This document shows positions 1-64,000 of a DNA stretch of 64,000 bases, piece by piece (within the stretch, counting starts at the first letter, position 1; the number at the start of each line of letters is the position of its first letter). Position numbers and translations under genes: made by a program. Location: assembly GCA_965637545.1 (NCBI GenBank), contig OZ281497.1:28954001-29018000 (forward strand), written 5' to 3'. This stretch comes from Phallusia mammillata (Eukaryota). The notes under the pieces are model-generated. The model searched no databases and was not told the DNA's origin. It worked only from the letters and a program-made list of their open reading frames with translations.

Positions 1-454
1 GGCGCAAATAAAAACGCCCCAGCGAACAACCTTGTTTGGTTGTTACTATATTGCATGTAATTTCTCGCTTAAAACTTTTCGTTTAAAACCTATAATGCGT
101 GTCACAAATAGTTTTTAATTACCCCACGAATGGTTTTACCGAATAGTTGCCACGTTTTGGATTGCCATACACGCGAAACGTTATTATGCAACCGTTTGGT
201 CATTTTTTCTCCCTTATTATAGAATTTGAATTATTATTTTCAACATTGTCCAAAACCAAAGAGGGAAGCGGCCCACTGGACGACCTCGAACTCGATGGCT
301 CGATCTAGTTGAAAGATTAACTTGGAGTCGTTTGGGACTTCATCAAAATGAAGTGAAAGAAGTGGTGGAAATCGTGAAGTGCGGAGACTCAATCTTGAGC
401 TGCGGCCCCCGCAATTAAGGATTGAGCGGGACAGAAAAGAAATGATAATGACAT

Positions 455-640
455 TGTCCAATGGTGGTAACAGGGATTTTTTTGTTAGCGATTATCACAT
501 TGGTTCATTAGATCATGTAGGAGCAGTTGTTTTGGTAGATTGTTGCATGCTGGTTGTTCTTAGTTTGGTGCATGGTAGTACATTTTTGGAAGTTGTTGGT
601 GTTTGTAGTTGTTGTTGATGGTAATGTAGGGCCTGGTCTT
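455..640 (-). pseudogene. Decayed Thr-rich stalk exon of the lectin-receptor family
   Basis: Minus-strand fragments TLPSTTTT, LPCTKLRTT, QSTKTTAPT, LLPP resemble the LLPSTKPTTTT units at 61284-61682; broken by frameshifts and stops. Confidence 0.45.
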
Positions 641-858
641 CGTTTCTTGACGAAGGTGTTGCGTACAACAGGATTTGCTCAACCAATAATCCAACGTTGC
701 ACTAACAGCTCCAAAAGAAATTTCTGAGGCGGCAAAGTCAAACGTTAGTCAATATTCTACACTAGTTGATAGAACTGCACGTCTCTTTTGATATAAAATT
801 TGCTGGAGGAACTTCAACAGATGAAAACAGGGGCCAAAGTTGGTACCGTCATTTAGTA

Positions 859-1054
859 CAGCGTCGGCAACCGCCGGGGCGCGGCCCGGTACCGTTACGC
901 GACGAGTTCGTTAACGGGCCGTTTAATTTTTTGGGTGAAATGCTTTAAACCATTTTTCCCATGTAATCGCGGGGATAAGAAACTAATTTATGCGTTTTCA
1001 TAACATTTCAGTTTTAAAACCGGTCCACAGTACTAAAAAGGTTGCCGACCTCTG
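859..1054. mobile_element. hAT MITE
   Basis: TIRs CAGCGTCGGCAACC / GGTTGCCGACCTCTG, TSD ATTTAGTA/GTTTAGTA; inverted partial copy at 53735-53895. Confidence 0.82.
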
Positions 1055-2359
1055 GTTTAGTATATTTTGGAACGTTAGGAAGCTCACAAATCTTGAGACT
1101 CCAACCCCAGCTTTTGGTAAGAACACACCAAAATAAGACTTTGGGACGCAGAGCATTTTAGTAGGGGCCGAATTTGCAGGATCAGCAAAATCTGACAGAA
1201 CCTCTGGACTTTTTTCTTGTGGCTCGTACTGGGCTGACACGGCTCAGATTCCCTAGTTCGTGAAATCACTAGATTGTCTTACGAAAATGCTTACGTCTAT
1301 TTTTTCTTGTTTAATTAAGTTGTTCTTAACGTAGGCATGATTTTAACTCTTCAATGTGCTGCATGACATTGTCCACAAGTCTCATTTTCTTAAGGTATAA
1401 AAAGAATAAAAAACCATCACACACGAGTAATAGTTGGTATTAACTTAAAAATTAGCAAATATGCAACGCACGAAAATCTGCTGCAATGAATTGCGCAAAT
1501 CTTTCAAAACTACCGGGTTGTGCAACTTGCAAATGGCCGGGTGGTTTTGAACAAACAGGAAAACGGGTACGTAAATCAGTGCGGGAATAGAGACACTGGA
1601 CATAAATCAATAGTAGTGAATGATGGGGACACATATAAACAAGTAAAATAACACCGTTTGTCACGTTATCCAAAGTTAAAATTGTCTATTTCTTGCTGCT
1701 TATTTAAATCAGTATGCGTACAAACCATGCTATAAAACACGTGGCCGCTTGCTATAAAACACAAGTAGTTGGTTTGGTAAATGGTTACATGCTTGTTGGG
1801 GTTTAGAGGATAGTATTATGGTGGTAAACGTAACAGATGTAACAGATAACGCGTATTTCACTTTGCTTCTTTTTTACAACAGACATTGTGTAAAGCAGTG
1901 AAGTGCCATGTAATATATTGCACGTTGTAACTGTTATACGTATCAGTGAACAGAGATAAACGAAATATGAACACAACATTTCAAACAGTTAAGTAACCCT
2001 GGTTATTGACCATGAGATCATTGTCACCCTGATTGATATTTGCAACGGCGGGAAACCAATGCTCGTATCCCCGCCACGTTTTTGATAAAAAAGAGCTCTG
2101 TGTTTGTTGTTTACAGTGAAATGATGTACATTATTATTCAACATTATTTTAACAAGGTTCCCAGATTGTTGCGTGCCCACGTTACTTTCAGTTTCAAGTT
2201 TTTTTTAAATCAATTAAATGTTTTTACATTTCAAAACAAAATATTTACATTTCAAACCTTTTCAATAAGTCATTTTTTAGTGACACGTGAAGCAAACAAC
2301 CAACGAATACACAAAAAAGAATGTAAAAATGAAACCAAAGTCGATGTAATCATAGGACG

Positions 2360-5316
2360 TCACTCTGTCGTGACGCTGTAGGGATTTTCGTCATCACTTA
2401 ATAATTGTAAAGTGATTGGATTGAATGGCGTATTGACGTAGGTTGGTTGGTCTGCGTAGGTTGGAATTTCTGCAATTTTGTGGATTCCATCTGTTTCAAA
2501 ACAATAACAACTGTGCAAATAGTCACATTTCGTACCAGATTAAAAAGACTCTTTTGTGCTGGTTAAATTTAAAAAATGACCGGCCAAAATGTAATTGTTG
2601 AATTGAGACCTATGTTATTAATTTAAGTACAGATTTAAAATACAGGTTAAAGACTACAAGTATTAAATTGGTACATTGTGTATGATTGACGTAACAAGGA
2701 CTGATGTCATCAGGTTGTTGTTGTAACGTCAAGGGTTGTCCAAAAGTGTTGATGTAGATTGGTTGGTTGGTGTGTGTTTCTATGATCCAAAGATTTTAAT
2801 TGTTTACAAACGCATTTCACACATAGGAAATTCCAAATAAACAATAAACAATACATGAATAAAGTAAAGAATAATAATAATAAAATAATTTTAAAGTGAT
2901 TTATATTTACATCGATTTCGAGCCGGGATTGTGCAACCTTCAACACTGATGGGCAAAATACAATTACTGAGATCGCGAACCACATCCTTGGTTAAATTTA
3001 CGGGTCGGTGTAGCTGCAATGTTAGGTCGCAAAACAAACCCAAAAGCATTGTGCAGAAAACCATTTTCTGCGGAAACAAACATAATGGACTTGTTGCACT
3101 GAGTTTAATAGCTCAGCAGCCAAAACGTTATTAGAAATCTGAAGAACGCTACGGGCCCAAAATCATGTTTTCAAATTTCTGCATTTGGTCTAGGCAGGGT
3201 TTTAGGGACGTAGGGACGGTCATATTTGTCAAAGGTGAGTTTACAATGGAACTACGATTTAAACAAAGGTACTCACCCATGTCATTGTGTTCACTGTCAT
3301 CCGCATTTTCAGCTGACAACTCATTTCTGCGAAGCAAATATTTATTTGTTTCGTTTGCACTGTTTAATGCATGCCTTTATTATATTTTGCTTTTTTCATG
3401 CATGAAGTGCAAGAATACATCAAAGTAAGAACATGTTTACATCCAGAAACAGTTACCTTCTTTTCTTGTGTGACGTAAGAAAGACAATGACGATGCAGAT
3501 TATGACTAACATGACGCATCCGCTTATTGCCGAAGCGACGATGAGTGTGTTAAGTTTCGGTGATGCTGCAAAATATAAAAATGAACATTTAAAAAAAAGT
3601 TAGCTAGCCGTGTTCTTTTACATACGTACAAAACCATGAACCTTGCACTTGTGTCAAAGTTGGCAAACTTTAGGATGCAGTGTTAGCAGCAAATAGTATT
3701 GAAATGATTATTAATCAATATGGAATGAGAATTTGCCGAAACTTTTGAAGAACAAACATGTCGCTTTTTATGTCTGTTTTGGCATTATGTTGTTCTTTTT
3801 TATCCCTAGTTGCTAGAAGCCGCTAAAAAATCTGATGAAACAGACAAGCCAACATATATTTGTGAAAAAACCATAACCCTTAGACAATTCTAATGTCTGA
3901 AATGAAATGTAAAACTTAAGCAGCAAATATAACTAATAAAAGCAAAAGAATAAAGTGAATTACAGGTGTATGCGTGTAGATAGGATTAAAAGGTCGGAAG
4001 TCAAATTTTGATTCATGTTTTGCTTGTAGCCTTCTTCTTGTATACTAATGGACCTAAACTCAGCAGCCGTGTGCTAACTATTGATGAGGCCAATACATCT
4101 GGAGTGGAGAAACAACACAATATTGACCTCACCAATAGATCGCACACGGCAGCTGCTTTCGGAGTCCCTTAGCAACTAATAAACCCAAGATTTTTGAGAA
4201 CTATCTGAAACAAAAAGCTTCTTACCTTGTCTCGTGTAATCAATTGATGTTACCCTCGTGCCGTTAGATTCAATAATTGGTAACGTGGTGTCCAGGATTG
4301 CTTCGGTAAATGGTGATATGTTTTTAGTGGTTTCTTTGGTGATTAGTAACACGGTTGCAGCAGTTGGCCCAAAAACTTGGCGAAACAAATTGTTATGGAC
4401 GTCGCCGTGGTAAGCAAATCATTTGATAAGTGCAAAATGCGGTACAATGTTTTTCTAAAGATTTACACCAACCAACGAATCCAGACTTCCAAAAAAGTTT
4501 ACACAAATTTGAGGCAACTTACCAGGATTAACCCTCTGGCAAATATACCCTGAACCTTTTGATGTACAACTCACATCCATCCATTCGGAACGCGTGTTCA
4601 GCCCAGTGCTTACATAACTTATTACAACACAATTTTCTTGACCGCGAAAGTTATTTGGTTGTCCGCTCGTCCACACGCTCTTCGGAACTGAAACATTACT
4701 TCCATCATTCCACTGAAACTTGTTCGTGTTTCCAATTCTTTTGGCACCAATATATACCCAGTATAATGTTTCTAAAAACAAACAAAAAACATTCCGGTTT
4801 ACTTTATTTTTATGCCATTCTTTTTACAAAAAATATTTATGCACAAGTTGCTAATATGCAGATCTGATCTAGCTATGCTATATTTTTATATTAAAAAATA
4901 GCAAGGAAAACATACAATAAGAAAATAGTTTTTTTTTATTTGAAAAAGAAGATAGTTTGTTAGAGTTGTTGATTGCGCCGATTTACAGATAATAGAAATT
5001 ATGTTATTCTTCATGGTTAAAAATACAAAAAAATATAAAACGTCTTAAAATTTTGTTGCAAATGTCCCAAAAAAGACGAAAAAACTCCAAAGCGAAAACA
5101 ATACCTGATTGGTAAAAAAATTTCTTCAAAAAGTTGGTAATCGCTGTAGTTTTAACGTTGGCTACATTAGCTTGCAACGCAGAACATCCTATCTCTGCTT
5201 CAGCATAAGAATTGACTGGAGTCATTTTGATGGAATAATGAAATCCATTGTAGTTATGCCAAGTTCGGTTTTCAGCAGAAACAGATAAACACGAAAGGAG
5301 TAACCAGCAACGTCAT
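2360..5316 (-). pseudogene. C-type lectin receptor paralog with frameshift in the signal-peptide region (probable pseudogene)
   Basis: Exon 1 at 5105-5316 (the ATG frame hits TGA; the homologous SVSAENRTWH frame is offset). CTLD exon 4523-4771 (QPN, WMD). Stalk ends at donor 4226 with no clear acceptor. TM exon 3457-3565 (SPKLNTLIVASAISGCVMLVIICIVIVFL), 50-nt exon 3277-3326, tail exons about 2610-2779 and 2360-2490. Confidence 0.75.
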
Positions 5317-6489
5317 GTGTTTGTCCCTAAAAATCTGAAAGTCCACAATGTATTACCATAGAATTCGTACACAAATTATAAATCAGTAGTTTCCAACTTT
5401 TATGCTTACAGCAATTAGTATTTCAATGGCGTGCGCATGCGTCAAATACTTCAGTCAGACTGAAACTATCAGTTAATGCAAATAGATAACCCGAACAAAA
5501 AGTAGGTAATTCTAATTGTACATTAAAATATAAAATAACCTTGACAACTACAACATCTTTACAAATTGTACTACTCGAAATTGCCATTCAATGTAATGAA
5601 CTGTGCTGGCTCCTATTGACTTTTCAGAGTATGATTGCCAAGCTATTTTATTCGGCATTTAATCGAATCGATCACGTAGTGGAGAAAAGTTTAAACGATT
5701 CTAAAAGTTCGTCATGTTTTATTTGAATATAATTTAAATATTCTCAAACGCCGCTAAGTTCACACCGTCAATTTGAACTACATTTCATGGAAAACTGTTT
5801 TCGGTCAAAACAATTACAGTGAGTTGTGAGTTTAATTTACAACAACATTTACATTTGCAAATACGACGTTTTTTCCTATGTAATCTCGTTGTTGTGAATC
5901 AAAAACGTGACATGGTCACAGGAAAATATGTATTGCGATAGAGCACCGATAGTTTATAAAATAGCATTTTATAAAAGCATTGATCCAAAACAAGTATGCC
6001 ACAGTGAGTACACACATTATTGCGATAATATCTCCTTTTTCAAAATCTCTCCCAAATTTTAAAACTATTTGACACTTCAAGAGAACGTTGTTTATGTAAC
6101 GGCAGTGTTCGTTATACTGTAAAAAGTCCATGCGCTTGATATTGGTTTAGTTTCGCTAAGTCCGTTATTGGTTCCTAAAAATTTGTTTACAGAATAAATT
6201 TTGTTTCACATCACAGGATTTGACGTCATCAAATGAACTTTGTTATCTTGTAAGTTATCAGGTTTTACTAGTTCATTGTAGATTGGTGGGTTTTCGCTTG
6301 CTTTACAATTTGTTGAATTCCTTCTCCTCTAATTTTGTTACTAAATGGTCACTAACTCATGTTAGGTGTTAAAAAAAGGTTGAACGTTGCGTTTGTATTT
6401 AATTCAAAGTTTATTTTTACTTAGTGGGTGTCGCTAGTATCTTTTCTTTTAGCAAAAGTATTAGTAGATTAAGTAAATTGTACACTGGC

Positions 6490-6655
6490 AATCGATGTTA
6501 GTTGGATTGTTGCCGCTTGCAAGTTGATCTTAGACTTCCACATGTTGAGATAGTTGCAAAGTGTCGTAACTGACTTCATCCAATTGATTGTGATCGTATT
6601 TTCGAACATGTGATTGTTGTCCATTGTCGTGATCCTTTGTTGATTTTTCCACTTT
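6490..6655 (-). pseudogene. Isolated, inverted fragment of the ITIM-tail exon with an in-frame stop
   Basis: Reverse complement reads ...STKDHDNGQQSHVRKYDHNQLDEVSYDTLQLSQHVEV*DQLASGNNPTN, near-identical to about 10075-10220 and 63165-63310. Confidence 0.85.
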
Positions 6656-9299
6656 TATGACCAATTAACCGATGATTGTTTTGCTGTTGTTAAAAAATAA
6701 AAAATAATTTAACGACGACAACACGTTACAAACCGCATCGCATAAACGTAGCCACTGTTGCGTAGCAAACAAACGCCACGTGGTGCCTCTAATGCACTGC
6801 CTTCGTTACGGCTTTGTGAGTGCCACAGACTTGACGCCGACGAATTCTTTGCCCTAATTTGCTCGCCGACGTAAAAACGTTACGCATGCGTTTACATTTT
6901 CGCAAACAGTCAGAACACAAATTTATTTAGGTTTCAATTTGAACCTAAATGTGAATGGACATCCTTTATCAATTACAAACTAACACAGTTCACTAAGTTT
7001 TATGCAAAACTAGCAACGCTATGTTGCAAAACTGTAGGTTTTTCAACAATCGCAACCTTCTTAGAAACATATTAATGTATCATTGCGCTACAAAACAAAT
7101 CCATGCATGCTTCCTACATTTCACCTGCAAACACATCACACGTTTGAAACTTACTCTGTACGACTAAGAATATAAACTGTCGATCAACGCAGTTTACGCT
7201 TACGTGGGAACTGTATGGAGATGACGTCATGGCAATTTCCTTGCCCCGTATGACAGGATTAATTGCTTCACTGTGAAAGCAAAACCAAGTTTACTGCCTT
7301 ATGCGTTTTGGCTGAATGTTGCTAATACAGAATAAATAAACACTTTGCCAAGTATTTTTCCTTTTTAGTAGTTGTTACCCTAGTTGCGTAAATGTCAATT
7401 TGACCATACGGTAAATTAATCGATATAATACTTACCTTTCCTATGCATATTTATGCAGGAGTTCTTTCAGTTGTAATTTTCCTTTTTCAACAACGCAAAG
7501 ACAAACTTAAAGCTAAATTACGATAAAACCAGGAGAAGAATAGGTCATATACTTGATAGTAAAAACATATCAGATAGTTTTTTAACTAAGACAACAGCGG
7601 AATCTATTCAGTCTACCAGATAAAACGAGTTATTAGCGGCACCAAAATCGACCCTGCACCCATTTCAAACATCACAGACCCGAAGTCCATTATTTATATA
7701 TGTATCCATTATTTATATCATCCTTGCGATACACATCCACATATCACTAGTTACGCACTAAAACATAAGAGAAATCGGCAATTGGCATTCACCGATTTTT
7801 TTGATGAAAATAACTGGTAAAGCGTGTGCCTGGCAGCAACAGTTCATTTACAATTCCACATTTTCGATCCATAACGCTTCAAATTACGCAGCTATTTTCG
7901 GACTGGAGGTTAGTGAAACTATGCTGCTACGATATTTACCGATCAAAATTATTAGTTTTAGTTGAATTGTTAGTTTTAGCTAATACTCCCATCTAGTGTG
8001 AACGTATGTATTGATCGAACACATAAGTTTAGATTTTTTCTTAAAAAACGCCACTCTGGATAATTTATTCTTTGCGCCAGAGTTGTAAGTTGACCCAAAA
8101 TCGGGCCTTGATATTAACTGTTCACGCCCTAAAACTTAAGATGCCAGCAGCAATTTGCAAAATCAGTCCGGTACCTTGCGTGATAGACATGTGGTAAACT
8201 TATGCGTGGTAAAAATACGCCTTTACCAGCAACGCGATATTCGCTACAGTTCTAAGTAATTGGAAACTTTATTCCAATCAATAGACTGTTAATAGTTACG
8301 GACCACTAGAAACTCACTATATGAGCGACGGAGACAATAAGTTTCAATAGACTGTACATTTTCATCAGCCTGAAGTCATCCATCGGTGTTTCAGTGAATT
8401 TATAAAGTGAAAGACGTTTTTAACATTGAAATTCGTTTGTTGTCAACATGGCTGACAAAACATCGAAGTTATTTAGTACGCAGGGACGAAGTATCAGCAG
8501 AGTTTGAAACAACAATGCAAATGTCAATACAAGTAAGAATATTTGTCAGAAAATTTAGTCAGAAGACTTTCTTGTGAGCTTCTATCACATAAAGCGCGTT
8601 TATTCATGACTCCAATTGTACCACACCACTGTTAACGCTCTTTAACGTTTCAACGTTGTGTATTTATGGCTTTGTGACATTTAGTGCAAACGTATCACAA
8701 TGTGTTCTCTCGCCAAGCGAAACTCAAAATAATGAGCTTCCTGGAAGTTTGATGCTTTGTTTTGACGAGTTTGTTAATTTTATTATTGGATTTAATTGTA
8801 CGGCATCTTGTTATTCCAGTGGTGACTTAATCCAAGAACTTTAAACAGCAAGAGAACGTCGGATCGCACAATCACGCCTGTAGAAATGGATTTCACTGCA
8901 AACTAAACTACTTTTAAACTAGAGGAAAGCACCAGGTTATAGAAGCAAACAACAACTCACCAACCTATGTCAACAACAACACGTCATGACAAGGAAAATG
9001 CGTTGACGTCATCTAGATACTTCCTTGTTGCTGCTTATGTGTGGAAAGTCATCAAGTAGTTTATTTTCCTTGTAGTATCAGTTATTTAGACAGCTTATAT
9101 TTAAGTTACAAGTGAGAGTCTGTGCTAACATTTACTTCAAATAATCACGACAAAAGTATTTCTTGAACTGTTTGCGATCCAAATTTTGCAAGAAAATCCT
9201 CGTACACATGTAAGCTACGCGGAAGATCAGCTTTCAAGTCCGACAGCAAGCAAGAAGCAAACAAGCAGAACTTAAAAAAAATTATTTTTTAATTTGCAG

Positions 9300-10277
9300 T
9301 TCCACCGAAACTCAACACAGTCATCATTGCTTCAGCAGTATGCGGATGCGTCATATTAGTCATAGTCTACATTGTCACTTTCTTTGTTACGTCACGCAAC
9401 ACAAGAAGGTAACTGCAGAACGTGTCTATAGCTAATTTACAAATTAAAATAAAAGAAAAACGATGTCATCCAAACAAGTCTCTAAATTAAAAACAATCTA
9501 TGATTTTGTGATTTTAAATCCTTTTGACTCGCAATCAGTAACATGTGCTGATATGTTGTTGCCTTTCACTCTTTGAGAAAATAATACCTCTTTCACGTTT
9601 GTAGGAGAAACAAATCGATGAACGAAGTAGTAGTGATTGAATACAATTCAAGGGGTAGGAAATATATACTGGCTGCTTATAACAATCACCGCGATTTGTT
9701 TCTTTAAAAACAGTTCAAATTTACAACACAAAAGTTTTTACACGTTTTAATCTTTTAAAATATAGAAATTTTGTATCAATATTTTATGATCAGTTTCAAG
9801 ACATAAATATTCAATTTACCAACGACAAATGTTTTGGCAAGATAGTCATGATTGTGTTACACAGATGACGAATTCGAGCCCGAAGATACGTACAACATTC
9901 CTCAAATTGAAGAAAACAGTTTCACCAACCATTCAAGACAACCTTCCTCACGTCACCAAAACGATAAAGTCAATCATTATGACGCAATCCAGGAACCACG
10001 CCATGAAACCATTGCGGAGTCAACGGCGGGAAGTAGGGATGTCTATGCTCAGGTCAGAAAATTAAAACAATCAACAAAGGTTCACGACAATGGACAACAA
10101 CCACATGTTCGAAAATACGATCACAATCAATTGGATGAAATCAGTTACGACACTTTGCAACTATCTCATCATGTGGAAGTCGACGATCAATTTGCAAGCG
10201 GCAGCAATCCAACTAATATCTATGATAATAAACACGGGTTTAATGTCGAATCGGATTCAGCCTACGATGAATTATGA
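9300..10277 (+). CDS. 3' part of a receptor of the same family: TM exon, juxtamembrane exon and multi-tyrosine/ITIM tail; ectodomain not identified
   Basis: Exons 9300-9408 (PPKLNTVIIASAVCGCVILVIVYIVTFFV), 9605-9654 and 9865-10277 are phase-compatible and match paralog exon sizes (109 and 50 nt). The tail has ISYDTL and SAYDEL. Confidence 0.75.
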
Positions 10278-10455
10278 CGTGACAAATAAGCAAAACAAAT
10301 AACTTTTTCCCCAATTGCATCGTTTGCTTAAACATATTATTTCTGCGAAACTTACCAATATATCCAGTATACAACCGTAACGTGCTTTTTTGGGTTATTA
10401 TCGCTTAACTGTCATTTCAAAATGTCGATTACTTTATTTTTTGGTTATTACACAT

Positions 10456-10570
10456 CCTTTTTCTTTCACGGGCTTCGAACCCAGGCCTCTCCCGGGGACG
10501 AATCCCGATCAGGGTTTTTATGTCTGTATGTGGGTCAGGCGCGCCGGACCATTCGGCCAAGTTCCTGCCC
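10456..10570 (-). mobile_element. tRNA-derived SINE copy
   Basis: Reverse complement nearly identical to 46229-46336. Confidence 0.75.
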
Positions 10571-13496
10571 GTTATTACATATCCTGCTGGGTCGTATATT
10601 TCGTTCTTAGTATGGCGACCTCTTGCATGTTTGCATTCGTGTTGACCAAAGCGTTGGTTTTGTCTTTTCTGGACCTGTCGTTGTCGCCTTATAATCGCGT
10701 TTTTATTGTTGCTCGGTCTCATTATTGAACTGCTGATATATAAACCACCAGCTTTATTACCTGGCGGCGACAAGATAACACGCTTATCGGACGTCCGTCA
10801 CAATGTTGAGGCGTGGAGGGGCCTCTACATACAGAAAAAAAAAACTTTATTAGCATAATTTACCAAAGTAAATTTCTAAGCATGCATTAACTGAAGTGTC
10901 TATTTTTAATGTATGTTCGCGTATTGTTGTAAATTTGTAAGTTTAGTTTAATTTAAATTCTGTCCTGTTTGTACTTGACACGTACTTCGGGCCTTGCTAC
11001 AGTACGTTTTAGTTAAATTTCTCCATGCTATGTGTCAGTGGTTTAATTTTTTTTTGTACCATGAGCAAAAGTTTTCGGTCAAATACAAATGTAACTACAT
11101 AGTCACCGTCGAACGGTTAAGTAAAACAGCTAGGACAACGAAAAAACATGGGAGATCAAGTGTCCTGTTTTTTTTTCAAATGATGCTTGAATTCTGTGTT
11201 CAGGGTTTGTTCTGCCGTAGGAACGCACCGGCCGCAAGAACCCGGCGGGGGACAACCTGTTGCATATAACTGTTCCGCTGGTTCTGCTGTCCAAATGAAA
11301 CTCGTCTTACCGGAGACACGAACGCGGTTTCTCGAAACGTCTTGTGTGATCCGGTACAAGCAGACTAAGGTATCCCGAGGACAGTCCTTGACAAAGATGG
11401 GAAGTTGCTGTCGCGACGAAGCATAAAATCGATGGTGGGATATCAGATGGTAGTTCGCAGTTGAAAGTGCTGCTATCTCCTTGTGCTTGTTGGTTGATCT
11501 GAAAAGTTACATCATAGGGCAATATTTTGTTCTTTGGTGCATATAAATAAACGAGAACTCAAAAGGGACTTGATAATTCAATTCTTCTCATACTTTTGGA
11601 CCTTGAGATTTTTATTCGATTGCGGGGCTAATGCGGGGATGGAAATAGTTGAACCTTTTAGGACCCCTGATCTTGTGATTGTTACCTGATGTAACGAGCG
11701 TAAACTGAGTGCTGTATGTGAAAGGTACTGCGCCAGAATGAAAGACCTAAATAATATATTGAGGTAGCGCGTCATCGATAGGTGCTGTGAGTGATAGCCG
11801 GCAAGATTGTGATATGTTTGTTGTTGCGAAGGTGTGACAAATATTTGGGAAAGACTTTTCTACCAAGTATTTATGTAGTTTATATGTAACCACGATTCGG
11901 CATAATCTCCGAGGCAATTTGTATGCGTCGATCGCTGTATTTGCTGCGACATTATAGAACCTTGCGTGTGTTTGAGTGCTTGAGAGGACAAAACAACCAG
12001 AGAGAAGCCAGCGCCCAAACAATAGTTACGTTATTTTACCCGTGTTACGCAAAAATTGGCTGTGCCACATCCAGTTATCAACTTAGGTATGTTCCTTGTT
12101 TTCGTTTACTTGTTGCAGAAAATACTGAACAGGCGTTTCGTTCACCAGGTTGCATATTTAATAAATTATTTCGTTCAACTGGTGTAATTCTAAACAAAAT
12201 ACTAGTTGTTGTATTAAATACTAATACTAGTTGGATGAAACGTCAGCAAAAATACAAGTTTTTGAATACAACAACTAGTATTTTGTTTAGAATTATACCA
12301 GTTGAACGAAATAATTTATTAAATACTTGTTGCAGGTCGGCCAAAAGATTACATAAGCACGTGTCAACCGCGAAAAGTTTATTGTGAACCTGTATGCCGT
12401 TGGTACGTCATGTATGTAAAAACATCAACAATATACTAAATCACGTACTGCATGCATCCTTTTTTGTTAGAAAGTCAGGGCGTGGAATAATCTTAAGAGG
12501 AACTGTAAACTGTTATCATTTCTAACTTAATATAATGATGCCGCAGAGAAACACAACATTTTGTAAAAAGTATCTGAGATTTGCTGCATTATAAGCTAGC
12601 ATTTTTTTTCAAACGCCCCAAAGTTAACACATGAAATAGAACTTTTAAAATTACCTGCAAGAGTTACAAGATGGGATATTGTTTCATCAGACAAACATTG
12701 CACGTGTACAGCTGGCATTACCACAACAGTTCATGTGCTTGATCAAAATCACTTCAGATAAGATGAAGTCATGACCCCAAATTCACACAAGATTTGCAAT
12801 TAAACATCAATAAAGCTTTATTTTGCCTTAACTGGGCTTTAGTCCCACCAAGCGGCAAATTTGTATGTAAATGAACTTACTTTGCGTCGTCACACATTAA
12901 TACGCGCATAAAAACGAACATGAATTGTACCACGCTGCAAATTTGTGTAATTTTGAAACATGTTTCTTTTAATTATGTTGGAAACAGTTATTTCGCTTAA
13001 ACGTGAAGCGTTTTGGCAGCAATATAGCCTATCAATGTAATATTCCATACACAACAAGAATGTCTCACAACAATAATAATGTAATTATCATAAATTTGCA
13101 ACGAAACTATAATATTTTTTGAAAATAAGTTGCTGTGTTGTTTGGTTTTGAGACGGTACGAATCATTTACTCTATTCGAATTTGACTTAAGTCAATCTAG
13201 TGGCAAATTGGAGTTAATCCGACTTCCACTTCTTCAGAAAATTAATGTAATTTGAAAATCGAAACAGAGCTAAGTTGAGTATACAATAAGAACAAACGGT
13301 AAAACTCAAATGAATAAGTTGATTTGTTAACTTTGAGATTAGCACCAAGAGTAAAGTCTCTGTTTGACTATTCGGCTGTTAACTTACGCAGTGAAGCAAA
13401 TTACTGTGTACCCCTTGAACTGTATTTCTACACCTTTGTTTTAAAGGTAAACTTGACAGGTTAATAATTGTTAATGTTTGTGGGTTTATATCATAT

Positions 13497-13634
13497 TGTA
13501 ACGACCTTGTAATTCTCTACATGCATAGGACGCGAAGCGAACTTTTTTTATTATCACGTGGTGTTTTTTATGTGCGGTGTTGTGGCTCTCGCGTCATTCG
13601 ATTGACATGTTCAAATAAAGTGTACGTCGCCTCA
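13497..13634 (+). mobile_element. Solo LTR of the same Gypsy family
   Basis: TG...CA-bounded 138-bp copy of the 30570/33933 LTRs, flanked by 4-bp TSD ATAT. Confidence 0.93.
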
Positions 13635-14361
13635 ATATTTAGGAACAAAGAACTCAATTCAACTACAACAGCTCCGAGCGAGTGAAATTTTTTTGTAATA
13701 CTGTTATACCTTTCGAGCTGTTCTTGGGCATCATCAAGTTACAGAAAAACGAATAGCATTTGATATTAAAACAATGTCACACATTACTGACAACGCTACG
13801 TCAATTGCATTGCTTACCTTTGCCAATTTTTTTCTGAAAAATCCCGTTCGTTTTCAAAGCTTAATCTTAAGGCGCTTTCATTCAGCACAAAACTTTGTTC
13901 GTAGCCATAACTTTTGAAAATATAAGAAGTTACAGGCATAATTGCTAATCCTGCTTTTCCTAAAAAACAGTGATTTAATTTTAGTCATTTTGTGACTCAA
14001 CAAAAAAAACACAATGTAAACGAAATAAAAGGTTACCTTTCAGCAAAAATTTGCTTTAAAGGGCAAAGTGGTAGATGAGTTTAAGCGCAAACTGCCTTGT
14101 ACAATGTGTTGGATTGCAATATCATTGCGGCCATGTTTAATTAAATCAAAAAACAAACGGCATTTTGTTACGGAATAGCGCCGAAACTAATCTAAGTAAA
14201 CTGCGCCTAACGAGGGAGAAATTTAATTGTAGGCAGTTGATTTTCATTCGACTAAGATATTTTTATTTTATCATAATAAGTTATGTTTAACGGCATAAGC
14301 AGTATGATGTTTAGGTCTAAACAATACACGGTCCCCTTACATTAGTTTTTATTTTATTGAT

Positions 14362-14436
14362 TTTTTTATTTCACGGGGTTCGAACCAAGGACATTCCCGG
14401 AGGCGAATTCCGATCAGTTTTTTTATGTCTGTATAC
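14362..14436 (-). mobile_element. 5'-truncated copy of the tRNA-derived SINE
   Basis: Retains the B box and tail portion of the 46229-46336 element. Confidence 0.65.
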
Positions 14437-16649
14437 AGTAGCGTTGCGTTTAAAGTCGCATTAGTACCATCAAGCGGAACAACTTGCACTCAAATGAGCA
14501 CAGCTAGTGATGGACAACGCGGACGTCAAACGCGTTTAGGCGCATCCTGCAGCAATTTATACTACACTGCTTTACATTCATAAATATAATAAAATAATCT
14601 AGAATATTTTTGTGTACTAAATGCATGTGTTGCGCTGTTTTTTAGTTGGTGTGACTTGCCAAAACAGCACAGCGATTTCCTCTTATTAAGACAATATGGA
14701 CAAATGGTAGCGCTGGAAGGTTCAACAACAAGACGAGCACAAGTATGTACTACTTTAGTTAAGACAACAGACCAGAAATCAACAGTGAAGTTGACCCTTA
14801 CGCAACAATCAATGCGATCAGTGAAGTTCTGTAAATACAGCTTCGAAATCAATACATATCATCAAATCATGTTAGCAACTAAGACTTGAAGCAACATCCT
14901 TACCGGAAAAGTACAGTTATTTACAAAAACAATACGTCGTCTGACAACGACGTTATCCATGATCCAGAAATGCACAAATTACACATTGGACGCCCGGCAA
15001 CAGTTCAGTACAAATTTCCTATCCGTTACGAAAGAAACAAATATATATGGAACAAATATGGACTATTATTAAAGAATGCAGCCTCTACAACATACAGTCA
15101 CTAATAAACACGAGGCAGTCACACTTACAAGAAGTGACTTCAATAAAATAATGCCAAGGTTGTGACATCATAAGCACCAATTGTGTGATATGTAATGTCA
15201 CAAGCATATGCGCCGAGTGAGTGGTGGCGGGGTGGCGCCGCCACCTTGGGTTTGCAAAGCACGGTGGCGGCCACTGTGGATATTTTTGATTGCTTGTAGC
15301 GGTTTAGCACGAAATATCGTAAAAACTAATACGATTTAGATTTTAAATAAGTGTGCGGGCTAAAAAGCAACAAAACGTGGCTTAAAACTGTAACCTGTTT
15401 TGGTTAGTGCTTTTTTTATGACGTCCAACAAACAATTGTCTGCCAGTGAATGTTTATATTATTGTGTACACTTGGATTGAGCTGTAATAAATAGTTATTT
15501 TAGGTGATACAAAGCAATAACAACGTGACTAAACACTTTTGCATATTGCCAAACCATTTTAACCGGTACAGTGTGTTCTAAAATAAATAACGTTATTTTT
15601 TTGAAAATTTTGACAAACAGTCTATGGGGAGTTTTTGGGGCTTTTAGTTTAAGTTCTTGCAGTTTCACGCATTTATGACGTCACATAAAATGACGTCACA
15701 CTTTACGTCCGCCACCTTACATTTTTGTAAAACTCGGCGCCTATGGTCACAAGGTTGCACAACAATTGCGTGAGGGCTACTTGCGGGATACATGGCATAG
15801 AAAACATAAAAAATAGTACAATTACAACGTGTCTCAAGTTAAAAAAGAAATTGGTTAAAAAAGAGCTGAATACGAACTTCATAATGCGGAATAAATAAGA
15901 ATAAGCACGTTTTTTTTCTATAAACACGGAAAAACTGTACGAATTGTATACACTTGACAAAAAAGATAGTTGAAACAATGAAATGTAGAAACATAGCTTT
16001 CCTGGAAAATATTGTACAAATATTTTGGTACATGCTTTTTTTCTTTTTTGTAGAGAACTCTCTCCGCCTCAACAAAGTGACTACCGACCAAAATCAACGA
16101 TAGCTATTCTCCTTTTATAGGTAACGAAATATTGAATAATGCGAAAAGAGGAGAAAAAATTAGGTACACAAAGTACGATTCTTAGTTTTGCTGAAAATTG
16201 CCACCGATGTAGAATAAAACGTTTCGACAAAAACAATTCTTATCATTAGTGAAAATATAATTTACAAGCGGAAACATGCGTGCTTAGATACACAGAAAGG
16301 TGAGAAGAAAAGGTTCAATCAACTACGTCACTCTTATAAAAGGTTGAACAATTCTTAGTATACTCAGAAACAAAAATACAAGCCAATATTTGCTTTCATC
16401 GGTAACTTTGTGTCACCCCCTTAGTCATAACACTCGGGTAATTTTAATTACCTGACGATGGCAACAGCATATGCCGAACGTTTTTTAAGTTTTATAAGGA
16501 AATATTGACTTGTATTATCATCCTAAGTACACATAGGGTTTGGGTTTAACCAAAATATTTTGCATACATTATTTTTGTAAGCTAATAGTAGTTTACGAAT
16601 CAACAGCCAAGTATTTTTTTCAAAAAATTGACCATCATGCATTTGCATA

Positions 16650-17194
16650 TTACATGGAAGTTGTCTCTTTTGCAGGATAGTATTTTAGACGATCAGGAAT
16701 TTCTTCATCCTTAAAAACCTCATACAAACGAACAAGGAGTTGGGGCACAGGTTCGAGAAAAGCAACTCCAAACTTCTCCCAACCATATTCTGGATTATAA
16801 CCAAACTCCCCCATTTCTTTTTGAGTAAGGTTGTGATGACTTTTCTGTAATGTTTATTAGCCAATAACAGAACTTTTACAGAAACATAGCAATGGGGGAT
16901 TGTGTGTTTAATTAAAAAATTAGCTTTTAAAAAAACTCATTTGATTGCAAGCGTAAGTCGTGTATTTAAAATAATAGCTACCTTGTTTCTAATAACTTTA
17001 AGAAAGTCTACGACAGTTTCACATTTCGTCACTTTGTGTTTTTTGTCGGAAAGAACTGATTCCGGTAAAAGCTTTACGGAAATTTGAAATTTTTCTTCGC
17101 TGTCGGGATTGTCCTGTAATAACTTGACTGGATATTCCTCTATTTGTGCTATGAGCTTGGATGTTGGGTCCTTCTCAAAAAATCCATACGCATC
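16650..17194 (-). CDS. KEN (kinase-extension nuclease) endoribonuclease domain, exons 16982-17194 and 16650-16844
   Basis: Follows HPAFWKTEDKLNFLR directly. Translates ...ETVVDFLKVIRNK|KSHHNLT...FLEPVPQLLVRLYEVF..., matching IRE1 SVRDLLRAMRNKKHHY / FPHLL and RNase L TVGDLLKFIRNLGEH. Stop TAA at 16650-16652. Confidence 0.88.
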
Positions 17195-20100
17195 CTAAAA
17201 TGTTTAAAATATTGGTATTCGTGTAGCCTACTTGTTTATTATATCATTTAATTTAACCAAAATACACGATGGCCGCTTTACATTGGTAAATTTACTAAAG
17301 TCTAATATATAAATTTATTAAAGTCTAATAGTGTAAATTGGGAGGTTTTAACACAACAACACCCTATTTTTTGTCCTGAGTGCGACCAAGTACAACTAAC
17401 AAATTCAAACCAAGATAGACAATTACGTCATTAGTGTAAACAAAATTAAAAAAATATGTACATTAACCTAGATCAATCCGGAAACGATTAGATAAAAAAA
17501 TTATCCGGTTTATCCGATGTTGTTTTTTAAGTCCTACGTTATCTATACAGTGGTTGTACAAATCAGTACAAATCACCTTATATGGGATCAGTAACTACAC
17601 AATATTATCTCAATAAAAAAAAATCCATTGATATATTGTAACGCATGTTGGCATTGAGTATATAAAACACGGGCCCCAACACGCGGCCCGCGGGCCAGAT
17701 GTGGCCCTCGAGGCAATTTTCCATGGCCCGTGGCGTCATTAGCAAATAAAAAAATGTTAATATCTTGTCAAAGATGACCCAAGTTACTTTTGTTTTACTC
17801 ACTCGTCGAGTGTTCAAAAAGGAAAATTGTTAAAACTTTAACTCACACCGATATGTCTACGTTAAAAATTACAAATTTATTTTACATATACATGTATTAT
17901 TATTGTGACAAAATAATTCAAACTTAGTCCGATAACTCTCATGATGAAATTATTATTATGATGAAATAATGCGAACTTAGTCTGATCACAGCGTAAAGTT
18001 AAAAATTCGTTTAGTTTCTTGTGTTTATGGCATAGACTTAGCGAAGGAATAAGGAACGTTTACGTTTCTGAAGGCCAACCAACATTTCTTGACACTTGTG
18101 TAGGCTGCATGGACTATTTCAGAAGCATAAGACAGTCGTTTCCAAACCATTTCATTACATAACAGACGTTTTGTAATTTGCCCGAGCTGGACTAGCAGTC
18201 CAAGATAAAAAAGAAATCAAATGCTTCCATTCATTGTCACGTGTCATGACATAAAAAGCATAGAACAACACGCAAATAAGATTGTAAAGCCATGAGCTCA
18301 TGGAGGTCAGCGAAAATAGCGTATTTAATCACTAAGAAACCGAGTACTCTAGTTTGGAAAGAGCTGACATAGAGTTATACTTTTATAGTAATGTAACTAC
18401 ATATTTTTGTGCGATTGGTGTAGCGCAGAGTAGTTCGAAAATTGCTCCGGGACAATTTTTGTGTTTGAGACCCCTGACCTAAAACATCTGCGACGAACCG
18501 CACAATTGACTGTTACGCCAAACGTGCGATTTTAATGGCGATCAATTAATCGAGTGTTTACGCTATGTAATGTTATAAACAGTGGAAAGCAATGAAGCGT
18601 AACAAGTAGACAACAGTAAACATTTATATTTTAGCATTTTACTGCAGCATGGTTTGATGCATAAAATTGCTATTTAAGCGTAAAACAATCCGGATTAGGA
18701 GATGTGGAAAGAACAATTTTCCAGGCTAGGCAAAGATCCGGGTAAAATATTCAGGTTAAACCGAAAGGTTTAGTTAAGAAAACATTACAAATCATCTGCA
18801 CCTAAAGTTTTTTTTTTCCGAATAGGGCAAAGATAACCCCAAAAAGCTGTATAGCAGCACGGCGGTATTTGCGTATAGTCTTAGGCTATCAGAACATGCG
18901 CGTCACGGAAATGTAGTTATTGTAAAAACACATATTAGGGAATGTAAGGGTAATCATTTGCCCCTCTATACCAAAACTTTATAGCACAATTTACAAGTAC
19001 TACAGCTACGATTAAGTGCATGGTTGGGAGTGAGCTATGAACAATATGGTTATCGATAAAAACGTTCTCAAATATAAAAACTGTAAAGACGCATTAAATT
19101 TGACACAAGATTTTTCCAGTAAAGCACAAATTCTTACTCGAAGAAAATTCAGTTTGTCCTCAGTTTTCCAAAATGCAGGATGTTTTGCCACCATTTGAAT
19201 TGTTGGACGTGAGTCGACTTTTAATTGCAGCATTGATTCTATCAAGCTGCTCATAGTAATGTGATGTTCGTTTTTTCTGTCTGAAACATTAAATGCACAA
19301 TAAGTTAAGGTTTATTACTTCACTTATCACTTCTCAAATGGAAATGACGCAACACAAGCGGTTTAATTTTACCTGACAGATTTATTGCACATCAAGTAAT
19401 ATGAATTGTTTGCTTTTCGATATCAAAAATTATTGTAATACACAGCGCGTAAATATGCATAAACAGAAACGATATTTCAATTAGGCATAGAATGTGCCAA
19501 TTATTAATATTTATCGTCGGTAACAGCAGTTTGTTAACTGTCTAAAAAACTTAAAAAATAACAATATTACGATTCTATACACATGCTATGGGTATCCATA
19601 ATAGGGGGATTTCGCTTAATAATTCATTCACAACTTTACTATAGCTTACTTTTTAGAGGCTGAAGGTTGGAAGGGTTGCCTTCTGTCATGTTGTACCGTT
19701 GTTTATTTTTATCACCAAAGGGATGGTCACCTTCACTCAGAACGAAGTAAAAAAACAAACCAAGGACGTAAATATCAGATTCTTCATTCTACGTCAAAAA
19801 TATTATTTGTTTGTTTATTTGCAACTCGTGAAAGTATTACTGCCCAATTGACTACTTGTCAGCGCGTTCATGCAGTGACCTTTTCCTTAAGCTGACATGT
19901 TTATGAACCTGTGAATCAATTCTCTGTGCAGCTTGGTACAGCATTTGAGGCAAACTGTCCTCGTTTGAGCATAAATTTAGCAAAAAGCGTTACCACAATT
20001 CTAACAGGTCAACCAAAAACCGCTATGACTTAGTCTCCAATCAAATAACAATTTGGGCTCTTGGGGACCAACAGGCTTATAAACACAAAAAAATGAAAAT

Positions 20101-23100
20101 TACCAAATTATGCTATGCATGCAAAAACTTGTAAAGGGTTACATAGATCTTACAAAGTCTCCATCATAATTTTCAGGTGCCACAAAGTTTTCCGCACCGG
20201 CTTTACCATCAAAAAGTGATTTTCCTGTATCCAATTCGCGGCAAAACCCAAAATCACCAACTTTGACGTTTCCATCGAATGATATCAAAAAATTATGAGG
20301 TTTTAAGTCTCGATGTACTGAAACACCAAACAGTGCATAACACTAAGAATTGTTGTAAGCTTATTACCAAAACAGCAACCAAACTTACAGTTTAAAGATC
20401 TCTCAAGCCAATAAACAAGGAAAAAAACAAAATAAAATTAAAAAGGTTTGACATGAAGTTCATTAACACATACGCACAAGCGGATGTTCACAACACGCTG
20501 CAAATCCTTTTTTTGTCGAATTGTCAAATCAGTTTATTATTTTATAACATCACTACCGGGTTTTTAATGAATACCTATAGTATTTTGGTTGTATGAGTTT
20601 TTTTTTGACATTTCCACCGGTTTTAAAAACCTGTTGATATAATATATTCAAAACATAATTTATGATCACATATAAGTTTTTATCAGTTTTGTATTTGATT
20701 AAGTAGACTAAAACGTAACAATAGATTTTAAATAACTCACCAAAACCTTTTTCGTGTATGAACATGACTCCTTTTACAGCATCCACCAAAATCTTTTGTT
20801 TATCAATAAATATGCATTCTTCCTTATTGGCAAAGTTCTTTTTATCATTGAAATACTACAAATATTAAAGAATGGCTTTTAAAGTTGAACTTTCTTTGCA
20901 TATCAGAATTTGACATGCTACGCAGTACATGTTGACTAGTTTAAATATATATGATCTAAACATGCCACCTTAAACGCATATAAACATTCAGCAAATTTGC
21001 TGCAATATTGTCGTTGTTTTGCGATTTTTAAAAATAGTGAAAATTTATATACATACATCATAGACAGACGTGCGACACATCTCCATCACAATGTTTGCTG
21101 TTGTTTCTTTAATACATATGCCGTAGTAGCGGACAATGTTTTCATGATTCAATTTGGACATAGTTTTTGCTTCCAACACAGCATCATTAATATGGTACAT
21201 GGAATTATCTAGTTCTTTCATAACTAACTGCTGTTCATCTTTAACTCCTTTGCACCTGTAATTAAAAAGATCAAGTCTGTAAAAATTATTTAGTATGCTA
21301 GGTTTTAGTGCAGCAACATTTACTTGTATATTCGTGATCCTGGTGTTCCTTTGGCAATGAGTGCACCCTTTTCGTACTTCACACAAAAATGCGGAGTATT
21401 CGTATCTGCGCAAAATCTGTTTGCTATGTATTTCATTTATTATTGAACACGATGTTTCATATTTAGCAAAACATTTTTATGATATGATTACAGGTATGTT
21501 AAAGGAGGATGAATAGGCTGAATCAGAAACAAACCTGCTTCTAATTTTTCCTGCTTGTTGCTCTGGATAAAAAAAACATTAATGAGAAATAAAATTAAAG
21601 TGTAACAAAAAACACCACTTGCAAGCTTCAGATATTATTTAAAAAAGCGTAACAGATTATGTTTTTTGTACAACATACCACGTATATTTGTGTGTGGTTG
21701 TATATGATCCATGGATCTGACTTCAAAGTTGATTCATCAAGTTTTGGTATTCCTTCTAAATAAATAACACGAATGTCGCAAAACTAACAAGACCATTTTT
21801 TGGCAAAATCACACGGCCTAAGGTTTCCATAGCGTTAAGGTGTAAAACAGGGGTTCTTAACCAGGGGTGCACGCACCCCCAAGGGGTGCGAGAACTGTTC
21901 CTAGGGTGTGCGGGGATGCTGAATCAGTAAGGTTGGTTAGGTCTATTCTATTTAAACGATTGCAGAAGGGGGAGCCAAAATTGGTTGGTGATTTGAAAGG
22001 GGGTGCGAAAATTGGTTGGTGATTTGAAAGGGGTGCAGCAAGGAAAAAAGGTTAAGAACCACTGGTATAAAAGAACAAATCGATGAAAATTCATTTGATG
22101 TGGTTGGTGTGAGAAGCAGAGTTTCGCAACCAAATAGAGGATTAAACCAGCAAAGTAACTAAGCAAAGTGCATTTGACAGACTACTTTGTAACAACTTCC
22201 AAAGGATGTAGACATGTACATTGGGCCAAATGTACATCAAAATGCACTAGTTGTATTTGGCAGCATGAAAGTGCTGTGCTTCTTTATAATTTTATAAGTA
22301 TACCAAATAAGCTTAGATGAATATCATTAGTGCGAACATTTTTCCACCTGCAGAGCGTTGAAAAGCCTGTGCATAGTGGCTTTAATTGATTCGAAAAAAA
22401 TGATATGTTTGTATTTGAAAAAAAAATTACACCAAGAAGAAAGGAAAAAAACTCAGCTTATGTTTATTTTAAAGCCGTTGTTTGTATTTTTACGATTGGT
22501 TAATTTACAGACAGCTGTTTGGAGTTGATTTCGGGGCTTTGTTAGTGTGTTGCGGCGATCTCCCTAAGGGGCCCGTGAGATAGTTTCAGGGGGTCTATGA
22601 GGGTTGATTAAACTGCTACCCAAAAAAGTATAATAACGTATTATGCAAGAAACGAAAAACATAGAAAGACTTACGGAAAATTGCGTTGGGGGTCCGCAGA
22701 CCCATAAAATGTATACAAGGGATCCGTGACCCAACTGGTTTACAATTTGATATGTGTTCAGGTGAATTGGGCTAGAAAGTGTGAGGCGGAATGTTTACCT
22801 TCACTTGCATGAATATACTGCTGTTTCAGTCATTTTAGCTTTACCATTACTGATGACAGCAGTTATTTGTCAATGCAACAACTGCTGTAAAAGCACTCTA
22901 ACTTTGGAAGTTGGGGCTTGCTGACCGATATTTTGACTTTATGTGGCCCTCAACTGCATTCACATTTGTCGTATGATTGGGCGATTTAACCAAATCAATG
23001 GACAACATATATGTGAGAATCAGTGCAATTAACATTGGGAATGCTTGGAATTGTGTTTTTTTTGCTACCTTCTATTAATTGGGTTTCAAAATTTTACTTG

Positions 23101-26100
23101 TTGTTGTGTAATGATACATAATAAACATCCCATGTACAAAGACTTAAATTTAATATGGGTGTAGCTATTTGGTAAACACTGAAATAAGTTATGGCGTCAT
23201 GAGCTAATTAGTAACGTAATTGAAAAAACAGACATCAAGTTTTGTAGGGAATTGTTTGTAAAACAACTTGGAACTAACAATTATCACGTAAACATGATTA
23301 AACCACAGTTTTATGAAAAAGTATAAATAAAATGACGTCATTTTGTAAGTGATGACGTCGTCGAATATTTTTTGTCTTTAATTTGTGGAAAATTTTATAC
23401 CTAACAACTTTCCCACAGAAAGTTTTTGCCAATCTATTACCGATTTTGCTTGAAACAAGATACATATATTTCGCCTACACAGACATCGTCAGTTTCCAAA
23501 CCACTGCAAACAACGTAGGTTGAATAATAGAGATCAGAGGTTAAAGCAAAACATAAAATAGTAAACAGCTAAAACAAGTAGGAATAAAACCTAACACTTC
23601 ACATTAGATTTTTATTAAAGCTGACTCTGCCTGTGTAGGTATAACATAACTTTTGATTGTTACAAATTCGTGTTTATTGTTTTTGATTTAAAAGATTGCT
23701 TCTTTATTACTCAAATAAATAACCCATTTACTGCAGTAAGTTTAGTTTGCAATCAAATTACGTTTACCTATCATATCGGTGAACGATCCAGAAATACGAG
23801 GATCCGTAGCAACTGGCTTTGACTTTGTATGTGGCAGAAACATCTGCATTTGTTTCGATGAGGAAGTTATAACAGGGTGCCTGGGTGGGGGCGTTTTGTT
23901 ATCGCAAGAATTTTGGGGAGCTAATGGAGACGAGCAGTGCGCTTGTTCAGATATTGAGGTACGTTGTTGTGATAAAGGCTGTTGACTTTGTTCACTCTCT
24001 TTTCTGGAATCTGTAACAATTCTTGGTCTGCAAAATATAAAGCATGCAATTCAATTGTTTTAAGGTTGATAAATCCATGCAATTTCAAGATGTAAAAAAA
24101 ACTTTCAGCACCTCGAAAACCAACGGAACTTTTGTGAAAGTGTAGACAAAAAACGGTTCGTTGCAGAAGGCTTTACATTTGTTTGTTGCTGAGTTGGTGC
24201 AGTCTTGGAAGGGATTGGGTTTTGTTTGGGAAAGAGGGATCTTACTGGAATATTCGATGAAGTTTGGTTTTGCAAGGCAAGCGGAACAGTAAACTAAAAC
24301 ACACAGTAAGTTGTTCAAGTGTGACAATTTCTTTTCATTTATTGAAAAGTTGGAACAAGTTTTTGTGACGATAAGAATTGTCACTTTGTGACATTTGTTG
24401 TCAAAACGCTGGAGAGATATTTGTTATATTACCGGTTTGTTAAGATTTTCCACTCCAACGCACTCCGAGGTTTTTACTCCCAGTTTTTCGACGTCTTCAC
24501 TGCCGATATCACATCCCTCCAGTATAAGTGTCTCAATGTTTAAAGTACCACGCGCCAGTAATGGTATTCCCCTGTGGCCGATCTTGTTGTAGGAGAGATC
24601 GAGTTTTTTCAGCTGATTTTAATGGAACAAATAACATAACATTTAACATAGTCAACAATCCAACAAACTTAATTTTATTGCATATATTTAAACGAAAATA
24701 ACACATGTTGTGTTATTTAATACTTTTCATAAATGTAGCATATAAGTTAATAAAAGTTGGGTGAGAAATTTATTCGAATTTGAGAACACGGATTGTTGTA
24801 CAATCCGTATGAGGTTTAGCTTGAGTTAACAGTGCACGCGGATTTCTTATAACGTTTGGCCACATATATCAAGCAATTCATAACTCTGCGGTGTTTTCCA
24901 AATGTCTCCAATCAGTTAACGTATCATTCAGTTAAAAAACTTCATATTACCGGTGCCACTCTGTGTTGAATCACGAAGAGAAGATTCTCGAAGTCAACTG
25001 GAAGGAGAGATGATTCTCTAAGGTCGAGCTCATCAGGAAGTAAGGAGGCCACAGTTGAAGCAATCTCCGGATCATTTGACTCACGAGCCCAGCTGCAAAC
25101 TCGCATGATTTCATTTTTATTGTTGACCGTGGGTTTGGAATGAATGAATTTTGAAAGCAATAATTTCTTTTGCTCCCAATCCGGATGAGAGCTTTCAGGA
25201 ACAAGTGGCTCGAGTTGATGAAAAACCGAAGAATCGCAAATCCCGAAAACAAACTTGGATACAACTTCCCATCTGTCGTCTGCAAGTTGTTCGAGGACTC
25301 TCTCAAACTGGTCAAGGGACATAACTATCATCAGGTAGAAACCAACAAAAAACTCCTGCCAGATGAGATGAGAGAAATATCGAACTTTGTGACCATCCAA
25401 TATGGTCAGCTTGAGATTCCCATGCTTTGTAACTGACGTGTATGTAAATGCATCAGCTGTGCATTCCTTTATACCTGCTTTTACGAATGCCTTTGCCTTG
25501 AACGCAATCTCCATCTTTAGAAATGCATCATAGGCCAATTTTGCCAGTTTGTCCAACTCACCTTCCTGGCCCCTCATATGATTGGTTGTGAGATATTGAC
25601 CACAAGTGAAAGCAAGGACTCGAGTGAGTGAAACAAACTGAATATCTCCATCGTAATTCATCATGTAGCATACAGTCAATATAAAATTGACAGGAACATA
25701 GCAATAAGCAAATACTTCGCGGTTTTGCTCCAGCTTTTGTTTTATATCGTTGTATTTGTCTCCACATATCTGACGTCCAAGTTCCTCTTGTGATGGTGGA
25801 GTCAATCCAAGTATTTGAACAATAAACCTCGGTCGATATGAAGGATGGAGCTTGTACAGTTGAGTTGGTCGTGACGTGAAAATCTTTCGAGCACGTGGAA
25901 GCAAGTTTCCTCCCGCCAAATGTTTTAGGTAGTTTTCCGCTCTGGACTTTGAATGTTGTAGGGGTTGGGCAACTTGTGTGGAAAATGATTTAAAAGCTGC
26001 TTCGTCAAAACCGTCAAAAATAATTACAACATTTGGATCATTGCAAATGGAATTGATAACGCTTTTTTCTTGTTCCGAGGAGCAAACTTGTTCAATCGAC

Positions 26101-27344
26101 ATGGCGGAGAGAAGAAACTCAAGAAGTTTCATCTTCTTTTTAAAATCGATGTGCCTGACCTCAATGTAGAAGAAAAAGGAAATCTCTCCGCACAACTCAC
26201 CCCTTAAACCTTGGATGGCCCACTTTTTGGCTGAGGTCGTCTTTCCTATTCCAGCTTGTCCAACCACACCGACCACGTTTCCATGTTTTTCCATGTAATC
26301 TTGTTTTGCGTTTTTTGCGTCAATTTTGAATTTATTTTCCGCTTCATGTTCTGCTGTTTTTTTTGCGCGATAAAACATTTCTTCACCAGTTATATCACTT
26401 TGCGTTATCTTGTAAACATTTGCTAGTTCCTTTCTGCTGCGATAATGTCCTTCTGCTTGAAACTCATCATCAATTCGCTGTGGTTTGTCTACTATGGCAA
26501 GGTTGGCAGGTGTTATTTTCCGTTCAGCAATGTTTGCTAGGGACGATTCTTCACTAGCGATAACTTCCACCCGTTGTTTGAGTAACAACATCAGATCTTC
26601 AACAAACTGAACATCTTGATGTGTTTCGTTTGTTTCTGGTGTTGTTGCATACAGGTTAACTATTTTAATAGGAGCGTTGTAAACTGGTCCACGTGTGTAG
26701 ATGTTCGTGTCACCTTGCTGCCAATGTAAATCTTTAGTTGAAAACTTATAATGAGATACATCATCAGGACTTTGTGTTAATTTAGATTGAACACCATCAT
26801 TATCCTGTCCCTGGATTGAGTTGGCTCGGGGTTCAGGACCATCTGGTCCTTGGGTGAAATGAGGTTGGGGTTCGGCATCATCTGGTCCTTGGGACAAGCT
26901 GAGTTGGGGTTCAGCATCTTCTGGATCTTGAGATAAGCTGAGTTGGGTTTCAGCATCATCCTGTCTTCGGGTCAAGCTGAATTGTGGTTGAGCATCATCT
27001 GGTTCTTGGAAGGAGCTAAATTGGTGCTCAACATTATGTGGTCTTTGAGTGAAGGGGGATTGGCGTTCTGCACCTTCTGGTCTTTGAGTGAAGGGGGATT
27101 GTCGTTCTGCATCATCTGGTTCTTGGATCAAGCTGGGTTGGGGTTGAGCATCATCTGGCCCTTGGGTCAAGCTGGGTTGGGGTTTAGCATCGTCTGGTTC
27201 TTGGGTAAAACTTGCTTGGGATGTAGCATCATCTGCTCCTTGGGTAAAGCACGATTGGAACTGGGGTCTTTGAGATAAGTTGGACTTGGCAACCTTGTTA
27301 TCCTTTTTTAGGTTTGTATTGGTTTGTTTTTTCAAAAATTCCAT
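16650..27344 (-). CDS. Predicted 14-exon gene, 1456 aa: 13-aa repeats + NACHT + LRR + linker + IRE1/RNase L-type kinase + KEN endoribonuclease (NLR-kinase-RNase fusion)
   Basis: Exons 24951-27344, 24433-24612, 24112-24293, 23768-24027, 21679-21755, 21535-21562, 21324-21405, 21057-21255, 20741-20855, 20154-20317, 19650-19788, 19138-19280, 16982-17194, 16650-16844. Every intron is GT..AG, phases match (0,0,2,1,0,1,2,0,1,0,1,0,0), and the total of 4371 nt is one open frame ending in TAA. The weakest joint is the 2012-nt intron 21756-23767. Confidence 0.8.
17668..18476. mobile_element. Older copy of the 37184-38133 hAT MITE family, in intron 12 of the NLR-kinase-KEN gene
   Basis: Shares internal blocks (gcgtaaagttaaaaattcgtt; taaggaacgttt..gaaggccaaccaacatt) and the right TIR tgagacccctg; degenerate TSD. 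Confidence 0.8.
19138..21755 (-). CDS. IRE1/RNase L-family protein kinase domain (8 exons)
   Basis: Spliced translation shows IAKGTPGSRIY (G-loop), LVMK (beta3 Lys), LEAK (alphaC Glu), HENIVRYY, VHRDLKPHNFLIS, VKVGDFGFCREL, AGAENFVAPE, SDIYVLGLFFYFVLSEGDHPFG, RPTIQMVAKHPAFW. These match IRE1 motifs HRDLKPHNILIS, EGSHPFG and HPFFW. Confidence 0.93.
21848..22064. mobile_element. hAT MITE in intron 4 of the NLR-kinase-KEN gene
   Basis: TIRs CAGGGGTTCTTAACC / GGTTAAGAACCACTG, TSD GTGTAAAA/GTATAAAA, internal short tandem duplication. Confidence 0.88.
23768..24293 (-). CDS. NLR1 low-complexity linker exons (24112-24293 and 23768-24027)
   Basis: Open P/S/Q/T-rich frames with canonical splice sites: FTVPLALQNQ...KFRWFSR and PRIVTDSRKESEQ...EQAHCSSPL...FTDMI. 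Confidence 0.75.
24433..24612 (-). CDS. NLR1 LRR exon (RI-like leucine-rich repeats)
   Basis: Phase 0-0 exon of 180 nt translating LKKLDLSYNKIGHRGIPLLARGTLNIETLILEGCDIGSEDVEKL...NKP. Homologous to the exons at 52541-52702 and 51025-51186. Confidence 0.9.
24951..27344 (-). CDS. NLR1 exon 1: N-terminal repeats and NACHT NTPase with helical domains
   Basis: 800-aa ORF with Walker A GQAGIGKTT, Walker B VIIFDGFDE, sensor-1 KIFTSRP, YCYVPV motif and winged-helix FSHLIWQEFF. Donor CCG|gtaata at 24951. Confidence 0.95.
26739..27245 (-). repeat. Coding tandem repeat, about 13 copies of a 39-bp/13-aa unit (consensus TQGPDDAEPQxSL)
   Basis: Visible in the ORF translation (TQEPDDAKPQPSL, TQGPDDAQPQPSL, SQGPDDAEPQPHF...) and in DNA as recurring gcatcatctgg at 39-bp spacing. 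Confidence 0.92.
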
Positions 27345-30300
27345 TTTTGATTAATTGTCTTGGGATATTTTTTTTGTCTTCCTGTTAATCAGTTATGTTA
27401 TGTGACATTTACACGGTTGCGTCCACGTTTCGTTTGTTTGTTGTTGTCATAAATTTGTGACCACTACAACATGAATCACCAGACGTTTCACAAAAAATTA
27501 TTATCACAACAATGTCGCCCTACATCTACGAAAACAGTAAAGCTTTAAAGACAAGGAATAAAAAAGTTATAAAACGGACAGAATGCAACTCGACTTAAAA
27601 CACATAGACCTCCAAGGGAGGTTCGTGGACTTGTAATGGAATGGACAATTCAGAATGGACAAGTGGCAAAACGGACAATATTTGTCGAACAGAAAACAAA
27701 ATTGACATTGAACAATCGGGTAATAGTGGGTTTCGAAAACGGTTTAAACAAAACATCTTGTTCCCCAAAATACATTCAAAATGTAAATCCAAGTTGCTCT
27801 CGTCATTGGTTACAACTTAACCACCGCAACCTCCGCAGAAAACAGACAACAAACGAACACAACCAGAAAACAACTAACAATGTCCAATCTACCCAAATAC
27901 AACAAATTATCAAGCACATAATCTGTGTATAAAGGTGGCGACGGAATTTAAAGTTGGTGCAATAAAGTATTAAAATCATTACATGCATTCTTAGTCACAG
28001 TTAATGTCAACTTGCACAGAACCTTAAATGAAAGATTTTTTCGAAAAAAACACCAATAAACACAATGTTACGATGTAAACAAGTAAGTTAACCCAAATAG
28101 TTAGTGATCCTCGTTTTTAAATTAACCCAAAAGGCACATAGTGATCCTCGTTTTAGGTAAGAATCCACACTTGCCACAACAAAATGTGAAAATTATGAAA
28201 CTAATAGAAAAGTGTTTGTTACAGTTGTTGCATGTTTGATAGATGTTGGCAGCACTTCCACCTTCGTTCAATCTAAGTCTTTACCAGTTCCGAATGCAGA
28301 ATTTAAATATCATCAGGTTCAAATAGGCGGATTGCAGCTTTGCAAAACTGTCCTGCTCCAATGTAATAAAAAACATTGTTGTAATTGTTCACATAGCAGA
28401 CATGTACATACAATTTTCTACTTTTACAGCAAAAACAGAAGTAAAGCGTAATGCAGCAAAACTAAACTAAGTTCGTCTATATCTACGAAGCAACGAATGA
28501 GTTAAACCGTCACAAAAACAGTTGTCGTATGGGTTGCAACAATAAAAATTTCGCGCCTGAAACATTTGAATACAACGACTGTATTCAAATTGTTGCGTTA
28601 GTAATGGTCATATAATTCCTATTATGTTCCATTTCATTGTTAGTTGGGTTTTGATTCCTTGTGTTATCATAAATTGAAACATGCATACATTTTCGTCAAT
28701 ATTTTGGTATTTGATAAACAAAAATAGAAACGTTTATCAACAATAACAAAATGAAACCATGTAAAGCATAAAGTTTTAAAATATCACCGTAAATTTTTTT
28801 TTGTGTGTGCTGCATTATAATAATGATAAGACCATAATAATAAAAAACGAATAGAAGGGCCACAGCAAGACGTGGAACGTCAAAACTTGCTTTAAATGTG
28901 ATTAATACACAATTGTTTATACCTGGTTATGTGTGTCAGTGTGGAAGGACCAAAAAGGACCAGTTATAGTGTTTATGATCAACATGAATATTTGTAGAAG
29001 GGGTTCGCAAGTAATATTTGGTTTATGTCGACACAATGACCGAAATAGACTTAATTACATCACAATACATGCGCTTATTGCTATTTGCAATGCCATTTCA
29101 TGATTGCATACAACACGTGTTTGCATTAAGCATCCTCTCTGCTTGCATGTTTTACTCACTTATTCCTTAAAAATACCTCAGCGAACCCACCCCACATATT
29201 GACCATTTCGATCCCATGGGTTCGTATTTTTGAAATTTAACGTTTAACACTTGTTTATATCATGCAACTTTTCAGTACCTCAGTTCCATCTCTATTATCC
29301 AGCACAATTTGGGTGCTTCGCTTTCAGCCTTTGTCCTATCCCAAAGTCACCGCTAGGCTCTCACCAGAGCAATTGTTAATGCCAAGTCAGCGCCGATATA
29401 GTGGCATGTAAATGGGAAAAAAAGTTTTAGTTACGTTTCTGCGGTTCCGCAAAGTTTTCAAAATCAATAAAGGAATGTAACAAGGTTTAATCGCACAAAC
29501 AGAAGCAGTGACTTTAAGAACAGCCGCATACAGTACATGGAAACCAACCTGACATTTTTGGTGATGTCATTCTATACGAAGCAAAATCAGTATCCAAGAC
29601 AATTCAATCTTATGCCCAAAACCCAAAACGTTTCGACGTTCTATACGGGACGTCTTCTTCAAGGTAACGTCAGCTACCTAACACACTCGTTCTTATAACT
29701 GCAATAGGTGAACAGTTTACCCCGTATAAGACGTCGAAAACGTCGGATGACTTGTTTGTATTTGCTGGATGAACAAAAAAAGAAAAGTCTTTGAAATATG
29801 GCTGGTAACAATACTTTATTCACATCCGAACATTGGTTTTAGCTTTAGGCAATGCGAGTTAGTTGAAACTACAAAAACATTAAACAGATTTTTTTTCAGA
29901 ATCTGCACCTAGCGACCAAATATCAAAACGCTATGTTGTTCCGACCCAGATAGAAGGTGTTTAGTAAGCGCTCTTTTGCCGTTACAATTATCGCAACTCG
30001 TACGCTAGCAGGCAAAGAAGAAACGCCAACTTGTGCCTGCCAACTGTTAAACGCACAGTAGTAAAACATAAAAACAAAAACGTCTTATCTTTGGCGCCGA
30101 AGCATAAAAAATTCTAAATTGAAAATTTGAGTTAGTGCTATGTGTTAACTTGCAATAAAGCATATCTTGTAAAGATCTGTTATGGAACTGCAAATAAGTT
30201 TAACTATTAAAATCAGTACCTCATCAACACAGTGCGTCTACATTCGAGTGCTTCGCTTTCGGCTTGTGTCTCATCTCACAGTCGTGTGCCGCCAGGTGTC

Positions 30301-30569
30301 ACACCAGAGCAAACATTAGTTTCAAAATCGATCAAGTCAATATTGCTTCTGCACAAAGAAAATATTGTTCGTGACGCTCCACTGCCAATTTATGGAATAT
30401 AAAAGCTATATAGTGAAAGCCATATATATTATGACAAAACAAAGTAGTTTCAGACAGGTTGCCTTTTAAGCAAGTTACACCAAAAACCAAAATTCCACCG
30501 AATGAAGTTTGTGTTTGAAATTCAACATTTTAAATACATTAAACACAAAACTTGCCGCTTATTTGACCA

Positions 30570-33500
30570 TGTAGCGCCCTGTAATATCCTACATGCATAG
30601 GACGCGAAACGAACCTTTTTCTTTATTGTCTAGTGTTGTCTTTTTATGTGTGGTGTTGTGGCTCTCGCGTCATTCTATCGACTTGTTTAAATAAAGTGTA
30701 GGTCGCCTCATTGGTGACCACCGGCGTGATAACATGAGCACAGAATCTCAAAACGCAGTTGCCTTAAAGTTACCAACCTTTTGGCCAACTCAGCCTAAAT
30801 TATGGTTTCAACAAGCAGAGGCACAATTTGCTTTAAGAAATATCACTGCGGACATTACGAAATACTATTACGTTCTGTCGGCGTTGGATCAGGACACGGC
30901 AGGTCGGTTAATTGACCTTTTGACAATCCGCCGGAAGACAACAAGTATGTAGGTCTTAAAGAACGTTTGCTCTCCATGTTTACTTTGACAAAGTCGCAAA
31001 GACCACAATGCCTACTTCAGATGCCTCTTTTAGGCGACAAAATGCCATCAGCGTTGATGGATGACATGCTAATTTTATTGGATGAACAGAAAGAGTGTTT
31101 TTTGTTCGAAGAACTGTTTCTGCAACCGATGCCAACATATGTAAGAACGGGACTTGCCACCCAGAAATTTACGGACTATCGAGCTATGGCTCGGACAGCT
31201 GATGTTTTGCTGCGTGCCGGACGCTATGATTCTGAGAACGCTGTTGGTTTTAATCTTAAGCCACGAATGCGGCAAAACAAACCTAAAAAGCCAGATGGAA
31301 GCGGAATGTGTTTTTACCATGATCGATTTGGTATGAAAGCTAGAACTTGCCGCCCTCCATGTTCTTGGCAAGCAGGAAACGAGGAAGCCGACTGGCGCTG
31401 GCTGCTGCGTTGGCCGGTACAGCAAACAGCCTTTTCCACGTGTTTGACCGCACTTCTGGTCACAGTTTTCTTGTCGATACTGGCGCTGAGGTCAGTGTTT
31501 TTCCTCCGTCGGGACGCGAACCCCGCATGAATCCTTTAGGCCAAACATTACTTGCTTCCCAAGGATGCGAGATCCGCACCTATGGAGCGCTGTGTTTCAT
31601 TGGATCTGCCTTCGGGAAAATTTAAATGGCCGTATATTCTCGCTGATGTCTCGAAGCCTTTGCTGGGAGCGGATTTCCTGCGGGCACACGCGTTTTTGGT
31701 AGACATCAAACACAGACGCCTTGTCAACGCCAAGACGTTTTTTAGCAATGCTATCGGCAAAATGGAACAATCAGCACCACAGTTAAACGCACTAGCTAGC
31801 AGTGTCTCTGAGTACACCCGTCTATTGGGCAAATTTCCGCAAATTACAACTTTCCCCCACACAGTGTGGAGCACTTCATCATCACCAGTGGCCCACCTGT
31901 ACATTCCAAGGCTAGGAGATTGCCTCCTGAGAAACTGGCGATTGCTGAGAAGGAGTTTGACCATATGTTAAAACTTGGAATTATACGACGATCCTCCAGC
32001 CCGTGGTCATCTCCAAAGCACATGGTCCCGAAAGCTTCGTGAGACTGGAGACCATGTGGTGATTATCGACGCTTGAACGCAGCTACACTGCCCGATCGAT
32101 ACGCGATTCCTCATGTTCAGAATGTTTCCGCTCGTTTAGCGGGGCTCAACGTTTTTTCAAAGATCGACCTAGTGCGTGGGTATCACCAAGTTCCCATGGC
32201 ACCAGCAGACATTGCAAAAACGGCGGTTGTAACTTCCTTCGGACTGTTTGAATTTCTCCGTATGCCATTCGGCCTCAAAAATTCGGCTCAAGCTTTCCAG
32301 CGACTAATGGACACTGTCTGTCAACCTTGGATTTCGTTTTCGTATATTTGGATGATATCCTCGTGGCCAGTACATCGGTTGCTGAGCACCTTACGCACCT
32401 GAGGCAACTTTTCGAACAGCTTACTATTCATGGTTCAGTTATTAACGTGGGCAAATGCAAATTTGGCGTATCAGAAATTAATTTTTTGGGACATAGGGTA
32501 TCAAAACAGGGGGTAAAACCACTTCCGGATAAAGTAAAAGCTATCCAAGAGTTCCCACGCCCAACAACCATCAAAGGTCTGCAGCAGTTCGCGGGTATGA
32601 TTAATTTTTACCATCGCTTTATTCCTGAATCAGCAAAAATCATGTCCCCTATATACTCAGCATTTGCAGGAAAACCGAAATGGCTCTTTTGGAATACCTC
32701 TTTGAATTCAGCTTTTGAAAACGCCAAGCAGGCTTTAGCTGAAGCAACTATGCTGCACCACCCGTTACCTCAGGCTCCAACTGCTCTCACTACAGACGCA
32801 TCGGAGCATTCTGCTGGCGCTGTTTTGCAGCAACTCATTGAAGGCAAGTGGCGTCCACTGGAATTTTTTAGTAAGCGGTTTCGTCTACCGGAAACAAAAT
32901 ACAGTGCATTTGACAGAGAGATGCTTGCGTTTTTTCTATCGGTACGTCATTTTCGATATTTTCTAGAAGGTCGTCCGTTTGTGGTTTATACCGATCACAA
33001 GCCACTGACATTTGCGTTTTCTAAAGTATCCTCTCCATGGTCTGCTCGTCAGCAGCGACATCTGACCGCCATTTCGGAATTTACCACGGATGTGCGCCAT
33101 GTAGTCGGCAATCGAAATTGTGTGGCAAACACTTTTTCACGTGGAGTAGTTAATGTAGTTCATTTTCCGTTAGATATGGATTACGTTGCTCTCGCGAAGG
33201 CTCAACTTGTCCCAGAGGTTCAAGCCTATCGCACAGCGGTAACTAACCTCAAGCTTGAAGACATTGAAGTCCGACGATCTGGCACAAAGCTCTTATGTGA
33301 CACTTCTCAAAGCAAGCCCCGTCCAATAGTGCCGGCGTCATGGCAGCGGAAAGTTTTCGACGTAATACACGGACAGTGAAATCCATCCATTAGAATCACT
33401 AAGAAACTAATGGCCTCAAAATTCGTGTGGCACGGCTTGCGAAGGCAAGTGGGTTTATGGTTCAACTCTGTCCGTTCCTGAGCATTTTTTGTAAACAAAC

Positions 33501-34074
33501 CGACGTGTCCACAGCAAATACCTCCAGCGCTGCACGAATCATTCCGACATCTAGTCCCGCCGCCGATGTCCCGACACAATGAAGTAAAGACACATGTTCC
33601 CACAACACTTCGCACGAGTGATTATGTTTTTGTCCGAATTGACAAGCATCGCCCACCTCTATCGCAGCCATACAACGGTCCACAAAACGTTCACATTGGA
33701 TATAGGTGGACGTAACGAGACAATTTTAATCGATCGCCTGAAGCCAGCGTACCTGGACGAGACACAGCCTATTCACATGCTTGAAGTTCCCCGCCGTGGA
33801 AGACCACCTGGGCATACGACTTCGCCACCCGGACCACCCAGTAACTTGTAGCGCCAAATCGTCCAAACACGCACTGGTCGAGTTATTCGTCCGCCTGTAC
33901 GATTTCGTTAAGTTCGCTTCTGGAGGGGGTAATCTAGCGACCTTGTAATTCTCTACATGCATAGGACGCAAAGCGAACCTTTTTCTTTATTGTCTCGTGT
34001 TGTCTATTTATGTGCAGTGTTGTGGCTCTCGCGTCATTCGATTGACTTGTTCAAATATAGCGCACGTCGCCTCA
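30570..34074 (+). mobile_element. Decayed Ty3/Gypsy LTR retrotransposon (gag-PR-RT-RNase H, truncated integrase)
   Basis: LTRs at 30570-30710 and 33933-34074, 4-bp TSD ACCA, PBS TGGTGACCACCGGCGTGAT, PPT GGAGGGGGTAA. Coding motifs: gag KLPTFW and CFYHDRFGMKARTCRPPC, protease [35 protein letters not shown], RNase H TTDASEH/YTDHKPL. Multiple frameshifts. Confidence 0.95.
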
Positions 34075-37000
34075 ACCAGTCTAATACCGCCGAAGAAATG
34101 GAGATGAAAGATCAGGTTTTATTGTTGAGCGCTAAATACGTCATAAAAATGTTACATCATTATCACGTCACAGGCGGCGCCCCCAGTGTTTCATGTGACA
34201 AGCGGCGAAACTCGACGTGGCAGGGTTAGGCACGTGTAGTCGTGGTTGTACCTTGTAGAATACGAATGTGTTTTACCGGACGGATTTTGTGTGCTGGTAT
34301 TAACTGTCTTAATACTGTAAACGTGGCAGCAACTGATAAATGCAGTTCAGAGCCGAACTGTAAAGCGCGCACATAACAAAAACACATGTCACATTTTTAC
34401 TGTAACATGTTAATTTGCTTAGTTATTAATAACGAATTTCGTTCGGCGAAAAACAAACAAATCAACAAAAAATTTGCGGCATTTTGGGCATTTTAAAATG
34501 TGATTGTTGTGAAGTTACGATATGTTTGGAATTATAACTATAACCTGAAATTGTTTAGGTCATTGCTTTGTGATAAAAATTAGCAATGTTAAATTTTTTA
34601 ATTGGCATTTTGTTTAATTGGTTGTATATGGTTGTTATAACTGTAAACGAGGATAACACACATTTCGGTGTGAGGATTTTAATTAGAAATTATAAGACAG
34701 CTATTTCTAAGATTCCAAATTAGCAGTAACACTCAAGTAGCCCGCGCAATCATTCGTAAACCACATATGGCCCTTTGGCCGAAAAGGTTGGACACCCCTG
34801 ACATAAAGTGTCCAAAAATATCAGTGCAAAACATACAATACAAGCAATGTATAAATTGTGAATGGAAAAATATTAAGGGGAAATAAACATCACTGAAAAG
34901 TTTTGCGAGTGGTTAGGTCTGCAGCTTAAGTAATATTTCGAATGTGTTCTAAGCCGGGGTTTACGGATGCTTAGGTCGGCAACAGACCATAAAAAGTGCT
35001 GAGGGGAAAAGTGCAAAGCGGAATATAACTAATCCTGGAATGTTTTGCGACGGGTTAGCGTCGGACTTTACTGAGCTATAAAAAGAGGGTGTTACCAAAA
35101 CCCAAATACGCAAATAAACGCAGACCAGTTCTATGACAAAACAAATAAAAATTTAACTTAAAATAAAACTTTATACGATGTCTGCAATGTTTTTAGACAA
35201 ACAAATGAAAGTTTGATTCGCTGTGTTGTGCAACATATATATGCCATGTCAAAACTTTAATATAATTGTAATACATCCCATAATCAAACATAATTTCTGA
35301 AATGATAGGCTGGTAACATATCAATAAAGTGATTAAATGTGCAAAGTAAGTGCTAGCAAAGAGCAATAAACTAAGGTTACAGTTTATTGAAACCCCATCA
35401 AGGGACATAATGCAAATTTGGGTTTAGAACTGAGGTTGGGTTTGGGGTCAAATACACAGTTCTTATACTAAGCAAATATTTTCATGATAACAAACTTATT
35501 CCGCATGTTAATATTATGTCAAGTGCCCTTTGTTTCATCGTTGAAAACATGAAAATTTTAGTAAGTATTTAAATTCAAAATGAATGAGGATTTTTACTTG
35601 TTTGACTGGACAGTGGGCCTACAGTTGCCAACATAGAGACACAAAACAAATACATATTCGACTCTTAAATGCATGCACAAACTAACAACGAAGAATGTCT
35701 AGTTTCCGATAAAAAAACTATGTTTGGTATTTTCAGGTTGAAAACAGCTTGCATTCGCGCCGAGACAACAGGTTTACGGCTACTTTGATGGGCAACAGAC
35801 TGTGGAAAAGATTTGCAGGTTTCAAATGTTAGCCCGCAACTTAATGGATAACCGAAAGGATAAACTTCATAAACAATTGAACGGAAAAACACCCGTTTAA
35901 AATAAAAAAAATCAGTGTGTTAAGCAGTTACAAAACGTAATATTAAAGTACAAACTTTCGGGTTCGGTTGGGCTTTAAGGTTTTGGTGGCAAAATAGCAT
36001 AAAAGTATAACCACGACTGTATTAAGTTATGAGTTTAGATTTAAGATCTGCAGATTACAAACGGACTCATTAAAGTGCACAAATGCTTAAGCGTTGATGG
36101 GGTTTATTGTTTTTCATGCACTGCGTATTAAATTAATGCTTAAAATACATCTTACAGTAATGTTGTGACGTTTTAAAACTGACATATCTTTTGTTGGTAT
36201 ATTTGTTTGTTGTCACAGCTACAACCCCTGAAAGAACATAAGGTATTTGAGCTTATATTCGGCACGGATATCGAATATAGTAAAATACTGTGGCACAAGT
36301 AGATTGAACATATTTGTTCAGCTTTAAATATAATATTAGACCAAAACAATTGCTGTGTTGCATTAAATGTCCAGTAAACTGTGACAAACGCTTTAAAACG
36401 ATTTTAACACCCAAAACAGTTTCGCAAACAAAACTACAAACCGTTCTGTTAAGTATGTGGAGATTACCACTGAACTATGAAACTAAGGTTTCGCAACTGA
36501 AATAGAGAAAATATTTTCGCGTTTGTAAACGATATCTTCCAGCCGCTATGTTCAGCAACAAACGGTTGCAGAGTGGAAATTACCAAGCGGAGCAATCCAT
36601 CTATGCGGCGTGACTGAGCTCTAAGGATTTGGACATATATTAAACAGAACAGAAACGCACGTTAAACGAACTGCAACAAAACATGTCAAACACTTTGGAT
36701 TACCGCAAATCAGAACAAAGTTCGGTGAATTTATATGGTAACTTTTTTGGTAACGATATAACCTAACATAATCGAAAACGCAATGTGAGGCACCTGTTGA
36801 CAACAATTATTCAGGGGGAATGTCTGTTGCGTGTCAATAAATGTTTACATGAAATGACAAGGGTATTTTAAGTGTTTAACTCATATTTCACGCAAAGCAG
36901 CAAGAATGCTAGTGAGATGAGATGTCGTGGAGACGTGAAAGAAACTTCGTTGCGATCTCGGTTTTCAAATAGCCAACATGGAACATCAGATTTGTTTATA

Positions 37001-37183
37001 ATTCTGATCGAATTCTGTTTATTCCAGCAAAAAAAGCTGTGATGCAAGTATGAGACGAATGTTATCATTGACAACATCAGCGAACACAGTATCTTGGCGA
37101 TACTTAACGTTGTATTACAGCGACCAGCATAACAAAATGCATAATTTAGCCAAAAACAGACATTATCTTACCAACGCCTAAGC

Positions 37184-38133
37184 CAGGGGTCTGCAACACG
37201 CGGTCCGCGAGGCAATTTTTCCGTGTCCCGTGGCGTTATTAGCAAATGAAAATGTATATTAATATCTTGTAAAAAAAAGAGTTTTTTTGTTTTTTTATCA
37301 CCCTCCAAGTGTTTCACAGTTCAAAATTAATGAAACATTAACAACCTTGGATCACTCGTGAGTTAAGAATACCAAATTTAACCTTTGTGATGCATTATTA
37401 TTATTATGGTGAAGTCTGATCATAAAAAGCGTAAAGTTAAAAATTCGTTAAGTTTCTTGGATACATTTTTTTAGTTTTGCTTAGGGATAAGGAACGTTTA
37501 ATTTGATGAAGGCCAACCAACATTTTAGTGATACTTATGTAGGTCGCATTGACTTTTTCAGATGCCCATAGGCCAGTGGTTTCCAAACCATTTTATATAC
37601 AACAGGCGTTTCGCAGTTTTCCGCGATCGAAGATAAATTAAATGCTAAAACCAATTAAACAGCTTAAGCTGTTAAAAGTAATTTTAACTTTTACCTCTAA
37701 AGCTTTACTACTACCACTACATTTTACCTAAATATTATCACTTGGTTACGCGTAACAATGATCTAAGATTGGTTTGTGACATCACAGACAAAACTAAGAT
37801 AAGAAATTATGCGCAAACAATTGTTTTCAATGTTGCTTGATATGAAATATAAAGCATTGATGAACACGCAAGTAAGATTGTAAAGCCAAAAGCGCTTGAA
37901 GGTCAAAAAAATAACTCAGTTAACCACTAAGGGACTAATGAACTATCTAGGTTGGAAACATCTGGCGTGGAGTGTTAATTCCACAGTAATGTAACCACAT
38001 ATATTTCTATTATTGGTGTAGCTTGCAGTATCAAGGTCTTTAAGAAAATTTTAACATCTAAGATCGCATATAGCCCGCGGCTTCTAGGTAGTTCAAATTT
38101 GGCCCAGGACAACTTTTGAGTCTGAGACCCCTG
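37184..38133. mobile_element. Non-autonomous hAT element (MITE)
   Basis: TIRs CAGGGGTCT / AGACCCCTG with a perfect 8-bp TSD GCCTAAGC. Confidence 0.92.
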
Positions 38134-39812
38134 GCCTAAGCAAAAAAAAGTCATTTGAGAAAAGCACTGGCAAACTTTGACATTATGCCATGCAAATGTA
38201 ATGTGTTGAGCTAATGCAAAAGGTGTTTTAGCAAAAAAAATTGTCGCGTTCACGACAATCTCGGGTACACGATTGTTTCATCAATACAGCGCGCCTGGCA
38301 CGCATCTGTAGAATAGAAAACCAAATAGAATGCCACGCAACAAGGCAATGCAACGACAGGGCGCAAAAGACAATGTGTGCTACAGGAAAAACTGCGGCGG
38401 CAATAAGCGGTTTGACAATTTGAACTGATGATAAATGTAAACAATTTGTCACATTAACAAATATCCACGATGTTCATTAAACTAAATACGCCATTACGTA
38501 ACAATTACAGTGTTCAGCAAAATGTTTACGTCTAAATAATATTGCAAATTACTTGGAAAACTGCTTAAAACTATATTTCTGAAACTATAACTATATTAAG
38601 AAACTATAAAGAATTTTTAGGATTTGGAGTGTAAAATAAATCTCATTTACAAGCGGCGTCCTAAAAGTTGTCAGCACCCATGCACTCTTGTAATGCTAAA
38701 CTGTGCGATTTTGTGCGTTTTATTGCCGTGTTTGTATCAGTAAGTCCTGGGCTTTTACCACAATTTTGCACTCACAGTTATCACTGGTTTGAAAGTGATT
38801 ACAAAAAAGTAATGTTGCTGGAAACGTCAAACGCGCAAATTTAAATCACACATGTAAACAAATTACCAAAATTGCACAGAAATGGGTTTGAACACAAATA
38901 AGAAATATTCAAATACAGTAAACAAAAATTCCCAAATGAATACCTTGTAGTCTTTGTGTGTTAAAACTGGTTCTGCTTTACCCACGGTCGTAATGGGAAA
39001 CAATTTGAACAGTTGTGAAAAATATTTCAGCACAAAACTTGTTAATATAAAATAAATAAAGCCCAGTTTACTAACACAAACATTGATATAAAGTTTTGTG
39101 TAACTCGTATGTGCTGTGGTTAGGCCAACAACGTTCAACCACTGCTGATTATCTTATGACGACCTCTGCAGCAATGTTAAATACCTCAAACTTGAATCAG
39201 GAATCAGCATTCGATGCGAACAATCTATTAAATTGCCCACAGCACATACAAGTACAGAGTTAAAACAACTTACTTTGCATCTTGTCTTTTGAACGACTAC
39301 TTTACTCAACCAAGTTCGCGCTTCTTTTATCGACATCAAGCTCTTGCAGCCACATTTATAGCAAACTGCAAACCGCCATTTTGATTATCGCGTCACAAGT
39401 GGTTGCTCAGCAAAGCCCTTTTTTCCCTCTTGGCGGTGATTTAAAAACTCTTTTCCTCTAGGCCTAACACGTTGATTGCAAGATGTGAAATACCTGATAA
39501 AACAACAATGTTGTGTCAATTAGCCTATAACAAAAAGCAGTAATTACCTTTTAAAACGCTCAGGAGTTAATATTGCGTTGGTGTGAATACTTGTACTGTG
39601 TAGTACGTTAAAATTTGATTGCTTTTCATAGATGGTCACTTCTTAACAAACACACAGTATCGAGAATATATTTGCAAGATGACAAGTTATACTTACTTGC
39701 AGTTACAGAAACACTCTCAGCATGTTGCTTAAACTTTTGTTCCAGCTTTATTCTTGTTTAAATCCATGCAGTTTGCTTTCGAACAAGGTCGAGGAAAAAT
39801 GCATCTGACTTC

Positions 39813-40123
39813 CAATGGCGTAGGCAACCGAAAATTTTGGAAGGGGCCAAATGATTTGTTGTCCAAAACGGTTTTTTTATGCTAGGGTGTGTTTTACCCT
39901 TGATTTTTCAAACTGGAGTTCGAAGAGATCACCAAATGATTTATTTACTTGTAGCAATTGTCCACAAATATAAATATATCTAGAGTTCGGCTTTCAATGG
40001 TCAATTTTGTCAATTTGTATATTCCTTTTGATGATAATTTAGTCAGGAAGAGATACCAAATCACACCGAACAAAATTTGGGTGGGGCCATGGCCCCTTTG
40101 GCTCCTCCCTGGCTACTCCAATG
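39813..40123. mobile_element. MITE with 8-bp TSD
   Basis: Imperfect TIRs CAATGGCGTAGGC / GGCTACTCCAATG, TSD CTGACTTC/CTGACTGC. Confidence 0.7.
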
Positions 40124-40369
40124 CTGACTGCTCCACGTTAACCAGCAACTGAATGTGCTGTTGGTGGCTTGTTGGTTCTGTGTGAAAGACAATGGGCAAG
40201 TTCTATAGCAATAATCATGCACAATTACCATGGTTTTGTAATTCGTGAATAAATCCTATAATAAAGTCCTATATTAGGCAATGTTTATTGCAAAACATCA
40301 AAGCTATTTGAATAGGTGTAAAAATTTCTATTCAAAATGAATATCATTAGGATGAGAGCGAAACATATA

Positions 40370-42130
40370 TAATCGTAGCAGTTAGAAACAATTGACTTTG
40401 ATATTATGAGATCAAGTCGGGGTTTAATAGGAGACAAGCCCACACACAACGCAGCATTTAGTGTGTCAGTTTTAAGACTGTTTCGTGTCTTCGATTTCGG
40501 TATAGTTACAGTTGAAAAACCTGACTCACAAAGATATGTGGTGGTGAATGGCAAAAGAAATTTAACCGCACGCTCTGACAAGGAAGGATATTCTTTGATT
40601 GTCATCATCCAAAAAGAAGGAAGATCTACTTTTTGATATTGAAACTTGAAAGCACTATCTTCGGACAATTCAATTAGTTTATTTTCAAGTTCTACGGACA
40701 GAGCGACATCCTCCGATGCAGAATTAACAGCAAAGGGATTCCGAATCCATAGGTTTCCAGGACGTGGATCCTCTGGAAAGTAGTGGTCAATTTTTTTCGA
40801 TAGTTGCGCCAAATGATGAATTATGATTTTAGAGACGTCTACATGGGGGATAGATTCGAGGTTTTCACTAAGCAGTGGAAACATATCAAGCCGTTCATCT
40901 TCCACTCTTCTTTTCCAGAGACTTGTATTTTTCTTAAACCCCTCTATTTTATCGGCAACTAAAAATATTGAGCTGTGTCTACCTTGCATTGACACGTTGA
41001 GCTGATTCAACTGGTCAAACATATCGGAAAGGTAGGCCAGTTTTGCACAAAAGTAATTGTTAATGTAATGTTCAGCCAGAGGTGAACGCTGATCCTGGAG
41101 AAATATGTGCACTTCAAGTTTCAGTTCAAAAAGACGATTAAGATACGACCCTTCGAAAGCCACCTAACCTCACTATGGTACATGAGCTGTAAGTGTTCTG
41201 AATCAAGCCTGTCGCACAATGCAGCAAAACGTCTCGAGTGCAGCGCATTCTTCTTAATGTAGTTCACAGTCTTTACAGCTAAATGCATGACACCATGTAA
41301 TTCGGGCGACATCTGCCTTGTAGCCAGGTTTTCTCTATGTAAAAAGCAGTGAGTCCATTTGGCTTGTCCCGCTCTCTCTTGGATTTGTTTTTCAACGCCA
41401 TGATGTACCCCAGTTATTGATGCAGCGCCATCTGTGCACACACCTACACAGTTCCTCCAATCAACAGAATTGTTAGCAAAGTGGGTGTCAAGGCAACGAA
41501 ATACCTCATCAGCAGTTGTTCGAGTAGGAAGTTCTTGGCTAAATAATAGGTCGTCATCAATATTACCATCAGCACAGTACCGTACAAATACAAGTAACAA
41601 AGCTTTGTTGGAAACATCAGTGGCTTCATCCAACTGTGTGGAATAATATGGACTAGACTTAATCCTTTCCAACAGCTGACATTCTATGTCAGCACTCATT
41701 TCATTAATTCGTCTCGTTATAGTGTTGCTGGACAGTGGAATCGACTCAAGTTTAGATGCAGCAGATATTCCCATTACTTCTCGGCACATATCAATAGCAC
41801 TAGGAAGAATTAATTCCTCTGCAATAGTAAATGGCTTCTTGCAGCGATCAACACGAGCAGCCACCATATAACTAGCCTTCAATGCTGACTTTGATTGCGT
41901 GCTAAATAAAGTCATGACTCGCTGCTGTGACTGCAAACCGTCTCCTTTTCTCTCAAAATATTGCTTGCACTTCGCTGCTCTGTGCGGATGGTGTGTGTCC
42001 AAGTGCCTTTTGAGCTTTGGTGGTCTTAGTGCCTTTGAAAAAAAATCTTTGCGCACTCAACACATTGTGCTTTTGCCTCAGATTCACTTCCTGTTCTTAT
42101 GAAACCATAGTATACTAACATGGTAGTCCA
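40370..42130 (-). mobile_element. hAT (Buster/Charlie, ZBED5/SCAND3-like) transposase pseudogene
   Basis: BED finger AQCVEC...LKRHLDTHH, then QLDEATD, GVCTDGAASITG, HCFLHRENLA, EVRWLSKG and LCESGFS motifs across ORFs 41121-42056 and 40285-41163. Frameshifts near 42050 and 41150. Confidence 0.92.
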
Positions 42131-45087
42131 GCTATTGTTACCGTCACGCTTGATTAACTCTGCACGCTTGTCGGATGCTTGCATTGAGTTGGGTGCCTTA
42201 AGAGCAGGAAAATGACAAAACTGTGCGTGTGTGGTCGGTTGTATGCATCTACCATGTGTAATATTACTACGTTTGGTTGGAATTATGCTGTTGGAGGGAA
42301 TTTACTGAGTTTTTTTGCCGTTTAGTCCTTCTTTAACCGCGTTGAAGTGATTTTAGCGTGGTTTTACCTAACATATTCAAGGGTGAATAAAGCTTGTTAC
42401 GGATCAAACTAAAGTCTGGTGAAAATGGAACTTTTCCAAACTGACTGCATTTTTAATAAACTGATGTTTAACGACTTTGACCCCGACCAGGAACTCGATC
42501 CGGACAGACGGAAAGTCAAGCTTAAACGAAGACCATATTTTTTCCAAAGTTACTCATTTTAAACTGTCAACAAGAGGTAGATTTTTCCTAAAAGAACTGA
42601 TTAGATGAGAAACCATGCAAAAGAGTGATGTGAAGCAAAAAGTTTATTTGAAAAAAAATCAAGGTACAAAAACAATTTCTAGACATCATAAACAACTAAT
42701 AAAGTGGTGCAGAAAAACAGTCAAATACTGTGATAAGTAACATGGAGTTTAAAGTATTTGGAAGGTGATGTTTTGTTCAAGACAAAAAACAATTTTGCAA
42801 AAGTAAGTAAAATTGTTAGCAAGTTGTCCACCATGCAATCGCAGGGCCAGCTGGTTTCTTTTATGGAGCAAGGGCCTGGAAGTCTCACTTATCCTTCATT
42901 AGAGTTACTTCAACTTTCTCAAAGTGTGTACCTGAAATGAGAGAAAGTTTTTTAGCCAACCAACAAGCTAGACTTTTTTTGTGTATTGCAAAAGTTTTCT
43001 ATGATCCTCATTATGAAAGTTTCCAAAATAGGACATGTGATATTCTGAAAGTTGATATGATAAAGAGAAAGTACCCAATAGGTTTTAATATTCGTGGATT
43101 TATTTATTCATGTTTTGTCGTTCACGTTTGCCAAAAAGCTCTTTTCTAAAATGTTCCAAAGGTCTAAAAGAGGAGCTCTGAAAAATAAATCAAAATGACT
43201 GTCAAAAGTGCCTGTACTTTCTGCACAAATGTGCTTCTTTTTTCAAATTACAAAATATGAAACTACTTTATGTTAGCTTTTTAATAATAATGTTATAGCT
43301 AACAGTAGGCTACTATGAAAATCGTATCCGAGTGCAGTATAAAGCCAAGTGATTTACTAATTATAGGATTTTGAAAACAGAAGCTGTAGAAGTAAACAGT
43401 GCACACTGTTTCGACCTATAAGGTCTCATCAGTGCAGCTGATTAAAAGACATATGCCATATTGGTTAGTGTAGCCATCTGATGGCCCTCCAGTTTGTTGG
43501 AAGTAACAGGCAGAACATTAATTCCTCACCAAATCTGTTCAATACCACAAATGGGTATAAACCACAGAAAAAAAACTGATTTTTAATGCCTAAGCAACTG
43601 CTGGGGAACCAAAGTGATGACAATATGATTAATAAGCCAATAGATAGATGATAAGTAAGCTGCAAATACTGCTCACTGTTTTGACTTGTAAGGTCTCATC
43701 AGCGCACATGATGATAAACATAGGACATGTTGGCTAGTGTAGTAACATGCTGAAAAACCTTGCCTCGCCAATTCGGTTCATTGCCGCAATTTTAAAGCAA
43801 TTCTTACAAAAAAGATGCCTGTCTATAAGTTTTTAAAAATATACTTTAAAGAGTTCATACAATTGAAAGCTAAAAACGTTTTAATAGCTCTACATACATT
43901 AAACAATAAACCCAATAACTAAAAAACTTTAAAACAGACACAGATTTGTCGCCAGCGGCTTTTCAAAACTAGCTGTTTACCATGTACCTCATACAAAACT
44001 TCAGGCGACGTGCAGTGTTATTCATGCGTAACCGAAATGCGCAGGATAATAAAAGAAACGAGAGGAAAAGAGGAGCTGGACTACCATGTTAGTATACTAT
44101 GATGAAACCATACTTGATGTATTCTGGATCATATTTTCTAACTACAACTTTCCGGGACACTTTTTTATTTTCTTCCCCTTCCTCGCTTTTTCGCTTTAAA
44201 AAACTATCCATTTTGTTGCGACACTAAGACTAAATAAAGCCAACAAAGCGAGTTCCCGCATTGAGATTTTACAACTATTGCAAGTTCAGTTGTGACGCGA
44301 TAATTGCAGTTGATTGTGTAACAATAAGCTTTGTATAACGTGAAATACGACTTTCACAGTGAGTATGAGTAGTGTCATATTTTTGAGAACTTGAAAGTAC
44401 ACTATCACGAACTGTGTATTTTTTAAACTTCTACATGGGTATGGTAATAGTTTGAAAAGCTTCGAGGCCCACCAAAACGAACGACGCGGCCCACTGGTTG
44501 GGAAGCGCTGGCGTATTAGATACTGCAAAACTCTAAATTAACACAAGCACCAGACAACGTGTAATATCCAAAGGCAAGCGACCTGGTCCGATGTGCTCAG
44601 TAGCGCCACCGCCTGTCTGATGTTATTTCCTTATGAATCGGGTTTATAACGTTGTTCAATTGTGAATGTGTTATATTCTGTACTTGGCCTTTAAGTTGTG
44701 CACTGCTGCTGTTTTTGACAGAGATTTGTAATGAGCTCATTTCCTTTTTAATATGGGCTGGGTCGAATTCGAGGTAATAGAGCATGTTCTATTTTCTTCC
44801 AACGTACGCATGCGGTTGTCGGTCCTGTGCCAGTGTTAACACATATATAGTTCGGCGTTTGTTGATTCAATTGTTTTGCTTATTACTAATGGATTGATAG
44901 CACTAAAGCACGAAGTAATGCGCAACGAAAATACAGCAGACTTTGACCTTGTGTGGAAGTAGAACACAGAATAATGTAACGAAGATCAGCGGGATAAAAA
45001 AAAATCAATAATTTAAATAACAATGGAACTACGGAAAACAGGCAGAAAAAGTAACAGTTCTTAACTTTAGATCTCTGGTGTTTGATA

Positions 45088-45420
45088 TTGGTAACCACAA
45101 GGGAGCAAAAACGTTATTTTTGCAATATGACAGAAGCCACAAAAACAGTTAAATTACCTACGTTTTGGACAGCTCAGTCACGAGTTTGGTTTCAGCAAGC
45201 TAAGCCACTGTTCGCTCTAAAAAGCATTACAGGAGGTCTAACGAATTTCTATTATGTTGTATCGACTCTGGGTCAGACACAGCAAATCGTCTTATAGACC
45301 TGCTAGAAAGCCCGCCAGACGCAGACAAATATGAGGCAATCAAGGCACGTTAGGTAAAACCTTTTGTCTTTCGCGCCCACAGATGGCCATGCGGTTACTT
45401 CACATGCCTCCTAATCATAG
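45088..45420 (+). mobile_element. Gypsy gag relic (related family)
   Basis: VKLPTFWTAQSRVWFQQAKPLFALKSIT...FYYVVSTL is homologous to gag at 30734; preceded by TGGTAACC (PBS-like); contains stops and frameshifts. Confidence 0.75.
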
Positions 45421-46228
45421 AGCACTAATGCCAAACCTTCGTTTCTTGCGCCCCTGAACCGACTGTTGTTGAACCCGCCATAAACACAACTGTTGGTTTG
45501 GCTGATCAGTATTGTACATCCATGTATTTCTGCATTTCCTGTTTATCACTTCGTGCCCACTATTTTTTGCTTCCATGTTATAGCTTAAGTACTGTTTGGG
45601 TCACGTGTTCCATGATATATGCTTTGTCGAAATGTCATAAAGAAAACATTGGTTTAATCTGAGCTTGTAATAAACATGCGACCAAGGTATTAACTTTGCA
45701 TCTGAATAAAGTTTTATTTGTAGAGGCCCCTCCCCGCTTCAACATGTGACGACAGGCCAATAAAACAAATCAACATGTCGTCTCCATTGATAAAACTATT
45801 GACAAAAACAAAACAAAAAGGCAGGAACACAAAAATGTAATGCCAAGTTGACACATAAAAATGTCTCATAAATTATACAAGGATAATAATTTAATGTTTA
45901 CATTTAAATTAGGTTGTACAGATAAACACTACAAGCGGAGAGTCAAGACAGTATAGAGTACTAGGTAGGGCAGCGGCCCTTGCTATATAGGTCAGCAGGG
46001 ACGCAGGAAACATTTAATAAAATAAGACCATAGTTACAGAATAAAGGAAACATTTCAACACAATATGCACAGATATACAATGCAGAAAGGCTGCACAAAA
46101 CATGAGAACATGAGAATATACATTATATATGGGCTACATAATTCGTTGAAAACAATTTAACTAACTTAAATTTAAAGACGCCACTAGATGGTGTGCGAGA
46201 TATGTGGCAAATTTAGACTTTTTATGAC

Positions 46229-46336
46229 GAACTTGGCCGAATGGTCTGGCGCGCCTGACCCATATACAGACATAAAAAGCCCTGATCGGGATTCGTCCAA
46301 GGGAGAGTCCTGGGTTCGAACCCCGTGAAAAAAAAA
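46229..46336 (+). mobile_element. tRNA-derived SINE (Leu/Ser-like head)
   Basis: Pol III A box TGGCCGAATGG (46234), B box GGTTCGAACCC (46313), A-rich tail; further copies at 10456-10570 and 14362-14436. Confidence 0.75.
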
Positions 46337-47206
46337 TGACGAAATACGACGTCTAGGGAAAGATAAAACCTGTTTTATAACGTGTCACATAGTTTGGTTT
46401 CGGTTGAAAAGTTAGAAACTCGTTTCATGGTTTGGTCTCAGACAAGAAAGTTGGGTTCAAAGTTTTAATCCAACACAAAATTCAACATTAGCAGTAAAAC
46501 TTTCATACAAAACAACGAAAACGTATTGATAGGTGGAAATCAGAGGGACAACTCCTAGTGACGTCACTAAACAACAGCATGGCGAACGACAGCAAAAGTT
46601 AAAATATAAACACTATCAGTTACAAAATTAAACGGCACTGGATTTTGCAGAAAACAAATCATAAGCTTATCACGTACTAAAATCTTGCACTAGTTATGTT
46701 TAATCACCAGTGTTTACGTTTATATACATCTAAGAAGGTTGCTATGAGTCATTTACGCAACAAAAACATCTCAAAAATTTTAAGTCCTGTTAATTCCCAT
46801 AACACAAGCATAGAAATATTCATTTCCAGGTTTAAATTTGGAGGACTTCTTATTTAGTTTCATAACGTTATAATCACAATAAGTGGTTAGCATAGACGCC
46901 GAACTTTATGTCAGGGTATTCAACAGATTTGACTTTAAAACTGAATTTGTGACGTCATACAACTTACGTCACGGTATTAAACAACAAACTGACAAGGCAC
47001 AAAATTCGTCATAATGAGAAACAAACCAACACCCATGTTGTCAACTTTGAAAACTACTCTACGCAGCAAAAACGTCACTAATATGAAGCAATGAAAAGTT
47101 AACAAAAAAGTATGGTGGAGGATTGTAGGGTAGAAAATCAAAATACAGCAATATTAACAGTTATGTGTAAAGATGACAAGAGCATTTGCAGAAAGATGGT
47201 TCAGAC

Positions 47207-47644
47207 CAGGGTTGTGCAACAGGCGGCTCGCGGCCGCAATCCGACCCTCTAAGCAATTTAGTGTGGCGGTCAACAACACACTGATTTAGAGAAAAAAAAC
47301 AATTATTCTAGAAATTCAGCATAATTTCTACTAGTTTTTGGTAAATCTCCTAATTTGCTATACTACAAGTAACAATAAGCTAAATCAGCGTTTTCTAACC
47401 GGTGGGCCATACAGCAGTTTGCAAATACTTCACCGAAAGTGACGTAATAATTCTCTTTGTCTAGTAATTATTTCTTTGTGAAAACTAGTGTTGTGGCGAA
47501 ACTCGGTATATTTTAAAATGAAACGTTTTGATTCTTTTGAAAAATTTAAAATTTTTTGTGTACATGAAAAAAAATTGTATGGCCCTCCCATGAAGTCCTA
47601 AATTGGTTATATGTCCCACCGACGAAAAATGTTGCACGCCCCTG
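47207..47644. mobile_element. hAT MITE
   Basis: TIRs CAGGGTTGTGCAAC / GTTGCACGCCCCTG, near-TSD GTTCAGAC/GTTTAGAT. Confidence 0.8.
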
Positions 47645-48627
47645 GTTTAGATTAATGTATTGACTATTTAAAAAAAAGAACTTATTAGAATTTACATGTG
47701 GTTTGTGAAGAAAAACTTTATTTCTTACAGTATTCTTAATGAAGCCAAATGGAGTGCGCGTTTTACGACAGTTTATGCATAAAATCGGTTTGACACAAAA
47801 CGTCGGTTAGGTTTAGGATCTTTACGTTGATGGAAAATACCTTGCACACACTCATGTTCGGCGCCTATACTTGGCAGAGTTAAGCAAGTAATAATGTTTG
47901 AAACAAACATGACAGTTACAGTGGACAATAATGACTAGGGCAAGTTTTTGCAAGTTTTGCAACTTTTTTTACAGCTATCGGCAGTATCCTAAATACTCAG
48001 AATTTATGTAGTATGATGTTATAAGCTGTTTGTAGGAATTTTATGTTGCAACTTTTTTCTATTTTTAGTGCAACTTTTTACTGCAACTTTTATCAAGTAT
48101 TGCGCAAAATCTAACTAAAATTAGAAGTGGAAGTATGACTTGGCTTTTGGACAAGCCCGCACAAACGGAAACAGGTTGTGTCTAGCCTTTCGAGGTCAAG
48201 TCTTGTTGAGATAGCTTAGTTAGTTAAACTGTGTGTTTATAAAAGTGCATTCGTTATTTTGCAAGTTAAAAGCGATAACCTTGATATCTGTTAAGATAAC
48301 AGTCTAAGGCAGGGATGTCCAACCTGCAGCCCGCTAGTCATTTTAACTCCAAGAAGTATGCATAAATGCAACTTGTGCATCAATGCAACTTTTTACTGCA
48401 AATTTTGTTAAAATTAAGTGCAACTTTCTCTTGATTTTAGTGCAACAAAAACTTGCCCTAATAATGACTTATTCCATCGGACGTTCAGGCAATGGACAAT
48501 GCCATCATTAGTGATGAAATCACGTCACATTGATTTCCTTTTGTGGTCACGTATTTATAGTAGAAACTTTTCCACAGATAAGGTTTATTTAAAAATTGTT
48601 ATGGAAACAAGCGTTTAAGTTTTACTT

Positions 48628-48801
48628 TCAACCGATTTCGAACACAACTTTTCCTGGAGACTTTAATCTGATGAGATTCTTCCCTGCTTCTGTGAAGTAA
48701 TTATACCGAACCTTCAGCTCATTGATGCTGTGCACCGATCCTGCCAATGACTCAGCACTGTCATCTGTCAGCTCGTTAAAAGATAGATCAAGAAGTTCCA
48801 T
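48628..48801 (-). CDS. NLR2 terminal LRR exon
   Basis: Acceptor ttgtgttag, then MELLDLSFNELTDDSAESLAGSVHSINELKVRYNYFTEAGKNLIRLKSPGKVVFEIG*. Confidence 0.8.
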   Translation of the reverse strand: MELLDLSFNELTDDSAESLAGSVHSINELKVRYNYFTEAGKNLIRLKSPGKVVFEIG

Positions 48802-51800
48802 CTAACACAAGAATTAGTTTAAGGCAAGTAACTAGAGTTAATTGCCAATCAAGTATGTTGTAATAAATAAAGCAGTATGACGTCATACTACTAATTGCTT
48901 TTAAATGAAAATCGGAAATGTGTTAAATGTGAAAAATATATCTGAGGAAACCTAAACAAAATAACTAACGCTGTGAGATAAAGTTAACAAGTAACAACTA
49001 TACTGATGTGTAGATTTGCTTGGGAATTTAGGTTTGGTGCACAACCTGCGGCTGCTGAAACGAACTTGTGCCACCCTAAAATATGCATTAAAATATATGT
49101 ACTGGTGGCCGTACACTGTTAAATCTCGTTTGCTAGACATTTGGCGTCAAAAAATGATCTAAATGGAAATATATCAACGAAACCATGGAGACACTTGGTT
49201 GTCGTTGGTGAAATACGGACCAGTGATAGGGCCGTCATAGCCAAAAGGTAGTGCACCCAAGCTGTGGCGGCTACCACTGTGTCGTTTGCATATGATGATC
49301 CACACTTTCGTAGTTTATTTTTCTTAGGAGCTTATTGTGTTTCGGGGATAAGTTGCGTTTCTGAATCTTTTCCAAGCTAGATATTTTATTCTAACACGCG
49401 GGTAAAAAAGAACGAAACTTGTATCTTACTATTCGAGACAAAGCTTTTATCTTACTATTTCGTGGTTGTATCCGAGTATTACTATTCGAGATCATTTATA
49501 GAGTCATTTAATTGTGACGACAAAATTACACTCTGACATCAAAGAGGTATATTTAGTAGACGCCAGCCCACGGCTCCGGAGCCGCATGCGGCTCTTCGAT
49601 TACTTGAATTTACTAAATTGTACAACTTTTTATTACAAGTTCTGCGACGATTATGCCGATCACAAAAGCTAAAAATTCCTGTAAAATAATTTGAGCGAAC
49701 CCTTTTCCAGTAGTTGTGTACAACGGCGTTTCAACACTATATATGAAATGTGAAGTCGGAAAGAGACGAACTGGCGGTATGTGGGTTAACATGCAGTGCG
49801 ATAGATGCCATTTTCTTCGCAGCGTGTGTAATAACATATGTTTGTTAATATTTGTAAAACAATACAGTGTCAAACAAAGAAATAAAATCAACGTCTAAAG
49901 AAAACCGGGCATTTAATGCTAAGTGGAGAGATGGATTTGCTTGCACTGCTGACGAGACTGGTTTACTAGATATGCGATGACAAACTGGATAAGAACCCAA
50001 AGTCGTATGTCGTGAGACAAAAAAACGTTTTTGCAGTGGCATATCCTTTTTAACATGTTAAAACGGCCTTTAGGTTCCCAGCGTTTTTTTTACTATTTGA
50101 AATTGGTCCGACTTGCCCTTTGAGCGGCAAAGGTTGGCGACCCCTGTACTAGACAAAAGAACAATAATTTCGACAGTTCAAAGCGCCGTTTGTCAATCTA
50201 AACAATTTCTGCAAAGAATATTCGCGAGATTCAGTAATAAAGTTGATGCACAACTTAGTATGGCTGAACATAATTGTTTTGTTCTGTTGTCAAAACTTCG
50301 CACTTTAGTTAAAATGTTGAATACCTGAACGATACGAAACGTTATGGTAGAGTATTTAAAAAGAAACGCACTTCAACGAATAGCGTGATCTCATAGGTCA
50401 TTACACCTACAACTCACTGATCTAAATCCACAATATTTTTATGTCTATACTGCGGCAGCGAAACGAGGTAAGAAACAGAGCGTGAATATTTTGTCAAATT
50501 TTGTCCAGCATGTCATTAAGTGTATCCGAAATCTATTTGCACTGTAAGTATGGAAACAAAGAATATGTTATGGACTGACGTGCGCATAATGTTTGGTTAT
50601 ATGTGGTTGTGCGTTGCAAACATATGCTTTGGTTATTATAACTTAAATTAATGTTAAAATTAGGAAAATGCAAACTGACATGTTCTTTAATTTAGTTTAA
50701 CACAGGAAGCGCCCTGTGCGGACATTTTAACCATCAAAGGTGCATGGATGACACGACCAAGATCAAAAAAGTTACATTTAATGCTTTCTTGTGGCATACC
50801 ACTCATTACTATATATACTATGCAGTATATTATAAGGACTGATTCTCAACAATTTTACAAACAATTAGAGACCACTGGGCCATTTGCATATTCGTTTAAC
50901 TACCATTTGAGTTCATATAGCATTTCAATTTAGCGTAATGTGATAAGTTTATCATTTCTGCAACAAACAAACAATCTTTACTATTGAAAAAAATATTTCG
51001 CACAACATAGATTTCAACTTTTACCGGCTTTGTTAGCTTTTTCACTCCATCGCAGAGTTTCTCGAAGCCTTCATTTCCGATCCAACATCCCAACAGTATA
51101 AGTTCTTCCATGTTGTGAAGGCAAGGACTCAGCGAAGCTGCTCCCGTGCTGCCGATCTCGTTGTGGGAGAGGTCAAGTATCTTCAGCTGATTTTAGTACA
51201 ACAAATATTATCACATTTATCGTAGTGACAAATTGAAGGAAATTAAAACATACAACACAACACATCTTTGGTATACGCCTTGTTACAAATGCGACTTTTT
51301 AACACATAATTTCTGTTTCACTTAAAATTTGGCATTTCCTCAATAAAAGATAATATATGAAAAGTAAGCTGTAGAATGTTTACACTAGTTTTGTTAAAAG
51401 GGTTAACAAACCAACCCAGGCTTTGCTAGCTTGATGTAAGAAATTTATTTAGGTTAATTGTATAGTTTAAATCTCGTGTTAGCGCCGTGAGTTCGTTTCC
51501 ACAATTAATACTTTATCCAAACTCGTACATGAGTTCGGCGACCTGGTGTCATAGTAACACACGAGTAAAACAAGTATGCGCAGCACGTTTGTTTCACTAT
51601 GCGTTGTACGTCATGCTGGATGCAAAAATAAGCTGTAACAAATTTGTTTTGAAAAAAAAATTTGTGTAAGGGACAGTATTCCTTTTACAGATTTTTCGTA
51701 TTTTGTTTGCTTGTCATTATTTCGGTTTGATTCAGCAATTACAATCTTTGGAAATAGTGCCACAATTGTAGTTGAGCAGAAAACAGTTTGTCATGCGTTA

Positions 51801-54800
51801 CATCGAAGTTGTATGCAAATACATTCATTTTGAACGATGTGATTCAAGGTCAGGATTAACGGATTATAAAAGATCAATGTCAAACGTTTGTGGAACGTTG
51901 AAGAAACGTGTAAGCATTTAAAAGAAACCTTTTCTTACTTTTTTCTTACAAAATTTAAAATGAAACCAGTGAAGTCCAATAGTTAGGGCGCTAGCGCTTC
52001 TGTTATAGCCTTTAATCTTAATAACATTTGATTACCATTTGAATATTGCTGTTGTCGTGTTATTGCTGGATTCAATTACAACCTGCCATCAGATTTGCAC
52101 TTTTTGCTTGTGTTTCGCCTAACATCGCTTATTTCATCAGTGCATATTATTATATTTTTTCATCTTGTAAAGCCGCCGAAAGCGTTGCTTTCACGAAAAT
52201 ACGCCTAAAGCGAGCGCTGTTTTTGGGTGAATATTAAAAATAGAAGGCACAGTTAAGACGTTTCGGCAGTCGCGGGTCTGTTTTACTATTAGACTTTTAC
52301 TACTAGAGTTTATTTAAAGTCCTTTAATTGTGAAGACAAAATCAAACTCTGACGTCACAAATGCATATTTACTTCATAAAAAGACATAACTTCATTAACA
52401 TTTAAAAATAGTTTGCCCTCAAGACAAACATTTTTAGACGGCGGTTTTCTGGTATGAAATATACCTGTCAAGAACATTTATAAGGGTCAGTAATACAAGT
52501 TGATGCAAATGCAAATGTTTTGAATTTCACAAGGTCCTACCGGCTTTGTTAGTTTTTTTACTCGATCGCTGAGTTTCTCGACGCCTTCACTTTCGATCTT
52601 ACATCCATCCAGTATAAGTTGTTCGGTGTTGTGAAGGCAAGGACCCAATGAAGCTGCTCCCGTGTTGCCGATCTCGTTGCGAGAGAGGTCGAGTCTCGTC
52701 AGCTGATTTTAATGCAACAAATGTTATCATATTAATTGTAAGGACAAATTGAAAACACTTTAAATTTGGCATTTAAATTTGACAAATTTAAGTAAATAAG
52801 AATAAACAACACAACACAACTTCGGATTTCGCTTTGTTATAAATGCTACAACTTTTTAACACTTAATTTCACTTTAAATTTGGCATTTCATCAATAAAAA
52901 ATGAGACATGAAAAGTAAGCTGTAGAATGTTCACAGTATCTTTGTTGAAATAATTAACAAACCTATCTAGGCTTTGTTAGCTTTACATCAGAAATTTATT
53001 TAGGTTGATTGCGTTGTGTTATAGCAACACACGATTAAAACAAGCATGCGCTGCACATCTGTTTTACTATGCGTTGTTGTACGTCATGCTAAATACAAAA
53101 GTAAGCTCCGACAAAGTTGTTTGTTGAAACAAAATGTGTGTATGAGGAACAGTATCGCCTTCTACAGATTTTTCGTATTATGGTTTGCTTGTTGTTATTT
53201 TAGTTTTTTTGATTTTCAGACAGGACATTGAGGACGGTTTGATTCAGCGATTATAATCTTAAGTTCGAATTTAGTGCCAAGCTTAAGTTGGAATTATTTG
53301 GAAATAATCGTAGTGAGTTTGTGATGAAAACAGTGTGTTGTGAGTTATATTGAAATTTTATGTAAATTCATAATTTTGAACACTGTGTTTAAGGTTAGGA
53401 TCAAAAGATTATGACAGATTAACCTCAAGCGTTTGAAGAAACATTTTCTTACTTTCAAAGCTAAATGTAACATGAGAAGCCCAATAGGTGCAGCACTAGC
53501 GCTTCTGTTAAAAGCAGGTGGTTAACACATGCATATTGTTTGTGATACGAAACAAAACAAACGTTTCAGAATAAATCTTTGAATTTATATAATCCATGAC
53601 ATATCACATGCCATATATTTCGCCAGAAACACTTTGTTCCAGCAACCCCTTGTGCGTAGAAAATACTTTGTGCATTTTATGACAGCTTAGGTCTAGGTTT
53701 ACTATTACTTTCAGCAGGAATTTGAGTTTTTTTTTTGTACTGCGGACCGTTTTCAAAAACGCTTAAAATAGTTTATTATTATTGGGTTAGAGGGAGAAAA
53801 TGTTTTAAAGCAGTTAACCAGAAAAAGTATACCGACCGGTTAACAACTCCTCGCGGACCGGTACCTGGCCGCGGACCGGCAGTTGCCGACCATTGGTTTA
53901 TATGGCCCGCTCGACTGGTCCCACTAACGTCGTGTGTACTCACAATGCGCAAATCTTGCTTTCTTTATGACCTAAGACACATTACGCCTATTAATAACGG
54001 TGTAGCTACAATCGCCACTACCCACCAATTGTGTCATTCACTTGTATGTGCCCCATTACGATTCAACGTTGTGTAATTATTTCCGGCTTGGTAATTGTTT
54101 TTATGTCATTGCATGAGAATAGTTCGGGCTCACCTCCCCAATGCCACTACTTCATTAGACTCGCAGATGCTAAAAGTTACCCGCCATGTTATAGCAACAC
54201 TCGGCTGTGACAAAGTTTAAAAAAAGCAATCGAGATAGATTATTGTCATTTTCCGCCCGGCACTTTACTTCAATGTATGGTTTGCATGTTTGTCTGCTTT
54301 TTTCGGGCAAGTCAGTTAGTTTGGTTTGAACAGGCAATTATAACTTTAAGTTGGATAAAGTGTCAGATTTTAGTTTCATTAAAACAGGCGAACTGACTCT
54401 ACATTAGGTCACATTGGGCCTTAATAAATCTAAAATTTGAGTCTAAATTTGAAATTAATTCAACAAATATCTGTTCGGCCCGGAATTGATGCCTGAACTA
54501 TCATTGTAACAAAAAACGTAAGAGACACTTGTTAGCCTATAATGCAAAAAGCTGTTGGTTACCTACGTAAATTTTTTATGTACGATTACTAGATGATATC
54601 TACTTATTTGCTTTTTTTACACTCACAATTCTTAAATATTGATAAATTACGATAAAATTCATTGGCATATATTTAAAAAACTAAACATGGTCCTTATTTC
54701 GCTTAGTTTTTTTGTGAAACTTATTTCGTTTGTGCCTCTACAAAGCGCTTCGCTTTTCTCTTAACTGAATGACGACATAATTACTGTGTCTTCTACCTTG

Positions 54801-57800
54801 ATCATAATGTGTAAATTTTTAGTGTTTGTTTTTGCGATGAACTTTATTTTTCTAAAATGTAGGGCTTTTAGCTTTTATGCGTGATGGGCTTTTTACGTTT
54901 TTATAATTGTGTTTCCAAGCTTTTCAAAGCTAAATAGGAACGAAATAATGTTTTGCATCACATAATTGTAAACAGGGGTGACTGAACTACAACTTCAAAT
55001 TTGAAAATGAGAGAACAACGTGAAAAACGGAACGTGCGTTGTAATGAAATAGTAGGTTTGTTTAGAAGTCGATGTTATAGAAACATGTAGATAAAGTGTT
55101 TTTGTATAATAATTCTACATTTTTTTCTCAGGAACTAATTTAACGCACACTTCACAATAACACAGTATTACCGGTTTTGCTCTGTGTTGAATCACGTAGG
55201 AAAGATTCTCGTAATCAATTGGGATGAGAGATGAACGATAAAGGTAACGAAGGTCGAGCTCATCAGGAAGTAGGGAGGCCGCACATGAAGCAATCTCCGG
55301 ATCATTTGACCCATGAGCCCAGCTGCAAACTTGCAGGATGTCTTTTTTACCGCTGAGCTTCGGCTTGGAAGCAAAATTCAATGTAAACAATTTATGTAGT
55401 TTCCCTTTATTCGATTATGCTTTGATTTTTAATAGTTTTGTGTAGTCTGTTTATTTGCGCACTTTACAGATTTTACTGCATTTTTTCTTGCTCTTTGTGT
55501 GTATCGAATCTTAAATGAATCTTATATGTATATATGATATATACAACTATTTTTACTTCTCAGCCTGCAACGACACCATCATATACCGAAACATGTAACC
55601 ATGAATATTAGTGAGCGTAATGCACAAGTAAATAAAGTTTCGACGCGACATATGTGGTCGGTAATGATTGGACGTTAGTCATATGACGTTTCATTGAATT
55701 TCCTTTCATAAAGATGTGATTTTACTGTTTTCTGGTTGTAAACGTGGTGAGTGTCGCAGTTGTGCTGTTTGTGGACGCTGAAGTTACAGTTCTGCCTTAA
55801 TTTTAATGGTTTATATTTTGTCTAAGGTTGTTTACATTTTTTCTCAGCAACTAATTTAACGCACACTTCACAAACCACAGTATTACCGGTTTCGTTCGGT
55901 GCTGAATCACGTAGGAAAGATTCTCGTAATCAACTGGGAGGAGAGATGAACCACGAAAGTCGAGCTCATCCGGAAGCAGGGAGGCCACACACGAAGCAAT
56001 CTTTGGATCATTTGACTCATGAGCCCAGCTGCAAGCTTGCAAGATGTCTTCTTTACTGCTGAGCATCCGCTTGGACTGGATGCATTTTATAAGCAAAGAT
56101 TTCTTTTGCTCCCAATCCTGATGAGAGCTTTCAGGAACAAGTGGCTCGAGTTGATGGAAAACCGAAGAATCGCAAATCCCGAAAACAAACTTGGAAACAA
56201 CTTCCCACCTGTCTTTTGAAAGTTGTTCGAGGATTTTCTCAAACTCGTCAAGGGACATGATCATCATCAGGTAGAAACCTGCAAAAAACTCTTGCCAGAT
56301 GAGATGAGAGAAACATCGAACTTTGTGACCATCCAATATCGTCAGCTTGAGATTTCCATGCTTTGTGACTGACAAGTTGGTAAATGCATCGGCTGTGGAT
56401 TCCTTGATACCTGCTTGTACGAATGCTATTGCCTTGAATACAATCTCCATCTTCAGAAATGCATCATAGGCCAATTTTGCAAGTTTGTCCAACTCACTTC
56501 CTTGACCCCTTAAATGATTGGTTGTGAGATATTGGCCACAAGTGAAAGCAAGGACTCGAGTGAGTGAAACAAACTGAATATCTCCATCAAAATTTATCAA
56601 GTAGACAAGAGTCAATATAAAATTGACAGGAACATAGCAGTAAGCAAATACATTGCGGTTTTGCTCTAGCTTTTGTCGTATATCGTCGTATCTGTATCCA
56701 CATACCTGACGTCCAAGTTCATCTTGTGAAGATGGGGTCAACCCAAGTATTTGAACAATAAACCTGGGTCGATATGAAGGATGGAGCTTGTACAGCTGAG
56801 TTGGTCGTGAAGTAAAAATCTTCCGAGCAAGTGGAAGCAAGTTTCCTCCCGCCAAATGCTTCAGGTAGTTTTCCGCTTTGGACTTCGAATGTAATAGGGG
56901 TTGGGGAACTTCAGTGGAAAATGAATTAATGGCTGCCTCGTCGAAACCGTCGAAAATCATCACAACATTTGGATCATTGCAAATGGCGTTGAGAACTTTA
57001 GTTTCATCGTCCGTGTACATCCACTCTATTGACATGGATGAGAGAAAAAACTGAAGAAGTGTCATCTCCCTAGTAAAGTCGATGTGCCTGATTACAATGT
57101 AGAAGAAGTAGGAAGTCTTACCGAACAACTTTCCCCTTAAAATTCGTTTGGCCCACTTTTTGGCTGAGGTTGTCTTTCCTATTCCAGCTTGTCCGACCAC
57201 ACCGACCACGTTCCCATGTTTTTCAACGTAATCTTGTTTAGCTTTTGCTTCATCCGGTCCAAATCTATTTTCCGCTTCTCGTTGTGTTGTTTCTTTTGCA
57301 CGACCAAACATTTCTTCACCAGTGATGTCACTTTGTTGCATGTTGTAAACCTTTGCAAGTTCCTTTCTGCTGCGATAATGTCCTTCTGCTTGAAATTCGT
57401 TATCAATTTGTTGTGGTTTGTCTACTATGGCAAGGTTGACAGGTATTATTTTCCGTTTGGTGAAAACCGATAGCGACGATTGTTCACCGGCGATGGCTTC
57501 CGTTCTTTGTTTGAGCATATTCATAAGAATTCTTTGGGGCTTTTGCCTGCATAAACATTACAACAGAGTTAAGTTAGTTTTAGCTACAACACTTAATGTT
57601 TTTGTTTATATATTTCTAATTTAGTATGGTAAAACAACTCAAAGTAAGACCACTAGGAAAAAATCAGCACCTCCGTTTACGTAAGAATCGAAAAACTGTA
57701 GAAAATCCAGTTGTACGACGATTGGTTGCAGCCGCTGTTGGTTGTGTGTGTTGTTGCGCTGATGGGAAAGTTTGATGCTTAGAATATGTTTGCCTTGGTC

Positions 57801-58361
57801 TTGGTGAGGGAGAAGTAGGAGGAAATTTGGATAACCTTTCTTCATCAAAGTCATGTGGAGCAGGCAACTGAGACGAGCAGTGAACCTGTTCAGGTGAGGG
57901 CGACGTATCAGTAGGTTCGATTGATGTTTCTTCATCTAAGTAGTGTGCGGCATGCAGCTGAGACGAGCAGTGAGTTTGTTCCGATGACTGATACACCGTT
58001 ACATGTTGTGTAATGTGTTGTTGATAGACTGGAGCGTTATAAACTGATCCAGTTGTGTGGATGTTTGTGTCTCCAATCTGAGGTGCTTGTTCGCTTTCCT
58101 GCACAAAAAAAAAGATTTGAAGAAGTAAACGGTATGATTTTGTATAATACTTACCAAGTTTAAAACTAAATTCCTGCTCTGTAAATCAACCGGTAAAGGA
58201 TGGCTTGAGCTTGGCTGAGGTATCATAGACCTGGATTCTTCCCTTGCGCTCTGCTGAGATACAACGTCACCCTGTCTTTGGAGTGTGTTTGATTGGGGTT
58301 CAGCTTCATCTAGTTGTAGGACCAAGCGAGGTTGGGGTCCAACATTACCCGGGTCGGCCAT
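48628..58361 (-). CDS. NLR2: predicted NACHT-LRR gene, about 930 aa, paralog of NLR1 without kinase/KEN
   Basis: Exons 58155-58361, 57671-58098, 55887-57546, 52541-52702, 51025-51186, 48628-48801. All GT-AG with matching phases (0,2,0,0,0); 2793-nt open frame ending TGA. Confidence 0.82.
49560..50146 (+). mobile_element. hAT deletion derivative carrying a transposase N-terminal remnant
   Basis: Right TIR GGTTGGCGACCCCTG; 5' ggctccggagccgcatgcggctc subterminal motif; internal frame ENRAFNAKWRDGFACTADETGL resembles GTF2IRD2/EPM2AIP1-type hAT N-termini. Confidence 0.65.
51025..51186 (-). CDS. NLR2 LRR exon B
   Basis: 162 nt, phase 0-0: LKILDLSHNEIGSTGAASLSPCLHNMEELILLGCWIGNEGFEKLCDGVKKLTKP. 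Confidence 0.9.
52541..52702 (-). CDS. NLR2 LRR exon A
   Basis: 162 nt, phase 0-0: LTRLDLSRNEIGNTGAASLGPCLHNTEQLILDGCKIESEGVEKLSDRVKKLTKP. Confidence 0.9.
53735..53895. mobile_element. Partial inverted copy of the 859-1054 MITE family
   Basis: gtactgcggaccg ... cgcggaccggtacc ... agttgccgaccattg mirrors 859-1054. Confidence 0.7.
55172..55363 (-). other. Tandem duplicate of the 3' end of the NLR2 NACHT exon (possible cassette exon or intronic relic)
   Basis: Open 192-nt frame PKLSGKKDILQVCSWAH...IQHRAKP, near-identical to about 55887-56075, with the same gtaata donor and about 60 bp of duplicated intron. Confidence 0.75.
55887..57546 (-). CDS. NLR2 NACHT exon
   Basis: Walker A GQAGIGKTT, Walker B VMIFDGFDE, long stretches identical to NLR1 (ARKIFTSRPTQLYKLHPSYRPRFIVQILGLTP). 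Confidence 0.95.
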
Positions 58362-59654
58362 TGCAAAGAAAAGGTTGTTTTTCACGTGACTATAACAAGG
58401 TTTGCGACGGCATTCTGCTTGTTTTGTTTGTTCTGTGTAACAAGTTTCCTTTTTTTATCAAAGACAGTCAGTGTCACTGGTGCTTGAGAATTTCCCAAAG
58501 AATTGATAAACACAACATCAGTCGTTAACACGCAGCATGCCTCTAATCAAAGTCAAAATGTTGAGGTTACAACAATGGTGACCTAAACATCTACACAAAG
58601 AGAGTAAAGTAACAAAAACGAGGTACAAAAAGTAATAAAGCCAATGAGGCTGTAATACAACATAAACGTTCATCAAAATTCCTGGTTGCAGAGTTGTGTA
58701 ACATTTAAAGGATACAAATCACAATTGTAGATAACTAACTGTTTTTTTTTAATTTTTTTAGGGCAATAAAACGATGTAAACTACTGGTTCACAAGGTAAT
58801 ACACATCAAGAAAAATGAAACGGTACACGCGGGCTTTTGCTTCCCGACTAAGCGGATATGCGTGAGCCCGCGTTTTGATAGCAGGTAGCAATAAAACAAA
58901 ATGGCGGAAACACAGCAATAAATGCATTGGCGAAACGGCGATACACAGTCAAATGCAAAGAGGCCACTAATAGGAACCAGAAAATTAGAAAGGCAGACGC
59001 GCGCTTGTGATCGGGAGATAGCATGGGTCCGCTTTTCGGTAGCTGATAGTAAAGAAACAAAATTGGGACATAATAAACTTATAACAAAAGTCCCTCATTG
59101 GCGGACGATCGGCCAATCAAGGGGCTAGAAGTCTCAAGCGGGATCGTATAATAAACTTGACACAACTAGGAAGAAAACTAAAAGAAAACGAAACCACGTT
59201 CATAAGAAAAGCACAAGGTTAAAAGCGGAAATTTAAGTTTGTTGGTCGTTTTACTCAAAAACAATCTACGATTGGTTATCGGACTATCCAATCATGGTCA
59301 GAGGAACAAATCAAGACAGTTGGGCGCAATTAAACATCATAAATGTTGCTTGTGGGCTTATTATCCAACGTAATTGTGGGCTTATTATCCACATTAAGGC
59401 TTGGCTGACAAAATTTGCCAATAGGCATGGTGTGTACATAAAACAAACAAGGGAAACGGGGCGAAAAAAGAGATGTTATTTCCATTAGAAATAGAAAAAC
59501 AGTACACACAAATCACTTGCAGAGAAAAATTACATCAGTACGTGATGTTAAAATTGTGTTTGGCGCAGCATGCTTGATGCTATATTGTAAATCGTTTCTT
59601 CGAGTAGGTTGAAAGCGGGGGCGCCCGTGACGCAGCTGTTAATGCAGAATTAAC

Positions 59655-62600
59655 ATGGGGTTGTTAATTTTGCTGTTTATATTCTGTTTGTCAATTTCTG
59701 CTGAAGGACGAACTTGGCATACCTTTAATGGATATCAATATTCAGTGGAAATGACTCCAGTTCATTCATATGCTCAAGCAGAGATGAGATGTTCTGCGTT
59801 GCGAGCTACAGTAGCTAACGTCAAAACCAATGAAATTTATACCTTTGTGAAAAGATTTGTTTACCAAGCAAGTAAGAGTTTCTTTGTACCTGATACATTA
59901 AATAACATAGGCTTCTGAATTTAATTAGGATATTTACAAAACCTTATGATACTTTGAGTGTTTTCATATCACCTCGCTTCCTGGAAAAGCGTTAGTTGTT
60001 GCGGATTAAAACAACATTGTTTATTAAGCCTTGTTTAAAGTCACAACCAGTATATAAGAATAAAACGTAGTGTCATTCAAAAAGAAAAAAAATTGGCCAA
60101 ATAACCGAAACAAACTACCAAACCCAAAAACAATCCACAAATCGGAAAGTCATGTTATTTTTGTTCCGGTATTTTCGTTCGTGGCATTTAATATGAAATA
60201 GCTGTGTAAATTTACGCGTCGTCAAATCATATCTTTAAAACGCAAGTTTTAAAGGGTGTTTTGTTTCTTGTGTCATCTGCTCAACTTTAATTAACAAAAG
60301 TAATGTGACGCAATAACGACTAGACAATGTTTGTTTTGTGTTGCAACTTTTTTTTCTATTTTAGTTTGAATTTTATTACCACCTACTGATATTCTTTTTT
60401 AAAGCCGAAATACCGTCCCGCTCATTTTGGTCGGATCAAAACGAAATATGCAAAAAATGCACAGAACTGAGATTTTCATTTTGTTTCCTTTCGTTTCGGT
60501 ATAAAACACTTTTTATAGACGCGAAGTAGAACTTAATTGTTGGTTCTAAGCAGAACTTAATCAGTTCGAACTTAAAGGTCCACGTTACTGGATATATATC
60601 GGCGCTAAAAGGGTCGGAAACACAAATAAGTTCAGGTGGAATGATGGTAGCGATGTTTCTGTTTCAACGAGTGTTTGGGGAAACGGAGAACCAAACGACC
60701 TTCACGGAAAAGAAGATTGTGTTGTAATAATGATTGTACAGTATACGATTTACAAATGGGCTGATATGAGTTGTACAACATACAGTGCAGGATACATTTG
60801 CCAAAAAGTTATTCCAGGTAAAATAAACCTAATTGCTTGGCTACTTAAACAGTGCTAACTTGTTTAAATACCTTTAACGCGCCCACATAAAGGATGTTTT
60901 AAACCGGTGATCTTCAACTTTTTCGGAAATCTCTCCTTTACGAGGTTTTGGGTCAAAAACCCCAATTTTTTCACACATATTTGTCTGATTATTAATAAAA
61001 TTCTTGGTTAGTTTTACCCAAATTTATATAAAACACTTGGTTTTTATGGGTTAAATTCTGCATTGTCCTGTGGGAAGTGAGAAATCATTTGTTAACTTGT
61101 TTTTCCTAAAATATTCTTAAAGCTTAAGAATTGCGAGTCCTTGAGACAATAAAAAGGGGGCAGTTTTGATTTTTTAAGTGTTTGAGATCAATAAACTTCG
61201 CTTACCACGCCAAAATCCTTGACGTTTTGAAGCTTAACATTTTACGCTCATTAATGCTTGTTTGTAATTTTATATATTTAAAGGAAACCATATTTCCTTG
61301 TTACAGCAGTCTACCGATCCGATCCCGACTACAGTAAGACAATTAACTAAGTCCAAAACTACCACTTTGTTACCATTATCCAAACCAACTACTACAACCT
61401 TGTTACCATCTACCAAACCAATCACCAAAACCATAACAAGACTTATCAAACAAACGACAAAGATCATATTGCCATCTACGAAACCAACTACCACAACCAT
61501 ATTACCATCTATTAAACAGTTCACCGAAACAATAATACCACCTTCCAAACAAACTGTGAGAACTATATTGCCACATACCGAGCAAACTACGTATACCTTG
61601 TTATTATCTCCCACAAACAAAACGCTACTATATATTAAATCGACCAGCCAGACGATAAAATCAACTAAGCACAGAAGACAAGGTAAGAATTAGTATGGTT
61701 CCTATTTATTGTACTCCACAAAACCATTGGATTTCTTAGCTGCAACAACGTTAGACAAGATAATAGTCTCTGTATGCGGAGTAATCTCCTTGGTCATAAT
61801 CTGCTTTGCTTTCGCAACTGTGACGTTTCTGGAACTCAAAAGGAGGTAACTGACTGTTTTCTCGTTTGCATTCTTGGAATTTTTGAGCGTTTAGACGCTG
61901 ATTGATCAGTATGCGAAAACAAAGTGTGCAAGAATAAAAAGGACCGAGTGGTGCATGTCAAATATGTTTTAATAAAGACAGCAAAAACAAATATTAACCA
62001 TACCTTTAAATTAGATCACTTTGTTCAGAAACTATAACATGGGTTTGGTGCTATTGGTAATGTCGTCAATTTAAACTTTTTTTTGTAGGAATGCACACCC
62101 AGTGAGAACTGCAAATAAGAGTGTCTTCATCGATACTAGTAGGTGAAAACAGAAGTAACGTTTATTTTTGCCATGGCTAAAAATTGGAGTAAATCATTTG
62201 GATTTTGTTTTAAATAGTTGGAAATAGTCAATGCACTGGAACACACAACAATCCACCGATGTTCGTCATCAACTCCGTACAACGTACTGCGTCACACAAA
62301 CATCCAGTTCATGACGTCAAATCATGTGGTGTCACACAAGGTTTATATTCACAGGCGTATTACTACCATTAAGAAACTACATAGGTTCGATTTAGCAATT
62401 AACCTCCTTTAAACATCCTACCGTATGAAGGAGGTGTGTACCGGAAACTGCTAGTTCATAAATAAGCGCGATGTTGGGTCAATTGGCCATTGCATTCCTC
62501 ATTTTTGTTTGTATTGTTGATTGGCCATTACGTTTTTAAACTGGAATAATTGGACTAATGGCCAAAAATAAAACATGAATCGAATTGATCAAAAACGTTT

Positions 62601-63097
62601 TTTTTTTAAGTATTACTTCTTTCCAACCAAATGTCCCCAATATCAGTATTTTTTGTATTCCGCTGACTTTTTAAATGGAAGGCAAAACGTTAGCAAAAAG
62701 TTATGTATGTTAAATCGAATAGCTTGTTCACCATAATTACTTCAGTATAAGTTGAATTAAAACATTGTTTAATATAACATAAATATTAACCTGATTTTTG
62801 TGAAACGCTTATCATATGTCTGTGCAATGCATTGTAAAAATTATTTCTTCAACAGCTGATAAACGCCAAACCGAAGAAACTTGTAACATTTCTCAAATTC
62901 TAAAAAGCGGTTTCGTCGAACCAGTTAATCATGAAATTGATGACATCAACCAATATGACGAAACCCGGAAGACGTTGCACAGTCAGCACCTGAAAGAAAC
63001 GTGCAACATTCCAGAAACTGAAAAACCGCCATCACATCAACAAACCGATGACGTCAACCATTATGACGCAATCCGGGAGTCACGTCATCGGTGCTGA
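59655..63097 (+). CDS. C-type lectin-domain type I membrane receptor (signal peptide, CTLD, Thr-rich stalk, TM, Tyr-containing tail), about 425 aa; tail shortened by frameshift
   Basis: Exons 59655-59871, 60554-60817, 61284-61682, 61740-61845, 62089-62138, 62856-63097, all GT-AG and phase-compatible. CTLD has 4 Cys, YIGA, WNDG, EPN, WAD. TM is IIVSVCGVISLVIICFAFATVTFL. Confidence 0.85.
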
Positions 63098-64000
63098 CGA
63101 AGTTGCACAACCAACAGCAGGAAGCAGCGATGTCTATGCTCAGCTCAGAAAGTTGAAACAATCAACAAAGGTTCACGACAATGGACAACAATCACATGTT
63201 CGGAAATATAATCACAATCAATTGGATGAAGTCAGTTACGACACTTTGCAAATATCTCAACATTTGGAAGTCCACGATCAATTTGCAAGCGGCTCCAATT
63301 CAACTAATGTCTAAGATAATAAACACAGGGCTGATGACGAATCGGATCCAACTTACGATGAACTACGACGTGACAACTAAACAAAAAAAACACATATATT
63401 TATTTTAAAACTTTAATCGAAAGTCCATTTTTTGTAATTACAGACAGTAACAAAGTCGATTTGAAAGCTTTTGACAAACGTTTACGACATTTTATGTACA
63501 CATACATTTTTTACTTAAGGGTTTCCAACGAAGAAAGGCTTTGCGCACCAACCAACAAAAATTTTAGCTACGTATAAGCGCAGAAATTGCTGGGTTAACA
63601 TTTGTCTTGATACTCACTGGTCCAAAGCAGACAGCTAGATTTCAAAATTTGCGTTTTTTGCACATTTAAGCCCAGAATTGAAAAACCTGTATTGGCCAGT
63701 TCGAACCTTTTCCTCCAAAAAGGACTCTTGCATTATATGTTTATTTACACATTTTAATGATAAACAACCGTGTGATTAGCAGGATAAATGAATTACGTAA
63801 ACGTCAACTTATAACTTTCGGAACTATTGTATGCATGTTGTGTATGTTTGCCGGCAATTGTAAAAATTGTAGTTAAAAAATTGTGTCATAAAAATTGTAA
63901 GCTTTTTCTGTTATTCCGATTTGTAACATAGAAAGGCTTTCAAGCAGAAAATGACATGCAATAAATGTAACTGTGCATATTACTGGTTTCAACCATTGAA

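What the first reader, a model, noticed from the sequence alone, without database searches (positions are those of the whole stretch)
16650..27344. NLR fused to an IRE1/RNase L-type kinase-endoribonuclease (NACHT-LRR-kinase-KEN): a candidate self-contained sensor-RNase
Seen: 14 exons splice with canonical GT-AG sites and matching phases into one 1456-aa frame, from a NACHT NTPase through LRRs into an IRE1-like kinase and a KEN domain. There is no signal peptide, luminal domain or TM segment (so not IRE1) and no ankyrin repeats (so not RNase L). Established: KEN RNases are switched on by dimerisation or oligomerisation (IRE1 by ER stress, RNase L by 2-5A), and NACHT domains oligomerise on ligand sensing. 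Inference: NACHT oligomerisation could cluster the kinase-KEN modules and trigger RNA cleavage, giving a one-gene antiviral or cell-death system. This parallels bacterial STAND-nuclease (Avs) defences; KEN belongs to the HEPN fold. The effector is C-terminal, whereas animal NLR effectors are normally N-terminal death folds. I am not aware of this architecture being described in animals, but could not search.
Basis: partly seen in the sequence, partly recalled or inferred. Interest (0 to 1): 0.96.

Follow-up and report, generated by a model that had tools for sequence, protein, structure and literature searches.

The report
Immune sensor possibly fused to RNase
In a sea-squirt genome, an NLR-type immune sensor gene is followed on the same strand, in a compatible reading frame, by an IRE1/RNase L-like kinase-RNase module that has no sensor or start codon of its own; the two are probably one gene or one operon, but I could get no transcript evidence.

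Summary
The domains are real. The minus strand carries a NACHT exon (27344-24951), one LRR cassette exon (24612-24433) and eight or nine exons of an IRE1-type kinase plus a divergent KEN RNase (21755-16650).

The link between the two halves is unproven. Four RNA runs of the species covered no exon. No NACHT relative in public proteins, up to 2362 aa, carries a kinase or KEN domain.

Indirect evidence favours a fusion:
- The kinase-KEN exons have no ATG of their own.
- The two linker exons (24293-24112, 24027-23768) are diverged copies of an NLR N-terminal exon. They stay open, contain no usable upstream start, and one keeps that exon's splice donor.

The main rival is two genes or an ascidian SL-resolved operon, with the kinase-KEN starting at the ATG at 23849.

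I found no description of NACHT+KEN, but NACHT fused to other HEPN RNases in animals is published, so this would be a new variant rather than a new kind. The scan noted the same architecture on other DNA of this genome (s1-366349); I could not check that locus. Fusion confidence is about 0.5.

The parts
24951..27344 (-). Exon 1 of NLR1, 798 codons, starting at the ATG at 27344. It holds an N-terminal 13-aa (39-nt) tandem repeat at 27250-26828, a degenerate RHIM-like QQGDTNIY motif at 26720-26697, the NACHT NTPase at 26276-25770 (Walker A 26261-26235, Walker B 26030-25998), and helical domains.
   Evidence: ORF; Pfam NACHT E 3.8e-18; tandem repeat; motifs; 71% identity to Phallusia mammillata COS1.5; dN/dS 0.39 against the paralogue NLR2; donor CCG|GTAATA
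24433..24612 (-). Exon 2: a single LRR cassette of 60 codons, phase 0 to 0.
   Evidence: Pfam LRR_6 E 2.8e-7; homologous to the NLR2 cassettes at 52702-52541 and 51186-51025, with the same ..KP|GTA donor. Read-through would stop after 2 codons, and an AATAAA lies at 24343.
24112..24293 (-). Linker exon E3: 182 nt, phase 0 to 2, no ATG. It is a diverged copy of the 3' half of the NLR N-terminal exon 2, and its donor GAG|GTGCTGA is identical to the donor of NLR2 exon 2.
   Evidence: Acceptor and ORF; protein similarity to NLR2 exon 2 scores 50 against shuffles of 29.8+-5.8, 1/500; 10-nt donor match; codon log-odds 0.109 against null ORFs of -0.13+-0.13
23768..24027 (-). Linker exon E4: 260 nt, phase 2 to 1; alternative in-phase acceptors at 24021, 24003, 23994 and 23985. 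It is a second diverged copy of NLR exon 2 and keeps the EQAHCSS peptide motif. It contains the first ATG (23849) that could start a separate kinase-KEN protein.
   Evidence: DNA similarity to NLR2 58024-57960 scores 40 against shuffles of 21.1+-2.3; protein similarity to NLR2 exon 2 (61 against 37.6+-6.9) and to Phallusia COS1.5 (54 against 34.3+-5.7); junction enumeration; ATG scan; donor TAG|GTAAAC
21722..21755 (-). Optional 34-nt micro-exon E5, phase 1 to 2. It is needed only if exon 6 starts at a phase-2 acceptor.
   Evidence: Splice sites. The alternative direct junction 23768/21376 is also in frame.
21057..21405 (-). Kinase N-lobe exon. The acceptor is uncertain (21423, 21405 or 21376). 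It holds a glycine-less P-loop equivalent (ILNNFYRL), the candidate beta-3 lysine in LVMKEL, and the alpha-C helix.
   Evidence: Pkinase / PK_Tyr_Ser-Thr hits; the alignment to the JAK1 kinase starts upstream of 21276; the frame is open for 66 codons upstream and has no ATG
20741..20855 (-). Kinase exon (hinge to alpha-E).
   Evidence: In-frame GT-AG exon; tblastn of the model back onto the window
20154..20317 (-). Kinase catalytic exon: VHRDLKPHN, DFG, activation loop, APE.
   Evidence: Pkinase E 2.1e-12; motifs
19650..19788 (-). Kinase C-lobe exon with the IRE1 signature SEGDHPFGDK.
   Evidence: All 16 PDB hits are IRE1, best E 8.5e-6
19138..19280 (-). End of the kinase and start of the KEN domain (HPAFW..KLNFL).
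   Evidence: 16 of 17 PDB hits are IRE1, E 7.8e-4
16982..17194 (-). KEN domain exon, ending in ..VIRNK.
   Evidence: Ribonuc_2-5A is the only Pfam family reported: 14.4 bits, E 0.043, profile positions 16-72, below the cut-off. No PDB hit and no close relatives.
16650..16844 (-). Last KEN exon, starting KSHH (completing RNKKSHH), with the stop at 16652-16650.
   Evidence: ORF and acceptor; no Pfam or PDB hit on its own

Best explanation
An ascidian NLR gene (NLR1) has captured an IRE1/RNase L-type kinase-KEN module as a C-terminal effector. A single transcript would run through these parts:
- the N-terminal repeat/NACHT exon;
- one LRR cassette;
- two linker exons recycled from an NLR N-terminal exon;
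- a degenerate-P-loop kinase and a KEN (HEPN-fold) RNase.

Inferred mechanism: ligand- or nucleotide-driven NACHT oligomerisation brings the kinase-KEN modules into the back-to-back dimers or oligomers that switch on KEN RNases, so that RNA is cut in the sensing cell.

Shown here: the domains, their order and strand, their intact frames, purifying selection on the NACHT exon, and the NLR origin of the linker. Inferred: the splicing that joins the two halves, RNase activity, and activation by clustering.
For: (1) All parts lie on the minus strand with canonical GT-AG sites, and several paths give one stop-free ORF of 1412-1461 aa.

(2) The kinase-KEN exons have no in-frame ATG. The frames upstream of 21755 and of 21276 are ATG-free, and the best ATG-started feeder exon found between 24430 and 21760 lies inside linker exon E4 and uses the same donor, 23768.

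(3) The LRR cassette ends at the conserved internal-cassette donor, so it needs a downstream acceptor. The next strong acceptor, 139 nt on, opens a 60-codon ORF in the right phase.

(4) E3 and E4 are each significantly similar to the NLR N-terminal exon 2. They are strongly diverged yet still open for 60 and 86 codons. E3 keeps the exact exon-2 donor GAG|GTGCTGA. E4 keeps the EQAHCSS motif upstream of its first ATG. Their codon log-odds (0.11) equal that of the genuine NLR2 exon 2 (0.116) and lie about 1.9 SD above null ORFs. Neither exon has a usable start, so they read as internal coding exons of the upstream NLR.

(5) From established knowledge, IRE1 and RNase L each pair their KEN domain with an N-terminal sensor. 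The 2-kb gap contains no other domain.

(6) Scan notes report the same architecture 8.6 Mb away in this genome. I did not check this.
Against: - No transcript evidence. Contigs of four RNA(?) runs of the species cover only interspersed repeats at 21848-22071 and 22488-22738, and no exon.
- None of the NACHT relatives found (118 and 134 hits, overlapping; lengths up to 2362 aa; including RNA-supported Clavelina, Ciona and Phallusia models) carries Pkinase or Ribonuc_2-5A.
- The paralogue NLR2 in this window has no kinase-KEN, and neither do three related NACHT contigs within 10 kb.
- The linker junctions are not unique, and a micro-exon or an alternative acceptor is needed to keep frame.
- No ATG occurs in any frame between acceptor 24027 and 23849 (read from the sequence), which also fits a 5' UTR.
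- Read-through stops with nearby AATAAA follow exon 2, and follow E4.
- KEN is below the Pfam threshold. The kinase P-loop has no glycines, and the upstream catalytic Tyr of KEN appears to be missing.
Confidence: 0.5

Rival explanations
1. Two cistrons. NLR1 would end after its LRR cassette (read-through stop at 24427-24425), or in E3 (stop at 24107-24105), or just after E4 (stop near 23744). A separate sensor-less kinase-KEN protein would start at the ATG at 23849 in E4, or at an unrecognised short first exon in 23600-21760. The two could be independent genes or an ascidian SL-trans-spliced operon whose downstream acceptor is 24027. The products might still work together in trans.
For: - About half of Ciona genes are SL-trans-spliced, and its operons juxtapose cistrons with no intercistronic DNA (PMC1488885).
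- No ATG in any frame lies between acceptor 24027 and 23849, and the first ATG is in the kinase frame.
- The E3 read-through stop lies 78 nt before that acceptor.
- AATAAA lies at 24343, and there is a cluster at 23708, 23678 and 23616.
- All annotated ascidian NLR relatives lack a kinase or KEN domain.
- A solo KEN expansion is known in the tunicate Oikopleura (PMC3710099).
Against: - It leaves unexplained why E3, and the part of E4 upstream of 23849, stay open, keep an NLR peptide motif and a conserved donor, and score as coding.
- A kinase-KEN with only about 27 residues ahead of the kinase would have no regulatory domain, unlike IRE1 and RNase L.
- AATAAA is expected by chance about once per 850 nt at this base composition.
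Confidence: 0.38
2. The kinase-KEN block is a silent or decaying relic next to an NLR, and the in-frame chain is a coincidence of many GT/AG choices.
For: No RNA coverage; no close relatives of the KEN or N-lobe exons in 1.8-5.8 billion proteins; degenerate P-loop; KEN below the Pfam cut-off.
Against: All eight or nine exons are open with canonical splice sites, and they keep HRD, DFG, APE, HPFG, HPxFW and RNxxxH. Two exons still hit only IRE1. Coding log-odds are 0.15-0.39, though these exons were part of the training set.
Confidence: 0.07
3. This is the 3' half of the canonical ER-stress sensor IRE1, with luminal and TM exons lying further upstream and the NLR nested in an intron.
For: The kinase C-lobe and the kinase/KEN junction hit only IRE1.
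Against: - The similarity is far too low for the canonical orthologue: E about 1e-5 per exon, KEN exons undetectable by phmmer, and an N-lobe closer to JAK/Tec kinases.
- No hydrophobic or luminal-type exon was found between the NLR and the kinase.
- Upstream of NLR1 lie transposon remnants and NLR2 exons.
Confidence: 0.02

Closest known systems
IRE1 (ERN1/ERN2, yeast Ire1)
   Same: The kinase C-lobe is IRE1-like (VHRDLKPHN, SEGDHPFGDK), followed directly by HPxFW and a KEN domain with an RNxxxH active-site motif. IRE1's RNase is switched on by self-association.
   Different: There is no signal peptide, luminal domain or TM segment. The sequence is much more diverged, with a glycine-less P-loop and an N-lobe that scores best against JAK/Tec kinases. 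The upstream part is, at most, a NACHT-LRR.
RNase L
   Same: It is a cytosolic innate-immune protein in which a sensor domain controls dimerisation of a (pseudo)kinase-KEN RNase. It shares the R-N-x3-H motif.
   Different: There are no ankyrin repeats or 2-5A pocket. RNase L is reported absent from the invertebrates surveyed (PMC6307210). Here HRD and DFG are retained.
Ascidian NLRC3-like NLRs (Phallusia mammillata COS1.5; the NLR2 paralogue at 58361-51025 of this window)
   Same: The NACHT exon is 71-78% identical. They share the low-complexity N-terminus with the GDTNI(H/Y)T.G.VYNAP motif and the same LRR cassette exons.
   Different: Those proteins end after the LRRs. None of the listed relatives carries a kinase or KEN domain.
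Animal NACHT-HEPN fusions (CXorf38 and DZIP3/hRUL138 HEPN families in cnidarians, cephalochordates and oyster; Anantharaman et al. 2013, PMC3710099)
   Same: A NACHT NTPase and a HEPN-fold RNase lie on one animal protein, proposed to couple sensing to RNA degradation.
   Different: The HEPN family differs: here it is KEN, with its obligatory kinase partner, in a C-terminal position after the LRRs. NACHT is not among the KEN fusion partners listed in that survey.
Bacterial STAND-nuclease defences (Avs and related STAND-HEPN proteins)
   Same: The logic matches: STAND oligomerisation activates a fused nuclease effector.
   Different: Those are prokaryotic, with different nuclease families and mostly N-terminal effectors. 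There is no kinase module.

Membership tests
NLR (NACHT-LRR) receptors | NACHT NTPase with intact Walker A and Walker B | tested here: met
   Pfam NACHT 66.3 bits; GQAGIGKTT and VVIIFDGFDEA
NLR (NACHT-LRR) receptors | C-terminal leucine-rich repeats | tested here: met
   One cassette exon only (two repeats); LRR_6 30.5 bits; homologous to the NLR2 cassettes
NLR (NACHT-LRR) receptors | N-terminal death-fold effector (CARD/PYD/DD) | tested here: not met
   No such Pfam hit in exon 1. The N-terminus holds 13-aa repeats and a degenerate RHIM-like motif.
IRE1 | Signal peptide, luminal sensor domain and TM segment | tested here: not met
   No Pfam domain in exon 1 other than NACHT, and none in ORF fragments of 23767-21756; the highest hydrophobic window (1.66) lies inside the NACHT/helical region, not a likely TM helix
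IRE1 / RNase L (kinase-KEN) | IRE1-type protein kinase or pseudokinase domain | tested here: met
   Pkinase hits per exon; exons 9 and 10 hit only IRE1 in the PDB. The P-loop glycines are absent.
IRE1 / RNase L (kinase-KEN) | KEN (Ribonuc_2-5A) domain directly after the kinase, with the R-N-x3-H catalytic motif | tested here: inconclusive
   Ribonuc_2-5A scores 14.4 bits on one exon against a cut-off of 23.3. The HPAFW..KLNFL start aligns to IRE1, and RNKKSHH is present. The whole spliced domain could not be scored because it has no reference.
RNase L | N-terminal ankyrin repeats that bind 2-5A | tested here: not met
   No ankyrin hit anywhere in the locus
STAND/NACHT-HEPN RNase fusion proteins | NTPase and RNase encoded on one polypeptide | tested here: inconclusive
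   In-frame GT-AG paths exist, but the RNA contigs cover no exon and no fused homologue was found
STAND/NACHT-HEPN RNase fusion proteins | Oligomerisation-dependent RNase activity | not testable with these tools
   Needs biochemistry

The most novel reading that the evidence does not exclude
A chordate (ascidian) NLR carries an IRE1/RNase L-type kinase-KEN endoribonuclease as a built-in C-terminal effector. It would have been assembled by exon shuffling from a neighbouring NLR N-terminal exon, and it would belong to a small family with at least two loci in this genome. That would make it an animal STAND receptor that answers ligand sensing by cutting RNA itself. It would be independent of OAS/2-5A and of ER stress.
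Probability: 0.45. Interest if true: 0.8.

Novelty: new variant of a known kind. Interest (0 to 1): 0.62.

Why it matters
KEN RNases are known in only two regulatory settings: IRE1, which responds to ER stress, and RNase L, which responds to 2-5A and is reported absent from the invertebrates surveyed. An NLR-driven KEN RNase would be a third way of wiring this effector. It would be an animal counterpart of bacterial STAND-nuclease defences. It would also show how invertebrate chordates without the OAS/RNase L axis could achieve infection-triggered RNA decay. Even if the two halves prove to be separate cistrons, the finding stands in a weaker form: a sensor-less IRE1-like kinase-RNase whose 5' exons derive from an NLR N-terminal exon, sitting directly downstream of an NLR, suggests a functionally coupled pair that is worth testing.

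Tried and rejected
1. RNA evidence. Only coded runs of the same species were offered, and none held the exons. Laying four of them on 19300-25299 gave contigs only on interspersed repeats, so this test was uninformative.

2. KEN exon 17194-16982 against 1.84 billion representative proteins gave two weak, probably spurious hits. Against the PDB it gave none. The last KEN exon against the PDB gave nothing relevant. The ESM Atlas gave no meaningful neighbour.

3. The kinase N-lobe exon against 5.8 billion proteins gave no candidate.

4. A metagenome scan with the catalytic kinase exon returned 80 loci at about 40-50% identity. None had KEN similarity.

5. Three contigs carrying NACHT relatives at 40% identity, fetched with 10-kb flanks, had no kinase-KEN.

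6. A wider NACHT search from a 1350-aa Clavelina NLR, which allowed hits up to 2362 aa, found no Pkinase or KEN architecture.

7. I rejected my first exon-6 acceptor (21276). The JAK1 alignment and the 66-codon open frame show that the N-lobe starts further upstream.

8. E3's apparent stop (..RC*) is not evidence of termination. The TGA lies inside the conserved donor GGTGCTGA, which NLR2 uses as a splice site.

9. Steps left out. Pfam, PDB, homology and AlphaFold runs on the whole spliced kinase-KEN or the full-length protein were not done.

Full report
**What is there**

The finding lies on the minus strand. An 800-aa ORF (27344-24942) starts with an ATG that follows an in-frame stop. It contains:
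- a 39-nt tandem repeat with 10.8 copies;
- a NACHT domain (Pfam E 3.8e-18) with intact Walker A and B motifs;
- the helical domains typical of NLRs.

Its closest public relative is Phallusia mammillata COS1.5, at 71% identity. The next relatives are NLRs of Clavelina and Ciona, so the window comes from an ascidian.

A paralogue, NLR2, lies at 58361-51025 of the same window. It is 85% identical in DNA over the NACHT exon, and dN/dS between the two is 0.39. Both NACHT exons are therefore under purifying selection.

Exon 1 ends at a canonical donor (24951). The next exon, 24612-24433, is an LRR cassette (LRR_6). It matches NLR2's two cassettes, down to the ..KP|GTA donor.

**The kinase-RNase half**

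Between 21755 and 16650 I rebuilt eight or nine GT-AG exons.
- Single exons hit Pkinase.
- The exon with SEGDHPFGDK hits only IRE1 among 177,635 distinct PDB sequences (E 8.5e-6).
- So does the exon spanning the kinase end and HPAFW..KLNFL, in 16 of its 17 hits (E 7.8e-4).
- The next exon gives Ribonuc_2-5A as its only Pfam family, but below the cut-off (14.4 bits, E 0.043).
- RNKKSHH straddles the last junction.
- HRD, DFG and APE are present.
- The P-loop equivalent (ILNNFYRL) has no glycine, and the N-lobe aligns best to JAK/Tec kinases.

I read this as a diverged IRE1/RNase L-type kinase-KEN module. It is not the canonical IRE1, because the similarity is far too low and no luminal or TM exon exists. 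I could not score the whole spliced domain, because a spliced sequence has no reference.

**Can the two halves be joined?**

Yes, in several ways.
- 27344-24951
- 24612-24433
- 24293-24112
- 24027-23768
- 21755-21722
- 21405-21057
- 20855-20741
- 20317-20154
- 19788-19650
- 19280-19138
- 17194-16982
- 16844-16650

Variants give 1412, 1434 and 1461 aa. I could not reproduce 14 exons. The linker admits 41 frame-compatible junction pairs. The 34-nt micro-exon is dispensable, because 23768 also joins 21376 in frame. So the existence of an in-frame path is not strong evidence on its own.

**What the linker is**

Following a scan note (s1-399187), I tested the linker against NLR2. NLR2 has this structure:
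- exon 1: 58361-58155
- exon 2: 58098-57671 (phase 0 to 2)
- NACHT exon: from 57545
- two LRR cassettes

Linker exon E4 shares a DNA patch with NLR2 exon 2 (score 40 against shuffles of 21.1+-2.3). It is also similar at protein level to NLR2 exon 2 and to the N-terminus of Phallusia COS1.5 (1/500 and 4/500 shuffles reach the observed score). The similarity includes the EQAHCSS motif.

Linker exon E3 is also similar to the 3' half of exon 2 (1/500). It has the same phases (0 to 2) and ends in the identical donor GAG|GTGCTGA.

The linker is therefore two diverged copies of an NLR N-terminal exon. Both copies are still open, for 60 and 86 codons. Their codon log-odds (0.11) equal that of the genuine exon 2 (0.116) and lie about 1.9 SD above chance ORFs. 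Neither has an ATG upstream of 23849.

**Weighing fusion against two cistrons**

In favour of one gene:
- The LRR cassette ends at an internal-type donor. The next strong acceptor opens E3 in phase.
- E3 keeps a conserved donor that is in phase with E4.
- E4 keeps an NLR peptide motif upstream of its first ATG.
- The kinase-KEN exons contain no start codon. The best ATG-initiated feeder exon in 24430-21760 is inside E4 and uses the same donor.
- The 2-kb gap encodes no other domain.
- From established knowledge, IRE1 and RNase L each pair their KEN domain with a sensor.

Against one gene:
- No RNA contig of four runs touches any exon.
- None of the NACHT relatives found in two searches (118 and 134 hits, overlapping), up to 2362 aa, carries a kinase or KEN domain. 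NLR2 has none either.
- No ATG occurs in any frame between acceptor 24027 and 23849. With a read-through stop of E3 just 78 nt upstream, this looks like a Ciona-type SL-resolved operon boundary. Such operons are documented for ascidians (PMC1488885).
- AATAAA signals follow the possible read-through stops, although they are frequent in DNA this AT-rich.

I put the fusion at about 0.5, the two-cistron or operon model at about 0.38, and the remainder on a silent relic or a nested canonical IRE1.

**Mechanism (inferred)**

If the halves are fused, NACHT oligomerisation would cluster the kinase-KEN modules. KEN RNases are activated by back-to-back dimerisation or oligomerisation of the kinase-KEN unit. 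The retained R, N and H of the Rx4-6H HEPN motif are compatible with activity. The glycine-less P-loop and the apparently missing upstream Tyr (scan note s1-399216, and my own reading) raise the possibility of altered or reduced activity.

If the halves are separate, the kinase-KEN protein would have only about 27 residues ahead of the kinase. It would then need a partner, plausibly the neighbouring NLR, to be controlled.

**Comparison and novelty**

I found no paper that describes a NACHT-KEN protein or mentions NACHT together with Ribonuc_2-5A. The HEPN survey of Anantharaman et al. lists these partners for KEN: kinase, ankyrin, CCCH, UBI and BRCT. It also reports a solo KEN expansion in the tunicate Oikopleura. 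The same survey describes NACHT fused to other HEPN families (CXorf38, DZIP3) in cnidarians, cephalochordates and oyster, and proposes RNase L-like RNA degradation for them (PMC3710099). RNase L itself is reported absent from the invertebrates surveyed (PMC6307210). The concept is therefore known, and the KEN version after an NLR would be a new variant.

The scan had already noted the same architecture 8.63 Mb upstream in this genome (s1-366349), and an NLR with a C-terminal kinase 4.2 Mb upstream (s1-411729). I could not read those loci, so I count them as leads only.

**Dead ends**

- The KEN and N-lobe exons have no close relatives in the large protein sets.
- The metagenome scan returned no locus with KEN similarity.
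- Three related NACHT contigs lack kinase-KEN.
- The Atlas search was uninformative.

Noticed in passing
window 51025-58361 (minus strand): NLR2 is a second NLR. Its parts are exon 1 (58361-58155), exon 2 (58098-57671), a NACHT exon (57545-55887) and two LRR cassettes (52702-52541, 51186-51025). It is closer than NLR1 to Phallusia COS1.5 (72%), and it has no kinase-KEN downstream.
   Followed up: partly
window 58080-58057 (NLR2) and 26720-26697 (NLR1): NLR2 and Phallusia COS1.5 carry a RHIM-like core, PQIGDTNIH, followed by TG.VYNAP in the NLR N-terminus. NLR1 has the degenerate form QQGDTNIY. This matches other scan notes on RHIM-like NLR N-termini in this genome. Both linker exon copies have lost the motif.
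   Followed up: partly
window 55166-55370: An extra copy of the last ~200 nt of the NACHT exon (about 80% identical to 24945-25140) lies between NLR2's NACHT exon and its LRR cassettes. It may be a duplicated exon fragment.
   Followed up: no
window 21848-22071 and 22488-22738: Interspersed repeats lie inside the 2-kb gap or intron. They occur in many unrelated RNA contigs of all four runs, with different flanks. There is no other copy in this window, and they are not tRNA-derived according to ARAGORN.
   Followed up: partly
window 26828-27250: A 39-nt tandem repeat of 10.8 copies encodes 13-aa Q/P/D-rich units (..PDDAEPQPS.TQ.) at the NLR1 N-terminus.
   Followed up: partly
window 40285-42056 and 30967-33379: Transposon remnants lie between the two NLRs: a hAT dimerisation domain ORF on the minus strand, and an LTR-retrotransposon RT/RNase H fragment on the plus strand.
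   Followed up: partly
window 21057-21405: The N-lobe of the kinase scores best against JAK1/BMX/BTK tyrosine kinases, whereas the C-lobe exons hit only IRE1. The P-loop position reads ILNNFYRL, with no glycine, which suggests a pseudokinase-like or nucleotide-independent N-lobe.
   Followed up: partly
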